From IMG/VR virus record IMGVR_UViG_3300017814_000173: a stretch of 64,000 bases of DNA; one strand, given 5' to 3'. Made by a program: the position numbers and the translations under genes. The notes below the pieces were generated by a model, which had not been told where the DNA came from, did not search any database, and worked only from the letters and a program-made list of their open reading frames with translations. The stretch comes from an uncultured virus (IMG/VR IMGVR_UViG_3300017814_000173). Taxonomy: Duplodnaviria; Heunggongvirae; Uroviricota; Caudoviricetes. Below are positions 1-64,000 of the stretch, piece by piece; the first letter of the stretch is position 1; each line of letters starts with the position of its first letter.

Positions 1-283
1 CTACGTGCCGCTCGGAAGGCCGGGCTGTATCAGATTCCGGTTGTGCGCAAGGAGTTTGCGGATAAAGAGGAGGCGCTGCAGTACGCCATTGGTTGTCAGC
101 GCAACCGGCGGAATCTGAAGGATTCGGAACTCTTTCGTTGCGTCGAAATTTTGTATCGCAAGAAACCGCAGGGCGGCTGGCGCGGCAATAAGCATACGGG
201 AGGTATTCCTGTCACAAACCATGCGATTTTGGGTTCCTCCTCGCAGGAAACGGCTAGTCTTTTGGGAATTTCTCCACGCAAAG
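1..283 (+). CDS. Partial ParB/Spo0J-like protein (cut by window start and assembly gap)
   Basis: Frame 1 reads LRAARKAGLYQIPVVRKEFADKEEALQYAIGCQRNRRNL...ETASLLGISPRK, resembling the end of a ParB domain followed by an HTH. Confidence 0.55.
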
Positions 284-583
284 NNNNNNNNNNNNNNNNN
301 NNNNNNNNNNNNNNNNNNNNNNNNNNNNNNNNNNNNNNNNNNNNNNNNNNNNNNNNNNNNNNNNNNNNNNNNNNNNNNNNNNNNNNNNNNNNNNNNNNNN
401 NNNNNNNNNNNNNNNNNNNNNNNNNNNNNNNNNNNNNNNNNNNNNNNNNNNNNNNNNNNNNNNNNNNNNNNNNNNNNNNNNNNNNNNNNNNNNNNNNNNN
501 NNNNNNNNNNNNNNNNNNNNNNNNNNNNNNNNNNNNNNNNNNNNNNNNNNNNNNNNNNNNNNNNNNNNNNNNNNNNNNNNNNN
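284..583. other. Assembly gap (300 N)
   Basis: Run of n. Confidence 1.
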
Positions 584-1580
584 GTAAGCAGGCTTTTCAA
601 TTCATCCTTGTGCTTCGTTTCGAGTTCGTCAAGACAGCCCGTTATTGCACATCTGAAAGAGGCGAAGCTGCTGTAATATTCCGAATACAGGCATTGCCTC
701 CTGATGAATTTCCACAGTCGTTCGATCAAGTTGAGATTGGGAGAATAGCTTGGCAGGAACAGCAGTTCTATGCCCAACGCTCCGGCATAGTCCTGTACCA
801 CATGGCAACGTTGATACCGCGCGTTGTCGAGAATGACTGTTACGGGAATCGAGCGATGCCGTTTGGAAATCTCGAGAAGCAGCTCCTTCACGGTGTCTGC
901 ATTGACGAACGTATCATTCACGACACAGACGAGGCGTTTACTCACGGCGTTCAGTGCGCCCAAAACATTGAGCCGCCGCCGTCCAGCCGGCGTTTTGATG
1001 AAGATTCTGGCAAAGCACCAGAGAAAGCCCAAGCATGGCGCGAGGACAAAATGCGCGGCATCTACGAAATAGACGGCGCGTTTCCCTTCTTTCGCCTCAT
1101 TGAGCCTCGGCTCAAGCTCTTTTTTTTAAAGACCTCCTGCTCTGCCACGTCAGCCTTGCCGGGAATCCCACCCACCTTGCGCACGGACATGCCAAGCTTG
1201 CGGACAAAACTCCATATCTGTGGAATGCTGCGCTCAAGCCCAGTGAGGCTTTTTATTCTCTGGCGAGCCTCCTTCAAAGTTGCAGGCGGTTTCATCGCGA
1301 ACTCTTTCTTGATGGAGATCGCGAATGTATTCAGCTCGCTCGGATGACCTCGATGCAAATTTAGGGTGAGTCTATCGATTCCACCTTCCATGTATTGCTC
1401 CATGTAGGAAAGAAATGTGGGGAGAGATATTCGCAAAATCTTGCATATCCTCCCGTGCTCGATGCCCAGGCTCTTCAAATATACTGCCAAGAGCTTCCGG
1501 CGCATTTGCGGACTGGGATTCATGTCGTGCGCTTCGTATAGCGCATCAATCTCCTCGGCGCTGAAGTCAATATTGATCAT
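584..1580 (-). CDS. IS630 transposase, orfA/orfB joined by a -1 frameshift
   Basis: orfA MINIDF...EVFKKK. Slippery A8G at 1119-1127 (minus strand). The -1 frame reads ELEPRLNEAKEGKRAVYFVDAAHF...ILDNARYQ...LPSYSPNLNLIERLW (DDE_3 motifs). Confidence 0.85.
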
Positions 1581-1653
1581 TGCGCATCTCCTCGGTTTTA
1601 CAGACACCGATAAGATACCACAAAATATTAATATTTCAACCTAATACAGTATA
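584..1653 (-). mobile_element. IS630-family insertion sequence (one end lost in the gap)
   Basis: HTH orfA plus DDE orfB. Probable terminus near ...AATACAGTATA (~1643-1653) ending in TA. The second IR is not visible. Confidence 0.8.
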
Positions 1654-1661
1654 ATTTGCTC

Positions 1662-3431
1662 TCAATAGCGTAAGGGCACGACAGTCGCTCCCAAATTCAT
1701 CAAGGCAGTATCAAAATTGTGTCGAAAACTATGGAACGTCTTCTTCCGGTCGTTGGTGATATGTTCACGTTTGAATTTGGAGAAGAAGACCTGAAGCGTT
1801 CTGATATAACCACTTCTGGGGCGATAAACCATGGTGCTGAATAACTGATTGCGGTTATCGCTAGGCGTGTCATCATTACAGAATCGACGGTTTGAGTTTA
1901 CCACATCGAGGAAGCCCAATTTCAAAAGTACCGGATGAATCGGAATCACGCGACGTGACGGTGCATTCTTGGCACGTTGCGCCGTGGTGTTATCGGCGGT
2001 AATATTGATACAAGGGACCCCATCAGCCAGAACGATGTCTTTTATGAACAACTGGCAAATCTCGTTTTCCCGCATTCCCTGAAATATTGCCAACATGATA
2101 ATCCAAAATCGTTCACGCTCAAGAGTTCCAAAGGGCGTATTCGAAGGATAACGCCCCGGCTTCAAGAGCGTGATAATCTTGATAAGTTCGGCTTTCGTAA
2201 ACGGCTTGCGCTGGTCTTGGTCGGCCTCCGGGTTCTTGAGCATCAGATTGCGTGTCGGGTCATCGGCAATGGTTTTGTTATCCAGACACCAGCGGAAAAA
2301 TCGTCCGAACAAGTCCAAATATTTATTGACGGAAACGATGCCGATTTTTTCCGTGCCGGGGACTTCAAGTTGTTGTCTCAACGTCAAATTTTTCAGGTCA
2401 GGCCGCTTGTTACGGTTCTTGGGAAGGCATTTCAAGACCTTATCCCGAAGTTCCAGCATCCGGTCTCTGGTAATGGTTTTGACATCGGTGTCAGGACCAA
2501 AATATTCCGTCATCACGCCAAGGTATGCTTGGGCTTCCTGAATATAGTGTTCGGTCCAACGATGAGCATTTAATTGTTCATCGCAGAGCTTGTCGATAAG
2601 CGGTTTCAGCGGCGCGGGGGGAAGAGGCTCCGGCTTGGGCGGCAATAACGGAGCGACCGTTTCAGCAATGACCGTTCTCAAGGTTTCAATATCCATGTTG
2701 GGGACAACACGCTCTGCTTGGGCCTCTTTAAAGACGGTCTTCGGCTGTACCATGGAATCGACTGCATCGTCAATTGAGATTTTCTGCACTACGGCCTCGG
2801 CCATACCCTGAGCGTTAAAGCTCTCCGCCGTGCGGGGCAGAAGCGGCGAATCATAGCCGTTGTCATAGTTACCCTGAAGTCTCTGCTTGCCGATTTTAAA
2901 GGCTTCTATCATGCCCTTGGCATAAGTGCGTACCGCCCAAAGATAATTATCGTCAGTCGGCGGTACGTCAATGCCTTTGATTTGGGGAACCACGTTCTCA
3001 TCCTCGCTGACAATCTCCATCTGCGGAGCAAAATAGGCGGCAAGGGTTTTGGTATCGTTAGCGGCAAGACATTGCTGCAAGTGAGCTATCGTCTGGTCAT
3101 AGGTCCACAACAGTTCGCCGGGATTGCTGCGCGGGGAAGTACGAGCGTTTTCCATCAACCCTTCCTCGTGGACGGCAAGAATTTCCTGAATTCTGGCTTT
3201 GATTAACTCCATGATGTACGCACGGTCCACAGCTACCCCCTTGACGTGACGGATTAAGTTACAGGCGTATGGATAGAGTAATTTAGCCACATAGAGAGCG
3301 GTCTGCAAGGATTTCGTCCGCAACGAGACCCGAAGACTGGTATCGTGCCATTGTCCGATTAAGGGTTTCGGTACATGCAGACGAAAATGATACCATTGAC
3401 CCCGGCGGCAAAGATAGCTTTTCCCCGGCAT
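1662..3431 (-). pseudogene. DUF6538-type tyrosine integrase, C-terminally truncated
   Basis: N-terminal YLCRRGQWYHFRLHVP...SLRT, GMRENEI (Arg), HSFRH. Stops 18 aa after HSFRH without the LLGH box or a correctly placed catalytic Tyr. Confidence 0.75.
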
Positions 3432-3446
3432 TGGAACATGCTCCGA

Positions 3447-3468
3447 AAAAAGGTCACAAAAAGGTCAC
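3447..3468. repeat. Tandem 11-bp direct repeat AAAAAGGTCAC x2, candidate integrase arm-binding sites
   Basis: Seen directly, between the integrase start and the tRNA 3' end. Confidence 0.6.
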
Positions 3469-3531
3469 ACCCGACCGTTCTTCGGCACTAAAATGAACCA
3501 TTCTTGAGGGTAGATTTGAGGGATAAAAAAA

Positions 3532-3617
<86 letters not shown>

Positions 3618-3732
3618 ATTGTAAATCGTTGGATAAGATTTACAAGGGTTATAGAATAACCGAATTCTTGCTCATTACAAGCGAAGTCCCAAAAAAAAGC
3701 GCAAAAAGTTAAAAAAAACTGGCGCTAATCGT

Positions 3733-5496
3733 ATGCCGGTATTAGATTACTTCCATAATAATCAAACGAAAGAGAATCTGATGGGAAAAAAACTATGGGT
3801 TTTGTCGAACGGTGCCCCGGCAAATGTTGAAAAGGAGTTGATTGAGAAATTTTCGTTTCCACGTCCGATCGCCGTTTATCTGGCCGCACGTGGTGTAACC
3901 CCGGACAATGTCGAATATTTTCTCAAACCGAGTTTGGCAAAATTGTCCGATCCTTATCGTTTTCCGGGCATTGAAAAAGCGGCGGAACGGCTGTGGGCGG
4001 CAATCCGCAACAAAGAACTGATTCTGATCCATGGCGACTACGATACCGATGGTATCACGGCTACTGCTTTGTTGGCTTATGTATTGCGTAAAAACGGGGC
4101 CGAGGTCTGGTCGTTTATTCCACACCGCTTTGATGATGGATATGGTTTTACTCCGGAATCACTGGATAAAGCCATTGCCGAACTGCCGAGGCAGTGTGGT
4201 GTACTGATTACCGTCGACTGCGGCATTACCAGTATCGACGCGGTTAAATCCGCCAATGCCAAAGGAATTGATGTCATTATTACCGACCATCACGAGCCGG
4301 GGGAAGAATTGCCACAGGCGTTGGCAACCATCAATCCTAAACTTTATTCAGATTTGGAAGATTTGCACTTGCTTTCCGGCGCCGGTACGGCGTTTAAATT
4401 ATCCCACGCATTCGTCAAATACGGACGAGAACAAAACATGGGCGGGTTCACGACCAACCTGCAAGATGTGCTTGACTATGTGGCATTGGGGACAATTGCC
4501 GATATTGTTCCGCTGTTGGGTGAAAATCGAATCATGGTCAAACATGGCATTGAACTGCTGAAAAAACAATTGCGTCCCGGTATTCGGGCGTTGATTGAAA
4601 CCGCCAAAATTCGTACAGGGCTGAAACCTTCCGATATTACGTTTAAGCTGGCGCCGCGGATCAATGCCGCCGGGCGGCTTGGCGATGCGACAACCGCGCT
4701 ACGTCTGCTGGAAGCCGACAACATTGTGGAAGCCTACCGCTATTCCGCCATGCTGGAAGAATATAACTGTCAGCGGCAGGAAAAAGAACAGGAAATCTAT
4801 CTGGAAGCCCATGCGCAGATCGAAGAAAATATTGATATTGCCAATCGGTATTCTATTTTGGTGGCGGGAAAGAACTGGCATCAAGGCGTGATCGGAATTG
4901 TTGCTTCACGTCTGGCCCGCGACTATAACCGGCCGGCCATCGTTCTGACGATCATGGACGGCGAAGCGCACGGGTCCGGCCGCAGTATCGGCAGTTTGAA
5001 TCTAGTGAAAGTGTTGGCGGGGACCTCGTCGCTGCTGACCCGGTTCGGCGGTCATCCGATGGCGGTGGGACTTGGGTTGGAAGAAAAAAATATCGTTCCG
5101 TTCAGCGAAGCGCTGGAGAAAAGCGTCCGCCAAGAATTAACGGCTGACGACTTGAAAGAGACTACGGAATATGACGGTCATGCGGAATTCAGTGAACTGG
5201 ATAACAACTTTTTCAAATATCTGGAAATGCTTCATCCGTTCGGTCACCGCAATTCCAAACCGGTCTATCTATTCAGCGGCGTTCGCGTAGTAAAATGTTC
5301 AGCCATCGGGCAGAAGCATTGCCGTGGTTTGCTGGTCGACAAATATAGTCAGGCCATGGAATTCATCGCCTTTAACAGCGATCCGAACGAAATTCGCAAT
5401 GCCGTGCTGGATATTTTGGCAACTCCGCAGATTAACGATTATTATCCGGACAAGAAACCGCAGTTACAAATTGTCGATTACCGGATGAGCTTCTAG
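3733..5496 (+). CDS. recJ: Single-stranded-DNA-specific exonuclease RecJ (start may be 3781)
   Basis: [36 protein letters not shown] and FGGH motifs. Confidence 0.97.
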
Positions 5497-5583
5497 GCGT
5501 GGTGAATTTCTGTCGGGGCTTTTTTCGCAGTCCCAACGGTGGAATTTCACACTTCGTTGGTGTAAATTGAGAATGGTGTTTAT

Positions 5584-5666
5584 GCCTGAATGGCGGAATG
5601 GCAGACGCAACGGACTTAAAATCCGTTGGCCGCAAGGTCGTGCGGGTTCGACTCCCGCTTCAGGCA
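5584..5666 (+). tRNA. tRNA-Leu(TAA); CCA not encoded (followed by CTA); probable prophage attachment site
   Basis: GCCTGAA...ACGGA-CTTAAAA-TCCGT anticodon arm, GTTCGACTC T-loop. Confidence 0.95.
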
Positions 5667-5763
5667 CTATCTTCAATATCAAGTACTTATATATCCAAAA
5701 TGCCCGACAAAATGTTAATAATTTGTTGTTTTTGTTACGCCCTGATACGCTATGATATGGTTA

Positions 5764-5785
5764 AATTTGGCTACAATTTGGCTAC
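5764..5785. repeat. Tandem 11-bp direct repeat AATTTGGCTAC x2, candidate arm-type site of the prophage att
   Basis: Seen directly, ~100 bp from the tRNA 3' end. Confidence 0.6.
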
Positions 5786-5810
5786 AAATTTTTGAGGGTG
5801 GCACAATTTT

Positions 5811-6110
5811 TTAGATATCCTCCATGTTAACTGTCTGCCCAGCCAGCGCATGGGTACAATCGGAAAGGTACTGGATCTTACCGTCGCGGATAAACAAATG
5901 GCATCGAGTCGGGCCATGTTCGTTGCCGCTGATGGTTAATACGCTACCCTCCACGGTGGGATGATTGGGATCACCATTCCACGACCAGCGCGGCTCCGGC
6001 CCTGTTACACGGAATCCGTGCGCGGGGTGACGACAGCCGGGACAGATGAAAATATGAGTCAACGCCAGCGGATTATCCGGTTGCGGTGGGAGTTCAATGA
6101 CTTTTGCCAT
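5811..6110 (-). CDS. DUF6527-like Cys/His protein
   Basis: CPGC..H, WSWNGD..PT...S, CHLFIRDGKIQYLSDCTHALAGQTV. Confidence 0.75.
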   Translation of the reverse strand: MAKVIELPPQPDNPLALTHIFICPGCRHPAHGFRVTGPEPRWSWNGDPNHPTVEGSVLTISGNEHGPTRCHLFIRDGKIQYLSDCTHALAGQTVNMEDI

Positions 6111-6363
6111 GGCAAAACCTCCGTAGCAAAGTCCACCCTGCCGTCAGCCACGCCCAGATCATCTCGCCCGCGATAAACAATCCATAGGGAATTGCCAGAA
6201 GCATTCCCGGGATTGCCCAGATCATCGCCATCGGGAACGATTGCAGCCGTTCCCGCAGCGAAACAGGACGGTCGGCCATGCCGCAGGCATAACGGTTAAT
6301 GATCCACGCCGTCAGCAGCCAGAACGGAATACCGAACAGTAACAAATAACCATACCAATGCAT
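6094..6363 (-). CDS. Small membrane protein
   Basis: Two hydrophobic segments; overlaps or abuts its neighbours. Confidence 0.6.
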   Translation of the reverse strand: MHWYGYLLLFGIPFWLLTAWIINRYACGMADRPVSLRERLQSFPMAMIWAIPGMLLAIPYGLFIAGEMIWAWLTAGWTLLRRFCHGKSH

Positions 6364-6364
6364 A

Positions 6365-6991
6365 CTATCGTTCTCCCGTAGGTTTTTGAATGAATTTCAG
6401 AATATTCAGCGGCGAATCGCCCTTGAGCTGATAAATGGTATCGGCAAAAATCCCGTGCGCACAACCGTATCGGATCACGTCGCCCGGCGTCTGCATACTC
6501 GCATTGATATCCATCGGCCAGATCCCGGCCTGCTGATAGAGATAGACGATCAGTTCGGAGCAGAACACCCGGGAGACATCAGGCTGCGTTTTCAGCCATT
6601 TCCGCAGCCATTCCGGATCGCCCAGCCAATCTAGAATTCCGGCTCCGATCGCCTGCGGAATATCGTATTGGGTATTGACCATTTTCCGGCATCCAGACGC
6701 GAATGCCAGCAGATTGAATTGGCTCCGCGCTTCCGGCGACAACGGCAACAGCCAGATTACCCGGTCGAACGGAGTATTCAGAAGCGCATGCAGATCGTCG
6801 CAGGAAACCGCCGGTTCGTGCGCCTCGATCGCCAGCGGCTTCGGTTGCGTTTCGCAAATTGTCGCCACATGAGAAACCGGCGAATGAGTCGTTTCGATAA
6901 TGGCCCGGCAGATTCCGGTATCGCCATGGCATGCCAGCAGGTCGCCGATCATCATCGGCACCTGGTCGATGGAAGTCTGAACGATTTTCAT
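6365..6991 (-). CDS. Permuted papain-like NlpC/P60 amidase/peptidase (YiiX/YaeF, C92-like)
   Basis: GDLL, SHVA (His before Cys), YD, FCSELI, TPGD. Confidence 0.8.
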   Translation of the reverse strand: MKIVQTSIDQVPMMIGDLLACHGDTGICRAIIETTHSPVSHVATICETQPKPLAIEAHEPAVSCDDLHALLNTPFDRVIWLLPLSPEARSQFNLLAFASGCRKMVNTQYDIPQAIGAGILDWLGDPEWLRKWLKTQPDVSRVFCSELIVYLYQQAGIWPMDINASMQTPGDVIRYGCAHGIFADTIYQLKGDSPLNILKFIQKPTGER

Positions 6992-7302
6992 AATTTCATC
7001 TCCCGATGATCGGAGGATGAAACCGCCGTTGCCGCCCGACGGCGCAATCGGGCCAGCGCAAAATCGGAAACGATGGCGGCCGTCAACGCCGCCGCGAATT
7101 GTCCCGGCTGGCTGACCTTGCCATAATCACATCCCCACCAGGCCAGCAACGCTCCGGCAATGCCGATAATGGCCGACCCCGCATAGCGGCGCAGAGGATA
7201 GGTGACAGCGGTATCATCGATCAGCAACCGGACGATTCCGCCGATCGCGCCGCACAGCAATACGACCAGCCAGATCAAATACGGATTAACGATGGTCGGC
7301 AT
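6988..7302 (-). CDS. Putative holin-like membrane protein
   Basis: 104 aa, about three TM segments (GAIGG), basic C-terminus. Confidence 0.55.
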   Translation of the reverse strand: MPTIVNPYLIWLVVLLCGAIGGIVRLLIDDTAVTYPLRRYAGSAIIGIAGALLAWWGCDYGKVSQPGQFAAALTAAIVSDFALARLRRRAATAVSSSDHREMKL

Positions 7303-7483
7303 GTTCCAGTTCTCCGGTTAAGATTTCCATGATTTTTTTCATATAGATTTGCCAGGCTGCTCCCTTGGCGGCTTCGGCATACGGCCGCAAGGCATCATTG
7401 CCGGGCGGCAACGCCGCGTCGATTTCCGCCATTTGATTTTGCAAATCTTTAACCGCGCCCAGAATTAACGCCTGATGGTTCAT
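7286..7483 (-). CDS. Hypothetical protein
   Basis: ATGA-coupled to the upstream gene; MNHQALILG... Confidence 0.55.
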   Translation of the reverse strand: MNHQALILGAVKDLQNQMAEIDAALPPGNDALRPYAEAAKGAAWQIYMKKIMEILTGELEHADHR

Positions 7484-8091
7484 TTTTTCGCATCCTTTGA
7501 ATTCGATTTTGCGGGGGATAAGGCATTCCCGGAAGTGGACGTCATTCCCGGACCAAGCATCAGGCCATTCCGGGAAACCGTTCCCAGCAGATGATAATCG
7601 GTATGTTCCGCAGCGGGAGACGCGATGACCGTTTTCGGGTCCGACGATTTCGGGGAATCGCCGCCAAACAACACTTTCAGTTTCTGCCAACTGGTAGCGG
7701 TCGTATCGGCACTCCGGAACGCGGCCAGCCGGGCGGCGGTTTCAGCGGCGGTTTCGCCCGGGCATCCGGTGTACGCTTCGACATATCCGCTGGCGCTGAA
7801 TCCAAAGATGGACAAAAATTGGCTTAACAATGTGGACTGATTGGCCTTGAGATACATCGGTGGACAACTCTGGCCCTTATTGAATTTTGCGGAACTCTGG
7901 TAAGCGTGGGCGCCGCCGCCGCCCAGAACATTGGGCAACGGCGTACCGGATTCCGAGCCGCCAGCGGTTTCCACTTTGAGGGCTTCCACTTCGCCGCCGG
8001 CGTTGATCGATTTGTCGGTGGTCGGCCAGCTTTTGCAGCCGGCCGCCAATATCAGACCGGGAACCATCAATAAAAACATTTTCATTTTCAT
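7480..8091 (-). CDS. Lipoprotein
   Basis: MKMKMFLLMVPGLILAAG-C lipobox; ATGA overlap with the nuclease gene. Confidence 0.7.
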   Translation of the reverse strand: MKMKMFLLMVPGLILAAGCKSWPTTDKSINAGGEVEALKVETAGGSESGTPLPNVLGGGGAHAYQSSAKFNKGQSCPPMYLKANQSTLLSQFLSIFGFSASGYVEAYTGCPGETAAETAARLAAFRSADTTATSWQKLKVLFGGDSPKSSDPKTVIASPAAEHTDYHLLGTVSRNGLMLGPGMTSTSGNALSPAKSNSKDAKK

Positions 8092-8753
8092 ACGGGCAAC
8101 TCCTTTTCGTTGATGGAAAAAGTCAAACCCGTCTGTTGAAAAATGGCCGCCAGTGCGAGACGATACGGACGCAGATCCACGGCTTCCAGCATGTCCGGCG
8201 CAATCGCCTGACACAAGCCCGGGCGATTATTAAACCGGTACCCGGCCGCCGTGCCGCCGGTCCGATCGATAACGATTTTGAAACACTGTTCCGGAACCAT
8301 GATCAATGACGCCAGTTGCCGGTGCTCGGCATTCTGATAGGCCGGTCCGGCGATGATCACCAGATCCGCCTGTGCCGCCTGACGGCGGCACGACATTTCC
8401 AGAGCCTTCCACAAGCCTCGGTTGAGGTTCGGCGTCTGCGGCATCTGGTTTTCAGCGCAGAACGTAGCGGACATCGCGGCGGCATCATACGCCATATCTT
8501 CCGCCGGACAGCAATGGCCGATATCGTAACCGGATTCGGCGTAATTGCGCCGAACCGCCGCCGGAAACTCCAAGCCGGTCCGGGAACAGCCTTCCCGCAG
8601 ATTGCGCGACGTCAAGCGCCACATCACCCACGCGGGAACGCCGAAGCCCGGCTTGGGTTCGGAAACAAACTCGGGGCAGACATATCGTCCGGCATCGGCT
8701 CCGCAATAAGACGCCAGCACCGGATCGATGATCGATGGATTCGAATCGGCCAT
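8088..8753 (-). CDS. DNA/RNA non-specific endonuclease (NucA/EndoG family)
   Basis: GYDIGH, TF...NQMPQ..NLNRGLWKALE, VPEQCFKI. Confidence 0.9.
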   Translation of the reverse strand: MADSNPSIIDPVLASYCGADAGRYVCPEFVSEPKPGFGVPAWVMWRLTSRNLREGCSRTGLEFPAAVRRNYAESGYDIGHCCPAEDMAYDAAAMSATFCAENQMPQTPNLNRGLWKALEMSCRRQAAQADLVIIAGPAYQNAEHRQLASLIMVPEQCFKIVIDRTGGTAAGYRFNNRPGLCQAIAPDMLEAVDLRPYRLALAAIFQQTGLTFSINEKELPV

Positions 8754-9820
8754 CAGTAACCCAGTTCCTCATTGGTCAACACCGCCAGGGCGAACACGTC
8801 GCCGGAAGCGAGAACCGACTTGGGCAGATAGCAATGGCCGTAGAACCCGTTCGGCGATTTGACGCCCCATTCGCCCCATGAGTTCTGGTCCTGATAATAC
8901 GGCTGTCCGTCGATCCTGTGTTTGCCGTTCAGACGGGTCAGGTGTCCGCCAATTACCTCGCCGGCATCGGCATTCGCGGGAATGATCCCGGTCTTGGCTA
9001 CATCTTCCGATTCCCATGCTTCCCGGATCTGCATCCCGATCAACACATCGTAACCATTGGCAATCGCCTGATCAACAATCAGCGGCGCGGTCGGTCCCGG
9101 CGCAATCCAGTAATATTTTAACAGCTGATTGTCGAGCGCCGCCGTTTTCACGTTATCCGGCGGCATCTGCCAGATCACGTCTTCGGTATCGGTGGACAGC
9201 GGATACGGAAAATCTTCTTCCCGGACCATACCGTATTTGACCATGGCTTTCAGCAGTGCCGGCATGGTGGCGCCTTCTTCGTGTTCGGTGTACCCGCCGT
9301 CCTGCACCTTGGTCATGATCGAGACATAGCGGGCGGAGAAATCCAGCAGATCGCCATGCAGTTTCTGCCGCAACGTTTCATAGGCACCGGCCGCGCCGTT
9401 GCCGTAGCACCAGGGCAAAGCCAATTGATTTTTAGCGTTGAACTTGCTGCTGTCGATTTCATCGGCCACCTTGCCGATCGCGAACCGGGCCGGATTGAGC
9501 ATGAAATCGCGCGGGTCGGCGACATGCGGCCACAGGCCGAACGCATGTTTGCGAACCGGTACGGTAAGATTCGCCACCCAATTGTCATACCAGGCCAGGA
9601 TTTCCGTTTCCGTGTCGCTGGAAATGGTGTTGTTCGCCACCAGCGAATCGCAGATGGCAACCAGCATGCTCCGCACCTTGGTGGCGCCGAACGTGACAAA
9701 AAGCTGTTTCGCCAGCGTTTCCAGCGCCGTTTTTTCATCATCGGTGAGCGTGACGGCGAGACGTTTGCCTTTAGCGGCGAACGTCATAATGAATTTCCGG
9801 ACCAAAGAGTCGTTCAACAT
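8753..9820 (-). CDS. Papain-family (C1A, xylellain-like) cysteine protease with N-terminal extension
   Basis: NQLALPWC, FSARY, KYG..REEDFPY, GGH, QNSWG.WG...G.CYLP. Confidence 0.85.
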   Translation of the reverse strand: MLNDSLVRKFIMTFAAKGKRLAVTLTDDEKTALETLAKQLFVTFGATKVRSMLVAICDSLVANNTISSDTETEILAWYDNWVANLTVPVRKHAFGLWPHVADPRDFMLNPARFAIGKVADEIDSSKFNAKNQLALPWCYGNGAAGAYETLRQKLHGDLLDFSARYVSIMTKVQDGGYTEHEEGATMPALLKAMVKYGMVREEDFPYPLSTDTEDVIWQMPPDNVKTAALDNQLLKYYWIAPGPTAPLIVDQAIANGYDVLIGMQIREAWESEDVAKTGIIPANADAGEVIGGHLTRLNGKHRIDGQPYYQDQNSWGEWGVKSPNGFYGHCYLPKSVLASGDVFALAVLTNEELGY

Positions 9821-9839
9821 GATTTCCTTACTCCTTCGA

Positions 9840-9932
9840 TTAATGGGCGGCCAGCACGACGACGCCGCAGCCGATTGCCACAACGAAACAGCCGATGCCA
9901 AACCAGGTGATGATGTGATTTTTAACGCTCAT
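9840..9932 (-). CDS. 30-aa hydrophobic peptide (not in the ORF track)
   Basis: MSVKNHIITWFGIGCFVVAIGCGVVVLAAH*; fills the gap between neighbours. Confidence 0.4.
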   Translation of the reverse strand: MSVKNHIITWFGIGCFVVAIGCGVVVLAAH

Positions 9933-10140
9933 GATCTTTTTCCTCCTCATGACCAAACCGAATGGTATTTTTGCCGAGCAACATATCGCGGCACTGCTTC
10001 ATACGAGCGCCGCAGACTTTATGAGAAACCTTATCGCGATCCAGGCTGGCGACACGCAAGAGCAACGTGATACAACCGCCGGAAAACGCGATAAGGCCCA
10101 TGACCGCACAGGTGAACAAAGCATCGGGACTGATTTGCAT
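9922..10140 (-). CDS. Small single-TM protein (possible holin accessory)
   Basis: RBS AAGGA; N-terminal hydrophobic helix and charged tail. Confidence 0.5.
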   Translation of the reverse strand: MQISPDALFTCAVMGLIAFSGGCITLLLRVASLDRDKVSHKVCGARMKQCRDMLLGKNTIRFGHEEEKDHER

Positions 10141-10154
10141 GGATAAAATTCCTT

Positions 10155-11204
10155 TTATTTTACGGATGGGTATGCATTGGGGCATGGGCGTCCACCCACA
10201 CTTTGAGAAGTTGTATTTCCAATAAACGAAGTTCCCAACCCAACCCAGGTTATGCCGTCGTCAGAATAGGCCAATGTGTTTAATCCATAGGTATTGGATA
10301 AATAATACCCGGTGGCTACAAAACGTGTTCCATTATTAAAAATCGACGTACCTCTACTATTAAATATCGAAGTTCCCAATCCAACCCAGGTTATGCCATC
10401 GTCGGAATAAGCAATCGTATTGGTGCCCCATCCTACTGCAACAAATCGATTTTTATTTTTATCAAAACAAATCGACGTACCTTGACTACTAAATATTGAA
10501 GTTCCCAATCCAACCCAGGTTGTTCCATCGTCGGAATAAGCAATCGTATTGGTGCCCGATCCTACTGCAACCCAACGGCCATTCCCACAACAAACGTCAT
10601 AAGCACAAGTCGTGAATATAGTCGTATTAGTTGTCCATGTTGTCAGGTCGGTGGTATAGGATATTTTCCCACCGGTTGCTGAATTTCCCCCTACACAGAC
10701 ATACGCATTGCCATTATAAAATATTCCATAACTTGGATTATAATTTGGATAGGTTGTACTTTCCGTCCATGTAATACCATCGGAGCTCATCCATAAACTT
10801 CTTCCATAGGAACTAGCTGCTCCGGTAGCCAGAAATTGAGTACCGTCCCATATAATAGTTTGAAACCAAGCAATATCAGAATGGTCCGAGTAGCTTGTAT
10901 CTGTCAATCCATTTGCAGAAATAAAAACTTGACAATGACCAACACTATAATCACTAAAAACAAATATATTGCCATTATAGCAAATAGAATGACCGCCCAG
11001 GGAAAGCCAATTGAAATTATTGTTGACAGTCCAAGTCTTCCCATCTAAGCTGGTGGCAGCAGATCCATTTCCGGTAGCAATAAATAATGGAGCAGCATAA
11101 AGGTTATCACAAGTTCCAAATACGCGAAACAACTCAGGAACAGTTAATCCCCAAGCTGAAGTTATAACAAACCAGTAAAAAAATAGAGTGAGAAATTTCA
11201 ACAT
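10155..11204 (-). CDS. Signal-peptide-bearing beta-propeller (BNR/Asp-box-like) repeat protein
   Basis: MLKFLTLFFYWFVITSAWG leader; repeated S.DG.TW; AT-rich. Confidence 0.75.
   Translation of the reverse strand: MLKFLTLFFYWFVITSAWGLTVPELFRVFGTCDNLYAAPLFIATGNGSAATSLDGKTWTVNNNFNWLSLGGHSICYNGNIFVFSDYSVGHCQVFISANGLTDTSYSDHSDIAWFQTIIWDGTQFLATGAASSYGRSLWMSSDGITWTESTTYPNYNPSYGIFYNGNAYVCVGGNSATGGKISYTTDLTTWTTNTTIFTTCAYDVCCGNGRWVAVGSGTNTIAYSDDGTTWVGLGTSIFSSQGTSICFDKNKNRFVAVGWGTNTIAYSDDGITWVGLGTSIFNSRGTSIFNNGTRFVATGYYLSNTYGLNTLAYSDDGITWVGLGTSFIGNTTSQSVGGRPCPNAYPSVK
10222..10575. repeat. Three intragenic ~129-140 bp repeats (VAVG.GTNTIAYSDDG.TWVGLGTSIF)
   Basis: Near-identical DNA GAAGTTCCCAA(T/C)CCAACCCAGGTT...TCGTC(G/A)GAATA. 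Confidence 0.9.
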
Positions 11205-11206
11205 GA

Positions 11207-13960
11207 TTAATAAACCTTTTTATTACCGACATAATAGTAATTAGTACCGTCATAATAAAAACCAACCCAATAAGTTCCAATATCGGTAGTCGACAACAAG
11301 GTATAACTATTGGTGTCCGAGGAAGCGAAAGTAAGTGTACCCCCGCTGTTAACCACCGACAAAATAATTCCCTGTCCGGACGACAATCCGGTAAACGACG
11401 ATTGGGTAATTGAGGCCGTAGCAGCGCTGGCAAGTGTACAGGGAATTAAATCCAAGCTGGTACAAGTAATTGAGGCGGTCCCGTTCAGCGCATATGTTGT
11501 ACTTCCGGTCCGGGTCGTTCTGGCAATGGTCGCAAGATTAATTGTGGACGGATTTGTCAACCCTCCATTATTGCTCCAGGATAAGGTTCCGTCCAATGCC
11601 ATGGACGGCGTATAATAATAGGTTCCGCCCGACGACAACTCAACCCATCCGGTACCGTTATAATACCACAAATTTCCGTTCGAATCAGTATAAAAATCTC
11701 CCACGCTCGGCGACGTGGCGGCCGTTCCGGCGGGAATATTAAATCCGGCGGTGTTCGTAGTCGATGCGGCGGTCACCAGTTTGCCGGTCAATGTGCCGCC
11801 GGCCAACGGCAATTTCGCGGCGGCGGAACTGGTCGCGGCGGTAATCTGCGTCTGCAGATTGGAAGTCGCCCCGGACAAATAACCGAGTTCGGTCGGCGTA
11901 ACCGCGCTGCTGACCAGATTTTTCGAACTGCCAAAGTACGGAACGGTCGAGGCGGTGGCGTAGCTGAACGCAGCGGATGTCGCAAAAGTCGGACTGGTGA
12001 TGGTCGGACTGCTGATCGACGCCGGAGTAAAGCCGAGCGCCGCCGCGATGGCACTTGAATCGAGCACAACCGGAGTCGGGCATACCCACGTATCGGTCGC
12101 GGTATGCCAGAGGCGGACGTACTGCCACTGTTTCAGCTCTTGAGTTCCAGCGGACGTGCCTTTCAGGGTTACGCCCGAGGCGGCGGTGATGGTGCAGGTG
12201 CCAGAGCCGACGTTGAGCACGTCGATCCAGCAATTGACCGGGATCGCGACATTGGCATTGGTGCCAATCGTCAGTGTGGTAGCGCTGGAACTATCCATCG
12301 TTACCAGGTGGCCCCGGTCCGTGGTTGCGAAAGTGTCCGAAGCGGTCCGGGCGGCTAAGGGAGTGCTGCCCACGATCTGAGCCTGCGTATGCGTGACCAT
12401 GGTCGTCCCGGAGGTCGTCGAGATTTTTTCCGTCCCGGCGATGGCAGAATCGGAAGGTGACGGAGTAGTCCAGCTAATGCCTTTTTCGCCGGCGTAAATA
12501 TCGGCAATTTCGGTTGCTGTGAGACAACGCGAATAAATTCTGACATCCGCAATGGATCCAGTGGTATATGACTGTCCAACACGAACGCAGCCAATATTTC
12601 CGTGTCCTCCTGAGACAACTGTATTAAGTGTAATAGCTTGGGTTTTAATCAAAGACGCATCGACATAAAAATATAAATTAGTTCCATCATATGAGAGTGA
12701 GAAAAAATGCCACGTTCCTGTATTGTAAGAGGTATCGCTGGCGTAGTAAGTAGTACCATAATTTTCAAATGCAAACTTTCCGACATCAAATTCCATGCCA
12801 AATTCTTCTCCACCGGCAGCAGTACCATATGAAACAAGACCCGCCCCGGATGAAGTAATGCTGGCCCAGCAACAGACCGTTCTTGTTGCGTTTCCGGACG
12901 GTAGTCCGCTAGGATCAAATGATAGTTGATTTTCCCCGTTAAAAACCGCCACATAACGAGTATCGAGCGGGAAAGTTGAATCCATAGCAAACGTCACGCT
13001 GTTATTGTTTGTCAGCGCATACGTTCCAGTTTCGTCAGCAAGTGAATCCTTGAGATACCACTTCGCCACATAATCCGTAACAATTGTTCCGCCATAGCTC
13101 ACCCCGGCGCTGACGAACCACGGGAGTCCATGCTCCGAAATTGTCACATCAGCTGCCGCCGGGGCGTCGCAGCCGCCGAGCGACAGATTATCGATGGTGT
13201 CGAGAATACCATGGAGCGTCGATCCGCCGGAAGCCAGATTGCCGTCAAACCGCGAACTGTCGACGGTGATACTGGTATCCGGCAACGTTAAAGACGCCTT
13301 GAGCGCGGCCACCCCATCGGCAAGCGTAACATCTTGCGGCACGGCATCGCTGCCGCTCATATTTGCTTTGAGCGTATAAGCCGGCATGGTCGCCATTTTG
13401 GCGTTGGTAATCGCGTTGGCGGCAATGGTCAGCACGCCGGCATTGGTGATGGTGGCGTCACCGGACAAAGCAACCCCGGTTGCAACATTCGAACTATTTC
13501 CCACAAAGAGATAACCGTCCGTCAAAACATTGGTGCCACTTCCGGATCCACTACCGGCGGACCACACCGCCGCTCCCGTGGTGGCGTTTGTGCAGACGTA
13601 CAAAGTTCCGTCGTAAATCCAGAGACTGCCGGCCGCATACCCAGAACTCAAATCATCGGTCGCGGTCGGCGCCGCAGTGGCAGTAAAATTCGATTTGATA
13701 TTCTGAACGTTGCCAAGATTGAGGTCCGCCGCCGTAACCGTGATATTGGAGGTCAGCGCGTGGCCGTTGACCGTAGTGGCGGAACTGGCCGGAGCCACGC
13801 CGTCAATCGTCGTCCCGGACGGCAGCGCCGCCGAACCGGAGACGGTCAGATTCTTGATGGTAGCGGTTTTATTGACACGCAGATAATCGTATTCCGGATC
13901 CAGCGCCAACAGGGACGGAATTACGCCGATTGACAACAACAGCAAGAAAATTTTTTTCAT
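11207..13960 (-). CDS. Tail-fibre/adhesin-like protein with LamG (ConA-like) domain and N-terminal signal peptide
   Basis: MKKIFLLLLSIGVIPSLLA; LamG motifs GTWHFFSLSYDG...YVD, IG...GSIADVRIYSRCLT; fibre motifs LPLAGGTLTG and ELGYLSGATSNLQTQI. Confidence 0.75.
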   Translation of the reverse strand: MKKIFLLLLSIGVIPSLLALDPEYDYLRVNKTATIKNLTVSGSAALPSGTTIDGVAPASSATTVNGHALTSNITVTAADLNLGNVQNIKSNFTATAAPTATDDLSSGYAAGSLWIYDGTLYVCTNATTGAAVWSAGSGSGSGTNVLTDGYLFVGNSSNVATGVALSGDATITNAGVLTIAANAITNAKMATMPAYTLKANMSGSDAVPQDVTLADGVAALKASLTLPDTSITVDSSRFDGNLASGGSTLHGILDTIDNLSLGGCDAPAAADVTISEHGLPWFVSAGVSYGGTIVTDYVAKWYLKDSLADETGTYALTNNNSVTFAMDSTFPLDTRYVAVFNGENQLSFDPSGLPSGNATRTVCCWASITSSGAGLVSYGTAAGGEEFGMEFDVGKFAFENYGTTYYASDTSYNTGTWHFFSLSYDGTNLYFYVDASLIKTQAITLNTVVSGGHGNIGCVRVGQSYTTGSIADVRIYSRCLTATEIADIYAGEKGISWTTPSPSDSAIAGTEKISTTSGTTMVTHTQAQIVGSTPLAARTASDTFATTDRGHLVTMDSSSATTLTIGTNANVAIPVNCWIDVLNVGSGTCTITAASGVTLKGTSAGTQELKQWQYVRLWHTATDTWVCPTPVVLDSSAIAAALGFTPASISSPTITSPTFATSAAFSYATASTVPYFGSSKNLVSSAVTPTELGYLSGATSNLQTQITAATSSAAAKLPLAGGTLTGKLVTAASTTNTAGFNIPAGTAATSPSVGDFYTDSNGNLWYYNGTGWVELSSGGTYYYTPSMALDGTLSWSNNGGLTNPSTINLATIARTTRTGSTTYALNGTASITCTSLDLIPCTLASAATASITQSSFTGLSSGQGIILSVVNSGGTLTFASSDTNSYTLLSTTDIGTYWVGFYYDGTNYYYVGNKKVY

Positions 13961-13970
13961 AAGTTTATCC

Positions 13971-14240
13971 TTATTGTGCATTATTTAAAATTTCATATTG
14001 TTCTCTGGTCATTGTATCTCTGGCATCAGGACTATAAGTAAGGTGATCAACGGTTTTATTTTCACCTTTCAATCCGACATTGAATGCTTGCTGTTGCGAC
14101 ACGATTTTTTTAGCAAAATGAGAAAAATCGAGGCGCAACGTATGCCATTGCCAAGCTAAAAAAATCATACCGGCAACAATCACCAACAGTTGAAAAATCA
14201 GAAAACTTCCAAATACCCAATTGTCATTTTTTGTTTTCAT
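13971..14240 (-). CDS. Small membrane-anchored protein
   Basis: One TM helix; AT-rich; has an RBS. Confidence 0.6.
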   Translation of the reverse strand: MKTKNDNWVFGSFLIFQLLVIVAGMIFLAWQWHTLRLDFSHFAKKIVSQQQAFNVGLKGENKTVDHLTYSPDARDTMTREQYEILNNAQ

Positions 14241-14255
14241 CTTATTTCCTTCCCA

Positions 14256-16262
14256 TTAAAAGCTTCGGGCAACATTGATGGTGGCTTTCACGGCACCGGT
14301 CGGCGCCGGCGTGGCGGCCGGGGTGATGGTCAGACATTGATAACCGTCGTCGTCGATGGACGTGGTAATATTTTCCAAATCAAACGCGCCGATAAACGTA
14401 GTCTCGTCATGCGTCGATCGACTACCCGTCATCGGCAACAGGTCAACGGTCGTGTTTCCGTCGTTGCTCAGCCAGAATTGCTGGAGCAGTTTTTCGCCGT
14501 CGGCATCGATCCGCAGGTCGACAAGATAGTTTTTATGGGCAGTAACCAGCCCGATTTGAACCGGCGAACCGGTTCCGGCAGTCAATGTGGCGGACGCGGC
14601 GCCGACGACATGACTGCCGAGATAAGCGCCGGAACTCCAGGTGGTCCCGCCGTCCACGCTGAAGCGGATGTAGGTATCGGACCAGCCGGTATCGATGTTA
14701 CTTTTCCAGGTTGCGCAGTCGGCGGAATATTGAATCTGGACGTTGTAGGCAATGACCCGAACCGAGGCAGGATTGTCCATTTTACCGTTATTGATCCAAG
14801 ACAACATGCCGGTCGAGGCATTGATCGACGGCGTGAAATAATAAGAATCGCTTTTCAGATTGCCGAACAGCGTCCATCCGGAAAGCGTGTAATAATACAA
14901 TGGATATAGTTCGCCGGTTATGCCGGTTTTGATCAGACAGAAGTCGCCGAGCCGGGCGCTGGCCGGCAACGTCGTTGCAATAGTGATCGCGGTCCCGTCT
15001 TCGCCCTTGATGTCAGTAGGATCCGACCAGTCGCCGGCGGTCGCGGAATTCTTACGATAGAGACAGGCAGTGTCGCTGGCCAGAAACATAAAACCTTCCG
15101 CTTCGGAATCGTAGTTGCCGATCTGCGAATAAGGTTTGATTATGTCGGCATGCAGTCCTTCACCCTGCGCTCCCGTGGCACCGGTAGCCCCGGCAGCACC
15201 CGTAGCGCCTTTGTCACCGACAAACTTTTTTCCGGAGCTCCAGGTGATCCCGCCGTCCACGCTGAACCGGATGTATTCGTCGGCATCGACCACCAGCGTA
15301 TCGTGCCAGGATTCGTTATCGGCGGAAAACTGGATTTCGACTTCCGGCGCATCGGCTCCGGCCTCTCCAGCAGCTCCGTCCGCCCCAGCGGCGCCAGCCG
15401 CGCCGTCTTTTCCTTTGCTGACGATCAGCAGCCAAGCGGCGGTTGACGTATCGGGTTCGTTGCCGAGATTGCCGGCGATAATCGAGGCATAAAGACTGCC
15501 GTTGTAGGTGACCGCCTCGTTCAGCGCATAAGTAGTGGCAGCGGAATAAGCGCCTTTCGGCACATAACCGGTACCATTGGTCCCCGTGGTTCCGGCCGGG
15601 CCGGTCGGAATCTTGATTGCGATCCCGTAATTTGCGCCCTGGTCGAAACTCATATGCAGATAATAGTCGGTGGCGCGCTGCGTGTCGCTCCAGTCGGTTG
15701 AGCCGTCCGGTCCGAACTGGATCTTGACGCCGGAGGCCAGCAACGAATTGATTTGCACGGCGGTATATTGTCCGTCCGCCACCGAGGTCGGGGATCCGGT
15801 GCCGGGTAGCGTCCGCCGGTTGTAAACGACGATCGACGACAGCAGCACGAAGCCGGGACTGGTTTGCCCGGACAGAAAACCGTCCAGTTCGACGCCAAGC
15901 GTCATGCTTTCGCTGGTCCCGATCGCGGCAATCAGTTCCGCCGTATTGGTATCGGCCAGCGTGACCTGGACTTCCGCGCCGGTGAAATCGTCGTCGCTGA
16001 CGGCGACCACGCTGACGGTCGAGCTGTCCAACTGCGGCGTGGTCGAGGTGTCCCAATCGTTGGCGACGGCGAAATACCAGGTCAGCAGATCCGCTAATTC
16101 CGCCACCGTGTAGGCGGTGCCGTCGGCATGAAGAAACCGATAAGCCAGAATGCAGCTGAGGCCACGGGTAATCGACGGCGTGGTCGACAGCCGGTTGCCG
16201 GTGGCATCGCAGACATAGCCTTTGACACCGTCGATCTGCAGATAGACAATGGTTTTTTGCAT
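14256..16262 (-). CDS. Tail fibre protein with collagen-like Gly-X-Y stretches and a carbohydrate-binding-like motif
   Basis: GAAGAAGADGAAGEAG; KGAYSAATTYALNEAVTYNGSLY; three QFS.D...W...YIRFS.DGG.TWS repeats. Confidence 0.75.
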   Translation of the reverse strand: MQKTIVYLQIDGVKGYVCDATGNRLSTTPSITRGLSCILAYRFLHADGTAYTVAELADLLTWYFAVANDWDTSTTPQLDSSTVSVVAVSDDDFTGAEVQVTLADTNTAELIAAIGTSESMTLGVELDGFLSGQTSPGFVLLSSIVVYNRRTLPGTGSPTSVADGQYTAVQINSLLASGVKIQFGPDGSTDWSDTQRATDYYLHMSFDQGANYGIAIKIPTGPAGTTGTNGTGYVPKGAYSAATTYALNEAVTYNGSLYASIIAGNLGNEPDTSTAAWLLIVSKGKDGAAGAAGADGAAGEAGADAPEVEIQFSADNESWHDTLVVDADEYIRFSVDGGITWSSGKKFVGDKGATGAAGATGATGAQGEGLHADIIKPYSQIGNYDSEAEGFMFLASDTACLYRKNSATAGDWSDPTDIKGEDGTAITIATTLPASARLGDFCLIKTGITGELYPLYYYTLSGWTLFGNLKSDSYYFTPSINASTGMLSWINNGKMDNPASVRVIAYNVQIQYSADCATWKSNIDTGWSDTYIRFSVDGGTTWSSGAYLGSHVVGAASATLTAGTGSPVQIGLVTAHKNYLVDLRIDADGEKLLQQFWLSNDGNTTVDLLPMTGSRSTHDETTFIGAFDLENITTSIDDDGYQCLTITPAATPAPTGAVKATINVARSF

Positions 16263-16265
16263 GAT

Positions 16266-17357
16266 TCAACCCCTGAAATTAAAATGATGATCGACCAGTG
16301 CGTACAGCGTGACGGCATCGGCGTTGCCGAACGACGTGGTATAGCTGTAAGTAAGGTCGAAACTTTTGACTTTAATTGCTTCGCAGGACAGCTCCGGCAT
16401 TTCTTTAATGAGCACCTGGTAGGTGGCGCCGGACGCCAGTTCCGGAACGATCAGCGTCTGTTGGCCGACCACGTTTCCATTCTGCGTACCGGTCAGATAC
16501 GCTTCCCAGGCGGGCGTACGGTAGGCGCTGGAATTGACGAACCGGAAATAGAGCCGGTCGACGCTTTTTTTTGCCCACGCGCTGGCGTCGTCGGTGCCGG
16601 TACCGCCGCCGCCCCGGTGTCCGCAGCCGCTGTTTCCGGAAATGGCAACGGTCGTTTTGTCCACTGCTTCACCCTCCCATTCCGCCGAGGGAAATTTGTC
16701 TTCCACATAGGCCGCCATCCGTTCCGACTGCACCTGATCACCGAGGCTCGCCTCGGTGACGTAAGAATTGGTATCGCCATTCAAGGTCTCCGAGTGCCCG
16801 ACCGTCCAGGACCCGGAACCGAGCCACGGATCGAACGTGGAAAAGGCCTGGGCCAGAGAACAGGAGGCGGACTTGGTTTCTTTGTAGAATCCCCATTTCG
16901 ACGAGGGAAAATTGACCTTGTCCACGGTATACAGCAATTGATTGATGAGCGCATAGATCTGCTTGAACCATTCGGTCTGATTCCAGCAATATTGCGCCGG
17001 ATCGAGCAGCCGCGTCAGGTTCAGATATTTCCCCAGCGTATCCCGGGTCCACATCGGAATCGCGGTAAAAGACGTGGTCACGCCGTGCAATTTAGTGTAA
17101 TCGGCAAAAAAAGGAATTAATTCCAGCACGGCGGAGTGAAACTTGGCCAGTGCTGAATAACTCAAGCGGCGGTACGGATAGGGCGTAATCGCCGGAGCGC
17201 TCAAGGCAATGGCCAGCGATTCATCGACGTCCCGAGCGCGTTCCAGCAATGCCCGACGAATAGCGTCGGCATACCGGGCCTTGCGCGTCAACGGCGCCGT
17301 CCAAGTCATTGATTGCGATGTCCAGGAATATGGCGCGATATAGTCGATTACAGCCAT
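16266..17357 (-). CDS. Hypothetical tail-region protein
   Basis: Position and tight gene packing. Confidence 0.65.
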   Translation of the reverse strand: MAVIDYIAPYSWTSQSMTWTAPLTRKARYADAIRRALLERARDVDESLAIALSAPAITPYPYRRLSYSALAKFHSAVLELIPFFADYTKLHGVTTSFTAIPMWTRDTLGKYLNLTRLLDPAQYCWNQTEWFKQIYALINQLLYTVDKVNFPSSKWGFYKETKSASCSLAQAFSTFDPWLGSGSWTVGHSETLNGDTNSYVTEASLGDQVQSERMAAYVEDKFPSAEWEGEAVDKTTVAISGNSGCGHRGGGGTGTDDASAWAKKSVDRLYFRFVNSSAYRTPAWEAYLTGTQNGNVVGQQTLIVPELASGATYQVLIKEMPELSCEAIKVKSFDLTYSYTTSFGNADAVTLYALVDHHFNFRG

Positions 17358-18202
17358 AGTCCCGCCTTCCCGAGCAACTCGGTTTCGGTGTTATCGCCGA
17401 TGACATACTGGTCAAAGACCAGCGTAAAATTCATCGATTCGTCGCCGGCATCCGCCGACGTGTGCCACTTGAAAATATTTTTACCGTCGGAAGTTATTTC
17501 ATCGCATTGATACCAGCCGGAAGTATCACCGTAAGTTCCCAGCACCCAGACTTTGTGTTCAACGTCAAAATGGATATCGCCATCGCCATAGGTATAATAG
17601 CCGTTGCTGTCTTTTTTCAGACTGCGGACATAAGTATCCGAAGCATCGTCGGCATCCTTGAACTGCGGCAGCCCGACCACCTTATCGGCTTTGTTTTCCG
17701 TCCCCTGAAATTCATAAATGCCGACCGGCGCCGTGCCGCCGGATCCGCTATGAAGCCAATAGTCGAACGTCGAAGTCACCGCCAGAGTGGGTCCGTTATA
17801 GGCATCCTGCACGGTCCCCCGCAGCGAACCGCGTCCGACATAGACGTCGCCCTTGGCCGAATACCAGGCGTCACCGGTGTATTTGCCGTTGTCGTCGCTC
17901 CATTCCTCGGTCGTGCCGTATCCGGGATTGGCGGTAATCACCCAGGTTCCGTCGTACCAGAGCGCCAAGCCGTTGCCGCCGGACCAGTAGACATAGCCGT
18001 TGACCGGCAGATAGACGGGGGTAAACGCCACGCCTCCGATAGCGAACGACGGTCCGAACGACGCGGAAATCACCCATTTCCCGTTGAGTTGAAACAGAAA
18101 ATAGCCGGCATCGGCACCGGTGCCGACCCAGAACGTGTCGCCGAACGAATAGTTGGGAATCAGCGGCATCCGCAAAGTCAGATTGGATTTGCGCCAGGCC
18201 AT
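17348..18202 (-). CDS. Hypothetical tail-region protein (Trp/Tyr/Gly-rich)
   Basis: Position and overlaps. Confidence 0.65.
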   Translation of the reverse strand: MAWRKSNLTLRMPLIPNYSFGDTFWVGTGADAGYFLFQLNGKWVISASFGPSFAIGGVAFTPVYLPVNGYVYWSGGNGLALWYDGTWVITANPGYGTTEEWSDDNGKYTGDAWYSAKGDVYVGRGSLRGTVQDAYNGPTLAVTSTFDYWLHSGSGGTAPVGIYEFQGTENKADKVVGLPQFKDADDASDTYVRSLKKDSNGYYTYGDGDIHFDVEHKVWVLGTYGDTSGWYQCDEITSDGKNIFKWHTSADAGDESMNFTLVFDQYVIGDNTETELLGKAGLWL

Positions 18203-18939
18203 CAGTCCGATCCTCCCGTCACCGATACCAGCGCCTCGTCGCCGACCGTCCAGGTGCCGGACGGAACGGTGTCGGCGAACAAGCCGTCGATCACTTCGAA
18301 ATACCCGGTCCCGGTCTTAGCGTTGCCCTTGCCGTTGGCATAGATATCGCAGGGATAGCGGCCGGCGCTGTCGCCGCCGGTGATCTGCAGCGCCACGGCG
18401 GTATTGCCGGAACAAGATCCGCTTCCCAGCTGCACGACCGCATACGATTCGTCTCCGGTCAATGCCGAAAGGATCCGGCACGGTCCGGCATCGGCGCTTT
18501 GCAGAATGCCGTTGGCCCCCGGTCTGGCAAACCGATGCGACGAGTTGGTAATTTTGATCCGGGCGGGAGTAACGCCGACGATGCGCGCCAGGCCGACGCC
18601 GTCCGCCGGAATCGGCTCTTGAGTAATCGCAAACGGCTGCTGCACGGATTCCACCGTCAAATCCACCGCCATCGCCGGCGGCGCATCGGAAAAAAGCAAA
18701 GCATCGTTTACAGTCGTAATATCGCGGACCGGGGCGACGATCATCGCCAGACAAAACACCGGCAATGCGGACGATTCCAGATTGTGCACCAGCACCAGTC
18801 CGTCCGGCAGACCGGCTCCGGCCATTCCGGACAGCATTTTTCCGCGTCCATCCAGTTCCGTCTGAGCGTCGGCAATGGCGTTATACGCCTCGGCGCTGAA
18901 TTCAAATTTGTCGCCGTTAAGAACTTTGCGAATGCTCAT
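18202..18939 (-). CDS. Hypothetical tail protein
   Basis: ATGA-coupled start MSIRKVLNG. Confidence 0.65.
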   Translation of the reverse strand: MSIRKVLNGDKFEFSAEAYNAIADAQTELDGRGKMLSGMAGAGLPDGLVLVHNLESSALPVFCLAMIVAPVRDITTVNDALLFSDAPPAMAVDLTVESVQQPFAITQEPIPADGVGLARIVGVTPARIKITNSSHRFARPGANGILQSADAGPCRILSALTGDESYAVVQLGSGSCSGNTAVALQITGGDSAGRYPCDIYANGKGNAKTGTGYFEVIDGLFADTVPSGTWTVGDEALVSVTGGSD

Positions 18940-19766
18940 TTTCCGATCCCCAGTTGAGAAAAATCGCAGGACAGATAGACCCGTTCGATGTAAACCGCAT
19001 CCGGCCGATGCAATACTTCGCTGCCGACCAGCACTTTTTTGTATTTGACCCACATGTAGTCCCAGCCGGCCTTGAACTTGACGGTGATCGCCGCGGCCCC
19101 CGAACCGACGGTAAAATCGGAGCGGTTCGGCGACGCGGAAAATTTATAAGTCAGTTCCCAGCGGGATTTTTTACTGTTTTTCGCGCCGGAGACGCCGAGC
19201 AGCAGCACCTCGCCTTCGTCGTACGACCGGAACGAAGCATTGTTGACGTGCCCGACCCGTACTTTCAGGTTGTTTCGGAACAATGCGGTCAATTGCGCAT
19301 CGGTGAAATAATGCGTTTCGCTCCAGTTGAACGTCGGCAGAATGATATCGACGCCTTTGACCTGGTGTCCGTCGTATTCGATCGCGCCGCCATAATCGGT
19401 CGCAGTCGCGGGATAGATGCCGCGGGTGGCAATCGACTGCGTAATGTGCTGGGTAGCGGATCCGGTGTCGAACGCCATCGAATAATTCAGCGAGGTATCT
19501 TTCAGCGATGACAGATCGGTGGCATCGTACTGATAGCGGGCAATAACTTTAAATGTCGAATCATTGATCCGGGAATCGACGCGGATGGTCTGCAAAGCCA
19601 TATCGTTATAATAATAGGACACGTTGCTATAGGCATATTTTACCGCCGCGTCCTCGTCGTCCGCGTTAAAAACGAAATAAGGGATTTCCGCAGCCGTCTG
19701 ATCGCCGGAGTTGTTCAACTCCAGTGAACGATCATAAAATCCCGGTTGAATCGATGTATCCGCCAT
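18936..19766 (-). CDS. Putative distal-tail/tail-tip protein
   Basis: Lies immediately after the tape measure gene. Confidence 0.6.
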   Translation of the reverse strand: MADTSIQPGFYDRSLELNNSGDQTAAEIPYFVFNADDEDAAVKYAYSNVSYYYNDMALQTIRVDSRINDSTFKVIARYQYDATDLSSLKDTSLNYSMAFDTGSATQHITQSIATRGIYPATATDYGGAIEYDGHQVKGVDIILPTFNWSETHYFTDAQLTALFRNNLKVRVGHVNNASFRSYDEGEVLLLGVSGAKNSKKSRWELTYKFSASPNRSDFTVGSGAAAITVKFKAGWDYMWVKYKKVLVGSEVLHRPDAVYIERVYLSCDFSQLGIGK

Positions 19767-19773
19767 GGCTTCC

Positions 19774-22700
19774 TCACGCGAATTTCAATGAATTATTCTG
19801 GATATAGTTGTAAATCGCCTTAGTATTCTGGGCAGCGTTTTCCACCGCCTTGGCCGTGCGTTCAGCGGCGGAACCTTCCGAGCCGAGCGCCCCCGCCGAT
19901 GCCGCGTAGAACGAACCGGCCACCGGAGCGGACAATTGCCGGACGGTGTTCTGCGCCTCCAGCAGTTTGGCGGCATATTTGCTGACGGAATCCTCGGATT
20001 TCGTGTAATTTTCCTTGGCGTGGGAAATCCGATTCTTTTCGTCGTCGGTGATTTGGCCGTCGTTTTTGGCCACGGCAATTTCAAAATCGTATTTTTCCCT
20101 GGCCTTGGCGGCGGTCAGCCGCGCCTGATCCAGCAGGGCGGACAACATTTTCAACGCCGTTTGAGGATCGGCTTTCATCGTTTCCTGCAGCTGCGTATCC
20201 TGAGCCTGTTCCGCGCGTTGCCGGATATAGTTGTTTTCGGTCTGCGTCCGGTCGCGATCAATCTGGTCGGCTTCGGTCTGAAATTTTTGCCGGGCCTTGT
20301 TGTTGACGCCTTCGACCGCTTCCTCTTCGAGCAGATCGGCGTTCTTCATTTTCCAATTCAACTCGTAGATCAACGTAGCATTCTGATTGCCCCTGGCTTT
20401 GCCCAATTCATGGTCGAGTTGAATCTGCAAAACTTTTTTATATTCTTCGTAGAGTTTCCGGACTTCGACAATTTCGTTTTCCAGTTGCGTCTGCCGCCGC
20501 TGGGCGAATTGCGCTTCAATTTCATCCATGCGCTTGACGGCGTCTTCATTCTGTTTGGCCGACACCAAGCGAGCATTGTTTTCGGCTTCAATCCGTTTGC
20601 CCGTCGTATCGCCGGAAGCCGATGCGGGATCGGTCCCGGTGATGGCATTGTTGTCCAGGTGATCGAGCTGTTCCATCCGTCGCTTGGTTTCAAGCATCTT
20701 ATTGCGATATTCTTCCAGCTGTTGATTGGTTTTTTCCAAATCAGGGTTATAATATTCCGAGCCTAACCATTTGCTGGTAAACGCAGAACCCCATGATTGA
20801 TTTAACACCGCTCCCCATGGTTTTCCGGTATATGTCTTCCGCTGCCGCTGCAGTTCATCCATATTATTTCGAAATTCCAGATATTGTCGTTCCAGATCCT
20901 GTCGCGCTCCTTTGCGCATGGCGGCATTCAAACGGGATTGAACATCGGCAGCCAAGGTCAACGATTTATTATTCCGATCCAGAACAATGCCCAAATCGCC
21001 GTATTTTGCGGTCAGCGTTTCCGCCAATTTTTGAGCTTCCGCCATCTCCGTATTATTCAAATCGTTTTTTTCCGCCAGCTGTTGCAGTCGAACCATCATT
21101 TCCCGATCGCTTTTTCGAGCTTCGTCGTTGACGGTTACTCGTTTTTCCATCGTATCGGAAAGTTTGGCCACATAGGCAGAAGCAGAGCGCAATGCAAAAA
21201 TCACCGTTCCCAGCGCGGCTGCGATAGCCAGCAAAATCGCCGATGGAAGAACGGCTTTGAACGCTATCCAAGCGGCGGAAACGCCGCGCACGGAACCGCC
21301 CAGCGCAATATTGGCAATGGTGGTTGCCGTCACCGCCGCGATATGTTTCCAGAACGCCGCCGTACAGAGATTCAGCGCCACGCCGTAGAGCGCCTGGCTG
21401 ACGGCTAACACTTTTGCCTGAATCGCCTGCATTACGGCGGCGGCGGTCATTTTCAGCGAAGCGGCCGTGGACGCGTTGGTAACCGTAGTCCAAGCCGTTG
21501 TAATGGCGGTTAAAACAGCCTGTGCCGTGGCCAGCGTTTTGGTTTTGACGGCCGCCGCGACTTCAGCATTGGACATCAGCAAAATCTGCGCGGCGGCAAA
21601 TTCCGCTTTGGTTCCGGTCAGATTCAGCCCCAATACCATTTGACCGATCCCGACCAACGCCGGCATTTGCACATTGCGGTAAGACGAAAAAGACGCAGCC
21701 ACCAGTTTGATCGATTCCGCAACCGTTGATGCTTTTGCGCTCAACGCCGTCCACGTGGTGTTCAGCGCGGCAATTACGCCATGCGCCACCGCAATACCGG
21801 AAGCCGCCGCCTTGATCGTGCCGCCGAATGCAAACAACACGGAAGCCGCCACCGTCACCGCAGCGGCGGTCTGGGCCAGTACCGCCACCAATTCACGATG
21901 CCGGCCCACCCATTCCGTGACCACCGCCAGCGCGTTGCGTGCGTGCGTATACCAAGCTGCGGTAGCGCCGGACAGCGCCGAACCGGCGGTAGTTTTCAAC
22001 TCATTGAACTGTTCTTTCAACTTGCCGAGGGCCGCCGCCGGAGCTCCGGCCATCTTCCGCAATGCTTCCTGGGTCGCGCCGGCGGACTGCGCGCTACTCT
22101 GAATATTTTTCTGCAGATCGCCCAGGTGGGTCGATAACGCGACAATCGCCTTGGCGGTCGGTTCATCGGCGCCGACCGCCAGCAACGAAGTCAGCGATTT
22201 GCCTTGAAATTTGCCCAGCTGTCCCATCAGATCGTCGCCGAGATCCGGAATATGAGTGAACAGCGCGCCCAACTGGGTCATCATCTGTTTCATCGGCACG
22301 CCCTGATTGCGCATCGTCATCACAATACCCAGCAACTGATCCAGCGACACATGAGCGGCATGGGCCAGCGGCGCGATTTTACCGAGCTGGTCGGCCAGGT
22401 CTTGATAGGAGATTTTGCCGCGTTTGACGGCATTGAACATTTTGTCGGAAACGTCGTTGACCAGGCCGGCACGCAGACCATAAGCCCCCATGATGTTGGT
22501 CAGCGCATCGACCGATACGCCGACTTCGGTAAAGCCGGCCTTGGCGGCTCTGGCCCCGGCTTCCAGATAGGTCATGGCCTGATCGGGCGCGACCGACGCC
22601 TGCAGAATCTGATAAAGTCCGTTCGACAACGCCTGGGTATTTTGTCCGAACCGGACCGACATTTCCCGAATGCCGTCGGAATATTCCGCCAGATGTTTCT

Positions 22701-22950
22701 GCGGCTCGTCCAACACAGTGGAAATTTTGCGGATTTGCATATCCCAGTCGGCGAACGCTTTCGCGGCCAACGCGGCGGGCGCGGCGATCACCGCGCCGGC
22801 AATCTGCATTTTGCGACCGATATCGGTCACCGCTTCGCCAAAATTCTTCAGCTGTTTTTTGGCGTCGGCAAGCCCGGCCGCCAACTGGGTACCATCGGCA
22901 CTAAGTTCGTAATACGCTTTACCCGCGCGAATGGCATCGGCATCGGCCAT
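19774..22950 (-). CDS. Tail tape measure protein (TP901-type core)
   Basis: 1058 aa, Ala-rich helical; IRAGKAYYEL start; SDKMFNAVKRGK. Confidence 0.92.
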   Translation of the reverse strand: MADADAIRAGKAYYELSADGTQLAAGLADAKKQLKNFGEAVTDIGRKMQIAGAVIAAPAALAAKAFADWDMQIRKISTVLDEPQKHLAEYSDGIREMSVRFGQNTQALSNGLYQILQASVAPDQAMTYLEAGARAAKAGFTEVGVSVDALTNIMGAYGLRAGLVNDVSDKMFNAVKRGKISYQDLADQLGKIAPLAHAAHVSLDQLLGIVMTMRNQGVPMKQMMTQLGALFTHIPDLGDDLMGQLGKFQGKSLTSLLAVGADEPTAKAIVALSTHLGDLQKNIQSSAQSAGATQEALRKMAGAPAAALGKLKEQFNELKTTAGSALSGATAAWYTHARNALAVVTEWVGRHRELVAVLAQTAAAVTVAASVLFAFGGTIKAAASGIAVAHGVIAALNTTWTALSAKASTVAESIKLVAASFSSYRNVQMPALVGIGQMVLGLNLTGTKAEFAAAQILLMSNAEVAAAVKTKTLATAQAVLTAITTAWTTVTNASTAASLKMTAAAVMQAIQAKVLAVSQALYGVALNLCTAAFWKHIAAVTATTIANIALGGSVRGVSAAWIAFKAVLPSAILLAIAAALGTVIFALRSASAYVAKLSDTMEKRVTVNDEARKSDREMMVRLQQLAEKNDLNNTEMAEAQKLAETLTAKYGDLGIVLDRNNKSLTLAADVQSRLNAAMRKGARQDLERQYLEFRNNMDELQRQRKTYTGKPWGAVLNQSWGSAFTSKWLGSEYYNPDLEKTNQQLEEYRNKMLETKRRMEQLDHLDNNAITGTDPASASGDTTGKRIEAENNARLVSAKQNEDAVKRMDEIEAQFAQRRQTQLENEIVEVRKLYEEYKKVLQIQLDHELGKARGNQNATLIYELNWKMKNADLLEEEAVEGVNNKARQKFQTEADQIDRDRTQTENNYIRQRAEQAQDTQLQETMKADPQTALKMLSALLDQARLTAAKAREKYDFEIAVAKNDGQITDDEKNRISHAKENYTKSEDSVSKYAAKLLEAQNTVRQLSAPVAGSFYAASAGALGSEGSAAERTAKAVENAAQNTKAIYNYIQNNSLKFA

Positions 22951-22953
22951 CGT

Positions 22954-23385
22954 TTATTCTCTGCTCCTGCAAAAGATGTCTTTCAATATCCGCAATTCTT
23001 TCCCCTTGAGTTTTGGGATCGCTTTCGGCGCCGGATTCCGGTACGGATTCAATTGGTCGGGTCGAACGAACGAGCTTTTCTTCGGGTCCCGCGCCGCATT
23101 GACCGTCATTGCCAGCAGCGAGGAGGTGTGTTCCCACCATTCCGCGCGCCGGCTTTCCGCCATGATCGTCAATTCGGCGTAGGTGAACCGGTCGGGGTCA
23201 ACGCCGCAGACTCCGGCGCATTGGTAACAGCGCCGGACAATGTCGCCAGCCGGGTGTTCAAAGCGATCGTGAAGCCCGGGGCGTCGAGCATCTTTTCGAG
23301 CTTTTCGTCCGCCGTCCGCTGAATCGTCATCATCCCGTCCAGAATCAACCGGCCGATCCGCCGCCGGCCGGCATCGGGGAAAAAA
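22954..23385 (-). CDS. Tail assembly chaperone T portion (G-T fusion through -1 frameshift)
   Basis: The -1 frame is open from the slippery site to GVDPDRFTYAELTIMAESRRAEWW...NPY. Confidence 0.7.
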   Translation of the reverse strand, partial: FFPRCRPAADRPVDSGRDDDDSADGGRKARKDARRPGLHDRFEHPAGDIVRRCYQCAGVCGVDPDRFTYAELTIMAESRRAEWWEHTSSLLAMTVNAARDPKKSSFVRPDQLNPYRNPAPKAIPKLKGKELRILKDIFCRSRE

Positions 23386-23696
23386 TCGACGATCTCGTCG
23401 AGCAGCGCCTTGGTCGCATCGGCGATGGCCTGCCCGGCCAGACTTTCGCCGAACTGAACGTCGGAAACGTTCAGCCGGTCGGCCTGTTCGCGGCAGATCA
23501 CGTAGAGCACGTCGACCAGCAAAATCGGATCGTCGGCCAGCCGGTCGATCAACGACGCGTTCAGATCTTTTGCCGTATCGCCGATTTGAATGGCCTGCGT
23601 CAAATCGACGTCCAGCGCGGCGCGCACGGCCTTGACCGTATGCACGTTGACGCAGACTTCCCATGTCCGCCCGGTGTTGTCGGCAAAGGTTTTCAT
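23169..23696 (-). CDS. Tail assembly chaperone G
   Basis: Between tail tube and tape measure; contains T TTT TTC (DFFP) at 23379-23385. Confidence 0.8.
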   Translation of the reverse strand: MKTFADNTGRTWEVCVNVHTVKAVRAALDVDLTQAIQIGDTAKDLNASLIDRLADDPILLVDVLYVICREQADRLNVSDVQFGESLAGQAIADATKALLDEIVDFFPDAGRRRIGRLILDGMMTIQRTADEKLEKMLDAPGFTIALNTRLATLSGAVTNAPESAALTPTGSPTPN

Positions 23697-24343
23697 TTGC
23701 CGGCGCTCCCGTTATGGGCGGCCGCCGGTTCCGCTTTGACCAAAGCTTTTGCTTCCGGTTCCGGCTTGACGATCACCACCGGAGACGACCAGGTCTTGCC
23801 GTCCGAAGAAATCCGCACGTAGACGTCATTCGCCGCCATTTCCGCGTGCCATTCCTTGCAGTCGGTCGAATACTGCAATTCAACGCCGAGCCGAGCGCCC
23901 TTGACCGCGCCGGTGGTCCCGCCGGCGGTTTTCCAGGCCGGAGCGCGGGTCAGATAGGTCGGCTTCGCGGTCACCTTGTAGGTAATGGCTTCTTCGAGCT
24001 GTTCGTCGCGGTCGAACTTGGTAATCACGAAGTCGGCGTCAAGCCCCTCTCCGGTGCCGTCGTCGGCGAACAGCGCGAGGGCGGTGCCGGCCAACCAGGC
24101 GGCGCGCACGGCGGCGATATCGGCATCGCCGGAGATATCCACCATGTCCCATTCCAGCGAACCGTCTTTCAGCGTGGCGGCATAGGCTTTCCAGCCGTCG
24201 GTGGCGCGGGTGGTGATGTCCGCCGAGCCGGTTTCGACGCTGAGCGTCAGATTTTTAACGTTTTTTACTTCGGTGGCGCCGGTGGTTCCGGCGGTCCCGC
24301 GATAGAGCACGGCATCCAATCCCAGCTGAACTTTACTCATCAT
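23693..24343 (-). CDS. Major tail (tube) protein with C-terminal extra domain
   Basis: NVKNLTLSVETGSADITTRATDGWKAYAATLKDGSLEWDM...FDRDEQLEEAITYKVTAKP. Confidence 0.85.
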   Translation of the reverse strand: MMSKVQLGLDAVLYRGTAGTTGATEVKNVKNLTLSVETGSADITTRATDGWKAYAATLKDGSLEWDMVDISGDADIAAVRAAWLAGTALALFADDGTGEGLDADFVITKFDRDEQLEEAITYKVTAKPTYLTRAPAWKTAGGTTGAVKGARLGVELQYSTDCKEWHAEMAANDVYVRISSDGKTWSSPVVIVKPEPEAKALVKAEPAAAHNGSAGK

Positions 24344-24369
24344 CAAATCTCCTTTGAGTTTGGTATCTC

Positions 24370-25119
24370 TTATGCCGCCGCATCGCGCCAGAAGGCGGCG
24401 ATTTCGGCGCGGCCGGCAGCAGCCGCCGGTCCCATCAACGGCCGCGCCGCCACGTTCCCTTTCTCGAGGTGCGGCGGACCGAACAATTCCAGAATGATTT
24501 TAGCCGCGCGTTCCGCCTGAACGCGGGAATACATTTTCGCGTTCTGCAGATAGACGGTGCGGCCTTTGAGCGGCGCGTACCGGCTCCAGGTCTTGTACCC
24601 GCCGCGCGCCCGGCGCAACTGTTCGTAACTTCCCCGGCCCGTGCTCCGTTTGGCCTTGCCGATCAGCGACGCGACCGAGGTGCCCCAGCGGATCGGACCG
24701 TAGCCCTGTTTCTGCACGAAATCGGCAATCGCGCCGGCCGAATTGCCGGCCGGCTGGCCGTGGCGGCCGTAGGGCCAGTGAACGTTGGCGCCGGAAGCCA
24801 CCGGGCCGCCCTGTTCCAGAATCTGCGGTACCGGCATGCCAAGGCGGTTGGTGCGGCCGGTCAGCAGTTTGGCCGGGCCGATCACCACCGACTGCCGAAC
24901 GCGATCGAGCCCGAACAGAATCGAGGCTTTGTAAACCCGGACATGGTCGCGCGGCGGTTCGCCCGGGGCGGACTTGACTTTTTTGCTGTGCTTGACCATC
25001 CGCCGGGCAATACCGCGCAGGTAAGCGCCGGACCGCGACAGCGCCTTGCGCGTTCCCGCGTCCATCCGCCGTTTGATTTCGGCGTCGTTAAAAAAAGTCC
25101 AGCCTTTCAGGTCAAACAT
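24370..25119 (-). CDS. Neck/tail-completion protein (HK97 gp10-like)
   Basis: Basic; SAPGEPP, LEQGG, ARPLMGPA. Confidence 0.65.
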   Translation of the reverse strand: MFDLKGWTFFNDAEIKRRMDAGTRKALSRSGAYLRGIARRMVKHSKKVKSAPGEPPRDHVRVYKASILFGLDRVRQSVVIGPAKLLTGRTNRLGMPVPQILEQGGPVASGANVHWPYGRHGQPAGNSAGAIADFVQKQGYGPIRWGTSVASLIGKAKRSTGRGSYEQLRRARGGYKTWSRYAPLKGRTVYLQNAKMYSRVQAERAAKIILELFGPPHLEKGNVAARPLMGPAAAAGRAEIAAFWRDAAA

Positions 25120-25120
25120 G

Positions 25121-25546
25121 TCAACTGCCCTTGCAGGTTAAGGTTAAAATCGAGGTGAATTGCTGGCGCATCCGGAGATGTTCCGGCGCGTAGACCGGTT
25201 CGTTGGCCACGTCGACACAGCGGACCGACGGCAGCGCGGTCAGCGTTTTGCCTTCCACGCCGGCTTCGATCGCTTCCACCAGCTGCAGCATGGAATCGAG
25301 GTCGTCCATGGCGATCTTTTTCACGATCGCCACATCGATTTCATAGACTTTGTCGCTGAGGTTGCGGGCAATCAGCGTCGACTTTCTCGACCGCGGGCAG
25401 ACCAGCACTTTCAGCGATTTCAGTTCCTTGAATTCGAGGCTCGGCACCGGGGTCAGTTCCGGCGTCACCGTCTGCGGCAACGTCAGCGCGGCAATCTGGT
25501 CGGCCACCGCCGCCGCCACCTGCATCACCATGCTGCCATTGCTCAT
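25121..25546 (-). CDS. Putative tail terminator protein
   Basis: Size and position in the head-tail block. Confidence 0.55.
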   Translation of the reverse strand: MSNGSMVMQVAAAVADQIAALTLPQTVTPELTPVPSLEFKELKSLKVLVCPRSRKSTLIARNLSDKVYEIDVAIVKKIAMDDLDSMLQLVEAIEAGVEGKTLTALPSVRCVDVANEPVYAPEHLRMRQQFTSILTLTCKGS

Positions 25547-25941
25547 GTGTTAGCCTCCGTATCGCCGGTCAATCCGCTGTATCGGGCGTGTACGCGCATC
25601 ATCCGGTGATGCAAGCGATCGGACCAGCGCCAGACATCTTCGTTGTTCGGGGCGCCGACGACATAGTCGTGACCGTCGAATTCGAACACATCGCCCGCCG
25701 CCGGTTCGACGGCGACCCCGTCGATCACCAGATCGGCCCGGCGGACGATAAAATCGCGCAACTCGGTGCGGATGGTGACCGCGTACTCATTTTCCGCCCG
25801 AAACAATGTTTTCGCGATCTTGGCGGACAAGGAGGCCACGCCGCCGGACGACGTGCTGTCCCGGCGAAAACGGACCGGGACCGCCTGGACGGCAAACAGG
25901 CGATATTGCAGGTCTTCGGCAGATTCCAGCGGCGTGGCCAT
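25543..25941 (-). CDS. Head-closure / head-tail joining protein
   Basis: RDFIVRRADL....EPAAGD; WRWSD...RVH. Confidence 0.65.
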   Translation of the reverse strand: MATPLESAEDLQYRLFAVQAVPVRFRRDSTSSGGVASLSAKIAKTLFRAENEYAVTIRTELRDFIVRRADLVIDGVAVEPAAGDVFEFDGHDYVVGAPNNEDVWRWSDRLHHRMMRVHARYSGLTGDTEANT

Positions 25942-25953
25942 GATCATTCTCCG

Positions 25954-26430
25954 TTACGCGGAAATTGCGATCACGCCGGCGGCGCGCAAGGCCGCCAGCA
26001 GTTCATTGACCTTGGTCACCGACACGGCCAGCGTGGCGTCGGAAGCCAGATCGGCCACCGCCGCCGCGACCGGCCCCTGGTCTTCCAGCAACACGCGCAC
26101 GACCGTATCGCCATCTCCGGCGTCGGTTTTCGTATCTCCGGCGGCGGCGGCAATCGCCGGACCGAGATAGACGGTATTGGCGGTCGGAGCCGTCAACGCG
26201 GTCAGATTGGTCTTATCCCACCAGACTTTCGCGCCGAGCGCAAAGACCACGGCGGGCGCCTTGACCACGTCAAAGACGCCGGTCAGCGCCAGTTGTCCGA
26301 GGTCTCCGGACGCAATGTCGAGTTTGGCGATGGCGGCCCGGCTGCCGACGACCACAATGTCGCCGGCATCGACGTCGGCGGACGGCGTATAGTCGATCGA
26401 CCGTCCTTCCTGTACGAACACAGCATTCAT
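25954..26430 (-). CDS. DUF2190-family capsid cement protein with head-fibre-like C-terminus
   Basis: FVQEGRSIDYTP..DVDAGDIVVVG...GVFDV; KVNELLAALRAAGVI. Confidence 0.8.
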   Translation of the reverse strand: MNAVFVQEGRSIDYTPSADVDAGDIVVVGSRAAIAKLDIASGDLGQLALTGVFDVVKAPAVVFALGAKVWWDKTNLTALTAPTANTVYLGPAIAAAAGDTKTDAGDGDTVVRVLLEDQGPVAAAVADLASDATLAVSVTKVNELLAALRAAGVIAISA

Positions 26431-26505
26431 AATCGATCTCCCGATTAATTTTTGAAACTTGATTCCGATTGCTTTTCACGCGGCGGCCGCCGGCTCGAAC
26501 CGAAC

Positions 26506-28743
26506 CTATTTTCCGGCGGACTTGACCATGCCGCGGAAATCCTGTTCCCGGATGCCGATATCGTAGTAGATCCGGAAACTGATGCCGAGGTGGTTGAAGT
26601 CCACTTCGCCGGATTCGACGGTCGGCTGGCGGCGGCCTTTCAGGTAGCCGATTTCGAACGTGTCCACCTGGGCCGGGTCGCCGAACAGGTACCATTCGAC
26701 CGAACTGTCGAGGTACGGGCTGGCGATCGGTTCGAGGTTGTACGTGGACACCACGTTCAGCGTGCTGAGCTTCTGCGCCTGGGCACCGGTGGTGGCGTCG
26801 CCGCCGGTGAACCCGAGCACCACGCCCTTGACCAGCTCGATGGCCGTGCCTTCGAGGTCCGGATGGACCAGCAGGAAGCGCGGCAGAACGTTGATCGGTT
26901 CTTTGTCGGCATCGACCTGCTTCAGGAACAGCGCGCGACCGGCTTTCAGCGCATCGAGCGACAGGGCGCTGGTCGTGCCGGAGAGGTAGTTCTTATGAGT
27001 CGTGCTGAACAGATTGTTCGGATTGGCGATCAGCCGGGCGAAGAACAGCCGGTCGATCAGCCGGGCGGCCTTGTTGCCCATTCCCTGCGGGACGCGCATG
27101 AACGCGCCGAGATCGTCGTTGATAATCATCTTGCGGGTCAAGGTGAGAATTTTCCCGTAAGTATCGAGCTGGTTGGTCGCCAGTTCTTCCTTCAACCCGC
27201 CGTGTTTGAATTCGCCGTCCTGCGCCAGCGGCTGGAGTTCGCCAACATCGGTCATCCGATAGCGTTCGGACACCTTGAAGTCATTAAGGTCGCCTTCGGA
27301 ACAGAGTCGGGTGGCGATCACCGGCTGCTGGCCGTAGGCCTGACGCAACACTTTGTTGGCGACGTTCGAAAGAATACCCGGCAGGCTGACCGTTGAAAAA
27401 GCGGCTTTGATGGTGTCGTTGTCGAACGACGCCGAGACGGGCTTGTGTTCCATCTGGGCGCAGTAGGTCACTAGTTCCCGGAGCGACAGATCGCGCATTT
27501 TTTCGGCGGCGGTCATGGTCTGCTCGTTGAACTGCGCCTTGATCGACGTCTCGGCAATACCTTCGCGGAAGCAGAGGGCGCATTCGAGCAGATTGCGGTT
27601 GATTTCCGCCCCGGCGTGAACGATGATATTACCCTGAAATTCCGGACGTTTGGCCCGAACTTCCTTGACTGCGGCGATCGCCTGATTCGTGGCTTCGACG
27701 GTCCAGCCGCCGTTGACGGCCAGCGCGCGAATTTCGGCATAGTCGTCGCCGCAGGCGGCTTCGATGGCCTTGATCCGCTTGTTTTCCATTTCGGCGGCCT
27801 TGAGCGCTTCGGCGCGAACGGCGTCATGAATGGCCGACTGGAACTGCGGATCCTGCGGATTGAACGCGGCCTGCACCGTCTGCGCAATCGGCGATACCGG
27901 AACCGGAGTCATGACCGGGGCAGCGGCCTGTACCGGGGCGACCGGAGTCGCGGCCGGCGTGCCGGAAGCGGCGCTTCCCGCGGACTCCTGCACGCCGGGG
28001 AAATAACCGGCGGCGAACGCGAAATCCGCCTGAACGGCTTCCAGCGTCAGGTTCAAGGTTTTGAGGTGTGCCAGAATGGCTTCCTCGGTGGAATCGGCCC
28101 CCAGTTTGAACCGGGCGATCAGATAGGCTTTGAGCTTTTTGTCCATAATCGTTCCTTCAGGTTGATGGTTGGACGGATTGGGAGGCAAATGCATGGTGAG
28201 CGAGGCGGCGATTTTGAGGGTAGTATCGGCATCCGCCCCCACCGCGACGACGGAAATTTCCCGCAACGTGCTGCGGGTCACAAGCAGAAACGGGCCGTCC
28301 TGCCGACGGCCGTTGACGAATTCGGATTGACCGGACTCTACTTCCCGGGTGGCGATGGTGCTGCCGCCGATCGACAGTTGCCACGGAATGGTCTTGCCCT
28401 GGGCGACAATTTCCCGCGACAGATCGGTTTCCTGATGAATGGCGCCGCCGGTCACGGTCAGCTGATTGCCCTTGGCAACCTGCAGTGCGCCCAGCCGGTA
28501 GTGCGGATCGTTGATGTGGCTGTAGAGCAGCGGCACCTGCGGCGAAACTTCCATGCCGGAAATATCCAGCACCAACGGAATTTCGCTCCACGGCTGCCGG
28601 ATCTTACCGCCGGCATAGGCGACGCCGCCGGTGATGTTTTTCAGATTGACCGGAGCGGCGGCGGCTTCGATGATCTGAAATTCATTGGCGGAGCCGGACG
28701 GTTCCGCCAGCGCAAAATTAAAATCAGGCAGCGTCTTTTTCAT
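26506..28743 (-). CDS. Prohead protease-scaffold-major capsid fusion
   Basis: Protease-like N-terminus (AYAGG, LLYSH, WQLSIG, LREISVVAVGAD), Pro/Ala linker, capsid region (DFK, TYGKILTLTRKMIINDDLGAF, DFRG). Confidence 0.9.
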   Translation of the reverse strand: MKKTLPDFNFALAEPSGSANEFQIIEAAAAPVNLKNITGGVAYAGGKIRQPWSEIPLVLDISGMEVSPQVPLLYSHINDPHYRLGALQVAKGNQLTVTGGAIHQETDLSREIVAQGKTIPWQLSIGGSTIATREVESGQSEFVNGRRQDGPFLLVTRSTLREISVVAVGADADTTLKIAASLTMHLPPNPSNHQPEGTIMDKKLKAYLIARFKLGADSTEEAILAHLKTLNLTLEAVQADFAFAAGYFPGVQESAGSAASGTPAATPVAPVQAAAPVMTPVPVSPIAQTVQAAFNPQDPQFQSAIHDAVRAEALKAAEMENKRIKAIEAACGDDYAEIRALAVNGGWTVEATNQAIAAVKEVRAKRPEFQGNIIVHAGAEINRNLLECALCFREGIAETSIKAQFNEQTMTAAEKMRDLSLRELVTYCAQMEHKPVSASFDNDTIKAAFSTVSLPGILSNVANKVLRQAYGQQPVIATRLCSEGDLNDFKVSERYRMTDVGELQPLAQDGEFKHGGLKEELATNQLDTYGKILTLTRKMIINDDLGAFMRVPQGMGNKAARLIDRLFFARLIANPNNLFSTTHKNYLSGTTSALSLDALKAGRALFLKQVDADKEPINVLPRFLLVHPDLEGTAIELVKGVVLGFTGGDATTGAQAQKLSTLNVVSTYNLEPIASPYLDSSVEWYLFGDPAQVDTFEIGYLKGRRQPTVESGEVDFNHLGISFRIYYDIGIREQDFRGMVKSAGK

Positions 28744-30364
28744 CGTCATTCTCCTTTTCATCGGAATTCGAGGAGGCGGCCGGAGCTGCTTTCGCGGCGG
28801 CGGCGGCCGGCATGTCAGCCTCGGTCAAGCCGTTTTGGGCCAGCATCTTTTTCCGCAGCGCGGCCAGTTCGATTTCACAGGCCAGTTTTTTCTTTTTCTC
28901 CGCGTAATTCTGGTCCATTTCAGCTTCCCAGTCGCGGCCTTCCTGACCGAGTTCGTTGGCCAGATTGGTGGAGGCGTTGGTCAGCCGGATATCCTGCGCC
29001 TGCGCTTCTTTCAGCGGGTCGATATGTTCGGAGCCGTCCCAGAACCATTTGTGCGGCGTCCAATAGGTGTCGAGCTTGGAATAATCGGCGGGATAGAAGA
29101 TCCGGTCTTCCGCCTCCCAGGCCGGATAAACCCGGTCCAGAATGGTGATTTCGATATCGTCGCGTTCGATCTCGATCGAACGGAAATAGGTCTGGTGATC
29201 GAGGCGGCCGGAGGAATAGTTGTACTCTTTGGAATTGCCCTTGGCCACGTTGAACGGCATGTTGAACGGGCGCGCCATTTCGTTGATGTTCATATCGACG
29301 AACTGCGCGTGGGTGGCGGTGGGCTGTTCCGGCTTGAGCTGGTTGATTTTATAACCGCCGGGCATGCACAATCCGCCGTTGCGTTCAATCGGAACCACGT
29401 CCATCGGCCGGTACTGAGCTTCACGCTTCTTTTCCTGTGCCTCCGGCGAATTGGACTGCCCGTAAATTTCATCCGCCATGTCTTCCGGCGGGGCGTCGGT
29501 GGTCAGCAGAAACGAGATGCTGGCGGCGTTGCGGGCGCATTCCAGCACCGACTGCGTATAACTGCGCAGGTTGGCGAACACGCCGAGCGTCGGCGTGATT
29601 TCCGGCACGCCGCGATGCTGTCCGGGCCGGTTTTCGTTGAAATAATGAATTACATAGTTGGCCGGGATTTCATTGAATTCGCGCGGAAAATAGTAACCGC
29701 TGCCGGGATGACACTTCAAGAATTTGTAAGTAACAGGATTGCCAGTTTCATCCAACACAATGCCGTCGACTTCTTTGGGCTGGCCGTTCGGCCAGGCGTC
29801 GAAGACGGTGACAAAAAGGTCGGACGTCACCTGCTCGGTTTCGTAGAGGGTAAGATCGAGTTTGACCGGGCCGGGAACCTGCAAATTGGTGCTCATCACC
29901 AGAAACGCTTCGCCGGCCTCGGCCTTGGCGCGTCGGGCAATCCGCAATTTTTTGGCGAACTTGGTATCGTGCATCCACTGCGCGAACCGGGCTTCCCGGC
30001 GGCGCGCGGCATCCGGATCGGCAATCTGCAGTTGCAGCCGCGGACCGGTGCCGACGGTGTCCCGCGCCAGCGTATCGACCATGCCGGTACCGTAGCCGTT
30101 GTTGGCAATTTCGTAGCGCGATTTGATCACCAGCGAATGCCGGACCGCCGGATTCAACGCGGCGTCGGCGCTTAAACCGTCGGCATTTTCCCAGTGCCGG
30201 GCGTTGTCGGACGTGGTCCGGGCGGCGTCGAACCGGGCGCGAACCACCTGATTGTGCGACGAATGGACCAAGCCGCCATCCCCGGCGGACAAATGCCGGC
30301 CTGCGGCGGCGGAATCGCCGTGAAACAGGCCGTGCCAGACGGCGGCAATGGAAGCGCCGATCAT
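28724..30364 (-). CDS. Portal protein, lambda family
   Basis: SRYEIANNGY, GEAF, DGIVLD..G.PV.Y, RPGQHRGVP, NYSSGR, IDPLKE. Confidence 0.93.
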   Translation of the reverse strand: MIGASIAAVWHGLFHGDSAAAGRHLSAGDGGLVHSSHNQVVRARFDAARTTSDNARHWENADGLSADAALNPAVRHSLVIKSRYEIANNGYGTGMVDTLARDTVGTGPRLQLQIADPDAARRREARFAQWMHDTKFAKKLRIARRAKAEAGEAFLVMSTNLQVPGPVKLDLTLYETEQVTSDLFVTVFDAWPNGQPKEVDGIVLDETGNPVTYKFLKCHPGSGYYFPREFNEIPANYVIHYFNENRPGQHRGVPEITPTLGVFANLRSYTQSVLECARNAASISFLLTTDAPPEDMADEIYGQSNSPEAQEKKREAQYRPMDVVPIERNGGLCMPGGYKINQLKPEQPTATHAQFVDMNINEMARPFNMPFNVAKGNSKEYNYSSGRLDHQTYFRSIEIERDDIEITILDRVYPAWEAEDRIFYPADYSKLDTYWTPHKWFWDGSEHIDPLKEAQAQDIRLTNASTNLANELGQEGRDWEAEMDQNYAEKKKKLACEIELAALRKKMLAQNGLTEADMPAAAAAKAAPAASSNSDEKENDDEKDAA

Positions 30365-30564
30365 CGGGCGGTCCCCGGCGGGGAAAATTTACAGAAACGG
30401 ACGGCACGCCACGGATTTTTTGCGACGCGGCGATTGGCCAGATAGCGATCGGCTGCGATCAGGTCGGGCAGCGGCCGGGCGGTGACTTTTTCGCCGTCGA
30501 TTTCATAGGATTCCGGATTGCCCGCGGCGTCGCGGATGTTCTGTTCCAGCCCCGAATCAGCCAT
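30361..30564 (-). CDS. gpW-like head completion protein
   Basis: 67 aa directly upstream of portal; SYEIDGEKV...LPDLIAADRY. Confidence 0.7.
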   Translation of the reverse strand: MADSGLEQNIRDAAGNPESYEIDGEKVTARPLPDLIAADRYLANRRVAKNPWRAVRFCKFSPPGTAR

Positions 30565-30585
30565 ACCAGACTCTCCCGTTGAAGT

Positions 30586-30628
30586 TTAAAAACGGTCTCC
30601 GGATGCCGGATCGGGAATCCGGAGACCG
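30586..30628 (-). terminator. Candidate intrinsic terminator upstream of the structural operon
   Basis: Perfect 12-bp stem CGGTCTCCGGAT/ATCCGGAGACCG followed by TTTTT on the minus strand. Confidence 0.55.
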
Positions 30629-30741
30629 CGTCAACCCGCGCCGGCGGCCAAGCAGACGTGAGATTATCAATTATATTGACCGGAAAAATAAAAACTGTGC
30701 AGATAATTTTAAGAAAATTAGGAAAATTATCAGTTTTAGTA

Positions 30742-30770
30742 TTGACTGCGTATCATATACGCATTATAAT
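30742..30770 (+). promoter_or_regulatory. Sigma70 promoter with palindromic operator
   Basis: TTGACT-17-TATAAT; inverted repeat TGCGTAT-cat-ATACGCA (30747-30763). Confidence 0.8.
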
Positions 30771-30814
30771 AATTGCAGGTGGTAATAATAAAAACAGCAA
30801 CGGAGAAACGAAGT

Positions 30815-31147
30815 ATGAACCAGAAAACGCAGGAAGAATTATCCGCCCATTGCGAAACGCTGACCCGGGTAATCCGTCAGACCAATGAAATCGCCCAGAA
30901 TGAACCCTATATCCCATCGGAAATAGTCATGCGCGAGGGAATTAATCATCTGTCCGATGCCATTGATTATTTCAAAGACGCCGCTGAATACGCCAACGGC
31001 TGGCTGCATGACCGTCCGCTGCCGAATCAATATACCGCGGCCTCCACCACGAAAGAACAGCTCGAAAAACTGGCGCGCAAATGCGATGTGCTGTCACCGA
31101 CCATTGCCATGCACCTGCGCCAAATCATCAGCAATATCAAAGCATAA
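30815..31147 (+). CDS. Hypothetical small helical protein
   Basis: RBS GGAG; first gene after the promoter. Confidence 0.7.
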   Translation: MNQKTQEELSAHCETLTRVIRQTNEIAQNEPYIPSEIVMREGINHLSDAIDYFKDAAEYANGWLHDRPLPNQYTAASTTKEQLEKLARKCDVLSPTIAMHLRQIISNIKA

Positions 31148-31201
31148 GAAATTGAAAATAGTTTTGCAAGTGACACAGTATATATAAAATATGGAGGGAA
31201 T

Positions 31202-31579
31202 ATGAGCAAATACACGTTAATCGGACCGGATCAAGATCAAGATGATCTTGATGTAATGACTGCTTACAAAGGACTGAGTGATTTATGGAGTCGTTACGAT
31301 GTCGGAGAAATTGACGATCCGGGATCGGTAGAAATCGATTCCGAGGAGTTTGTCAAGGAAGAAGACATTCCGCACAACCCCGACGAAGTTGTAGAAGAAC
31401 GTTATGGGGAACATTTCGGAATAACGCTGTTCTGCAAATTTCAACAAGACGACAAGGGGGGGAAACGGTTCATTGCCGCCTACGAGCACAATGGACAAGA
31501 AATCCCGCTGGATGAGATTTCTCAAATCAGTGACGATTTTGCCGATGCCATTCATATGGATTTTACAAATTGCTTATGA
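31202..31579 (+). CDS. Highly acidic small protein (candidate DNA mimic / anti-defence protein)
   Basis: RBS GGAGG; hand count 32 D/E vs 9 K/R in 125 aa. Confidence 0.7.
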   Translation: MSKYTLIGPDQDQDDLDVMTAYKGLSDLWSRYDVGEIDDPGSVEIDSEEFVKEEDIPHNPDEVVEERYGEHFGITLFCKFQQDDKGGKRFIAAYEHNGQEIPLDEISQISDDFADAIHMDFTNCL

Positions 31580-31758
31580 ACCTGGAAGATTTTATCACTA
31601 AACATAAACTATCCGGACGGGAAACCGCCCGAATCCTGCTGGTCACGGAAGGGGCCGTGCGTCACTGGCGCGACGGTTCCAATCCGTTGCCGCCGTCCAT
31701 ATCCCTGTTACTGTTGTTGCTGGACGATTATTTTCAGCGGCATCAACACTGGCCCTAA
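31576..31758 (+). CDS. Small XRE-like HTH regulator
   Basis: LSGRETARILLVTEGAVRHWRDG..P.P; ATGA-coupled. Confidence 0.8.
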   Translation: MNLEDFITKHKLSGRETARILLVTEGAVRHWRDGSNPLPPSISLLLLLLDDYFQRHQHWP

Positions 31759-31934
31759 AGTTTTGACAATTCCTGCTGTAAAAATTTTGCCCGATCGACG
31801 CGATCGGCGGGAATGAGCCTTCGATCACATTCATAACTCTTTAAGGTTTCCAGAGAAATCTTCATTTTATCGGCAAAAGCTTGCCGGGTCAACCCGGTAG
31901 CTTTTCGAATGGCTTGCAATTCTTTTCCGGTCAT
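31755..31934 (-). CDS. Small XRE-family HTH regulator
   Basis: MTGKELQAIRKATGLTRQAFADKMKISLETLKSYE; ATGA-coupled. Confidence 0.85.
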   Translation of the reverse strand: MTGKELQAIRKATGLTRQAFADKMKISLETLKSYECDRRLIPADRVDRAKFLQQELSKL

Positions 31935-32389
31935 ACTTCCCGGCCTCCGGTGGCGGCAAACGGTTTCATACAAGGAAGCCGCCGTACCCGGCGGTACTTG
32001 CAAACACCTTGAAATACCATTTTTCCGGCATCATAAATGAATAATTGAAACTCCCGGCCTTCATCTTCCAGGGCCGGCAACCGATCAAACTGTTGATTAA
32101 CCATTTGGATTACCCACGGCGTATCCGGGTCATCGTCAAACAGAAATTCAAATGCGTCTTTGGCATTCTTTTCCGTCCACCATCCGCGGGAAACAACAAT
32201 TTCAGTGGCATTCCGAGCCGCTTCCAGCATCGGTTTGACCAATTCGCCGTTCGTTCCGCTATCAACCAGCAGCCGGAAAGCCCCGGCATTAATGGAACAA
32301 AAAAACAAACCCTTGCCGTTCGGTTCCGAATCCCAATAATTCGAACTGACGATTTGCTGCCCGTTATTATGAATTTCAAGCATGGACAT
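31931..32389 (-). CDS. Hypothetical protein
   Basis: RBS GGAG; NYWDSE...FFCSINAGAFRLL. Confidence 0.7.
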   Translation of the reverse strand: MSMLEIHNNGQQIVSSNYWDSEPNGKGLFFCSINAGAFRLLVDSGTNGELVKPMLEAARNATEIVVSRGWWTEKNAKDAFEFLFDDDPDTPWVIQMVNQQFDRLPALEDEGREFQLFIYDAGKMVFQGVCKYRRVRRLPCMKPFAATGGREV

Positions 32390-32894
32390 GAGGTTTCTCC
32401 TTTGGTTCAATTTCCCAACTGGAAGAATACCCATAATTGGCAAAAGCGTAAGCAATCCCGGCCTGTTGTTGCAACCGGATATATTCTTCCGACTCCATGC
32501 CTAAATTATGGCAAATTTCTTCATCTTCAAGTCCCAATTCCTTTAACTTAATTACCAGATCGGACATTTTTTCCACCTGGTGCATCCCTTTAATGCGATT
32601 CATCAAGACCGTCAGCTGAACCGCATCGTGATAAGATAGCTTCAGCACAACCACGGAAGTCTCCGTTTCTCCCATGCGTTTAAGAGCTTCATACCGGTGA
32701 TAACCGTCAATAATTCGATATTTCTTTTTTTCTTCCACCCAAACCACCAGAATCGGAAACAAAAATCCATATTTTCGAATGCAATCCTGTAACAAATCCA
32801 TTTCCGTTTCCGGCATCTTGTTCGGATTGTAATCATTGGCAAAAAGATCGTCCAATTTTACTACCTGTGCTTCTATTGCATGCTGCGCAATCAT
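32376..32894 (-). CDS. ParB/Srx-like protein (IbrB/YbdM-like)
   Basis: ANDYNPN, YGFLFPILV, IIDGYHR, NRIKGMH, LGM..EE..RL. Confidence 0.85.
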   Translation of the reverse strand: MIAQHAIEAQVVKLDDLFANDYNPNKMPETEMDLLQDCIRKYGFLFPILVVWVEEKKKYRIIDGYHRYEALKRMGETETSVVVLKLSYHDAVQLTVLMNRIKGMHQVEKMSDLVIKLKELGLEDEEICHNLGMESEEYIRLQQQAGIAYAFANYGYSSSWEIEPKEKPHVHA

Positions 32895-33967
32895 AATAAC
32901 GCTCTCCATTTGGCAATCAATTTTTGATTTTTTTCAGCGCGTTTCGTATCGAATGGACGGGAATTTTCATAGTCGTTGATCAACAGTTGTCCGACCTGCT
33001 GTTGATACATATGTTCCGTCGGCTCCTGTTTATCAAAGCGTTTTTTAAAACGTGTCCGATGCTCCGGATTGGGAAGATTATTCAGCATAAAATCGCGGAA
33101 CTCCTTCCAGTTGTGATAATGTTCCGGAAGTTGCTTGTTGTTAAATACCAGCCGTTCGCTGGCATAACGGGCCGCCGTGGCAACCCCGCCAATCCGCCGG
33201 CAAAGACGGCTATAGGTATCCGGTTCATAACGCGGCAGATCGACCAGACACTTAAAAGATTTCTCATGAATCAAATTGGAAACCCGCATCCGGTTGTAAA
33301 TACTCTTATTGTCCATGAACATCAAGTCGTAAATTTTGTTATATACGATGTTGTATTCATAAATAAAATGCCAGACGTCATAAACCGTCCAGTCGTAAAT
33401 CGGATAAAAACGATTGATTTTTCCTTCCACGGTGCTCCAGCGCAAGCCATCCCAGCCGGGATGTTTGGTTACCGCCCGAAAGCGGGTAATGCTTTCATCG
33501 GCTCGCAATCCGACCAGGTAGGCCGCTTCGGGATGATTGTTTTCATGCCAGCGGAAAAAGTCATAAAAGCGTTGCGGATATTTTACCGGAACGGACTGAA
33601 TGGCTGCGGCATCTTTTTCCCGCATCCAATGTTCTCCAGGACCCCAGGCATACAAAAAATAATCGGAATAGCTGGTGGCATTGGTCATATAGATCGGAAC
33701 CTGAAACCATTGCGGAATGACGTTCGGATGAAGCATCATCCGGCGAATCAGTTCAATCGACGACTGATATTCCGCCTCCTGATCAAGAAAAAAACACACA
33801 ATCTTGCGTTTCCGTCTCATGGCTTCCTGCAAGCACAACGAATACAAAACCGTACTGTCTTTCCCAGAGGATACCGAAACGTTAATCGTTTCGAAGCGAT
33901 CAAACAGCATAGCAATGCGTTCCCGGGCTGCGACCAATACATTTTTGGAAGTGTTATAAATTTTCAT
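32891..33967 (-). CDS. PAPS-reductase-like PP-loop protein (IbrA/YbdN/DUF3440-like)
   Basis: SVSSGKDS, FLDQEAEY, VGLRADES..R, YPIYDWT..DVW, MRVS. Confidence 0.85.
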   Translation of the reverse strand: MKIYNTSKNVLVAARERIAMLFDRFETINVSVSSGKDSTVLYSLCLQEAMRRKRKIVCFFLDQEAEYQSSIELIRRMMLHPNVIPQWFQVPIYMTNATSYSDYFLYAWGPGEHWMREKDAAAIQSVPVKYPQRFYDFFRWHENNHPEAAYLVGLRADESITRFRAVTKHPGWDGLRWSTVEGKINRFYPIYDWTVYDVWHFIYEYNIVYNKIYDLMFMDNKSIYNRMRVSNLIHEKSFKCLVDLPRYEPDTYSRLCRRIGGVATAARYASERLVFNNKQLPEHYHNWKEFRDFMLNNLPNPEHRTRFKKRFDKQEPTEHMYQQQVGQLLINDYENSRPFDTKRAEKNQKLIAKWRALL

Positions 33968-34709
33968 GAGCAATTACCCGATTATAAATATCTTTTCTTC
34001 GCATATTTTCTTCCACCACAAAACGATAGATTTTCAGATCGGGAACTTTTATCACTCCACCCATTCGAAACACATCATAATCTACCGATAGGTCATATTT
34101 GGAGTTCGCCAATTTGAGCAGATTGTTGAGCCATAATTTGGGCGTGGAATATTTTCCAAAGACAAAATTTTTTGCTTCCTCATACCATTGTAAATCAAAC
34201 AAATCAATCTCGGTAAATTCAAACGTCGTATTTAATGGTTCCAGGTCGGAATAAGTATTGGAAAGATAAGCCCCGATATTTTTTCCGGACAGCCGGCAAT
34301 CTTCTTTTTCCCGATAAAACCAATCTTTCCATTCTCCTTCAATAGGATAACTGTAGGACGCCCCAAAATGATTATTATTGGTATAAAGATAGTGAAAAAA
34401 CAACCGCCATGGTTCGCCGATAAAAGGACTGTTGTCAATGCTTATTTTGGGAACATTCGACGATAAGGTAGTAAGGTATTCATGAACCATATCACAACGA
34501 TTGGCCGGATTAATCATCCGGTTCAATCCCACTAAAATAAATTTCGGCGGTTTGATATTGGGATATTCGACGCGAAACTTATTGAATTCCATATATTCAA
34601 CCCCGGAAATTTCCGGAGGAACATAATCGGCGTGATAAATGCAGAAAGTGCCCGGCGGGACTTCAAAATTAAGCACCGGATGCGAAGTATCTTTAATGAA
34701 TTGAATCAT
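33954..34709 (-). CDS. Hypothetical protein in the coupled operon
   Basis: 251 aa; overlaps both neighbours. Confidence 0.75.
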   Translation of the reverse strand: MIQFIKDTSHPVLNFEVPPGTFCIYHADYVPPEISGVEYMEFNKFRVEYPNIKPPKFILVGLNRMINPANRCDMVHEYLTTLSSNVPKISIDNSPFIGEPWRLFFHYLYTNNNHFGASYSYPIEGEWKDWFYREKEDCRLSGKNIGAYLSNTYSDLEPLNTTFEFTEIDLFDLQWYEEAKNFVFGKYSTPKLWLNNLLKLANSKYDLSVDYDVFRMGGVIKVPDLKIYRFVVEENMRRKDIYNRVIAHENL

Positions 34710-35274
34710 GTTTGTAACCCATTAAATTTTTCGCAATATAAAAAACGCATTTTCCGTTAATATCCGACATGACAAAACTTTTTTGATGTTCGGAAAATAT
34801 CTTTCCCGTATTGCCGTATCCACAGCAGAAGTCACCAACCCGGTCATAACGCTCCGCCAATTTCTCAATAAAATCGTAATTGGTTTTGAATCGGTAATTA
34901 TGGGTATCATTCCACCCGATTAAATTGGTCGGGTATCCATATAATATAATTTTTTCCATCCGCTCGGGGACCGGCAATTTTTTTAATGCATGACTTCCGA
35001 TAATCAGCCAAAGAGGACGATTCCAATGATTGATAATTTTTGTCAACGCGTCCAAATATTCCTCGTAAGTAGTCCGCTCGTGGTCCGCCCGATCCATAAA
35101 TTTAAAATATCCGTCCAGCCATGCCGGTTCCGCATAGAGAACATCGCAATCCGAATAATATTTTGGGAAGTTTCCGCAAATATCATGTCGAAAAACAATA
35201 GATTCTGTTTGATAAAAATCCAATTCATCCTGAATAGATAATTCTTTTTTTAATGCGCTATGATAAACTTTCAT
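34693..35274 (-). CDS. Small SAM-dependent methyltransferase-like protein
   Basis: DVLYAEPAW (DPPW-like motif IV) precedes VGDFCCGYG (motif I), then SDIN. Confidence 0.6.
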   Translation of the reverse strand: MKVYHSALKKELSIQDELDFYQTESIVFRHDICGNFPKYYSDCDVLYAEPAWLDGYFKFMDRADHERTTYEEYLDALTKIINHWNRPLWLIIGSHALKKLPVPERMEKIILYGYPTNLIGWNDTHNYRFKTNYDFIEKLAERYDRVGDFCCGYGNTGKIFSEHQKSFVMSDINGKCVFYIAKNLMGYKHDSIH

Positions 35275-36683
35275 AATGATTGAATCAGCTTTTTCAGCTT
35301 GCCTTTATCTTTAATTTTTTCGACTTCATCTTTAAATTCCGCCAGAACGTTTCCCTTATTTAATAAAGAAATCTCAATTCGATCGTCGATCGATTGATTG
35401 CAATGAATATCAATGTACGTCACTGTCCGCATTTGACCAGGTCGATGATTTCGGTCTTCCGCCTGCAGACGTTCACTATATTTGAATCCATTGTTGTAAA
35501 ATATCACATAATCGGAGATGACCAGCTGATTCAAGCCGTGTCCACCACAACTCGGCGTCAGTACAATAAACCGGGCATCCTGTTCAAAACGTTCAATCTG
35601 AACCGCACGTTGCTTTTCAGTTAATTGTCCGGAATATCGAGCACAACAATCCGGCCCATATTCGGCAGTCAACGCAGCCACGATGGAATCAATATCGTAC
35701 TGGAATTTTGCCCAAATCGTCACCTTGTGATCGGCAGGAATTTCATAAATCACGTTCATCAGCGCATTAATTCGACCATGCGGAATGGGAATAATTCCGC
35801 CCTCTTCATCCGTCGTATAACCGGAAACGATCTTTTGCAACTCGGTAAAAAGCTGAAAAATCGCATAACTATCGAATTCATCGCGCTCCAGTCGGTCAAA
35901 CGTTTTTTCCTTGGCGTCGTCATAGGCAATTTGCTGTTCTACCGACATCAGGATATGGAACGTTGTGTACAATTTTTTCGGTAAATCCAGACAGTCTGCT
36001 TTCTGAATCTGGTAGACATAAGGCTGAATCTTGGCCGCCAGATATTCCGTATTGTGAGCCCGGACAATCTTTCCGGGGAACTTGTCCGAATATTCCAGAT
36101 GGTTCCGGGCGAAACTGTAAAACGAATTATAACCCAAAATTTTCGGCGACAAGAAACGCATCTGAGAAAAAAGATCGACCACCCCCTGCGTCAACGGCGT
36201 CCCGGTCAAAATTAGGCGGTACCGGGCCTTTTGAGCAATGGCGGTAATCCAGTCCGTCCGGGCCGCGCGATAGCCCTTGATGTAGGTCGACTCATCGACC
36301 ACGACCATACTGTCGACAGTAATAACCGCGGCCGCCGCAAATTTCAGTCTCGCCGAGGCGCTCATACTCTCAATCCCAATCAGATACCACTGACGATCCT
36401 GCGGAACCGTGGGGGCGGTCGTTTTATCGTCAAAACGGTAAATATCTTTCATGCTGCAATCGGTATGCCGGATAATCTGTTGCTCGATGGTTCGTTTTAC
36501 GGATACCGGCTCGAACCAGATCACGCGGCGGATGCGGTCGGCGCGATAGTGCGCCAGCGCGATCGTTGTCAGGCTCTTTCCCGTTCCCATTTCCATAAAC
36601 AGGGCGCCGATTCGCGTATGCGCCTGCTTAGAAAGCGCATCTCTTTGATGAGACATCAAAGCAGTTTTTACTTCAAATTTCAT
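35271..36683 (-). CDS. SNF2-family helicase/translocase
   Basis: MEMGTGKS, VDES, LTGTP, GHGLN, QAEDRNHRPGQ. Confidence 0.92.
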   Translation of the reverse strand: MKFEVKTALMSHQRDALSKQAHTRIGALFMEMGTGKSLTTIALAHYRADRIRRVIWFEPVSVKRTIEQQIIRHTDCSMKDIYRFDDKTTAPTVPQDRQWYLIGIESMSASARLKFAAAAVITVDSMVVVDESTYIKGYRAARTDWITAIAQKARYRLILTGTPLTQGVVDLFSQMRFLSPKILGYNSFYSFARNHLEYSDKFPGKIVRAHNTEYLAAKIQPYVYQIQKADCLDLPKKLYTTFHILMSVEQQIAYDDAKEKTFDRLERDEFDSYAIFQLFTELQKIVSGYTTDEEGGIIPIPHGRINALMNVIYEIPADHKVTIWAKFQYDIDSIVAALTAEYGPDCCARYSGQLTEKQRAVQIERFEQDARFIVLTPSCGGHGLNQLVISDYVIFYNNGFKYSERLQAEDRNHRPGQMRTVTYIDIHCNQSIDDRIEISLLNKGNVLAEFKDEVEKIKDKGKLKKLIQSL

Positions 36684-37702
36684 TCTCTAAACTCATCGGC
36701 AACATCTGGATTTTTAGGGATGTCAAGCTCTTCCGGTTTGTTTTTCGGTTTTCCTACTTGACTGTTCGGCACAAGTTTCGGAATTACCGTGATCATGCGT
36801 TCACGAGCAGAAATCATTTGTTCAATTAAAATTTTAGCACCGGAACAAATTTTGAAATCGTTCATTGCAGAAAAATCAAGGATTTCCTGAAATCGCTCCG
36901 CCGGGACCGTCATGGTTCCCGCATGCCACTTTGAACCTGGCAATTTTTTAGCTTCGCTATACCAATCGGCATCCGTTTTGCGATCCCACGAAATTGCAAA
37001 GCGACCGGTATAAGGGCCGGAAACAATTCTTTTAATCTGCCGAGTATTTTCCGGTTCATATTTTCCGGCGATCACTTTTCCCCTAATTTCATTATCCAAG
37101 ATAAGCACCGGGATTCCGATCATCAGAATACGAATTCCCATTTCTACCGCTTTATCAAGGTCTGCTTTTCTGGTCCAGCATTCTCCGGACCAGGTAAATT
37201 TATGTTCATGCGCCAGTAATCTAAAATCTTCTCTCCTTTCCGGAAAATGCAGCGACAACTCCCCCTCTTTATACTGTATTTCGCAGACGGTTTCCGTTTT
37301 TGTCTTCGGCGGACGTAAAGTTGCTTCCTCCCTGGCGACCAATGCAGCAGGTTCCTTGTCAAGTTTTTTAACCGGATCAAGTAGTTCACAAACGGAAATT
37401 GCAGTTTGTTTCTCTAGCTCAAACGACAATTCATTCCGGTTGTCAATCCACCACGACGCCGACTCTGTGCTTTTAACCTTTTCGAGTGCAAGATCATATG
37501 CACGACGGAAAAAATCATTGACTTTTTCCGGGGTGTCGCATCCTCGTGACTTGAAATATTCAATCATTGCGCGTTCATCGACCACGCCAAAAACTTGACG
37601 TTGATTATAGATAACGCGATGTTTGATGCGATCCCAGGTAGGCCAGATCACCGCATCGCGGATTTTCCCCGCCCACTCGATTTGTTTTTCAGATCCGCGC
37701 AT
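36680..37702 (-). CDS. Hypothetical protein coupled to SNF2 (possible HARP-like C-terminal part)
   Basis: GSEKQIEWA..IR, WWIDNR, AKKLPGSKW; ATGA overlap. Confidence 0.7.
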   Translation of the reverse strand: MRGSEKQIEWAGKIRDAVIWPTWDRIKHRVIYNQRQVFGVVDERAMIEYFKSRGCDTPEKVNDFFRRAYDLALEKVKSTESASWWIDNRNELSFELEKQTAISVCELLDPVKKLDKEPAALVAREEATLRPPKTKTETVCEIQYKEGELSLHFPERREDFRLLAHEHKFTWSGECWTRKADLDKAVEMGIRILMIGIPVLILDNEIRGKVIAGKYEPENTRQIKRIVSGPYTGRFAISWDRKTDADWYSEAKKLPGSKWHAGTMTVPAERFQEILDFSAMNDFKICSGAKILIEQMISARERMITVIPKLVPNSQVGKPKNKPEELDIPKNPDVADEFRE

Positions 37703-37704
37703 GA

Positions 37705-38079
37705 TTATTTTTTGTCCTCAATGATTTTCTGCAACCGTGCCGCGACCTTTGAACTCCGACTTACTACTTTCCCGGACACGCAGTCGATGTAAGTTCCATC
37801 GATTTCATTCCAAAGCATCCGGCGTTTGTTATTGCTGTTTTCATCTTCAGTGACAATCATCGGAAATACCTTGTCGGTATCCACGTAAACGCGAACCTTA
37901 TCGCCGCCGAGCCAGATTTTCCCATATTGCAAAAACTTCTGATATTTTTCAGTGGCATCGACTTTTGCCACCTGTGCTTTTTCTGCTACGTCCAAATTTT
38001 CTTTTTGCCGCAATTCCATTTCTTCACGTCGGCAATTGATTTCTTCTTCACTCATTTCAACATGTGGTATTCTGATCAT
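37705..38079 (-). CDS. Hypothetical protein
   Basis: RBS GAGG; KIW..GDKVRVY. Confidence 0.65.
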   Translation of the reverse strand: MIRIPHVEMSEEEINCRREEMELRQKENLDVAEKAQVAKVDATEKYQKFLQYGKIWLGGDKVRVYVDTDKVFPMIVTEDENSNNKRRMLWNEIDGTYIDCVSGKVVSRSSKVAARLQKIIEDKK

Positions 38080-38087
38080 TTCAACCT

Positions 38088-38744
38088 CTAAAAAGTATGT
38101 TGCCGAGTAATTTGGGTCGTTCCGTCCGGCATTGCAAATTCCGTCATGATATCACAACTGCATTCTTCTTGGGGATTATTGCAATCTTCCGTCCATGTCC
38201 GCAATACTACTTTTTTACCGGTCTTCCGGGCTTCTTCAAACTTCTGCAGCCGAGCGGAATCGGCGGCATCCTGCTTGGCTTTTTTCTCCGCCAACGCCGG
38301 CGCGGCAAACTTTTCCGCATCTGAGTAGGTAAATTCTTCGCCAAACTGATCAATAAACTTACTATCGACCAACACCCCCCACATATCCACTTCCTTGGCA
38401 ATCCCCAATTTCTGCAACAATTCTGCTTCCTTGCCAAAAACCTGCCAACCGCTCATATATTCTCCGTCATGATAGGAAGCCTTGATTTTTTTCTCTCCAG
38501 ATTTAATTCGGGCAATCAAATCATCGGCCATTTTTTGAGCTTCCGCGCTGACTTGATCCCAAACCTCACGGCTGATGCAAACAAAAGCACTGGAACACTG
38601 TACCCCATCGCATCCCCGCATCGTAGTATACCGAATCCCATAAAAAGTACCCTGCGACGTAATAATTTTAATCTGAGGATCCCCTACCGTATCCACCGAT
38701 GCCAATATCTCCACTTCCGTACCTTTGGTCGTCTTCGTTTTCAT
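38088..38744 (-). CDS. Hypothetical protein, first gene of the island operon
   Basis: RBS AAGGAG; C-terminus W..DCN.P.EECS.D...AMPDG...RQHT. Confidence 0.75.
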   Translation of the reverse strand: MKTKTTKGTEVEILASVDTVGDPQIKIITSQGTFYGIRYTTMRGCDGVQCSSAFVCISREVWDQVSAEAQKMADDLIARIKSGEKKIKASYHDGEYMSGWQVFGKEAELLQKLGIAKEVDMWGVLVDSKFIDQFGEEFTYSDAEKFAAPALAEKKAKQDAADSARLQKFEEARKTGKKVVLRTWTEDCNNPQEECSCDIMTEFAMPDGTTQITRQHTF

Positions 38745-38768
38745 CTGTTTATCTCCTTGTTATAGATA

Positions 38769-38797
38769 ATTGTACACCATTATAGTGTACATGTCAA
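38769..38797 (-). promoter_or_regulatory. Sigma70 promoter with palindromic operator
   Basis: TTGACA-17-TACAAT; inverted repeat TGTACAC-N7-GTGTACA (38771-38791). Confidence 0.8.
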
Positions 38798-38823
38798 TAG
38801 AAAAAGATAAAAAATAGAAAAAA

Positions 38824-41136
38824 TTACCGATTCGGGCGATGAACCACCCCGGCAAAATGGCGAACCGGAGCAGAATGTGCCGCCGGCGCCGATGTTGTAG
38901 CCGCCGGAACGGACGCCACCGGGCGGAACTGGACGCCTTGGATCGACGCGCCCACCGCACAACCCACCAGACCGTCCCACCAATGGTTTTCCGCGCCCGG
39001 GCGCATGGCCCACTCGTCCAACGTCCGGCCTCCGCCGGACGTTTTATGCGAATATTCCGACAGCCAATGATCGAACAGCAGCCGGTGCCGATCTTTATCG
39101 CGGCCGTAGACCGTCAATGCGCCGCGGTCGCCGAGTGCGGTCAGCAGGCGCTGCCGCACAAACGTCTTCCAATAGTTGGTGTCGTACAGCACATGCCGGA
39201 GCACGCGCTTACCGCGGACGTTCGGAATCATCCAGTTCAAGCCGAGGCGGTCGCCCTCCTGTTTCCGGTACTCGGTCATCGGCTTTTTGGCGGCGGTGAT
39301 GCCGACGCCGTTCGACGGGATCACCACCGACCCGAACCGCGACCGGCGGCAGAAAAAATAGACGGTGTCGGTGGATTCGCCCCAGGCGGAGTCGATCAGA
39401 CAGCGTTCGATATGCAGCTGGGCGCCGTCTTCCCGCTGCCAGGACCGGCCCAGCAGATCATTGGTCAGGGCGGTCAGCGACTCGTAGAGCATCCCTTCGA
39501 ACGCCAGCGCGGGAAAGGTCATCTGCATGGTCGGATTGGCGTCGTTCAGTGAGAAATAGCGCCGGTGCTGGTCCGGCCATGCGCCGTAATCGATGACGTT
39601 GCCGCCGAAATGCTCGGTCCAGGCGACCACCACATAGTAGAGCAGCTTTTTCTGAATATCGATGAACGCGGTCAGGCGGGTGGCTTCGACCGGAATAGCC
39701 AGATGTTCGAACCCGTTCAGGCGCGTTTCCAGCTGCGCCAGCGTCAATTTCACCTCGGCGTCCGGGTCGTCGACCAGCGGCTCGTTTTGGTATTCCGCGA
39801 AAAAACTTTCCGGGTCGCGAAAATAGAGGTTCATCGCGTTCTGAACGGCGGAAATTTCGTCCGGCTCGTAGCGCGCCGGCCAATAGACCCGGGCGCCGGC
39901 GTCCATTTCCGCTCGATGCGCCGCGTAAAACTCGGTGGCCAGGTGGATATCCTTGAACCGGCGCAGGCTGTCCTCCCGGATCTCGGCGTACTGGTTCCAC
40001 AGTTTCATATCGGTCGGGAATGAATAGAGCATCTTACAGCGTTCGCCGTTCCAATCCGGGTGTTTATCGGGGTCGAGAATCTGGTCGGCCATATCGCCCG
40101 GGCGAATCACCGTGCACGGCATGACGCCGGAAATTTTCTGTCCGGGCCCCGCCAGACCGAGAATGGCCCCGGACAGGACGCGCATCCGCTTGCGGTTCTG
40201 TTCCTCCGACGCGGCCGATTCGTCGTCCTGCGGGTCGTCGACGATCACCAATTTCGGGCGTCGGCTCTGCGAACTGGTCGGCGGCGTAAATTTCATGCCG
40301 CGGACCCGGCCGGTAATGCCGGCCACCCGAACGATAATGCCCGACGCTCGGCTGCCGGCAATGGTCGGCAGGACGATTTCTTTATCGGTCCAGGTCATCC
40401 AGGTATGTTTACCCAAACAAAGCTGTCCGGCGCAACGGTTGGCGATGCCGTCCATCTGCGCGATCGGGAAACAGATTTCCGGGAAATCCGCCGCCAGCAG
40501 TTCGTTATCGCGTAACGCCGACTTGATGGTGTCCAGCATTTCCAGCGCAGCGGTTTCGGTGGCGCCGATCAAGGCGATAAAGTCGCGATGTCCGTACAGC
40601 ATCGCCCAGATACAGGCATCTTCCGCCAAAGTGGTTTTGCCGGAGCCGCGCGGCATGGCCAGCGCATAGAGTCCGCCCTGCAGAACCGCCTGTTCGATTC
40701 GCGTAATCACTTTCAGATGGTCGTCGGACCAGGCCAGCGAAAAGGATTCGGCAAAATAAGTTTCACAGAAAAGCCGAAAATTGTTTTCACAGAACGCTTT
40801 GCGCTCCGGATCGGCCACCGACGGCAAGGCGCCGATGTCGCGTCCGGACAACGACTGTTCCGACTGTCGCCGGGCCGCGCGGTCGCGGTGCCGGTCGTAG
40901 CCGGTACCGGAAGCAGACGATTCGGATGGTTCCGCCGGAGACGCGGACGAACGATCCAGCAGCCACGCCGTATACTTGAACAGGTTGACCGTCTGCCCCG
41001 CCGCATCGCCCGCAATCCGCAACCCCGCCGCATCCCGATCGTGCCGGAGCGCCGGAGAAGTCAAGACCTCGCGTCCGCACGCGGTATTCAGCAGCGTGAT
41101 GATTTCGCGAACTTTCAGGGCGGCCGGATTGATCAC
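38824..41136 (-). CDS. Terminase large subunit (GpA-like) with N-terminal extension
   Basis: Walker A MPRGSGKTT, Walker B VIVDDPQ, nuclease FIDIQ, IDSAWG, NHWWD. Confidence 0.88.
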   Translation of the reverse strand: MINPAALKVREIITLLNTACGREVLTSPALRHDRDAAGLRIAGDAAGQTVNLFKYTAWLLDRSSASPAEPSESSASGTGYDRHRDRAARRQSEQSLSGRDIGALPSVADPERKAFCENNFRLFCETYFAESFSLAWSDDHLKVITRIEQAVLQGGLYALAMPRGSGKTTLAEDACIWAMLYGHRDFIALIGATETAALEMLDTIKSALRDNELLAADFPEICFPIAQMDGIANRCAGQLCLGKHTWMTWTDKEIVLPTIAGSRASGIIVRVAGITGRVRGMKFTPPTSSQSRRPKLVIVDDPQDDESAASEEQNRKRMRVLSGAILGLAGPGQKISGVMPCTVIRPGDMADQILDPDKHPDWNGERCKMLYSFPTDMKLWNQYAEIREDSLRRFKDIHLATEFYAAHRAEMDAGARVYWPARYEPDEISAVQNAMNLYFRDPESFFAEYQNEPLVDDPDAEVKLTLAQLETRLNGFEHLAIPVEATRLTAFIDIQKKLLYYVVVAWTEHFGGNVIDYGAWPDQHRRYFSLNDANPTMQMTFPALAFEGMLYESLTALTNDLLGRSWQREDGAQLHIERCLIDSAWGESTDTVYFFCRRSRFGSVVIPSNGVGITAAKKPMTEYRKQEGDRLGLNWMIPNVRGKRVLRHVLYDTNYWKTFVRQRLLTALGDRGALTVYGRDKDRHRLLFDHWLSEYSHKTSGGGRTLDEWAMRPGAENHWWDGLVGCAVGASIQGVQFRPVASVPAATTSAPAAHSAPVRHFAGVVHRPNR

Positions 41137-41137
41137 G

Positions 41138-41326
41138 TCAACGATGCTCCAGCAGATAAGCCAGGTAGGCGAACAGATTGATGGTGCCGTCCGGGTTGGA
41201 CTGCAGGCCGGACGCCAGTTGCCGCCGCAACAACGTCAGCGAAGCCGTTCGCGATCCGGAACGCTGGAGCAGCATCACCAGGTCGTCCGGAGTCAACGCC
41301 GTCAATTTGGGGGATGGGTCATTCAT
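41138..41326 (-). CDS. Small protein, probable terminase small-subunit-like DNA-binding domain
   Basis: Directly upstream of TerL; NPDGTINLFAYLAYL. Confidence 0.55.
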   Translation of the reverse strand: MNDPSPKLTALTPDDLVMLLQRSGSRTASLTLLRRQLASGLQSNPDGTINLFAYLAYLLEHR

Positions 41327-42680
41327 TCTGCACCTCCGGGGTCAAGGTTTGCCAATCGCAATCCGGGCCGTGGACAAATTCCGCCCAGCGCCGCCGGATC
41401 ACGTCGCAATATTTCGGGTCGAGCTCCATCAACCGCGCCGTCCGGCCGGTCTGCTCCGCCGCAATCAACGTGCTGCCGGACCCGCCGAACGGGTCCAAAA
41501 CCGTATCACCCGGGCGACTCGAATTGGTCACCGCCCGGCGCACCAGTTCGACCGGCTTCTGGGTCGGATGGACATAGTCGCCGGCGGGACGCGAAAAACG
41601 CCACAAGTCCGACGTGGAACCGTCAAAATTCACCACCTGACCGGTAAGACGTCCCGGAACAAACACCTGAACCGTTTCCAGTCCCGCGCCGAACTCCAGC
41701 ACCGTGGCGCCATCTTCCTCCCGCGCCACCAGCGGCAGACGCGGGTCAAAGTGCCAGAGATCGGACTGACGGCGTTCGCCATTCCAGATCCGCTCCGCAC
41801 GCGGCCCCAGATACCCGTACAACATCACCTCGTACTGCGGCCGGTATTCCTGTCCGCCCAGTCCGGCCGACGGCTTTTCCCAGATCAACTGGCGTCCGCC
41901 CATGCCAGCCTTCCGCAACTGATGATAGACCAACGGATACTGCGCCGACGACATGCAAATGTAATATGAGGCGTTCGGCGTCATCGCTCCGCGCATGGCC
42001 ATCACCGAGGACAGTATGAACGATACGAAACCGGCTTCCGACATCCGGTCGTTCTTGATGCCGCCCAACGATTTCGACTGGTAATTCATGTTGTAAGGCG
42101 GATCGGTGAAGACCAGCGCGGCCGCGGTACCGGACATCAACCGCGGCAGATTTTCCGTCTGCAACAAGTCGCCGCACAACAGCCGATGCGTCCCCAGTTG
42201 ATAGTATCCACCCGGCTTACTGACCGGCGTTACCGGCAATTCCGGCGCAGTGTCTTCGTCCATCGAACCGTCTTTTTTGATCTCCCGGTTCAGAATCCGA
42301 CTCAACTCGTTTTCGTCGAACGCCAGCCCCGTCAGATCCGCCCCGTTCGTCTGCAGGTCCTTCAATTCAACCAGCAGCTTCTCCATATCCCATTCCGACA
42401 GCTCCCCGGTCTTATTGTCCGCAATCCGGAGCGCCCGGACTTCATCCGGCGTCAAATCATCGTAGACCGTTACCTCGACCGACGTCCAGCCCAGCCGCTG
42501 CAGCGCCTTCAAGCGCGTATGACCGCAGATCACTGTATGCTGACCGTCCACGCTGATCATATCCCGGTACCCGTAACGCCGAATGCTTTCCGCCACCGCG
42601 TCGACCGCCGCATCGTTACAGCGCGGGTTGCCGGCGTAGGGGTGGATATCGGTGAGCGGTAGTGAGATGATGGTGTGCAT
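41319..42680 (-). CDS. ParB-N domain fused to an N6/N4 DNA methyltransferase
   Basis: PYAGNPR, GHTR, IADNK; FTDPPY, HPTQKP, DPFGGSGST. Confidence 0.92.
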   Translation of the reverse strand: MHTIISLPLTDIHPYAGNPRCNDAAVDAVAESIRRYGYRDMISVDGQHTVICGHTRLKALQRLGWTSVEVTVYDDLTPDEVRALRIADNKTGELSEWDMEKLLVELKDLQTNGADLTGLAFDENELSRILNREIKKDGSMDEDTAPELPVTPVSKPGGYYQLGTHRLLCGDLLQTENLPRLMSGTAAALVFTDPPYNMNYQSKSLGGIKNDRMSEAGFVSFILSSVMAMRGAMTPNASYYICMSSAQYPLVYHQLRKAGMGGRQLIWEKPSAGLGGQEYRPQYEVMLYGYLGPRAERIWNGERRQSDLWHFDPRLPLVAREEDGATVLEFGAGLETVQVFVPGRLTGQVVNFDGSTSDLWRFSRPAGDYVHPTQKPVELVRRAVTNSSRPGDTVLDPFGGSGSTLIAAEQTGRTARLMELDPKYCDVIRRRWAEFVHGPDCDWQTLTPEVQNE

Positions 42681-42737
42681 GATGGCTAAACTCCTATTTT
42701 TTTTTGTGGTTGAAAGAAAGTGTGTACCGTTTTTTGA

Positions 42738-43133
42738 CTACTTCCCACGTAGTGCGCCGAAGGGTCGACCCCGGGAAGGACCCAATGTGTCGGATTTTGC
42801 GACACTAGGCAAAATTTTCCTACTTTTGACATTTTTTGACATTTTTGTATTGTCGGTCATACTTGATTTGGTTCCGATTCCGTACTCCCGGGCGATCGGC
42901 TGCAGAACGGCGACGGCAATGGCCTTGACACGGCGGCGATTGAGATGCAGGGCGGCAGCGACGGCGGCGACCGACTGACCGGACGCCAGCAGACGGCAGA
43001 CTTGCTGTTCTCCGGGGGATCGGGACGCGAGAGCGGAATCGAAATCGATACGGACTTGCAACGCGGCGGTCGGATCGTAGAACTCGGCGGGGGTGAGATC
43101 GGTATCCATATTGATAATCTCCTGATTGATCAT
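42738..43133 (-). CDS. Sigma70 region-4-like HTH protein
   Basis: RIDFDSALASRSPGEQQVCRLLASGQSVAAVAAALHLNRRRV. Confidence 0.6.
   Translation of the reverse strand: MINQEIINMDTDLTPAEFYDPTAALQVRIDFDSALASRSPGEQQVCRLLASGQSVAAVAAALHLNRRRVKAIAVAVLQPIAREYGIGTKSSMTDNTKMSKNVKSRKILPSVAKSDTLGPSRGRPFGALRGK
42777..42783 (-). promoter_or_regulatory. GGGTCCT, identical to lambda cosQ; candidate packaging site region
   Basis: Located just upstream of the packaging operon. Confidence 0.45.
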
Positions 43134-43492
43134 GTATTATATTGTCCCGAATGAGCAAAAATGGTCGCGGCCTTGATATGCTTGCGGACGATGCGATAGG
43201 CGGCGCGACGCATGACGGAATTACAGAACGTCTTGAAACTGTGATGCGGCTTGAATGCGGCGGCGGCCTTGACCATGTCATAAATCAGTTGATCGCGATA
43301 TTCGTCGAATTCGCCGGGCAGCCGGGTGATGCCGACGACCTTCGACGCATAGACTTCGGCGCAGCGGGTCAGATAGTCCAGATGGCATTCCAGAATCGAA
43401 TTGGTAACAGATTCGCACGTGGACTCGCAAACAGGGGGTAAAATACCTAGTGAGGGAGAGAGAGATTTTTTGTTACCTTTTAACTTAACCAT
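43130..43492 (-). CDS. Sigma70 region-2-like protein (start uncertain)
   Basis: DEYRDQLIYDMVKAAAAFKPHHSFKTFCNSVMRR. Confidence 0.55.
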   Translation of the reverse strand: MVKLKGNKKSLSPSLGILPPVCESTCESVTNSILECHLDYLTRCAEVYASKVVGITRLPGEFDEYRDQLIYDMVKAAAAFKPHHSFKTFCNSVMRRAAYRIVRKHIKAATIFAHSGQYNT

Positions 43493-43639
43493 TTGATGTC
43501 ACGGCCTTTAATGCGTAACAAAAAGTTGTTACCAATTCGTTACGTTTGTTACGCAATCCATCGGCAAAAGTGGACAACGTTGGACATTTGACGCCGAATG
43601 CGTAACACGCTGTTACGTATCTGTTACCAATTCCGTTAC
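43472..43639. repeat. Cluster of nine GTTAC/GTAAC repeats, candidate replication origin
   Basis: Copies at 43472, 43515, 43528, 43539, 43548, 43602, 43612, 43623 and 43635. Confidence 0.6.
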
Positions 43640-43647
43640 CCATTCTT

Positions 43648-46140
43648 TTACCCGACCAGTTCATAAATTTTTCCTATTTTCCCGGGCTTGCCGTCTTCGG
43701 TGGCATAGTCGATGATGACTTCGTCCGAGTCTTCCATGTACTTCATGACGGCTTCGAAATCCGACGATTTCAGATGCATCAGCCGCAACAGCCGGATGTG
43801 GCTGATCTTGCCGTTGGCTTTTTGCAGATAGCGCTTGGCTTTCAGGCATTCGGCGTGGAACGGATTGTCGGCCACGTAGCTTTCGGCCATGAACAGCATC
43901 CGGCGGGTCTGGTAGTCCACGAATTTCCACGCCCATTCCACCGCTTCCAAGTCGATGTGCGGCTCGCCCTGATTGCGGCTGACGGCGTATAGCATGGACA
44001 GCTTGCGCGTCTTTTCATAGGCGCGTGCCCAGATGGCCATGGCCGTTTCGTCGCCGCGCTGACTTTGTCGTTGCCATTCGGCGTCGACCTGGTCCCGAAT
44101 GACTTCCAGCTTTTTGGCCGCGTCCGGCAAGGCTTCAATTAGCTTCGGCGTTGGATGTTCGTTAAACAGATTGCCGCTTTCCGGATCCCCTGCCCCGTAA
44201 AATTCTTCGGCCAGTTTTTTGGCCTGATCGATAATCGCGTCGGGAATTTCCTTGTGCTCGGCGTTCTGCCCCTTGCCGCGATCTCCCGCTTCCAACACAA
44301 TCGACCGGGCAAAAAAACCGTTGTCCAGCATCCGTCCGTTAAGCGATTCGTAGAGATATTTTGGAACGGCGGTGCCGAACAGCGTCAGGCTGGGCTTGTC
44401 GATCACCGGATTTTCGTCTTTGCGTTTGGTATTGTTGAAACTGGCCCGTTTGCGCAGCGGATAGATCGAGTTAGCGGCGCTGTACATTTTCAACAGCACG
44501 TTCATGATCATTTCGTTGCGTCCGTCCCGCGCCTTATTGATCGAGTTCAACAATCCATCGATTTCGTCGGTCTGGAACAGCATTTTCTGCGACAGAAACA
44601 TGCAGTCTTCGATGCCTTCGCCGGACGCGAACGCGTCGCCGATCCCGCCGGCCAGCCCGGCCCGATAGGCGATTTCCACATTGATCTTGCGCGGATGATC
44701 CTTGCCAGTACCGGAGTTTGCCAGGGCGATCAGATACAGATTGGCCATATTGTTCATGTTGTCGCGAATGTTGCGGCCGCATAGATAAGACAGCAGCGCC
44801 AGTGCCCCCGTAAACGCCAGCACGCGATTTGGATATGGTGCGGTGGATAAGGTATGATTCATGACGTCATGTACAAATCCGGGTATTTCCAACAACTCTG
44901 GCGGCAATGAACCCGGATCCTGATGTGCGAACTTATCCATCAATGGTTTTTTCTTCGAAACCGGCTCCGACCCGGAATTTCCCGGAACGGGAACTGGTAT
45001 ACCGGCATTTCCCGAAATGGGAATTGTCGATCGCATGGGCTTTGGACCTTCGCGCAGTTCCCGCAGTTCCGCCCAGTTGTGACCAGTACATCCGTTGTGA
45101 TGGCACTTGAATCCGATCGCGCCGCCCGGCTGTTCGGTGATGACCGCCGACCGGTTGTTGTGTTCCGGGTTGAACGGACAAACGTCAAATACCCACTTGC
45201 GTCCGCCCTGCCAGGGTTGCGAATCGCTTAATTCCGGGCAATATTTCCGGATCCAGTCATCCAGATTGAAGCTTTCTCTCGGCGGCGGGGGCGGCCCGGC
45301 AATGGCGTCAATGTTCGGTTCCGATCCCGACTGGACTAAATTTTGTCGCTCGGCCTGAAAATAGTCCGCCTGCGGTGAAGCTGAAATGGTGCCATTCGGA
45401 AGAGGTTCGCCGAAGTTTGCCGCCAACTGGTCCAGTTGTTCCCGGGTTGCCGGCGTTAAAAGGGATGGAATTTCCAGCAACTTTGCCTGTCGATGCGGCC
45501 GGTCCGGCAAATCATCGCCCTTGCGATTCCAGGTTCCGGGCAGACGCCAGATCCGCGAAGCGTTAAAAACCGTCAAGTCCACCGCGACTGCCGGGTCGCT
45601 GAAACGCTGATTCAAGGTTGCCAAACCTTGTTTCAATAACCCGCCGTCATCTGCCGGCAAGTCGACGCGATACATCAATTGCGCTCCGTTGCCGGAATCG
45701 GTCACCAGCGGCGCCGGCCAACCGTGTTCGGTTAAAAATTGTTTGATCTGTTGCGCCCGTTGTGCGGCCGCAAGGTGTTCCGAGTCGGCGCTGCTGATCC
45801 CGCTGGGCCGTACGGCGTCGCAGTCGATCAAAAACCAGCGGCGGCGAACAATGTAGTTGTCAGTGGTGGAAAATCCCCGTTCCGCCTGTTTCAACCGGTT
45901 TGCCGACCGCGCCAGCAACGCCGGTTGGACAGGGTTCGCGGTGACATATGCCCCGCGATACGCACGCACGGCGTCGATCGCTTTCGCGGCCGCGTCGATA
46001 TGATCGTAATCGAAATAACCGGATTCCACGTGCGGACGCCGGTATTCGGTGGTTTCCGCCTCCAGCAGACGCAGTTCGAATACGTTGCCAGGTTGAAAAA
46101 ACTCTTGCAGGGCCGCCGCAATCGGATTGATATTATCCAT
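43648..46140 (-). CDS. Primase-like domain + Zn finger + DUF3987-like helicase
   Basis: IDCD, DSGNG, RIWRLPGT; CPF...H...CHHNGC; ANSGTGKD, QTDE, GFFAR. Confidence 0.8.
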   Translation of the reverse strand: MDNINPIAAALQEFFQPGNVFELRLLEAETTEYRRPHVESGYFDYDHIDAAAKAIDAVRAYRGAYVTANPVQPALLARSANRLKQAERGFSTTDNYIVRRRWFLIDCDAVRPSGISSADSEHLAAAQRAQQIKQFLTEHGWPAPLVTDSGNGAQLMYRVDLPADDGGLLKQGLATLNQRFSDPAVAVDLTVFNASRIWRLPGTWNRKGDDLPDRPHRQAKLLEIPSLLTPATREQLDQLAANFGEPLPNGTISASPQADYFQAERQNLVQSGSEPNIDAIAGPPPPPRESFNLDDWIRKYCPELSDSQPWQGGRKWVFDVCPFNPEHNNRSAVITEQPGGAIGFKCHHNGCTGHNWAELRELREGPKPMRSTIPISGNAGIPVPVPGNSGSEPVSKKKPLMDKFAHQDPGSLPPELLEIPGFVHDVMNHTLSTAPYPNRVLAFTGALALLSYLCGRNIRDNMNNMANLYLIALANSGTGKDHPRKINVEIAYRAGLAGGIGDAFASGEGIEDCMFLSQKMLFQTDEIDGLLNSINKARDGRNEMIMNVLLKMYSAANSIYPLRKRASFNNTKRKDENPVIDKPSLTLFGTAVPKYLYESLNGRMLDNGFFARSIVLEAGDRGKGQNAEHKEIPDAIIDQAKKLAEEFYGAGDPESGNLFNEHPTPKLIEALPDAAKKLEVIRDQVDAEWQRQSQRGDETAMAIWARAYEKTRKLSMLYAVSRNQGEPHIDLEAVEWAWKFVDYQTRRMLFMAESYVADNPFHAECLKAKRYLQKANGKISHIRLLRLMHLKSSDFEAVMKYMEDSDEVIIDYATEDGKPGKIGKIYELVG

Positions 46141-46212
46141 GAAATTACCTAATAATTCCTAATTATCCTAATTTTACACTCTTTTGCCACTTTTTCCAGT
46201 AAAATCGGTGTT

Positions 46213-46470
46213 TTATTGCTGAGTTGGGTGAGAGAACCGCTGATCGAGTAGTTGTTGATAAACCACCGGATGCACGTAATAAATGCCATTTAGAGAATCG
46301 TAATACGTCAAATATTCATCGATCACCGTTCGAAAATTATCTTAGATCCGGCGCCACTTCTTTTGCAGCCGTGCTTTCTTCGTCTTCGGAAAACGATACT
46401 GTTCCCGATGGGATTTGACCATTTCAGGGCCGGCCTTGACCACCACTTTGATACCGTTGATAAAGTTCAT
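46213..46470 (-). pseudogene. Small phage gene interrupted by an in-frame TAA at 46342-46344
   Basis: MNFINGIKVV...RFPKTKKARLQKKWRRI*DNF...YVHP...QQ*; ATGA-coupled start. Confidence 0.45.
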
Positions 46471-46688
46471 TGGTTTTTGATGTCCGTTGGCTTATCAACC
46501 TGATGCGTAAAATACATGATAAACAACATAACCTGTCCGAGCCAGCCTGCCGATAAAATAATTCCGATCGCCAGGGCTGCTCCGGAACACGGATAGCGGT
46601 TGTAAATGAGCATTCCTACACATAACATTGCCATTGCCGCCAGCAGATAAACAACCAATACCGCCAAATGAATCATTGCTTGTTTCAT
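46467..46688 (-). CDS. Small two-TM membrane protein
   Basis: Hydrophobicity pattern. Confidence 0.6.
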   Translation of the reverse strand: MKQAMIHLAVLVVYLLAAMAMLCVGMLIYNRYPCSGAALAIGIILSAGWLGQVMLFIMYFTHQVDKPTDIKNQ

Positions 46689-46690
46689 AC

Positions 46691-47167
46691 TTATTTTCCC
46701 GCCTTAGCCGTTAACAGTTCGAGGTGTTTCTGAAAATATTCGCGTAACGGTTCCGGCGTGGGTATGACTATGCGCACGCCGTCATCGTGCCGGCAATTAA
46801 TAAACGGATATTCCGGCCGGTGAACCTGACAGTCTATATCCCCCTCGGCGGGATCGAGCGCATTCATAACGCGGCGCATCCGATAATCGCCATCCCAATT
46901 GAAAAAATCCAATATTAACCTTTCCGGAATGGACCAGGAATAATTTTCCGCCGGAAGATTCATTAAATCAGTTTCGAAGACGGTGACTAAACTGGATTTT
47001 CCCGACTGAACAATGCGAACGATAATTTTATTGCGATAATTTTCTACCCGTCCGATAACCTCGACCGGCTGCGGCGTATGAATTTTGCCGCAGTAAATAG
47101 CCCGCATGTGGTCATTCTTGCATTGCTGATAATCAAATTCTCCATTCGCATGATTCATAGTTTTCAA
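46691..47167 (-). CDS. Hypothetical protein
   Basis: Packed in the early operon. Confidence 0.6.
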   Translation of the reverse strand: MKTMNHANGEFDYQQCKNDHMRAIYCGKIHTPQPVEVIGRVENYRNKIIVRIVQSGKSSLVTVFETDLMNLPAENYSWSIPERLILDFFNWDGDYRMRRVMNALDPAEGDIDCQVHRPEYPFINCRHDDGVRIVIPTPEPLREYFQKHLELLTAKAGK

Positions 47168-47625
47168 TCTCCTGCTTTCATGATGTTGGAATTTTCAATG
47201 GTTACCTCGAACAATCGTAACTGGCCTTTCAACGGTATAAACGGTAATGCTCGTCCTCCGCTGACCTGCCAGTGCCAGCAGCCCGGCTGCGCCCAGCGGC
47301 TGGGATGATGGCGGACGATCCTGTCCAGACATACCGTGCCGACAATGCCGCCGAGCGTGGACTGGTCGCAGCCGACCGGCCGGCACGTGCTTTCATCAAA
47401 GCGGATGTGAAAGTGTTGGCATACCGGCGCCACGGCTTCCGGCACGTAATCGCCCAACCAGAGCAACGCATCGTAATCGAAGCGCAGACTGGCGTGAATC
47501 AGCAATGGACCCCGATACTTATCGCACCAGGTGCGGTTCTCGATATCCTTGCGGATTTCCAGCGGCGCTCCGGTCATCAGCCACGCCCATGGTTCCCGGA
47601 CCGACAGACATTTCATGGTGATCAT
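47164..47625 (-). CDS. ASCH-domain protein
   Basis: LSVREPWA, KDIENRTW, YRGPLLIHA, GGIVG, KGQLRLF. Confidence 0.88.
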   Translation of the reverse strand: MITMKCLSVREPWAWLMTGAPLEIRKDIENRTWCDKYRGPLLIHASLRFDYDALLWLGDYVPEAVAPVCQHFHIRFDESTCRPVGCDQSTLGGIVGTVCLDRIVRHHPSRWAQPGCWHWQVSGGRALPFIPLKGQLRLFEVTIENSNIMKAGD

Positions 47626-48002
47626 GATTTATTTTCCTCCGCTTGAAACAAATCCGGGCAATTCCGGAGTTTGTTGTTATGCCGGGTCTGCCGGTGCTGC
47701 TCGGCATCGAGCGTCAAATGACACTTCTGACAGAGCGCCTTGAGATTTTCCGGCCGGTTGTCGGTTACATCGTGATTCAAGTGCGCCACGGTCAACACAA
47801 TCGTTGTCGTTTTTGTTCTCTCCAGAGCGGCAACTTCCAATTCCATACCGTCCAGACGATGGAAGACGCCCTGTTTGTCGCGGTAACCAGTGGCGCCGTT
47901 TTCGACCCCGCAGAACTCGCAGCGGTTGCCGGCGCGTTTCATAATCGCCGGACGAATCACCGTCTTCCAATTTGCCGGATAGCGATGATAATCAATCGGC
48001 AT
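47622..48002 (-). CDS. HNH endonuclease-like protein
   Basis: CEFC; LTVAHLNH...N...NLKALCQKCH. Confidence 0.82.
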   Translation of the reverse strand: MPIDYHRYPANWKTVIRPAIMKRAGNRCEFCGVENGATGYRDKQGVFHRLDGMELEVAALERTKTTTIVLTVAHLNHDVTDNRPENLKALCQKCHLTLDAEQHRQTRHNNKLRNCPDLFQAEENKS

Positions 48003-48171
48003 GATAAATTTCCTTATGGGCTTCCTCGGTCTTTTCTTGTTGTTCGGCTTTCTTCAGCAGTGACCAAACGGATCGGGCGAATCGAAGATTGCTCGGCCAG
48101 TAATGCCGGGCGAACTCTTCCCGGTCAGGATAGGTTCGATAGATCCGCACCACGTCGTCACTGATTTTCAT
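47992..48171 (-). CDS. Hypothetical protein
   Basis: RBS GGAGG before MKISDD. Confidence 0.5.
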   Translation of the reverse strand: MKISDDVVRIYRTYPDREEFARHYWPSNLRFARSVWSLLKKAEQQEKTEEAHKEIYHAD

Positions 48172-48176
48172 GATGC

Positions 48177-49025
48177 TCAATCCTCCACGGGAAGGAGTTC
48201 GCCGCAGGGAAAACCATTTTTCTGCATGACCTTGGAATGAATAAGCCCTTCGAATGATTTCCATGAGCTTGTCTGCAAACAATAAAAGCCCCAGACGTTT
48301 TTTCTGTTATCGGATGGGTGATGAATTCCCATTTCCCAAATTTTGCCGTCTTGATCTTCAAACCAGTCCGGGGCTCCTAATATTCGCCAAGGCACAACTT
48401 TGGCCGCCCGAACCTGTGCTTCATCCGGATCCAGTACTATTTCAGTACCCTGATGATCTTGAACTTTGGTAGAGTGGTTATCCGGACAGGAAATGACTCT
48501 TGCCGGATATTCCACCCCGTTTTTTTCGCGATAAAAGATATAATCGCCGACCTTGAAACGGTAAAGAGGATGCTGTTCGAGAATGGTTTTACAGATCGGA
48601 CACGTTACTATCGCCAGATCGTTGCTCCATTTTTTTGGCATGCTGCATTTACACAACGAATCCAGCCCGAGTCTGCTGAAATGAACAATCGCCAGATGTC
48701 CGCCGGTCGGTTCCTCCGCCAGCCGAAAAATTTTCATGGTATCGGGACGTTGAGCCATACAGCCCAGCAAATTTTTTGCATCGCTCAAAAAGGATTTTTC
48801 CCATTTATGGCTTTCGGGGTTCAAACATTCCAGATTGGAACAATCGTTGTTCAGCAGTTTGGCAAATTCGATCAGCGTCAGCCCATCGGCGGTCTGATGA
48901 AAATTTACACTTGTGCAGTCTTCAATAGCTTGCGTACCAAATTTGAACTTGCCGTCTTGGTCTGATCCGGTCCATGCAAGGTGTTCTGCCCAATCCGGTA
49001 TGTCGATTATAATAGTCTTACTCAT
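48177..49025 (-). CDS. Hypothetical protein with Zn-ribbon-like motif
   Basis: RBS AAGGAG; H...LC...VTCPIC. Confidence 0.6.
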   Translation of the reverse strand: MSKTIIIDIPDWAEHLAWTGSDQDGKFKFGTQAIEDCTSVNFHQTADGLTLIEFAKLLNNDCSNLECLNPESHKWEKSFLSDAKNLLGCMAQRPDTMKIFRLAEEPTGGHLAIVHFSRLGLDSLCKCSMPKKWSNDLAIVTCPICKTILEQHPLYRFKVGDYIFYREKNGVEYPARVISCPDNHSTKVQDHQGTEIVLDPDEAQVRAAKVVPWRILGAPDWFEDQDGKIWEMGIHHPSDNRKNVWGFYCLQTSSWKSFEGLIHSKVMQKNGFPCGELLPVED

Positions 49026-49113
49026 TGGAATAATTCTCCTTGTTCTGTCTTTTCATATTCTGCCACTCCCTGTTTATTATTCGCCCTGCCGTTCCGTTTT
49101 GCTTTCTCTCTCC

Positions 49114-49163
49114 TTCACGTTCCACGGGAACGCTTCACTCTTCACGTGCTCCGCACACTTCAC
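49114..49163. repeat. TTCAC-hairpin-TTCAC repeat, copy 1
   Basis: TTCAC x4 with CGTTCC/GGAACG and GTGC/GCAC mini-stems. Confidence 0.55.
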
Positions 49164-49732
49164 TCGTTTCCCTTTCCGCTTCTGCATTCCCCCAGCATGG
49201 CGGCAATCGACCGGGAGCGTTCCTCCGCATCGTAGTCTGGACATTTCAGGAACTTCATTCGGCGGCAGTTTGGACATTGTTTCTCTTCGTCCGTCATCAA
49301 CTGTCCGCACTTGGCACAATATTTCCGCTTCAGAATGTCCGCCTCGATCAGCTGTTCGCGGGAACGGACGATTTCAGATTCTTCCGTTTTTTGCCAGACC
49401 CCGCCGTCGGCATCGATCACCGTGTAGCCCAGACGCCGCATGAGCTGAATAACCGGTTCGATATTCTGTCCGTCGCGCACGATCACCGACATGGCGATTT
49501 GCTGGTCGGCCATGCCCAAGATCCGCCGTATGCCGAACGGTTCCAGGCTTCGCGCCTTGCCGGTGCGCGTGAGCTTGCCCTTGCGCTGCAAGGCCCGCAG
49601 GTGAGCGAAGATCGTCGAGGTCTTGATGTGAAATCGATCGGCCAGTTCGTACACGGTCGGCACGTTGCCTTGAAAATATCCGGCATGAATGGCGTCGAGC
49701 ATTTCGATTTGTTTCTGCGTTAACTTTTTCAT
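49160..49732 (-). CDS. LexA-type DNA-binding domain + C-terminal Zn ribbon (no peptidase domain)
   Basis: LTQKQIEMLD...PTVYELA...STIFAHLRALQRKG.L.R...ARS; CAKC...CPNC. Confidence 0.8.
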   Translation of the reverse strand: MKKLTQKQIEMLDAIHAGYFQGNVPTVYELADRFHIKTSTIFAHLRALQRKGKLTRTGKARSLEPFGIRRILGMADQQIAMSVIVRDGQNIEPVIQLMRRLGYTVIDADGGVWQKTEESEIVRSREQLIEADILKRKYCAKCGQLMTDEEKQCPNCRRMKFLKCPDYDAEERSRSIAAMLGECRSGKGNE

Positions 49733-49757
49733 GATTCTATTTTTTCCTTGTTTTGGG

Positions 49758-50003
49758 TCAATCGGTGATTTCCTGCCCATTTTCCGGATCCGTTCCAATC
49801 AAAGTTTCCCGTCGCGGTTCCGCGCTGATGATATAGTCATATTCACCGGTGGGATCGGCATGTTGGTAACCGGGTTGACAACTCATACAATCGCATTCGC
49901 AGCAGCCCAGATCCTCGATCGTGCAGCCGCAGACACCCGGATTGAACAATCCGTCGTAGCCGTGCTGCCGAAGGTAGTCGGTGATAATTTCTTTTGCTGT
50001 CAT
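49758..50003 (-). CDS. Cys-rich hypothetical phage protein
   Basis: YLRQHGYDGL...CGC...L..C...C.PGY. Confidence 0.65.
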   Translation of the reverse strand: MTAKEIITDYLRQHGYDGLFNPGVCGCTIEDLGCCECDCMSCQPGYQHADPTGEYDYIISAEPRRETLIGTDPENGQEITD

Positions 50004-50527
50004 GGCTGTTTCTTCTCCGCAAACAGATCGTTTTTCTGGCTGTCGTTCCAGCGCTTGACGTCTTCGTGGGTAATTTTCAGGATTTTTACCGGGTTGCCGT
50101 TGCGCCACCGGTTATCGGCATACTGACAAGCCCGGAACGTTTTCTTCTTGTCATCGAAACTGGTGCAGGTCAGCTGCATGCCGCCGAACCAGATGAAATC
50201 GCGGCCGACATACATTCGGTCCGGCGTCTGCTTGCCTGGTTCACGGACTAGGAACGGCTTACGGCCCCAGTAATTTTCCATGGCCATGGCGGCCGACCGG
50301 TTGCCAACACTATAAGTACGGCTTCCATGGCATGCCCGGGTATAAGTTCCTTCATTCGGAACCGGTAACCGGGCTTTGAAGTCGTCTGCAAAAAACTTGA
50401 CTCCATAATCGATGGCATAATTGATTATTCCCCATTTGGCGTGAGCCCGCTGAATGGTGCTTTGAGTATTGACGCAGTACAGTGCAGCGCAGTACAATTC
50501 TACTGCCGGGCTGATTTTTTCATCCAT
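50000..50527 (-). CDS. Hypothetical protein
   Basis: RBS; ATGA overlap with the next gene. Confidence 0.6.
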   Translation of the reverse strand: MDEKISPAVELYCAALYCVNTQSTIQRAHAKWGIINYAIDYGVKFFADDFKARLPVPNEGTYTRACHGSRTYSVGNRSAAMAMENYWGRKPFLVREPGKQTPDRMYVGRDFIWFGGMQLTCTSFDDKKKTFRACQYADNRWRNGNPVKILKITHEDVKRWNDSQKNDLFAEKKQP

Positions 50528-50550
50528 AATTATTATTCCTTTCTCTGGTA

Positions 50551-51270
50551 TTATTTCGGATTTTCCGGCGTGCCGTAGATTTCTTCGCGCAAGGCATTGT
50601 CGCGTTCGGATCTCGCGGCGTCTTCCTGATATTGCCGGGCAATATCGCGTTGTATTTCTTCGTCCCATCTTTCCTCGACCGAATGGATTCGCTGTTGAAT
50701 TTTGGCGCGAAGATCAGCCGCCACGCCCGGATATTCTTTTTCGCAGAGTGTGGCATACAGGGTCATTAAAGGAATCGTGAACGGATCGTGCTCCCAGTCC
50801 AGCACAAAATATTCGCAATGTTCGTGTTTGCCGCCGGGAAGCGATGAGTCGTCCGTCCGGAACACCAGGTATTTAAGATAGAGCTGATCGCGGTTGAGTT
50901 CCGCTTCGTGTTCGCGTAGCCATGCATCATGACCGCGAAGCACGGCCGCCATCACCGCTTCATGCAAATCATAGGCCGTCAGGGACGTGTTTTCCAACGC
51001 ATGGGTGAAAACCCGAGCCAGATGGTTGAACATGGCATCGTTTTTATATTTATCGACAATCTCCTGTTCGGTCGTCCGCTGGCCGTGATCGAGCAGCACG
51101 TCACGAAACAAGGTCAGGGCGCGAATCCGCTGGGTGTTCGGCGGCATAATCATCGGAATAGAGCCGAAAGTTTCCCGGCCGATCATTTCGCCAAGCTGTT
51201 TGGGATCGTCGGTTTTCAATAGCAAGGTCAGCGCCTTTTCCAGTTTCTCGATCTTTTCACCGTCCGTCAT
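50551..51270 (-). CDS. Hypothetical protein
   Basis: RBS; KY.V.RTD.SS.PGGKH..CEYFVLD..HD. Confidence 0.65.
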   Translation of the reverse strand: MTDGEKIEKLEKALTLLLKTDDPKQLGEMIGRETFGSIPMIMPPNTQRIRALTLFRDVLLDHGQRTTEQEIVDKYKNDAMFNHLARVFTHALENTSLTAYDLHEAVMAAVLRGHDAWLREHEAELNRDQLYLKYLVFRTDDSSLPGGKHEHCEYFVLDWEHDPFTIPLMTLYATLCEKEYPGVAADLRAKIQQRIHSVEERWDEEIQRDIARQYQEDAARSERDNALREEIYGTPENPK

Positions 51271-51274
51271 GGTT

Positions 51275-51820
51275 TTATTCTCCCTTGGCGGCGGCTTGCC
51301 GCAGATGCGTTTCCGATTTGAAATCCGATGCCGGCAGCGGCCAGCCGAGTTTTGCCGTCACCGCCTGGCGCAGATAGGGATAGGCGATCTTGCGGTTGAT
51401 TGCGTTGCTGATGTCGCTGGCATAGACGCCGAGCGCCTGAGCCAGCGCCGTCCGCGTGCCCATGATCCCGGCCGCCATTTCCAGCAGTTCGCCGATGGTT
51501 TTAATCTGCTTGAGATCGACGGCTTGCCGGACGTCTTCCAGCGTCTTGCCGGTGACTTTGGTATGTCCCGGACGACGCGCCGGATGTTCCGGGTTCCGCG
51601 CCGCTTCCAGTGCCCGCGCCGACTCCAGTTCCAGCCGCGTTGCCTCGGCTCGAATTTCCGGAGCGGGGCGCTGCGGTGGAAACGTCGGCGGAACGCCGGA
51701 CGGCAGATGTACGGGCGGTTCAGACATCACCCGCTGGACGGCGGACCAGAAGCAGTCTTCCTCCACGTTCAATTCCCGGCACAGCCTGCTCCATTCTTTG
51801 GCGGTAAATCCCAGTATCAT
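51275..51820 (-). CDS. Protein with C-terminal XRE-like HTH
   Basis: TRTALAQALGVYASDISNAIN. Confidence 0.6.
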   Translation of the reverse strand: MILGFTAKEWSRLCRELNVEEDCFWSAVQRVMSEPPVHLPSGVPPTFPPQRPAPEIRAEATRLELESARALEAARNPEHPARRPGHTKVTGKTLEDVRQAVDLKQIKTIGELLEMAAGIMGTRTALAQALGVYASDISNAINRKIAYPYLRQAVTAKLGWPLPASDFKSETHLRQAAAKGE

Positions 51821-51849
51821 TTTGCTTCCTCCCGAATTTAAAAGGGTTT

Positions 51850-52278
51850 TTATCTTTTCACTTCTTCACTTTTCACTGCGCCAACCCGGTCATTTTTTTT
51901 GAGGAAAAATCCGTCCTTATCCGGATAGGAGTCAAAAATCAATTGTCGATCCCGATTTAGTTCGGCAAGGCTTTTCGTCCGGAGCGTTGCGCACGGAAAT
52001 TCATACGTTGTTTCCCCGTTAAATGGCAACAGCCTGAGCTTTTTTGCCGCAGAATCATGCGATACGATTTTCTGAATTCCAAATTGATTGATGGAATCGG
52101 CCGGAATTTTAACCGTCAGGTGAACCCCGGTAACGATGCGCTTTACCTGCTCGTTTGTCTTTTTTACATCAACGGTATCCATATTGACATTGATTTTGCT
52201 TCCGTCCCCACTGGTTCCGATTTCGATCCCGCCGAATTCCACCCGGCACGGCCCGATTTTTAAATCGTCATTATTCAT
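51850..52278 (-). CDS. Hypothetical protein resembling a tail-tube fragment
   Basis: LKIGPCRVEFGGIEIGT...VKRIVTG..LTVKIP. Confidence 0.5.
   Translation of the reverse strand: MNNDDLKIGPCRVEFGGIEIGTSGDGSKINVNMDTVDVKKTNEQVKRIVTGVHLTVKIPADSINQFGIQKIVSHDSAAKKLRLLPFNGETTYEFPCATLRTKSLAELNRDRQLIFDSYPDKDGFFLKKNDRVGAVKSEEVKR
51857..51882. repeat. TTCAC repeat, copy 2
   Basis: TTCACTTCTTCACTTTTCACTGCGCC. Confidence 0.55.
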
Positions 52279-52913
52279 TTTTCCACTTCTTTCAGATTTT
52301 GTTCTTTGGCTCTTTCCTGCCGCCCTCTTTCACTTTTCACTGCGCCGTTCGACGCAACTTCACTTTTCACGTTCCGCAGGAACTCTTCACTTGGATTGTA
52401 GTCCACCACGTCGCCGCGCCGAGAGGTCGCGATCTTCAACTGCCGTTCGCGGATCCAGTTGTACCAATGCCGATTAGTGACTTCCGGCGGACAGAAGCCG
52501 GTGACAATCGCGGTACGACGGTATTCCGCCAGTTCGCCGGTCAACCAGGCGCGAGGCAGATAGAGCCACCACGGGTCGAACTTGATGCTGGCTTTGTCCG
52601 CCCAGCACAACATGGACGGTTCCATGCCGTTCTGTCGGGAATAATGCCGGGAATGGCACAGACACAGGTTGGCGTAATACTTGTCGTCAAACAGACAATC
52701 AGCCAGCGCGGCGCCCAGTTCCGGATGCCGTTCGCCGCATTCATCGTCCATATGCCTTTTTCCGAGATAGCCCCAGTCATGCATAACAATGCAGATGGTT
52801 TCCCGCCAGTTCGGCAACTGGTGAAACAGCCAGATCCACGCCAGCCAGACGGTGAACGGATGCCAGAATACCTGGTGTACTCCGAATAACAGTGATTTGG
52901 TTCCGGTCTTCAT
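52275..52913 (-). CDS. HD-like phosphohydrolase
   Basis: H...MHDWG...HP...HS...ADK pattern. Confidence 0.55.
   Translation of the reverse strand: MKTGTKSLLFGVHQVFWHPFTVWLAWIWLFHQLPNWRETICIVMHDWGYLGKRHMDDECGERHPELGAALADCLFDDKYYANLCLCHSRHYSRQNGMEPSMLCWADKASIKFDPWWLYLPRAWLTGELAEYRRTAIVTGFCPPEVTNRHWYNWIRERQLKIATSRRGDVVDYNPSEEFLRNVKSEVASNGAVKSERGRQERAKEQNLKEVEK
52329..52390. repeat. TTCAC-hairpin-TTCAC repeat, copy 3
   Basis: TTCACTTTTCAC x2 with TGCG/CGCA and GTTCC/GGAAC mini-stems. Confidence 0.6.
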
Positions 52914-52917
52914 GCTC

Positions 52918-54807
52918 TTAGTTTTCCCTTTTTTTGTGAGTTATCAGGTTTTCAATCATTTCAATTCTTCGGCCGATCCAGCGCATGACATTGACGCCTA
53001 TCGAATTGCCGCAAGCTTTATAGCGGGGTGAATCTGGGGTGAATGCCAACACGGCGGCAGCTTCCGCCGTGAAGCCGTGCGAAAGCAGATAGCGAAAGTT
53101 CTGTGACCATTCCGGCTTTTGCAGTTGCTTGGGCAGATCAATCTTTTTGGGCACGCGCCATGGAATGAGGGTGTGAAAATCGGGAAAACCCATTAATCTC
53201 TCACATTCGAGCGGAGTCAACCGGCGTACCACTGTATCCAGAACCATGCCTTTATCCGAACCGCCTTGACCATTGCGCAACGCGTTGGCAACTTCGCCGC
53301 CCAGCTCCGGCACGTTGTCGCCATCGCGGCCGCGCATCGCCAACGCGACTACCGGCATTTTTTTGCAATCGTGACCGGTCGAAAGTGTCTGTCCGACTTC
53401 GCCGGATGTACAACCGTTGCGGAGATCGTAAGCAATGATCGGCGTTCCGCGTCCGGTGCCGTCTTCCGAACCGTCGAACGCTTCGCCTTTCAACGTTTGC
53501 GCCACGGCACCGGCGATGCCGACCACGGTCGACGCTTCCCGGCCGTTCGTCTTCACCGTGCCGGAAACATTTTCATCCCGCCAGAATCCCGGACCGGATT
53601 CATAGCAGATAATATTACTCGGTCGACTTGGACGATTTTTTCCTTCTGCCCGAATTGTGCCGGATATTTCATCCTGATTCCAGAATCCTTGGCCGGTTTC
53701 CACTCCGATCAGAACCGCCGGTTCGGCGCAACGCGACGCCTTGAGCGTATCGGTGACATGTTCGTCGACGTTCATGGTCTGCCGGGATGACTTGTTCCAG
53801 CCGAACGACATCACCACCGGAGCTTCATGGTCGCAATTCAGCGTGAGGGAAAATCCGGAATTAACCTCGGAATTCCCCTGTCCGGTGGACATAATCAGCG
53901 GGAAAAAATCGCCAACGCGTTCCATGGCGTCGGACATCAGCGCCGGACTGGTGATGCCGTTCCCATACCCGCGACCATCATAACCCAATGCGAGATTTTG
54001 CCGGTGCATCTCCTCGCCGGCGTCTACCGTTCCGGCAACCTCGGAGTGGTCATAACCGCCGAGAAAATTGCGAGACATGGTCAGTGTGTTCAGCGGTCCG
54101 GCGGCGCCGACAAAAGTTTGCTGCTGCTCTTTCCCGCTTGCGCCTCCAGTGCTCGCCGTAACGCTTCTGGCAACTCCCGTCCCCGCCTGGCGGCACGGCG
54201 CAGGATCCCCGCGCAGGCCGCAGATGTCAAATAATACCGCTGCGGCAGATCTCCGGTCTCCAAGATATCCGACAACGAACACACGCCGGCGTCGTTGAGG
54301 GACAGCCCGGCCAAACCCGTCCACTCGCACATACTGAACGTCCAGGACTCGCCACGCCAGACCGTACCCGCACTCCGCAAGCCCTGCGGTAAACTGGTCG
54401 AAATCGTTTGTGGCTTCCCATTCTTCCGCTTCATCTTCCGGTTCGCCCGACCAGCTGGAAAAGACGCCGGGAACGTTTTCCCAGACGATCCAGCGAGGCC
54501 GGATCGATTTAACCAGTCCGATAAAGTTTCTTGCGAGTCCGGAGCGCTGGTCAGCGAGTCCGCCGCGTTTCCCGGCGAGGCTGAATCCTTGGCAGGGGGT
54601 TCCTCCAACGAGAAGGTCAATTGATCCACGATAATCGTCTCCGTTAATTTTAGTCATATCTCCCAAATTCGGCACTTTGGGCCAGCGATAGGCCAGCACC
54701 GCGCACGGAAACGGCTCGATCTCGCTGAACCATGCCGGTTGCCAGCCCAGCGGTTCCCAGGCCAGCGTGGCGGCTTCCACGCCGCTGCATAACGATCCGT
54801 ATCTCAT
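52918..54807 (-). CDS. C5-cytosine DNA methyltransferase with expanded variable region
   Basis: SLCSG, GGTPCQ, ENV, PQRRRR, RRLTPLECERLMGFPD, GNS. Confidence 0.95.
   Translation of the reverse strand: MRYGSLCSGVEAATLAWEPLGWQPAWFSEIEPFPCAVLAYRWPKVPNLGDMTKINGDDYRGSIDLLVGGTPCQGFSLAGKRGGLADQRSGLARNFIGLVKSIRPRWIVWENVPGVFSSWSGEPEDEAEEWEATNDFDQFTAGLAECGYGLAWRVLDVQYVRVDGFGRAVPQRRRRVFVVGYLGDRRSAAAVLFDICGLRGDPAPCRQAGTGVARSVTASTGGASGKEQQQTFVGAAGPLNTLTMSRNFLGGYDHSEVAGTVDAGEEMHRQNLALGYDGRGYGNGITSPALMSDAMERVGDFFPLIMSTGQGNSEVNSGFSLTLNCDHEAPVVMSFGWNKSSRQTMNVDEHVTDTLKASRCAEPAVLIGVETGQGFWNQDEISGTIRAEGKNRPSRPSNIICYESGPGFWRDENVSGTVKTNGREASTVVGIAGAVAQTLKGEAFDGSEDGTGRGTPIIAYDLRNGCTSGEVGQTLSTGHDCKKMPVVALAMRGRDGDNVPELGGEVANALRNGQGGSDKGMVLDTVVRRLTPLECERLMGFPDFHTLIPWRVPKKIDLPKQLQKPEWSQNFRYLLSHGFTAEAAAVLAFTPDSPRYKACGNSIGVNVMRWIGRRIEMIENLITHKKREN
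54090..54629 (-). CDS. Nested alternative-frame ORF inside the C5 MTase (EcoHK31I beta-like)
   Basis: CSLSDILE...PQRYYLT..AC.GILRRA.RRG..LP..L..AL; GGAG upstream. Confidence 0.65.
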   Translation of the reverse strand: MDQLTFSLEEPPAKDSASPGNAADSLTSAPDSQETLSDWLNRSGLAGSSGKTFPASFPAGRANRKMKRKNGKPQTISTSLPQGLRSAGTVWRGESWTFSMCEWTGLAGLSLNDAGVCSLSDILETGDLPQRYYLTSAACAGILRRAARRGRELPEALRRALEAQAGKSSSKLLSAPPDR

Positions 54808-54855
54808 ATTACTTTCCTTTCTTCACACCTTGCAAATCAATCAATTCAAATGCAT

Positions 54856-57351
54856 TCAATACTGCGTCACATCGAACAGCGTCGGCACCGTGCGCTCGTC
54901 TTCCGCATCCTGCAGATAGCGCACGCCTTCGTCGAACGAGATCGGATCGAGTTCGAAGCCGATTCCCGATCGCCCCAGCTTGACCGCCATGTAGGGCACG
55001 GTCATCAACCCGCCGAACGGGTCCAGCACCGTTTCTCCCGGGTTGGTGTAACGGGTGATGATCCGCTCCGGAATATCGAACGGCAGCGGACAGATATGCT
55101 GCTGGCGGTTGTGTTGGCTCTGCAGCGTGTTCAGCGTCCGGCACCTGGTCACGTCGGTCCAGACGTCCGGATGCAAACTTTCCGGCGTCAGCATCGCAAA
55201 CTTCTTCGAAATCCGGTCCGCCTGTTCCAGCCGGTCGCCGATCGCCACATGGTCGTGGTAGTCGTAGACCGTCGATCTGGAATAGGCTTTGAACTGTTCC
55301 TGCACCGAGCTCATGTCCAGTCCCTGCAATTCGTCCGCCGTCGGAAAACGGTTTCCGCTGGACCGCCAGTAACCGGCGGCGTCGATCTGCCACCGCGCCA
55401 GACTGTAATCCGCCGCGTCGCGGATCACCGGAACGTCGGCATAGGAGCGGCCGGTGTCGGTCGGCAGCTTACGGAACAGCAGCACGTATTCCGGCAGGCC
55501 GACGCCCATCTTGGTCCCGTCTTTCCGCATCTCGGAATAACCCAGCCGGTAAGTCTGGTTGTTTTCGCGGACCACGTCGGTCACGATGGTGATGCGGCCG
55601 CAATAGATGAAGCCGTGTTTGCAGAACGCCGCCCGGGTGTCGTCGCTGAACGGGTACAGACTGGCCATGCCCAGACCGGAAAAATTGCCGGGGACGATCC
55701 GATCCTTGACGTGCACCGCGCAGATCCGGCCCGGCATCAACACCCGCAGCAGCTCCGGAATCAAAAAATCCAGCTGCCGGAAAAAATCCGCGTTGGTCAG
55801 ATTGTGGCCGAAATCGAAATAGCTGTTGCTGTACTCATATTGAATACTGAACGGAAACGACGAGCAGATCAGGTGCACGGAATTTTCCGGCAATGCCGCC
55901 GTTTCCACCACGCAATCATGGTTGACCGCCCGGAAAAACTGGCCTTTGACTTCGCGGCGCTGAAGCTGCAACGACCGGCCGCTGCGGATTGTGTCGGCAT
56001 TGGATAAGCCGTATTGTTTAATCAACGCGCTCATCTTCTCCTGCAACGCGTCATACTTGCGCCACTTTTCCTTGAAGCGCGAGACGATCTCGCTTTCGCT
56101 TTCCGCATAGATGAAATAGATGTTGACTTCCCGCGTCTGCAGATAGCGGTAAATCCGGTGCACCGCCTGAATCGCGTCGCGGAATTTGAAACCGACGCCG
56201 AGAAAGATCGCCGTTGCGCAATGGCGCTGAAAATTGGTCCCGGCGCCGCTGATGCTTGGCTTGGTCGCCAGGTACTGGAATTCACCGTCGGTGAACTGCT
56301 CCGTCAGCAGTTCCCGGGTGTCGAGATCAAGCGAGCCGTAGACTTCCCGGCAGGACGGTACCGCCTTTTTTACCGCCCGGCGCTCTTCTTCCAGATCGTG
56401 CCAGAGAATAACGTGTTCGTCGGGATGGGCTTGCAAAATCTGCTTCATCCGCGTGATGCGATCGGCCAGCGTCCAGTGTTTTTCGTGGGCGGCGTCTTCC
56501 AGACTGAGCGCGGCGTCGCGATAGAGCTTACCCTGACCGTCCCGGTCGAACCCGGCGGACCGGTGATCGACGTTGACGCATTCCCAGTGAATTTTCAGCG
56601 GCGGCAGTTCGTAACCTTCGTCGGAATAGCCCAGTTCGGACGGCTTTTGCAGAAACAGTCCCCAGCTCCGGCACCAGAGCCAGAAATCTTTCTCCTTGCC
56701 CGGCAGCAGCGTCAGATGATCGGCCTTGCTGGAGTCGCGGCGAAAGAACCGGGTCTTGGCCTGGTTCTTATCCATCACGCCGAGAAACGCGGCATAAAAG
56801 ATCAGTTCGATATAATCGTTCGGACTTGGCGTCGCGGTGGCGATGAACCGGTACGGCACCTTCTGCGCCCGGGTGATAAACTCATGGTGGGTCTTGCTGT
56901 CGTCGGACCGCAACACGTCGCCTTCGTCCAGCGTGATCGCGGTAAACTGGTCCAGCGTGATGGCGCCGTCGCGCACCCGTTCGTAGTTGGTCAGCAGAAT
57001 ATCCGCGTCGGACGCCTGGATTTCCGCGTCGCAAGTCACATAAGCGGTCGTCAGGCGCAATTGCCGGTCGCCGGCGGTCCGGAACTGGGAACGCACGCCC
57101 AGCGGACACACTACTAACACTTTGCCGCCGCAATGCTGCTTGATCAGCCGCAGAATTTCCATCTGCATCAGCGTTTTGCCGAGGCCGAACCGCAGGAACA
57201 GCGCCCGGCATCCGCCGCCCACCGCCCAGATCACGCCGTCCGCCTGATGCGGTTTCAGCAGCGGATTGATTTCCGCGCGCGTCACCGCAAAGCCCCGGTC
57301 CTGCGCCAGCGTGATCTTGTTCCGGATGAATTGTTGATAATCGGCGTTCAT
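54856..57351 (-). CDS. SF2/SNF2-like helicase fused to an N4/N6 DNA methyltransferase
   Basis: GLGKT, LDEGD, TATP, QAVHRIYR; CSSFPF, HICPL, DPFGGLMT. Confidence 0.88.
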   Translation of the reverse strand: MNADYQQFIRNKITLAQDRGFAVTRAEINPLLKPHQADGVIWAVGGGCRALFLRFGLGKTLMQMEILRLIKQHCGGKVLVVCPLGVRSQFRTAGDRQLRLTTAYVTCDAEIQASDADILLTNYERVRDGAITLDQFTAITLDEGDVLRSDDSKTHHEFITRAQKVPYRFIATATPSPNDYIELIFYAAFLGVMDKNQAKTRFFRRDSSKADHLTLLPGKEKDFWLWCRSWGLFLQKPSELGYSDEGYELPPLKIHWECVNVDHRSAGFDRDGQGKLYRDAALSLEDAAHEKHWTLADRITRMKQILQAHPDEHVILWHDLEEERRAVKKAVPSCREVYGSLDLDTRELLTEQFTDGEFQYLATKPSISGAGTNFQRHCATAIFLGVGFKFRDAIQAVHRIYRYLQTREVNIYFIYAESESEIVSRFKEKWRKYDALQEKMSALIKQYGLSNADTIRSGRSLQLQRREVKGQFFRAVNHDCVVETAALPENSVHLICSSFPFSIQYEYSNSYFDFGHNLTNADFFRQLDFLIPELLRVLMPGRICAVHVKDRIVPGNFSGLGMASLYPFSDDTRAAFCKHGFIYCGRITIVTDVVRENNQTYRLGYSEMRKDGTKMGVGLPEYVLLFRKLPTDTGRSYADVPVIRDAADYSLARWQIDAAGYWRSSGNRFPTADELQGLDMSSVQEQFKAYSRSTVYDYHDHVAIGDRLEQADRISKKFAMLTPESLHPDVWTDVTRCRTLNTLQSQHNRQQHICPLPFDIPERIITRYTNPGETVLDPFGGLMTVPYMAVKLGRSGIGFELDPISFDEGVRYLQDAEDERTVPTLFDVTQY

Positions 57352-57746
57352 GCTTTAATCTCACCTTTGTTTTCCACGTGCTGACCATCATCCGTTGCGG
57401 CGAAATGCTTCAGCGGATGATCGCCTTCACCGAACTCCAGCATACACAGATTGGCCACGTCGACCAGGTGTTCAGTGTTGCCGGATTGTCGGTAATGCTC
57501 TAACCGCCGAATCATTGATGTCACCCGGTCGTATTGCCGCTTTCGTTCCAGATTGACAAAGTTCAACCCGTAACGGAATGCGCCTATCACCAGCCGATTC
57601 CGCATCAGCCGTTCGAATTCCGGCAACCATTCCGACTGCCGCAACCGTTCCGGATTCAGACGGCGGGAATCGGTATATTCCGAACCGTCCGGCTTCATGC
57701 CGCGCGAAACAAAGAAGTGGGCGCGGATTACATCATGATCGAACAT
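57348..57746 (-). CDS. Possible MazG-like / dNTP diphosphohydrolase-fold protein
   Basis: FRYG...Y...GNTEHLVDVANLCMLEF. Confidence 0.5.
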   Translation of the reverse strand: MFDHDVIRAHFFVSRGMKPDGSEYTDSRRLNPERLRQSEWLPEFERLMRNRLVIGAFRYGLNFVNLERKRQYDRVTSMIRRLEHYRQSGNTEHLVDVANLCMLEFGEGDHPLKHFAATDDGQHVENKGEIKA

Positions 57747-57748
57747 GG

Positions 57749-58585
57749 TTATTCCTCCAGTAACGCCGCGTCATATTGAATAGCGGACGGGAAGTCCGGC
57801 AGGATAACCAGCATCTTCATGATCTGCCGCATCTGCGGATGGGCTGCTTTAGACAACCGCAACTTCAAAACATCTTCCCACTGACTGAACGTTGCGGTCA
57901 TGATGATTTCCGTTTTTAGCGAGTTCGGCAAAAGCGACCGCGCTTCCTGCGGTGAGCAACCGACTTCGGTCATGCGCTTGTACCGAATGGCCGAATCATC
58001 CATTTGCGCCAGCCAATCGCAGGCCGCCGGAAAAATATCTTCCGCCCCTTGCAAATCATCGGCATCATAAATACCGACCGGAATGCTCTCTGCCCAGTCA
58101 AAACACGGTTTGATGAAAGTCATCTCGCTGGAGTAGTTGCAATACCGGGTAGATTCCTGACTGGGAGATACAACACGCGAACGAACCAATTCATGACTGA
58201 CGCCCCGATCACAGATGAAGCGTACAGTCAGATAATCATCGGCTTCATGACATTCGGCAAGTTCATCGATCGTGCCGCCAAAGAAAATGAAATCGCGGGC
58301 GTTCATTGCTACCATCGCGCCGTTGTCTTTGCACCGCGACTCAAAACCATAAGGAACGCTTTCTCCCCATGTGATATTTTCATCAACCCATTCTCGAGGA
58401 ACCTGAATTCGCGCATGTTCCAGCACCGACGTATGGCCGCGCTGAATAATGCGTTCGACAAAGCCGCGTGCGCTGTCGGTGGTAATTTTGTCCTCGCTCT
58501 TGTAGCAGACCCGGCCGCACAGCTCAATTTTCTTAAGCGGATCCGGTTCGTGAATAATTTCCGCACTCGGTTCAATGATTCTCAT
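57749..58585 (-). CDS. thyX: FAD-dependent thymidylate synthase
   Basis: GRVCYKS, GHTSVLEH, DRGVSHELVRSR..S.SQESTRY, EARSLLP, AHPQMR. Confidence 0.92.
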   Translation of the reverse strand: MRIIEPSAEIIHEPDPLKKIELCGRVCYKSEDKITTDSARGFVERIIQRGHTSVLEHARIQVPREWVDENITWGESVPYGFESRCKDNGAMVAMNARDFIFFGGTIDELAECHEADDYLTVRFICDRGVSHELVRSRVVSPSQESTRYCNYSSEMTFIKPCFDWAESIPVGIYDADDLQGAEDIFPAACDWLAQMDDSAIRYKRMTEVGCSPQEARSLLPNSLKTEIIMTATFSQWEDVLKLRLSKAAHPQMRQIMKMLVILPDFPSAIQYDAALLEE

Positions 58586-58610
58586 AGTTTTTGCTTTCCT
58601 TGTTGGCGAA

Positions 58611-58850
58611 TTAAAGTGCTTCGAGTTCTGCTTCGAGTTTAGCTTTATGGGCTTTTAAATTATCGATGTGATAAAGCTTTAACATCTTAGTTTCCAGATC
58701 ATCGCTGAAAAAATAAAAGGACCGACTATCATCATTATCTCTGACCTCAAGATAAAATCGTTTGCAGGATTCGAGTTGTTTCAAGCGATTTTCTGTACTT
58801 GCAAGTAAATCTGCTATTTCTTTGGCCCGGTTAACATTTTCTCGTTTCAT
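58611..58850 (-). CDS. Hypothetical protein (AT-rich)
   Basis: RBS AAGGA. Confidence 0.55.
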   Translation of the reverse strand: MKRENVNRAKEIADLLASTENRLKQLESCKRFYLEVRDNDDSRSFYFFSDDLETKMLKLYHIDNLKAHKAKLEAELEAL

Positions 58851-58868
58851 CTTTTTTTATCCTTGAGT

Positions 58869-60701
58869 TTAAAATGGAATGTCGTTTTCACTCATATCGA
58901 TATTGAAAGCACTATCATACTTTTTCAGCGGCGTCGAAGCGGAATCCTGAATATTGTTTTCCCCATGCCCCGTCCGCATGGCCGCCAGGATGCCCGAACC
59001 CCGTTTAGCCGGAACGGGATTGGCCGGAATGGAATCCAGAATCGCATCGTTCCAGCCCGGCTCCGGCGTGAATTCCGGGATCGGCCCGAACTCGTAGCCG
59101 GTCACCCGGTCGAACTTGTCGCCGGTCACGGTCTTGACCGTAATTTTTTTGACCGGAGCCAGCGCGCCTTCCCGAATGAACACCAGCGCGGTAATCACAT
59201 CGTTCGGCACCGGCGCTTTCGACCGCTCTTTCCACCAGCGCACGAACTTGTCCCGGGCATAGCCGGTGTGCTGCGGGCAAACCCATTCCGACTGAAACCG
59301 GTTGAACCCGATCTCATAGTCGACCTGCACGGTCGGCGGCGCGGACGGGTCGGAATATTTCTCGTGCTCGGAGAACAGCGTCTTGTAGACCGGATACTCC
59401 ACGTAGCTCACCTGGCCGCTGATAATCCCGGCCGTGGTGGCCTTGCCGTCATGCGGGACCACGGTCACTTTGGGGAACTCGTAGCCGCAGTCCGGGCAGA
59501 TCTGATAGCATACGTGGATCACCGAATTGCACTTCGGACACTTCTTGACCGCCGGCGGCCCCGGTTCCCGGTCGCGGTCGCCGCGATGCCGCCGCTGCTC
59601 CGCCTCCAGCATGTCCACCGGACCGTGCCGCATGATGTTGCCACCGAAGTCCAGAATCAGACAATTTTCCTTGCCCGGCGACCGCCGGAAGCCGCGGCCC
59701 ACCATCTGGTAATACAACCCCGGCGAATGGGTCGGCCGCAACAGCGCCACACAATCGACATTCGGCGCGTCGAAACCGGTGGTCAGGACATTGACGTTTA
59801 ACAGATACTTGATTCCGCCGGCTTTGAACTGCTCCAAGTTCTCCGCCCGTTCCGCCGCCCCGGTTTCACCGCTCACGGTGCGGATGACCGCGCCCGGCGC
59901 TTGCGCCTGCAGCAGTTCCGCCACGTGGCGCATATGTTCGACCGAGGCGCAGAAAATCAGAATCGACCGGCGCGACGCCGTGTATTCGCCAATCTCCCCG
60001 ACCGCCTGCCGGATCACCGCGTCGTTATCCATCAGCGCCGCCACCTCGGTATTGATGAATTCGCCGCCGCGAACGTGCAGGTTGCCGGTATCGACTTCGC
60101 CTTTTGCAGCTTTGGAAGCCAGCGGCGACAGGTAGCCTTTGACGATCAGCTCCTTGACGCCGATCTCATAACAGATATGATTCAGCAGGTTGCCGTCTTC
60201 GCAGATTTCGCCGGAACTCATCCGGTACGGCGTGGCGGTCAGGCCGATCATCCGCACGTTCGGATTGACCGTCTTGGCATCCTGCAGAAACTGCCGGTAC
60301 ATGCCTTCGCCGTCCGGCGGGATCAGGTGGGCCTCGTCGATGACGACCAGATCGAACTTGCCGACCTCGCAGGCGTGCCGGAAAATACTCTGAATCCCGG
60401 CGATCACCACGTCGCCGTCGGCATCCTTGCTGCCCAGCCCGGCGGAATAGATGCCGGTCCGGTTCAGCAGCTCCGGCGCCATGACGGTCAGTTTGTCGGC
60501 CGCCTGTTCCAGCAATTCCTTGACGTGCGCCAGCAGCAGCACCCGGCCATGCCATTTCAATACGGAATCTTTGATCAGCGTGGCAATTACCGGCGTTTTG
60601 CCGCCGCCGGTGGGAATGACCACGCACGGATTGTCGGTCCGCGTCCGCAGATGTTCATAGACCGCGTTGACCGCGTCCTGCTGATAATAGCGCAATTCCA
60701 T
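58869..60701 (-). CDS. DEAH-box SF2 helicase (RadD/YejH-like) with Zn finger
   Basis: PTGGGKT, DEAH, TATP, TTGFDAP, QMVGRG.R, CPKC...CPDC. Confidence 0.93.
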   Translation of the reverse strand: MELRYYQQDAVNAVYEHLRTRTDNPCVVIPTGGGKTPVIATLIKDSVLKWHGRVLLLAHVKELLEQAADKLTVMAPELLNRTGIYSAGLGSKDADGDVVIAGIQSIFRHACEVGKFDLVVIDEAHLIPPDGEGMYRQFLQDAKTVNPNVRMIGLTATPYRMSSGEICEDGNLLNHICYEIGVKELIVKGYLSPLASKAAKGEVDTGNLHVRGGEFINTEVAALMDNDAVIRQAVGEIGEYTASRRSILIFCASVEHMRHVAELLQAQAPGAVIRTVSGETGAAERAENLEQFKAGGIKYLLNVNVLTTGFDAPNVDCVALLRPTHSPGLYYQMVGRGFRRSPGKENCLILDFGGNIMRHGPVDMLEAEQRRHRGDRDREPGPPAVKKCPKCNSVIHVCYQICPDCGYEFPKVTVVPHDGKATTAGIISGQVSYVEYPVYKTLFSEHEKYSDPSAPPTVQVDYEIGFNRFQSEWVCPQHTGYARDKFVRWWKERSKAPVPNDVITALVFIREGALAPVKKITVKTVTGDKFDRVTGYEFGPIPEFTPEPGWNDAILDSIPANPVPAKRGSGILAAMRTGHGENNIQDSASTPLKKYDSAFNIDMSENDIPF

Positions 60702-60703
60702 TT

Positions 60704-61102
60704 CTACAGTAACGTTCCTTGAGTTGGGGATTGAGTTTTGTTGTCGCGTTCGCTGATTTTAAGGTAGAGCAGCCCGGCCGGGGCCATCGGCTCCCGCATT
60801 TCCGCCTCGATCCGCTTGACCTGCACGTCATCGTCATAGGCGTTGGCGTGAGTCAAGGCATCGAGCAACGGCTTGAACAGGTTGTCCAGGTCCCGGCGCC
60901 GCCGGTCCGGCGGATAGACGTCCACCGCCAGCAGCAGCGGCCCTTGCAGTTTGGGCTGGCCGCGAATCGAGCCGGCCACCTGCTCCCGGTACCGCAGACC
61001 CTCTTTGCTGATCAGGGTCTGCGGCCCGACGCGCCGCCAGTAGTGGTTAACGCTGGGCGGATAGGGCAATTCGGCTTCGATCCGGTTCACTTTCTGGCCC
61101 AC
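60704..61102 (-). CDS. rusA: RusA-family Holliday junction resolvase
   Basis: LPYPPSVNHYWR, PPDRRRRDLDNLFK..LDAL...DD.QV. Confidence 0.92.
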   Translation of the reverse strand: MGQKVNRIEAELPYPPSVNHYWRRVGPQTLISKEGLRYREQVAGSIRGQPKLQGPLLLAVDVYPPDRRRRDLDNLFKPLLDALTHANAYDDDVQVKRIEAEMREPMAPAGLLYLKISERDNKTQSPTQGTLL

Positions 61103-61533
61103 GGCGCCGCGTCATTGACCGGCTGCGGCGGCCGGGCGTTGGCCTGGCGCGACGCATAACCCTTGATCTCGTTGCGGATATCGCCGTTGGCATCCTTGCT
61201 CAACTTGACCTTGATCACCATCGGCAGATTGTGCAGTTCAACCGAATCTTTCGGTTGCATCACGCCCACCGCCCGGCAGACGGCGGACAACTCGCCCCGG
61301 GCAATTCGGACCGCGTCGCTGTTCGGATTGTCGAGATTGAGATTGTTGAACAGCTTCCGGCCTTTGTGGTCGCCGGCGATGATCTCGAACGTCAGTTTCA
61401 GAAAATGGCCGTTCTTGTTTTTGTTCTCCTTCATTTCCGATTCGGTGATGACAGCCTCGTAATCGCCTTCGGGGATCGGGTCGAACCCCACGTTCGGTTC
61501 CACCGTGTTCGCATCGAAATTCAGCGTTGCCAT
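61087..61533 (-). CDS. DUF669-family putative ssDNA-binding protein
   Basis: FDPIPEGDYEAVI...LKLTFEII.G..KGRKLF; NEIKGY. Confidence 0.82.
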   Translation of the reverse strand: MATLNFDANTVEPNVGFDPIPEGDYEAVITESEMKENKNKNGHFLKLTFEIIAGDHKGRKLFNNLNLDNPNSDAVRIARGELSAVCRAVGVMQPKDSVELHNLPMVIKVKLSKDANGDIRNEIKGYASRQANARPPQPVNDAAPWARK

Positions 61534-61561
61534 ACTTATGGTTCCTTTCTAATTTGGGAAG

Positions 61562-62311
61562 TTATTTCTGCGGCGCGAGGGCGGCCATGAATGCCGACCA
61601 CGACAGCGGCAGTTCGTCCGGCAGGTTGTAGCGGTTCTTGGCCATCACGTCGGGCCCGCCGACCGTCCGCATGATCCGTTCGCCGCCGTTCGCGCCGATC
61701 GCGTGAGCAATCGTCCGGTCGCCTTCCTTTTCCAGCCGGATGCGCCGGGTGGCGTAAAAGATCGCGTCCACCCATTCCGTCAGCATGGTCATCGCCAGCT
61801 TCTGCATCCGTGGCACCATCTGGTCGTAGGTCGAAGCGGTCGGGTCGCGGAACGGCCGGATGTCCGAGTGGGCCAGGAAGATCACCGCCATATTCTTCTG
61901 CTGGCGCAACATGCCCAGTTTGTCCAGCAGTTCCGACCAGCAGTTGAGCGCGTTCTTGTAACCGTTGCCCCAGCCGCCGTCGGCCTTTTCAATCACCGAG
62001 ACGCCGAATCGCTTGCAGACCGCGTCGAAAATCAGTTTTTCCAGCCAGTCGGCGCTGTCGATCACCACCGTTTGAAACTGGTGATCTTCGCGCAACAGCG
62101 TGTTCAGATAGTCATCGATCTGCTCGAGACTGGTCGCTAGCGGAAAACGGCTGCAGTCCACCTGATTCTGGCCGTCTTCGGTCGGGATAAAGATCGGGTT
62201 GGGCGCACTGGCGCCGAACGTGGTCTTGCCGATGCCTTCGGGACCGTGCAGCAGAATCCGCGGCGGCGGAAACTGCTTGCCGGTAATAATCGTTTTCAAC
62301 AATGATTCCAT
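61562..62311 (-). CDS. Sak4-like (AAA_24) ATPase / annealase
   Basis: HGPEGIGKTT, TVVIDS.DWLE, AH, EWVD, AKNR. Confidence 0.88.
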   Translation of the reverse strand: MESLLKTIITGKQFPPPRILLHGPEGIGKTTFGASAPNPIFIPTEDGQNQVDCSRFPLATSLEQIDDYLNTLLREDHQFQTVVIDSADWLEKLIFDAVCKRFGVSVIEKADGGWGNGYKNALNCWSELLDKLGMLRQQKNMAVIFLAHSDIRPFRDPTASTYDQMVPRMQKLAMTMLTEWVDAIFYATRRIRLEKEGDRTIAHAIGANGGERIMRTVGGPDVMAKNRYNLPDELPLSWSAFMAALAPQK

Positions 62312-62323
62312 GCTTTCTTATCC

Positions 62324-62584
62324 TTATTTTGCGGGGTTAAAGTTTTTGTGTGAGGCGGCCGGACGGGTTATGATCCATTTCCGCAACCGCCGGCGCATCC
62401 AGATTCCGGTATAGCGGCCGGTGTGATGATGATATCCCGTGGCGCGATCAATGGAAACAATTTCCCGACCGCCGACGGTTCGATGAAAACATTCCGGTAT
62501 ATTTTTCGTCAGAATCTGCACGCTGCGCGGATTTTCCGTGCCGTGCCGCAACGCGGTTCGAATTGTTTTGCGAAAAAACTTCAT
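62324..62584 (-). CDS. Hypothetical basic protein
   Basis: Fills the gap in the operon. Confidence 0.45.
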   Translation of the reverse strand: MKFFRKTIRTALRHGTENPRSVQILTKNIPECFHRTVGGREIVSIDRATGYHHHTGRYTGIWMRRRLRKWIITRPAASHKNFNPAK

Positions 62585-63850
62585 TTATTGCTGCTCCGTT
62601 TTAGGTTGAGTTTGAACGGACGGCGCGACCATGCCGTCCTCGATGATGACCGAGCATTCCGCGCCCTTGGAAACGCGGGTGGTGATGGCCTGCATGCCTT
62701 GATCCTGCAGCCACCGGCCAAACTGGTCCAGCGTGGTCATATCCATCTGTTCCAGACCGTCGATCAGCACAAAGCCGCAGTCCGGGTTCATCTGCCGCAC
62801 GATCGAGGTGGCCACGACCAATTGATCGGATCCGCTCAGACAGTCCCATTGACGATTCTGATAGAGCAGTTCGCCGTTGGCAATCGTCAGCCCGTCGAGC
62901 GGCAGCTTAACGCTGCTCAGTAACGCCAGCCGGGCGGCGCGCACGTCGTCGATCTGCTTGCCCAAGGTTTGATAGCGGGTGGTCAAATCAAGCGCGTCCT
63001 TGGCCGCTTTGGCCTTATCTTCGTTGGCGCGAATTTTGATGTTCAGCGCTTCGTTGTCGGTCAGTTGTTTTTCGATTGCCGCCAGATCGGGCAACGCCGA
63101 CTGTTCGGCCAGAAACTTGGTTCCGGCCTCCACCGTTTCGCGCAACTTGGCTACTTGTTCCGTCAGCCGGACCAGCGCCGCTTCCTGATCGGCCAACTGC
63201 TTCTGATCGGCTTCGTGCATCGCGGTCAGGCGCTGGCGTTCGGCAATCGTTTTCGCGGCGGTATCGCGACGTTGCAGCAATTCGGACAATGTGACCGGAA
63301 CGGCGGGGACATCGTCATATTTCGGCAAGCTCTGGGCGTACGCCGTTTTGCTCTTGTTTTCGCGTCCGGTCAACGTCCGTTCGTTTTCCAGATACTGTTC
63401 CTGGGCATCGAATTGCAGCAGTTCTTTTTCGTGGCCGATCACCTGCAGCAGATACGATGCCTTTTCCTTGGCCGAGGCGTTGATGAATTTGGAGAGATCG
63501 AGCGACAGCAGATTGATAATCTGGCGCAGGTCGCTTTCTTTGCCGCTGGTGAAGCCGTTCGGCGCGGTGATTTTCAGGTAGCCCGGTTCGCCGTGCCGTT
63601 CCACGATCAACCCGTTCGACAACGCAACTTTGACTTGCGGATCGGCTTCCGAGCCTTCGCGTTTGACCGAACTCGGCGCGGCGGTCTTGCCGATCAGCGC
63701 CCACTTGATGGCGTCCAGCACGCTGCTCTTGCCCTGACGGTTGTCGCCGCCCAACACCAGCAGCGCCTTGCCGTCGCAGGACACTTCCACCACTTTAACG
63801 CGCTTGACGTTCTCCACTTCAAAGCTGATAATTTTCGTCGGATCGCTCAT
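62585..63850 (-). CDS. SMC/Rad50-like coiled-coil ATPase
   Basis: ENVKRVK, GDNRQGKSS, LSGS, LIDGLE. Confidence 0.85.
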   Translation of the reverse strand: MSDPTKIISFEVENVKRVKVVEVSCDGKALLVLGGDNRQGKSSVLDAIKWALIGKTAAPSSVKREGSEADPQVKVALSNGLIVERHGEPGYLKITAPNGFTSGKESDLRQIINLLSLDLSKFINASAKEKASYLLQVIGHEKELLQFDAQEQYLENERTLTGRENKSKTAYAQSLPKYDDVPAVPVTLSELLQRRDTAAKTIAERQRLTAMHEADQKQLADQEAALVRLTEQVAKLRETVEAGTKFLAEQSALPDLAAIEKQLTDNEALNIKIRANEDKAKAAKDALDLTTRYQTLGKQIDDVRAARLALLSSVKLPLDGLTIANGELLYQNRQWDCLSGSDQLVVATSIVRQMNPDCGFVLIDGLEQMDMTTLDQFGRWLQDQGMQAITTRVSKGAECSVIIEDGMVAPSVQTQPKTEQQ

Positions 63851-63876
63851 CTTTTCCTTATCCTTATGATTTGTTT

Positions 63877-63999
63877 TCAGTTCAGGCCGTGGCCGATCGC
63901 TCGGCGCAACTCGTCGGCATCGATCCCGCTGCGGCTGCCGATTTTGACCTTGTGCAGCCGCCCGGCATTGATGTGCCGGTACAGCGTCATGGTCGAGAT
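63877..63999 (-). CDS. Partial excisionase-like (HTH_17) protein
   Basis: ISTMTLYRHINAGRLHKVKIGSRSGIDADELRRAI; runs off the window edge. Confidence 0.7.
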   Translation of the reverse strand: MSTMTLYRHINAGRLHKVKIGSRSGIDADELRRAIGHGLN

Positions 64000-64000
64000 G

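What the first reader, a model, noticed from the sequence alone, without database searches (positions are those of the whole stretch)
30742..31758. acr-aca-like operon: operator-bearing promoter, two small orphans (one very acidic) and a terminal HTH
Seen: the only plus-strand unit in the prophage. TTGACT-17-TATAAT with a TGCGTAT/ATACGCA palindrome in the spacer, then a 110-aa ORF, a 125-aa ORF with 32 D/E vs 9 K/R, and a coupled 60-aa HTH. Known: anti-CRISPR loci have this layout (Aca represses via a promoter palindrome) and can sit among head genes. Acidic DNA mimics include Ocr, ArdA and AcrIIA4. Inference: possible new anti-CRISPR or anti-restriction proteins.
Basis: partly seen in the sequence, partly recalled or inferred. 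Interest (0 to 1): 0.75.

Follow-up and report, generated by a model that had tools for sequence, protein, structure and literature searches.

The report
Self-repressed prophage operon, likely anti-defence
A prophage of an uncultured Victivallales bacterium carries a small three-gene operon built like the anti-CRISPR locus of Listeria phages: a strong promoter with a built-in palindrome, two proteins with no known relatives, and a small DNA-binding repressor at the end; what the two proteins do is still unknown.

Summary
TTGACT-17-TATAAT (30742-30770) is one of only two 11-of-12 sigma-70-like promoters in the 64-kb window. A perfect 7-bp-arm palindrome fills its spacer. It is followed by ORF1 (110 aa), ORF2 (125 aa, 32 D/E vs 9 K/R, pI 4.05) and an ATGA-coupled 60-aa ORF3.

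ORF1 and ORF2 are true orphans: the only matches are their own near-identical copies. Their folds could not be modelled with confidence, so their function was not established.

ORF3 belongs to a small family of 60-67-aa HTH proteins from Victivallales mobile elements (leave-one-out HMM, E = 2e-12). In the PDB and in 50,697 phage genomes the family's best match is the N-terminal repressor domain of AcrIIA1. ORF3 alone does not reach AcrIIA1.

The AcrIIA3-AcrIIA2-AcrIIA1 operon of Listeria phage A118 has the same promoter plan: TTGACT, a 17-nt spacer filled by a 7-bp-arm palindrome, then the -10 box.

The cassette lies at the edge of an 8-kb low-GC island in a variable cargo hotspot between terminase and gpW/portal. 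It is not part of the neighbouring SNF2/PAPS-reductase/ParB module.

Odds: autoregulated Aca-type operon about 0.7; anti-defence payload about 0.4. Rivals are a toxin-antitoxin or exclusion module, or a regulatory switch. It is a good candidate, not a demonstrated anti-CRISPR.

The parts
30742..30770 (+). Sigma-70-type core promoter: -35 TTGACT (30742-30747), 17-nt spacer, -10 TATAAT (30765-30770)
   Evidence: Matches 11 of 12. One of only two such sites in the window on both strands. Identical in the second prophage G002.
30747..30763 (.). Perfect palindrome TGCGTAT-cat-ATACGCA filling the promoter spacer; candidate operator
   Evidence: Unique in the window at up to 3 mismatches. Chance about 0.0016 per spacer. 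Same layout as the A118 acr promoter. Binding by ORF3 is inferred, not shown.
30815..31147 (+). ORF1, 110 aa, pI 5.8, orphan; predicted all-helical
   Evidence: GGAG at 30802-30805 precedes the ATG. Only its own cluster is found among 5.8 billion protein clusters. AF2 gives pLDDT 67.7 with helices 3-29, 34-60, 80-93 and 95-106. No fold match at E <= 0.001. Three synonymous and one non-synonymous difference from G002.
31202..31579 (+). ORF2, 125 aa, very acidic (32 D/E, 9 K/R, pI 4.05), orphan
   Evidence: GGAGG at 31193-31197. An exhaustive HMMER search of 1.84 billion representatives finds only itself. No Pfam, PHROG, NCBIfam, PADLOC or PDB hit. AF2 pLDDT is 49.5, a low-confidence alpha/beta model. 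Best VIA Z is 3.1.
31576..31758 (+). ORF3, 60 aa, Cro/C1-type HTH of an AcrIIA1-NTD-like family; candidate autorepressor (Aca-like)
   Evidence: ATGA overlap with the ORF2 stop. A leave-one-out HMM of four relatives scores 42 bits, E = 2e-12, aligned over residues 1-60. Four of the five family members hit Pfam HTH_3. The family profile's best PDB hit is AcrIIA1.
31755..31934 (-). Context: convergent 59-aa XRE HTH gene, last gene of the island's minus-strand operon; its stop overlaps the ORF3 stop by 4 nt
   Evidence: HTH_31 E = 2e-5. ATGA-coupled to the 174-aa ORF at 31931-32455. Not similar to ORF3. No terminator-like site was found between the two operons.
30593..30628 (-). Context: hairpin followed by a T-run on the minus strand, between the cassette and gpW (30361-30564)
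   Evidence: I2: 18-nt arms, 89% complementary. A terminator role is inferred.
38769..38797 (-). Context: the other 11-of-12 promoter (TTGACA-17-TACAAT), at the head of the island's 10-gene operon, with its own perfect 7-bp inverted repeat TGTACAC-tataatg-GTGTACA (38771-38791)
   Evidence: The homologous operon in L120 has TTGACT-17-TACAAT with TTGTACGC-tttaag-GCGTACAA, and that locus lacks ORF1-3.

Best explanation
The cassette is a self-contained, self-repressed accessory operon of the acr-aca type.

Shown: a near-consensus promoter whose 17-nt spacer is a perfect palindrome drives two small orphan proteins and a translationally coupled 60-aa HTH protein. All three genes are kept under purifying selection in two diverged prophages. 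The cassette lies in a variable cargo hotspot between terminase and gpW/portal. It points against the late genes and is independent of the neighbouring SNF2/PAPS-reductase/ParB module.

Inferred: on entry or induction the promoter fires at full strength. ORF3 then accumulates, binds the palindrome as a dimer, occludes RNA polymerase and throttles the operon. AcrIIA1's N-terminal domain and the Aca proteins act this way.

Inferred more weakly: ORF1 and/or ORF2 are inhibitors of a host defence system such as CRISPR-Cas, type I R-M or BREX. The very acidic ORF2 is the better candidate and could act as a DNA mimic that blocks a DNA-binding defence protein.

My odds: autoregulated operon with ORF3 as repressor about 0.7; anti-defence payload about 0.4; CRISPR specifically about 0.15-0.2; ORF2 as a DNA mimic about 0.25.
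For: Promoter and palindrome. The palindrome occurs only here in the window.

Gene coupling and ribosome-binding sites.

Purifying selection: 5 synonymous and 2 non-synonymous differences from G002. By my arithmetic P is about 0.013 if 75% of sites were non-synonymous under neutrality.

ORF3 family membership: E = 2e-12. Relatives lie in Victivallales mobile elements. In G154 and G233 the HTH gene is again last, after small ORFs. All 6 of those upstream ORFs lack any Pfam or PHROG hit, and none resembles ORF1 or ORF2.

Link to AcrIIA1: the family profile's best PDB hit is AcrIIA1, 5Y69/5Y6A, at E = 1.2e-5 (identity of the entries checked in PMC5758886). Family member G233 gives tblastn hits to AcrIIA1 genes of Listeria phages at 45% identity over 47 aa, E = 8e-4 against 2.3 Gb. 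Pairwise E is 1.75e-11 for G233 and 2.3e-9 for G013.

A118 locus: AcrIIA3, an AcrIIA2-family gene and AcrIIA1 as the terminal gene, opposite in direction to the lysis genes. Its promoter is TTGACT, a 17-nt spacer made of ACTACGA-ttat-TCGTAGT, then TATAGT.

Published mechanism: AcrIIA1-NTD binds a conserved promoter palindrome and represses, and NTD-only homologues exist (10.1101/787200, passages). An inverted repeat within the core promoter is general for Aca families (PMC9410906 abstract).

Other points: the locus meets the operational acr-operon criteria (PMC7319584). ORF2 is exceptionally acidic. The hotspot in relatives carries anti-restriction and defence cargo: C5 methyltransferases in 6 of 11 loci, and AbiTii in one. 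Cas1 is present in 120 of 251 Victivallales genomes.
Against: ORF1 and ORF2 have no similarity to any known Acr, anti-restriction or other family. Their folds could not be modelled with confidence, so nothing positive ties them to defence inhibition.

ORF3 alone does not detect AcrIIA1 or any PDB or phage protein. The link runs through relatives. The same profile also hits HTH antitoxins and phage regulators: PezA 1.4e-4, Xre/MbcA 0.015, CII 0.026, HipB 0.037, Cro 0.07.

In two of the four relatives the HTH gene is not terminal. In G252 it stands alone next to tRNA-Lys, and in G013 it precedes small ORFs.

Aca-like genes occur widely without acr genes (PMC9410906 abstract).

Cas1 was found in 0 of the 5 genomes of the GTDB family of the closest relative, G003. 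These are incomplete MAGs.

No terminator-like site follows ORF3, so the operon runs into the convergent XRE gene. That fits a regulatory role as well.

Sigma-70 consensus rules are untested in Lentisphaerota.
Confidence: 0.4

Rival explanations
1. A toxin-antitoxin, abortive-infection or superinfection-exclusion module. The prophage would use it to protect its host, or itself, against other phages. One of ORF1/ORF2 would be an effector, the acidic ORF2 an antitoxin or immunity protein, and ORF3 the transcriptional regulator.
For: The same hotspot in related prophages holds defence-like cargo: AbiTii with Bflower in L135 and a KAP NTPase in L137. The ORF3-family profile also hits HTH antitoxins (PezA 1.4e-4, Xre/MbcA 0.015, HipB 0.037, MqsA 0.24), and NCBIfam gives MqsA at E = 0.025. 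Small acidic partners are typical of antitoxins and immunity proteins (established knowledge, recalled). Autoregulation through a promoter palindrome is also the rule for type II TA operons (recalled).
Against: Neither ORF has a toxin-like domain or any PADLOC hit. ORF3 is only 60 aa and has no room for a toxin-binding domain. A three-gene order with the HTH last is unusual for type II TA (recalled). ORF1's model is a plain helical bundle.
Confidence: 0.2
2. A regulatory switch for the island or the prophage. The cassette and the island's 10-gene operon would be two convergent, overlapping transcription units, each with a strong promoter, its own palindromic operator and a terminal small HTH. 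They would control each other by cross-repression or transcriptional interference. ORF1 or ORF2 would act as an anti-repressor or co-regulator.
For: The only two 11-of-12 promoters in the window sit at the two ends of the island and face each other. Each has a perfect 7-bp inverted repeat in its spacer. The stop codons of ORF3 and the XRE gene overlap by 4 nt, and no terminator-like site lies between them. ORF1 has a weak C-terminal HTH-like signal (HTH_10, E = 0.14, residues 82-108; helices 80-93 and 95-106). A 10-of-12 promoter-like site at 31892 on the minus strand points antisense into the cassette.
Against: The homologous SNF2/PAPS-reductase/ParB operon in L120 keeps the same type of promoter and operator (TGTAC..GTACA) but has no ORF1-3, so that module does not need the cassette. 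The cassette palindrome occurs nowhere else in the window. In 251 Victivallales genomes its per-genome counts are about the same as those of the reversed-pattern control, so it is not a host-wide box such as an SOS box (counts not summed).
Confidence: 0.2
3. Another kind of moron: small proteins that change host physiology or the phage life cycle in a way unrelated to defence, carried together with a generic Cro-like regulator.
For: The hotspot also carries non-defence cargo: BlaI/BlaR-like genes with ECF sigma/FecR in L131 and a serine recombinase in L136. The payload proteins are complete orphans.
Against: This has no positive support. It does not explain the close architectural match to acr operons or the extreme acidity of ORF2.
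Confidence: 0.15
4. Chance ORFs and a chance promoter in AT-rich spacer DNA; no genes at all.
For: There are no homologues outside two near-identical prophages. No RNA evidence exists.
Against: Ribosome-binding sites are correctly placed and an ATGA coupling is present. Five of the 7 differences from G002 are synonymous in the called frames. ORF3 matches an independent family end to end. The combination of promoter and palindrome is improbable by chance.
Confidence: 0.03

Closest known systems
acrIIA locus of Listeria temperate phages (A118: AcrIIA3, AcrIIA2-family, AcrIIA1), autorepressed by the AcrIIA1 N-terminal HTH domain
   Same: Both have three small genes on one strand with the HTH-bearing gene last, opposite in direction to the adjacent late genes. 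The promoter plan is the same: TTGACT, a 17-nt spacer almost wholly made of a 7-bp-arm palindrome, then the -10 box. The ORF3 family is the nearest sequence relative of AcrIIA1-NTD that I found, both in the PDB and in phage genomes. NTD-only homologues of 70-80 aa are described (10.1101/787200).
   Different: ORF3 lacks the Cas9-binding C-terminal domain and cannot be aligned pairwise with AcrIIA1. The palindrome sequence differs. ORF1 and ORF2 are unrelated to AcrIIA2 and AcrIIA3. The host is Lentisphaerota, not Firmicutes. The locus lies between terminase and gpW, not between the lysis genes and integrase. No activity is known. I read the A118 palindrome from the sequence and could not see the paper's figure that highlights the validated site.
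Aca1-Aca13 anti-CRISPR-associated repressors and acr-aca operons in general
   Same: A small HTH protein (under 150 aa) lies downstream of small variable genes, with an inverted repeat inside the core promoter and a mobile-element location (PMC9410906 abstract and passages; PMC7319584).
   Different: The only Aca model available to me, Pfam Aca2_YdiL, gave no hit for ORF3. It weakly hits the neighbouring XRE protein instead (E = 0.0074). The published Aca HMMs were not available here.
Acidic DNA-mimic inhibitors (Ocr, ArdA, AcrIIA4, AcrF2; names and properties recalled, not from a call)
   Same: ORF2 is small and strongly negative (net -23 over 125 aa, pI 4.05).
   Different: There is no sequence or family similarity. 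The model is too poor to judge the charge pattern or fold (pLDDT 49.5; best Z 3.1).
Type II toxin-antitoxin operons with Xre/HipB/PezA-type HTH antitoxins
   Same: The HTH class is the same, and autoregulation runs through a promoter palindrome. The family profile hits PezA, Xre/MbcA and HipB.
   Different: No toxin domain was found. The HTH protein is a bare 60-aa domain encoded last.

Membership tests
acr-aca operon (operational definition of AcrFinder, PMC7319584) | All genes on the same strand, all proteins under 200 aa, Aca under 150 aa | tested here: met
   The proteins are 110, 125 and 60 aa, all on the plus strand. Criteria read in passages.
acr-aca operon (operational definition of AcrFinder, PMC7319584) | Intergenic distances under 150 bp | tested here: met
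   54 nt between ORF1 and ORF2; a 4-nt overlap between ORF2 and ORF3.
acr-aca operon (operational definition of AcrFinder, PMC7319584) | At least one gene homologous to a known Acr or Aca | tested here: inconclusive
   ORF1 and ORF2 have no homologue of any kind. ORF3 is similar to AcrIIA1-NTD only through its family, not on its own.
acr-aca operon (operational definition of AcrFinder, PMC7319584) | Aca candidate carries a Pfam HTH domain (E < 1e-2, coverage > 0.5) | tested here: inconclusive
   ORF3's best Pfam hit is Sigma70_r4_2 at E = 0.13, so this is not met by ORF3 itself. Four of its 5 family members hit HTH_3, best 2.3e-7.
acr-aca operon | Located in a phage, prophage or other mobile element | tested here: met
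   The cassette lies between terminase gpA (38824-41136) and gpW/portal (28724-30564) of a lambda-like prophage, in a cargo hotspot.
acr-aca operon | Inverted repeat within the core promoter that the Aca binds and through which it represses | tested here: inconclusive
   The repeat is present and fills the spacer. Binding and repression cannot be tested with these tools.
acr-aca operon | Host carries CRISPR-Cas, ideally with self-targeting spacers against the prophage | not testable with these tools
   The window's assembly and the 743,851-nt host contig are not held. In relatives, Cas1 is in 120 of 251 genomes of the order and 0 of 5 of the nearest family.
acr-aca operon | A payload protein inhibits a CRISPR-Cas system | not testable with these tools
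   This needs an experiment.
AcrIIA1 N-terminal-domain-like HTH repressors | Significant sequence similarity to AcrIIA1 residues about 4-72 | tested here: inconclusive
   The family profile gives E = 1.2e-5 against the PDB. G233 is 45% identical over 47 aa. ORF3 alone gives no alignment. ORF3's membership in the family is E = 2e-12.
AcrIIA1 N-terminal-domain-like HTH repressors | Cognate palindrome in the promoter of its own operon | tested here: met
   The layout is the same as in phage A118. The sequence of the palindrome differs.
DNA-mimic anti-restriction proteins (Ocr/ArdA-like) | Strong net negative charge in a small protein | tested here: met
   Net -23 over 125 aa, pI 4.05.
DNA-mimic anti-restriction proteins (Ocr/ArdA-like) | Homology to, or fold of, a known mimic; charges arrayed like DNA phosphates | tested here: inconclusive
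   No Pfam or PHROG hit at E <= 1. The model's pLDDT is 49.5, so the fold search (best Z 3.1) carries no weight.
Type II toxin-antitoxin system | A recognisable toxin domain next to an antitoxin | tested here: inconclusive
   No toxin family was found in Pfam, NCBIfam, PHROGs or PADLOC. Orphan toxins cannot be excluded.

The most novel reading that the evidence does not exclude
ORF1 and/or ORF2 found new families of anti-defence proteins, and these would be the first from a phage of the PVC superphylum (Lentisphaerota). ORF2 would be an acidic inhibitor with a fold not yet seen. ORF3 would define an AcrIIA1-NTD-like Aca family outside Firmicutes, usable as bait for further anti-defence loci in Victivallales mobile elements. 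There its relatives sit beside other small orphan genes.
Probability: 0.3. Interest if true: 0.65.

Novelty: new member of a known kind. Interest (0 to 1): 0.5.

Why it matters
If the payload proteins inhibit a defence system, they would be new inhibitor families from a phylum where, to my knowledge, none is described (recalled, not searched). The ORF3 family would then give a marker gene for mining anti-defence loci in Lentisphaerota and related gut and bioreactor bacteria. New Cas or restriction inhibitors are also useful as tools.

The locus also shows that the promoter-embedded-palindrome design of the Listeria acrIIA locus recurs in a distant phylum. The terminase-gpW junction of these prophages is a cargo hotspot worth mining in its own right. 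If the payload turns out to be something else, the locus is an ordinary autoregulated moron.

Tried and rejected
Homology for ORF1 and ORF2:
- The word-indexed search of 5.8 billion clusters found only their own clusters.
- The exhaustive HMMER search for ORF2 found only itself.
- tblastn against phages found nothing.
- Six-frame search of 251 Victivallales genomes found nothing.
- PDB sequence search gave nothing for ORF2 and only chance-level rows for ORF1.
- ESM Atlas gave no usable hit, and its own models have pLDDT 0.45 and 0.54.
- Viral and metagenome scans found only the same two prophages.

Structure:
- Structure prediction was not accepting jobs. It accepted jobs.
- The ORF2 model is low-confidence and its VIA-wide search gave nothing above Z 3.1.
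- The ORF1 model is moderate. Foldseek against PDB and BFVD gave only generic helical bundles at E > 0.4.

Expression: no listed holder of the sequence is on record as RNA. The one possible RNA run, when laid on the stretch, covered only 32308-32530, outside the cassette. This says nothing either way.

SOS-box idea: I asked whether the palindrome is a host operator, with the cassette as an inducible anti-repressor unit like Tum of phage 186 (recalled). At up to 2 mismatches, per-genome counts in 251 Victivallales genomes were about the size of the reversed-pattern control (I did not sum them). I dropped the idea, although a diverged host box is not excluded.

Shared operator among ORF3-family members: their promoters carry different short inverted repeats and no common motif. 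ATACGC upstream of the G233 gene is probably chance.

Other blanks: Rfam found no RNA family in 30300-32100. The search of earlier findings held nothing for this genome. The host contig could not be searched.
Full report
**1. What is in the sequence**

The finding's coordinates are correct. TTGACT (30742-30747), a 17-nt spacer and TATAAT (30765-30770) match the sigma-70 consensus at 11 of 12 positions. A scan of the whole 64-kb window on both strands finds only two sites of that quality, this one and one at 38797 on the minus strand.

The spacer is almost entirely a perfect palindrome, TGCGTAT-cat-ATACGCA (30747-30763). It is unique in the window even at 3 mismatches. The window holds 57 perfect 7+7 inverted repeats with a loop of 0-5. 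In my simulation a 19-nt stretch of local composition carries one with probability 0.0016. The conjunction is therefore not chance.

ORF1 (ATG 30815 to 31147, 110 aa) is preceded by GGAG. The alternative TTG start at 30773 lies inside the promoter. ORF2 (31202-31579, 125 aa) is preceded by GGAGG. ORF3 (ATG 31576 to 31758, 60 aa) overlaps the ORF2 stop as ATGA. ORF2 has 32 D/E and 9 K/R and a pI of 4.05. Its net charge per residue (-0.184) is three times that of the most acidic of the 55 minus-strand ORFs I compared.

**2. Are these real genes?**

A second provirus (IMG/VR record, handle G002) carries the same cassette. Its head genes differ from the window's by about 12%. The cassette differs at 8 positions between 30709 and 31708, and the stretch 31623-39330 is identical. 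This is a recombination mosaic.

Of the 7 differences inside the ORFs, 5 are synonymous and 2 change a residue: S77A in ORF1 and E16A in ORF3. The promoter and palindrome are unchanged. Together with the ribosome-binding sites, the coupling and the family match of ORF3 (section 5), this argues for real genes.

**3. Context**

The host is an uncultured Victivallales bacterium. The flanking RecJ is 78% identical to that of a Victivallales MAG. The prophage is lambda-like and runs on the minus strand:

- terminase large subunit gpA, 38824-41136
- a 67-aa gene in the position where lambda has gpW (position recalled; no family hit), 30361-30564
- portal, 28724-30364
- a protease-capsid fusion, 26506-28761

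Between terminase and gpW lies an 8.2-kb island of 37-48% GC inside a phage of 56-66% GC. The island holds a 10-gene minus-strand operon:

- ORFs of 218, 124 and 340 aa
- an SNF2 helicase
- ORFs of 193 and 251 aa
- a PAPS-reductase/DUF3440 protein
- a ParB-N protein
- a 174-aa ORF
- a 59-aa XRE HTH

That operon starts at the other 11-of-12 promoter, TTGACA-17-TACAAT at 38797. Its spacer carries its own perfect 7-bp inverted repeat, TGTACAC-tataatg-GTGTACA. The cassette is convergent with this operon, and the two terminal stop codons overlap by 4 nt. No terminator-like site lies between them.

**4. The junction is a cargo hotspot, and the cassette is a separate add-on**

A search with the portal matched 46 of 251 Victivallales genomes. 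I fetched 18 places, chosen for contig length rather than at random. In 4 of them terminase abuts gpW/portal. In 11 there is an insert of 1.7-9.8 kb. In 3 no terminase lay within the roughly 12 kb fetched.

The inserts carry the following (60 ORFs from 11 loci):

- C5 DNA methyltransferases in 6 of 11 loci
- AbiTii with Bflower
- a KAP NTPase
- a serine recombinase
- BlaI/BlaR-like genes with ECF sigma/FecR

One locus, L120, carries the SNF2/PAPS-reductase/ParB/174-aa module in the opposite orientation. That copy has the same kind of promoter and operator (TTGACT-17-TACAAT with TTGTACGC-tttaag-GCGTACAA) but no ORF1-3. The neighbouring module therefore works without the cassette, and the cassette's palindrome belongs to the cassette alone.

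**5. ORF3**

Alone, ORF3 gives only weak HTH hits and nothing in the PDB or in phage genomes. Six-frame searches of Victivallales and of the phylum found four relatives of 60-67 aa. All lie in mobile elements:

- G252: next to tRNA-Lys, standing alone.
- G154: the last gene after an integrase and four small ORFs, overlapping the preceding ORF.
- G233: last after ORFs of 161 and 91 aa at a prophage end.
- G013: after an integrase and an excisionase-like gene, followed by small ORFs.

A leave-one-out HMM of these four scores ORF3 at 42 bits, E = 2e-12 among 504 window ORFs, aligned end to end. It does not hit the neighbouring XRE protein. Four of the five family members hit Pfam HTH_3.

The family profile's best hit among 177,635 PDB sequences is 5Y69/5Y6A at E = 1.2e-5, over helices 1-3. 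These entries are AcrIIA1 (PMC5758886, passages). tblastn with the G233 member against 50,697 phage genomes gives 27 records. The best 12 are Listeria phages, at the gene that RefSeq calls AcrIIA1, with 40-45% identity over 47 aa and E = 8e-4 to 6e-3. Pairwise E is 1.75e-11 for G233 and 2.3e-9 for G013, but ORF3 itself does not align.

The link from ORF3 to AcrIIA1 is therefore real but transitive. The same profile also touches PezA, Xre/MbcA, CII, HipB and Cro.

**6. Comparison with the validated system**

In phage A118 the operon is AcrIIA3, an AcrIIA2-family gene and then AcrIIA1, the HTH-bearing gene, last. It points against the lysis genes. Its promoter reads TTGACT, a 17-nt spacer made of ACTACGA-ttat-TCGTAGT, then TATAGT. 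That is the same plan as in the window.

The literature reports the following:

- AcrIIA1-NTD binds a conserved palindrome in this promoter with a KD of about 26-28 nM and represses it.
- The repression is needed for phage fitness.
- NTD-only homologues of 70-80 aa exist (10.1101/787200, passages; figures and supplements not seen, so I infer that the palindrome I read is the validated one).

An inverted repeat within the core promoter is general for Aca families, but aca-like genes also occur without acr genes (PMC9410906, abstract and passages). The cassette meets the operational criteria for acr operons (PMC7319584, passages).

**7. The payload**

ORF1 and ORF2 are orphans. Each has only its own cluster (2 members on 3-4 contigs) among 5.8 billion clusters. 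ORF2 finds only itself among 1.84 billion representatives. Nothing turned up in Pfam, PHROGs, NCBIfam, PADLOC, the PDB, phage genomes or 251 Victivallales genomes.

AF2 without an alignment gives ORF1 as four helices (pLDDT 67.7), with only generic bundle matches. It gives ORF2 as a low-confidence alpha/beta model (pLDDT 49.5) with no match above Z 3.1.

The small ORFs upstream of the other family members (6 of 6) are equally without family hits and unrelated to ORF1 or ORF2. A conserved small HTH next to variable orphan genes in mobile elements is what acr-aca loci look like. It is also what many mobile-element regulatory regions look like.

**8. Weighing the explanations**

Supported:

- The promoter, operator-like palindrome and terminal HTH are firmly established in the sequence.
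- The likeness to the AcrIIA1 system is specific, both in sequence at family level and in promoter plan.
- I give 0.7 to 'autoregulated operon with ORF3 as its repressor'.

Not supported by direct evidence:

- Nothing positive shows what ORF1 and ORF2 do.
- The acidity of ORF2, the hotspot's anti-restriction and defence cargo, and the presence of Cas1 in 120 of 251 genomes of the order make an anti-defence payload the single most likely reading, at about 0.4. Cas1 was found in 0 of 5 genomes of the nearest family.

Open rivals:

- A toxin-antitoxin or exclusion module (0.2).
- A convergent-operon regulatory switch (0.2).
- Some other moron (0.15).

The SOS-box idea did not hold up: per-genome counts of the palindrome pattern are at control level.

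**9. Verdict**

This is a high-quality candidate for a new member of a known kind of system. It comes from an unusual phylum and has fully orphan payload proteins. It is not a demonstrated anti-CRISPR or anti-restriction locus.

Noticed in passing
window 30580-38800: An 8.2-kb low-GC island (37-48% against 56-66%) lies between terminase gpA and gpW. It holds a 10-gene minus-strand operon with an SNF2 helicase (35271-36683), a PAPS-reductase/DUF3440 protein (32891-33973) and a ParB-N protein (32376-32909). These resemble the IbrA/IbrB pair (name recalled). PADLOC recognises no complete defence system here. A homologous module sits in inverted orientation at the same junction in L120.
   Followed up: partly
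window 38769-38797 (minus strand): This is the second of the only two 11-of-12 promoters in the window (TTGACA-17-TACAAT). It has a perfect 7-bp inverted repeat, TGTACAC-tataatg-GTGTACA, across its spacer and stands at the head of the island operon. L120 has the same type of operator. The terminal XRE HTH (31755-31934) is a likely autorepressor.
   Followed up: partly
L120-L137 (Victivallales genomes), terminase-gpW junction: The junction between terminase and gpW/portal is a variable cargo hotspot in related prophages, with inserts from none to more than 10 kb. Cargo includes C5 methyltransferases in 6 of 11 loci, AbiTii with Bflower, a KAP NTPase, a serine recombinase, and BlaI/BlaR with ECF sigma genes.
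   Followed up: partly
window 25209-46000 against G002: The two prophages form a mosaic. Blocks with no differences (31623-39330, about 40500-41000 and 44750-46000) alternate with blocks of up to roughly 12-15% divergence. This indicates recent recombination that carried the island, and partly the cassette, between diverged prophages.
   Followed up: partly
window 31864-31892 (minus strand): A 10-of-12 promoter-like site (TTGACC-17-TAAAAT) with a 6-bp inverted repeat, CGGCAA-gctt-TTGCCG, in its spacer lies inside the XRE coding sequence and points antisense into the cassette. It may be chance.
   Followed up: no
window 30677-30687 and 31923-31933: An 11-nt perfect inverted repeat (TGACCGGAAAA / TTTTCCGGTCA) brackets the cassette plus the XRE gene. 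The right arm sits on the stop codon of the 174-aa ORF. By my estimate chance gives about 0.3 such pairs in this 1.5-kb stretch, so it is not significant on its own.
   Followed up: no
window 30593-30628 (minus strand): A strong hairpin followed by a T-run on the minus strand lies just upstream of gpW. It could stop island or antisense transcripts from entering the head genes unless antitermination acts.
   Followed up: no
window 41319-42680, 52918-54807, 54856-57351: Elsewhere the prophage carries three DNA methyltransferase genes: an N6/N4 enzyme, a C5 enzyme, and an 831-aa ORF that also hits the SNF2 domain. I read this as heavy investment in anti-restriction.
   Followed up: no
window 284-583; 1662-5667: There are 300 N letters at 284-583. 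A tyrosine integrase with DUF6538 (1662-3431), tRNA-Leu(CAG) at 3532-3617, RecJ at 3733-5496 and tRNA-Leu(TAA) at 5584-5667 lie left of the prophage, which begins at about 6365. The integrase may belong to another element.
   Followed up: no
L144:10452-11377 (G252): Next to the stand-alone ORF3-family gene beside tRNA-Lys lies a pair of ORFs, 118 aa and 182 aa with an HTH_31 domain. The pair looks like a toxin-antitoxin or regulator pair at the edge of an integrated element.
   Followed up: no
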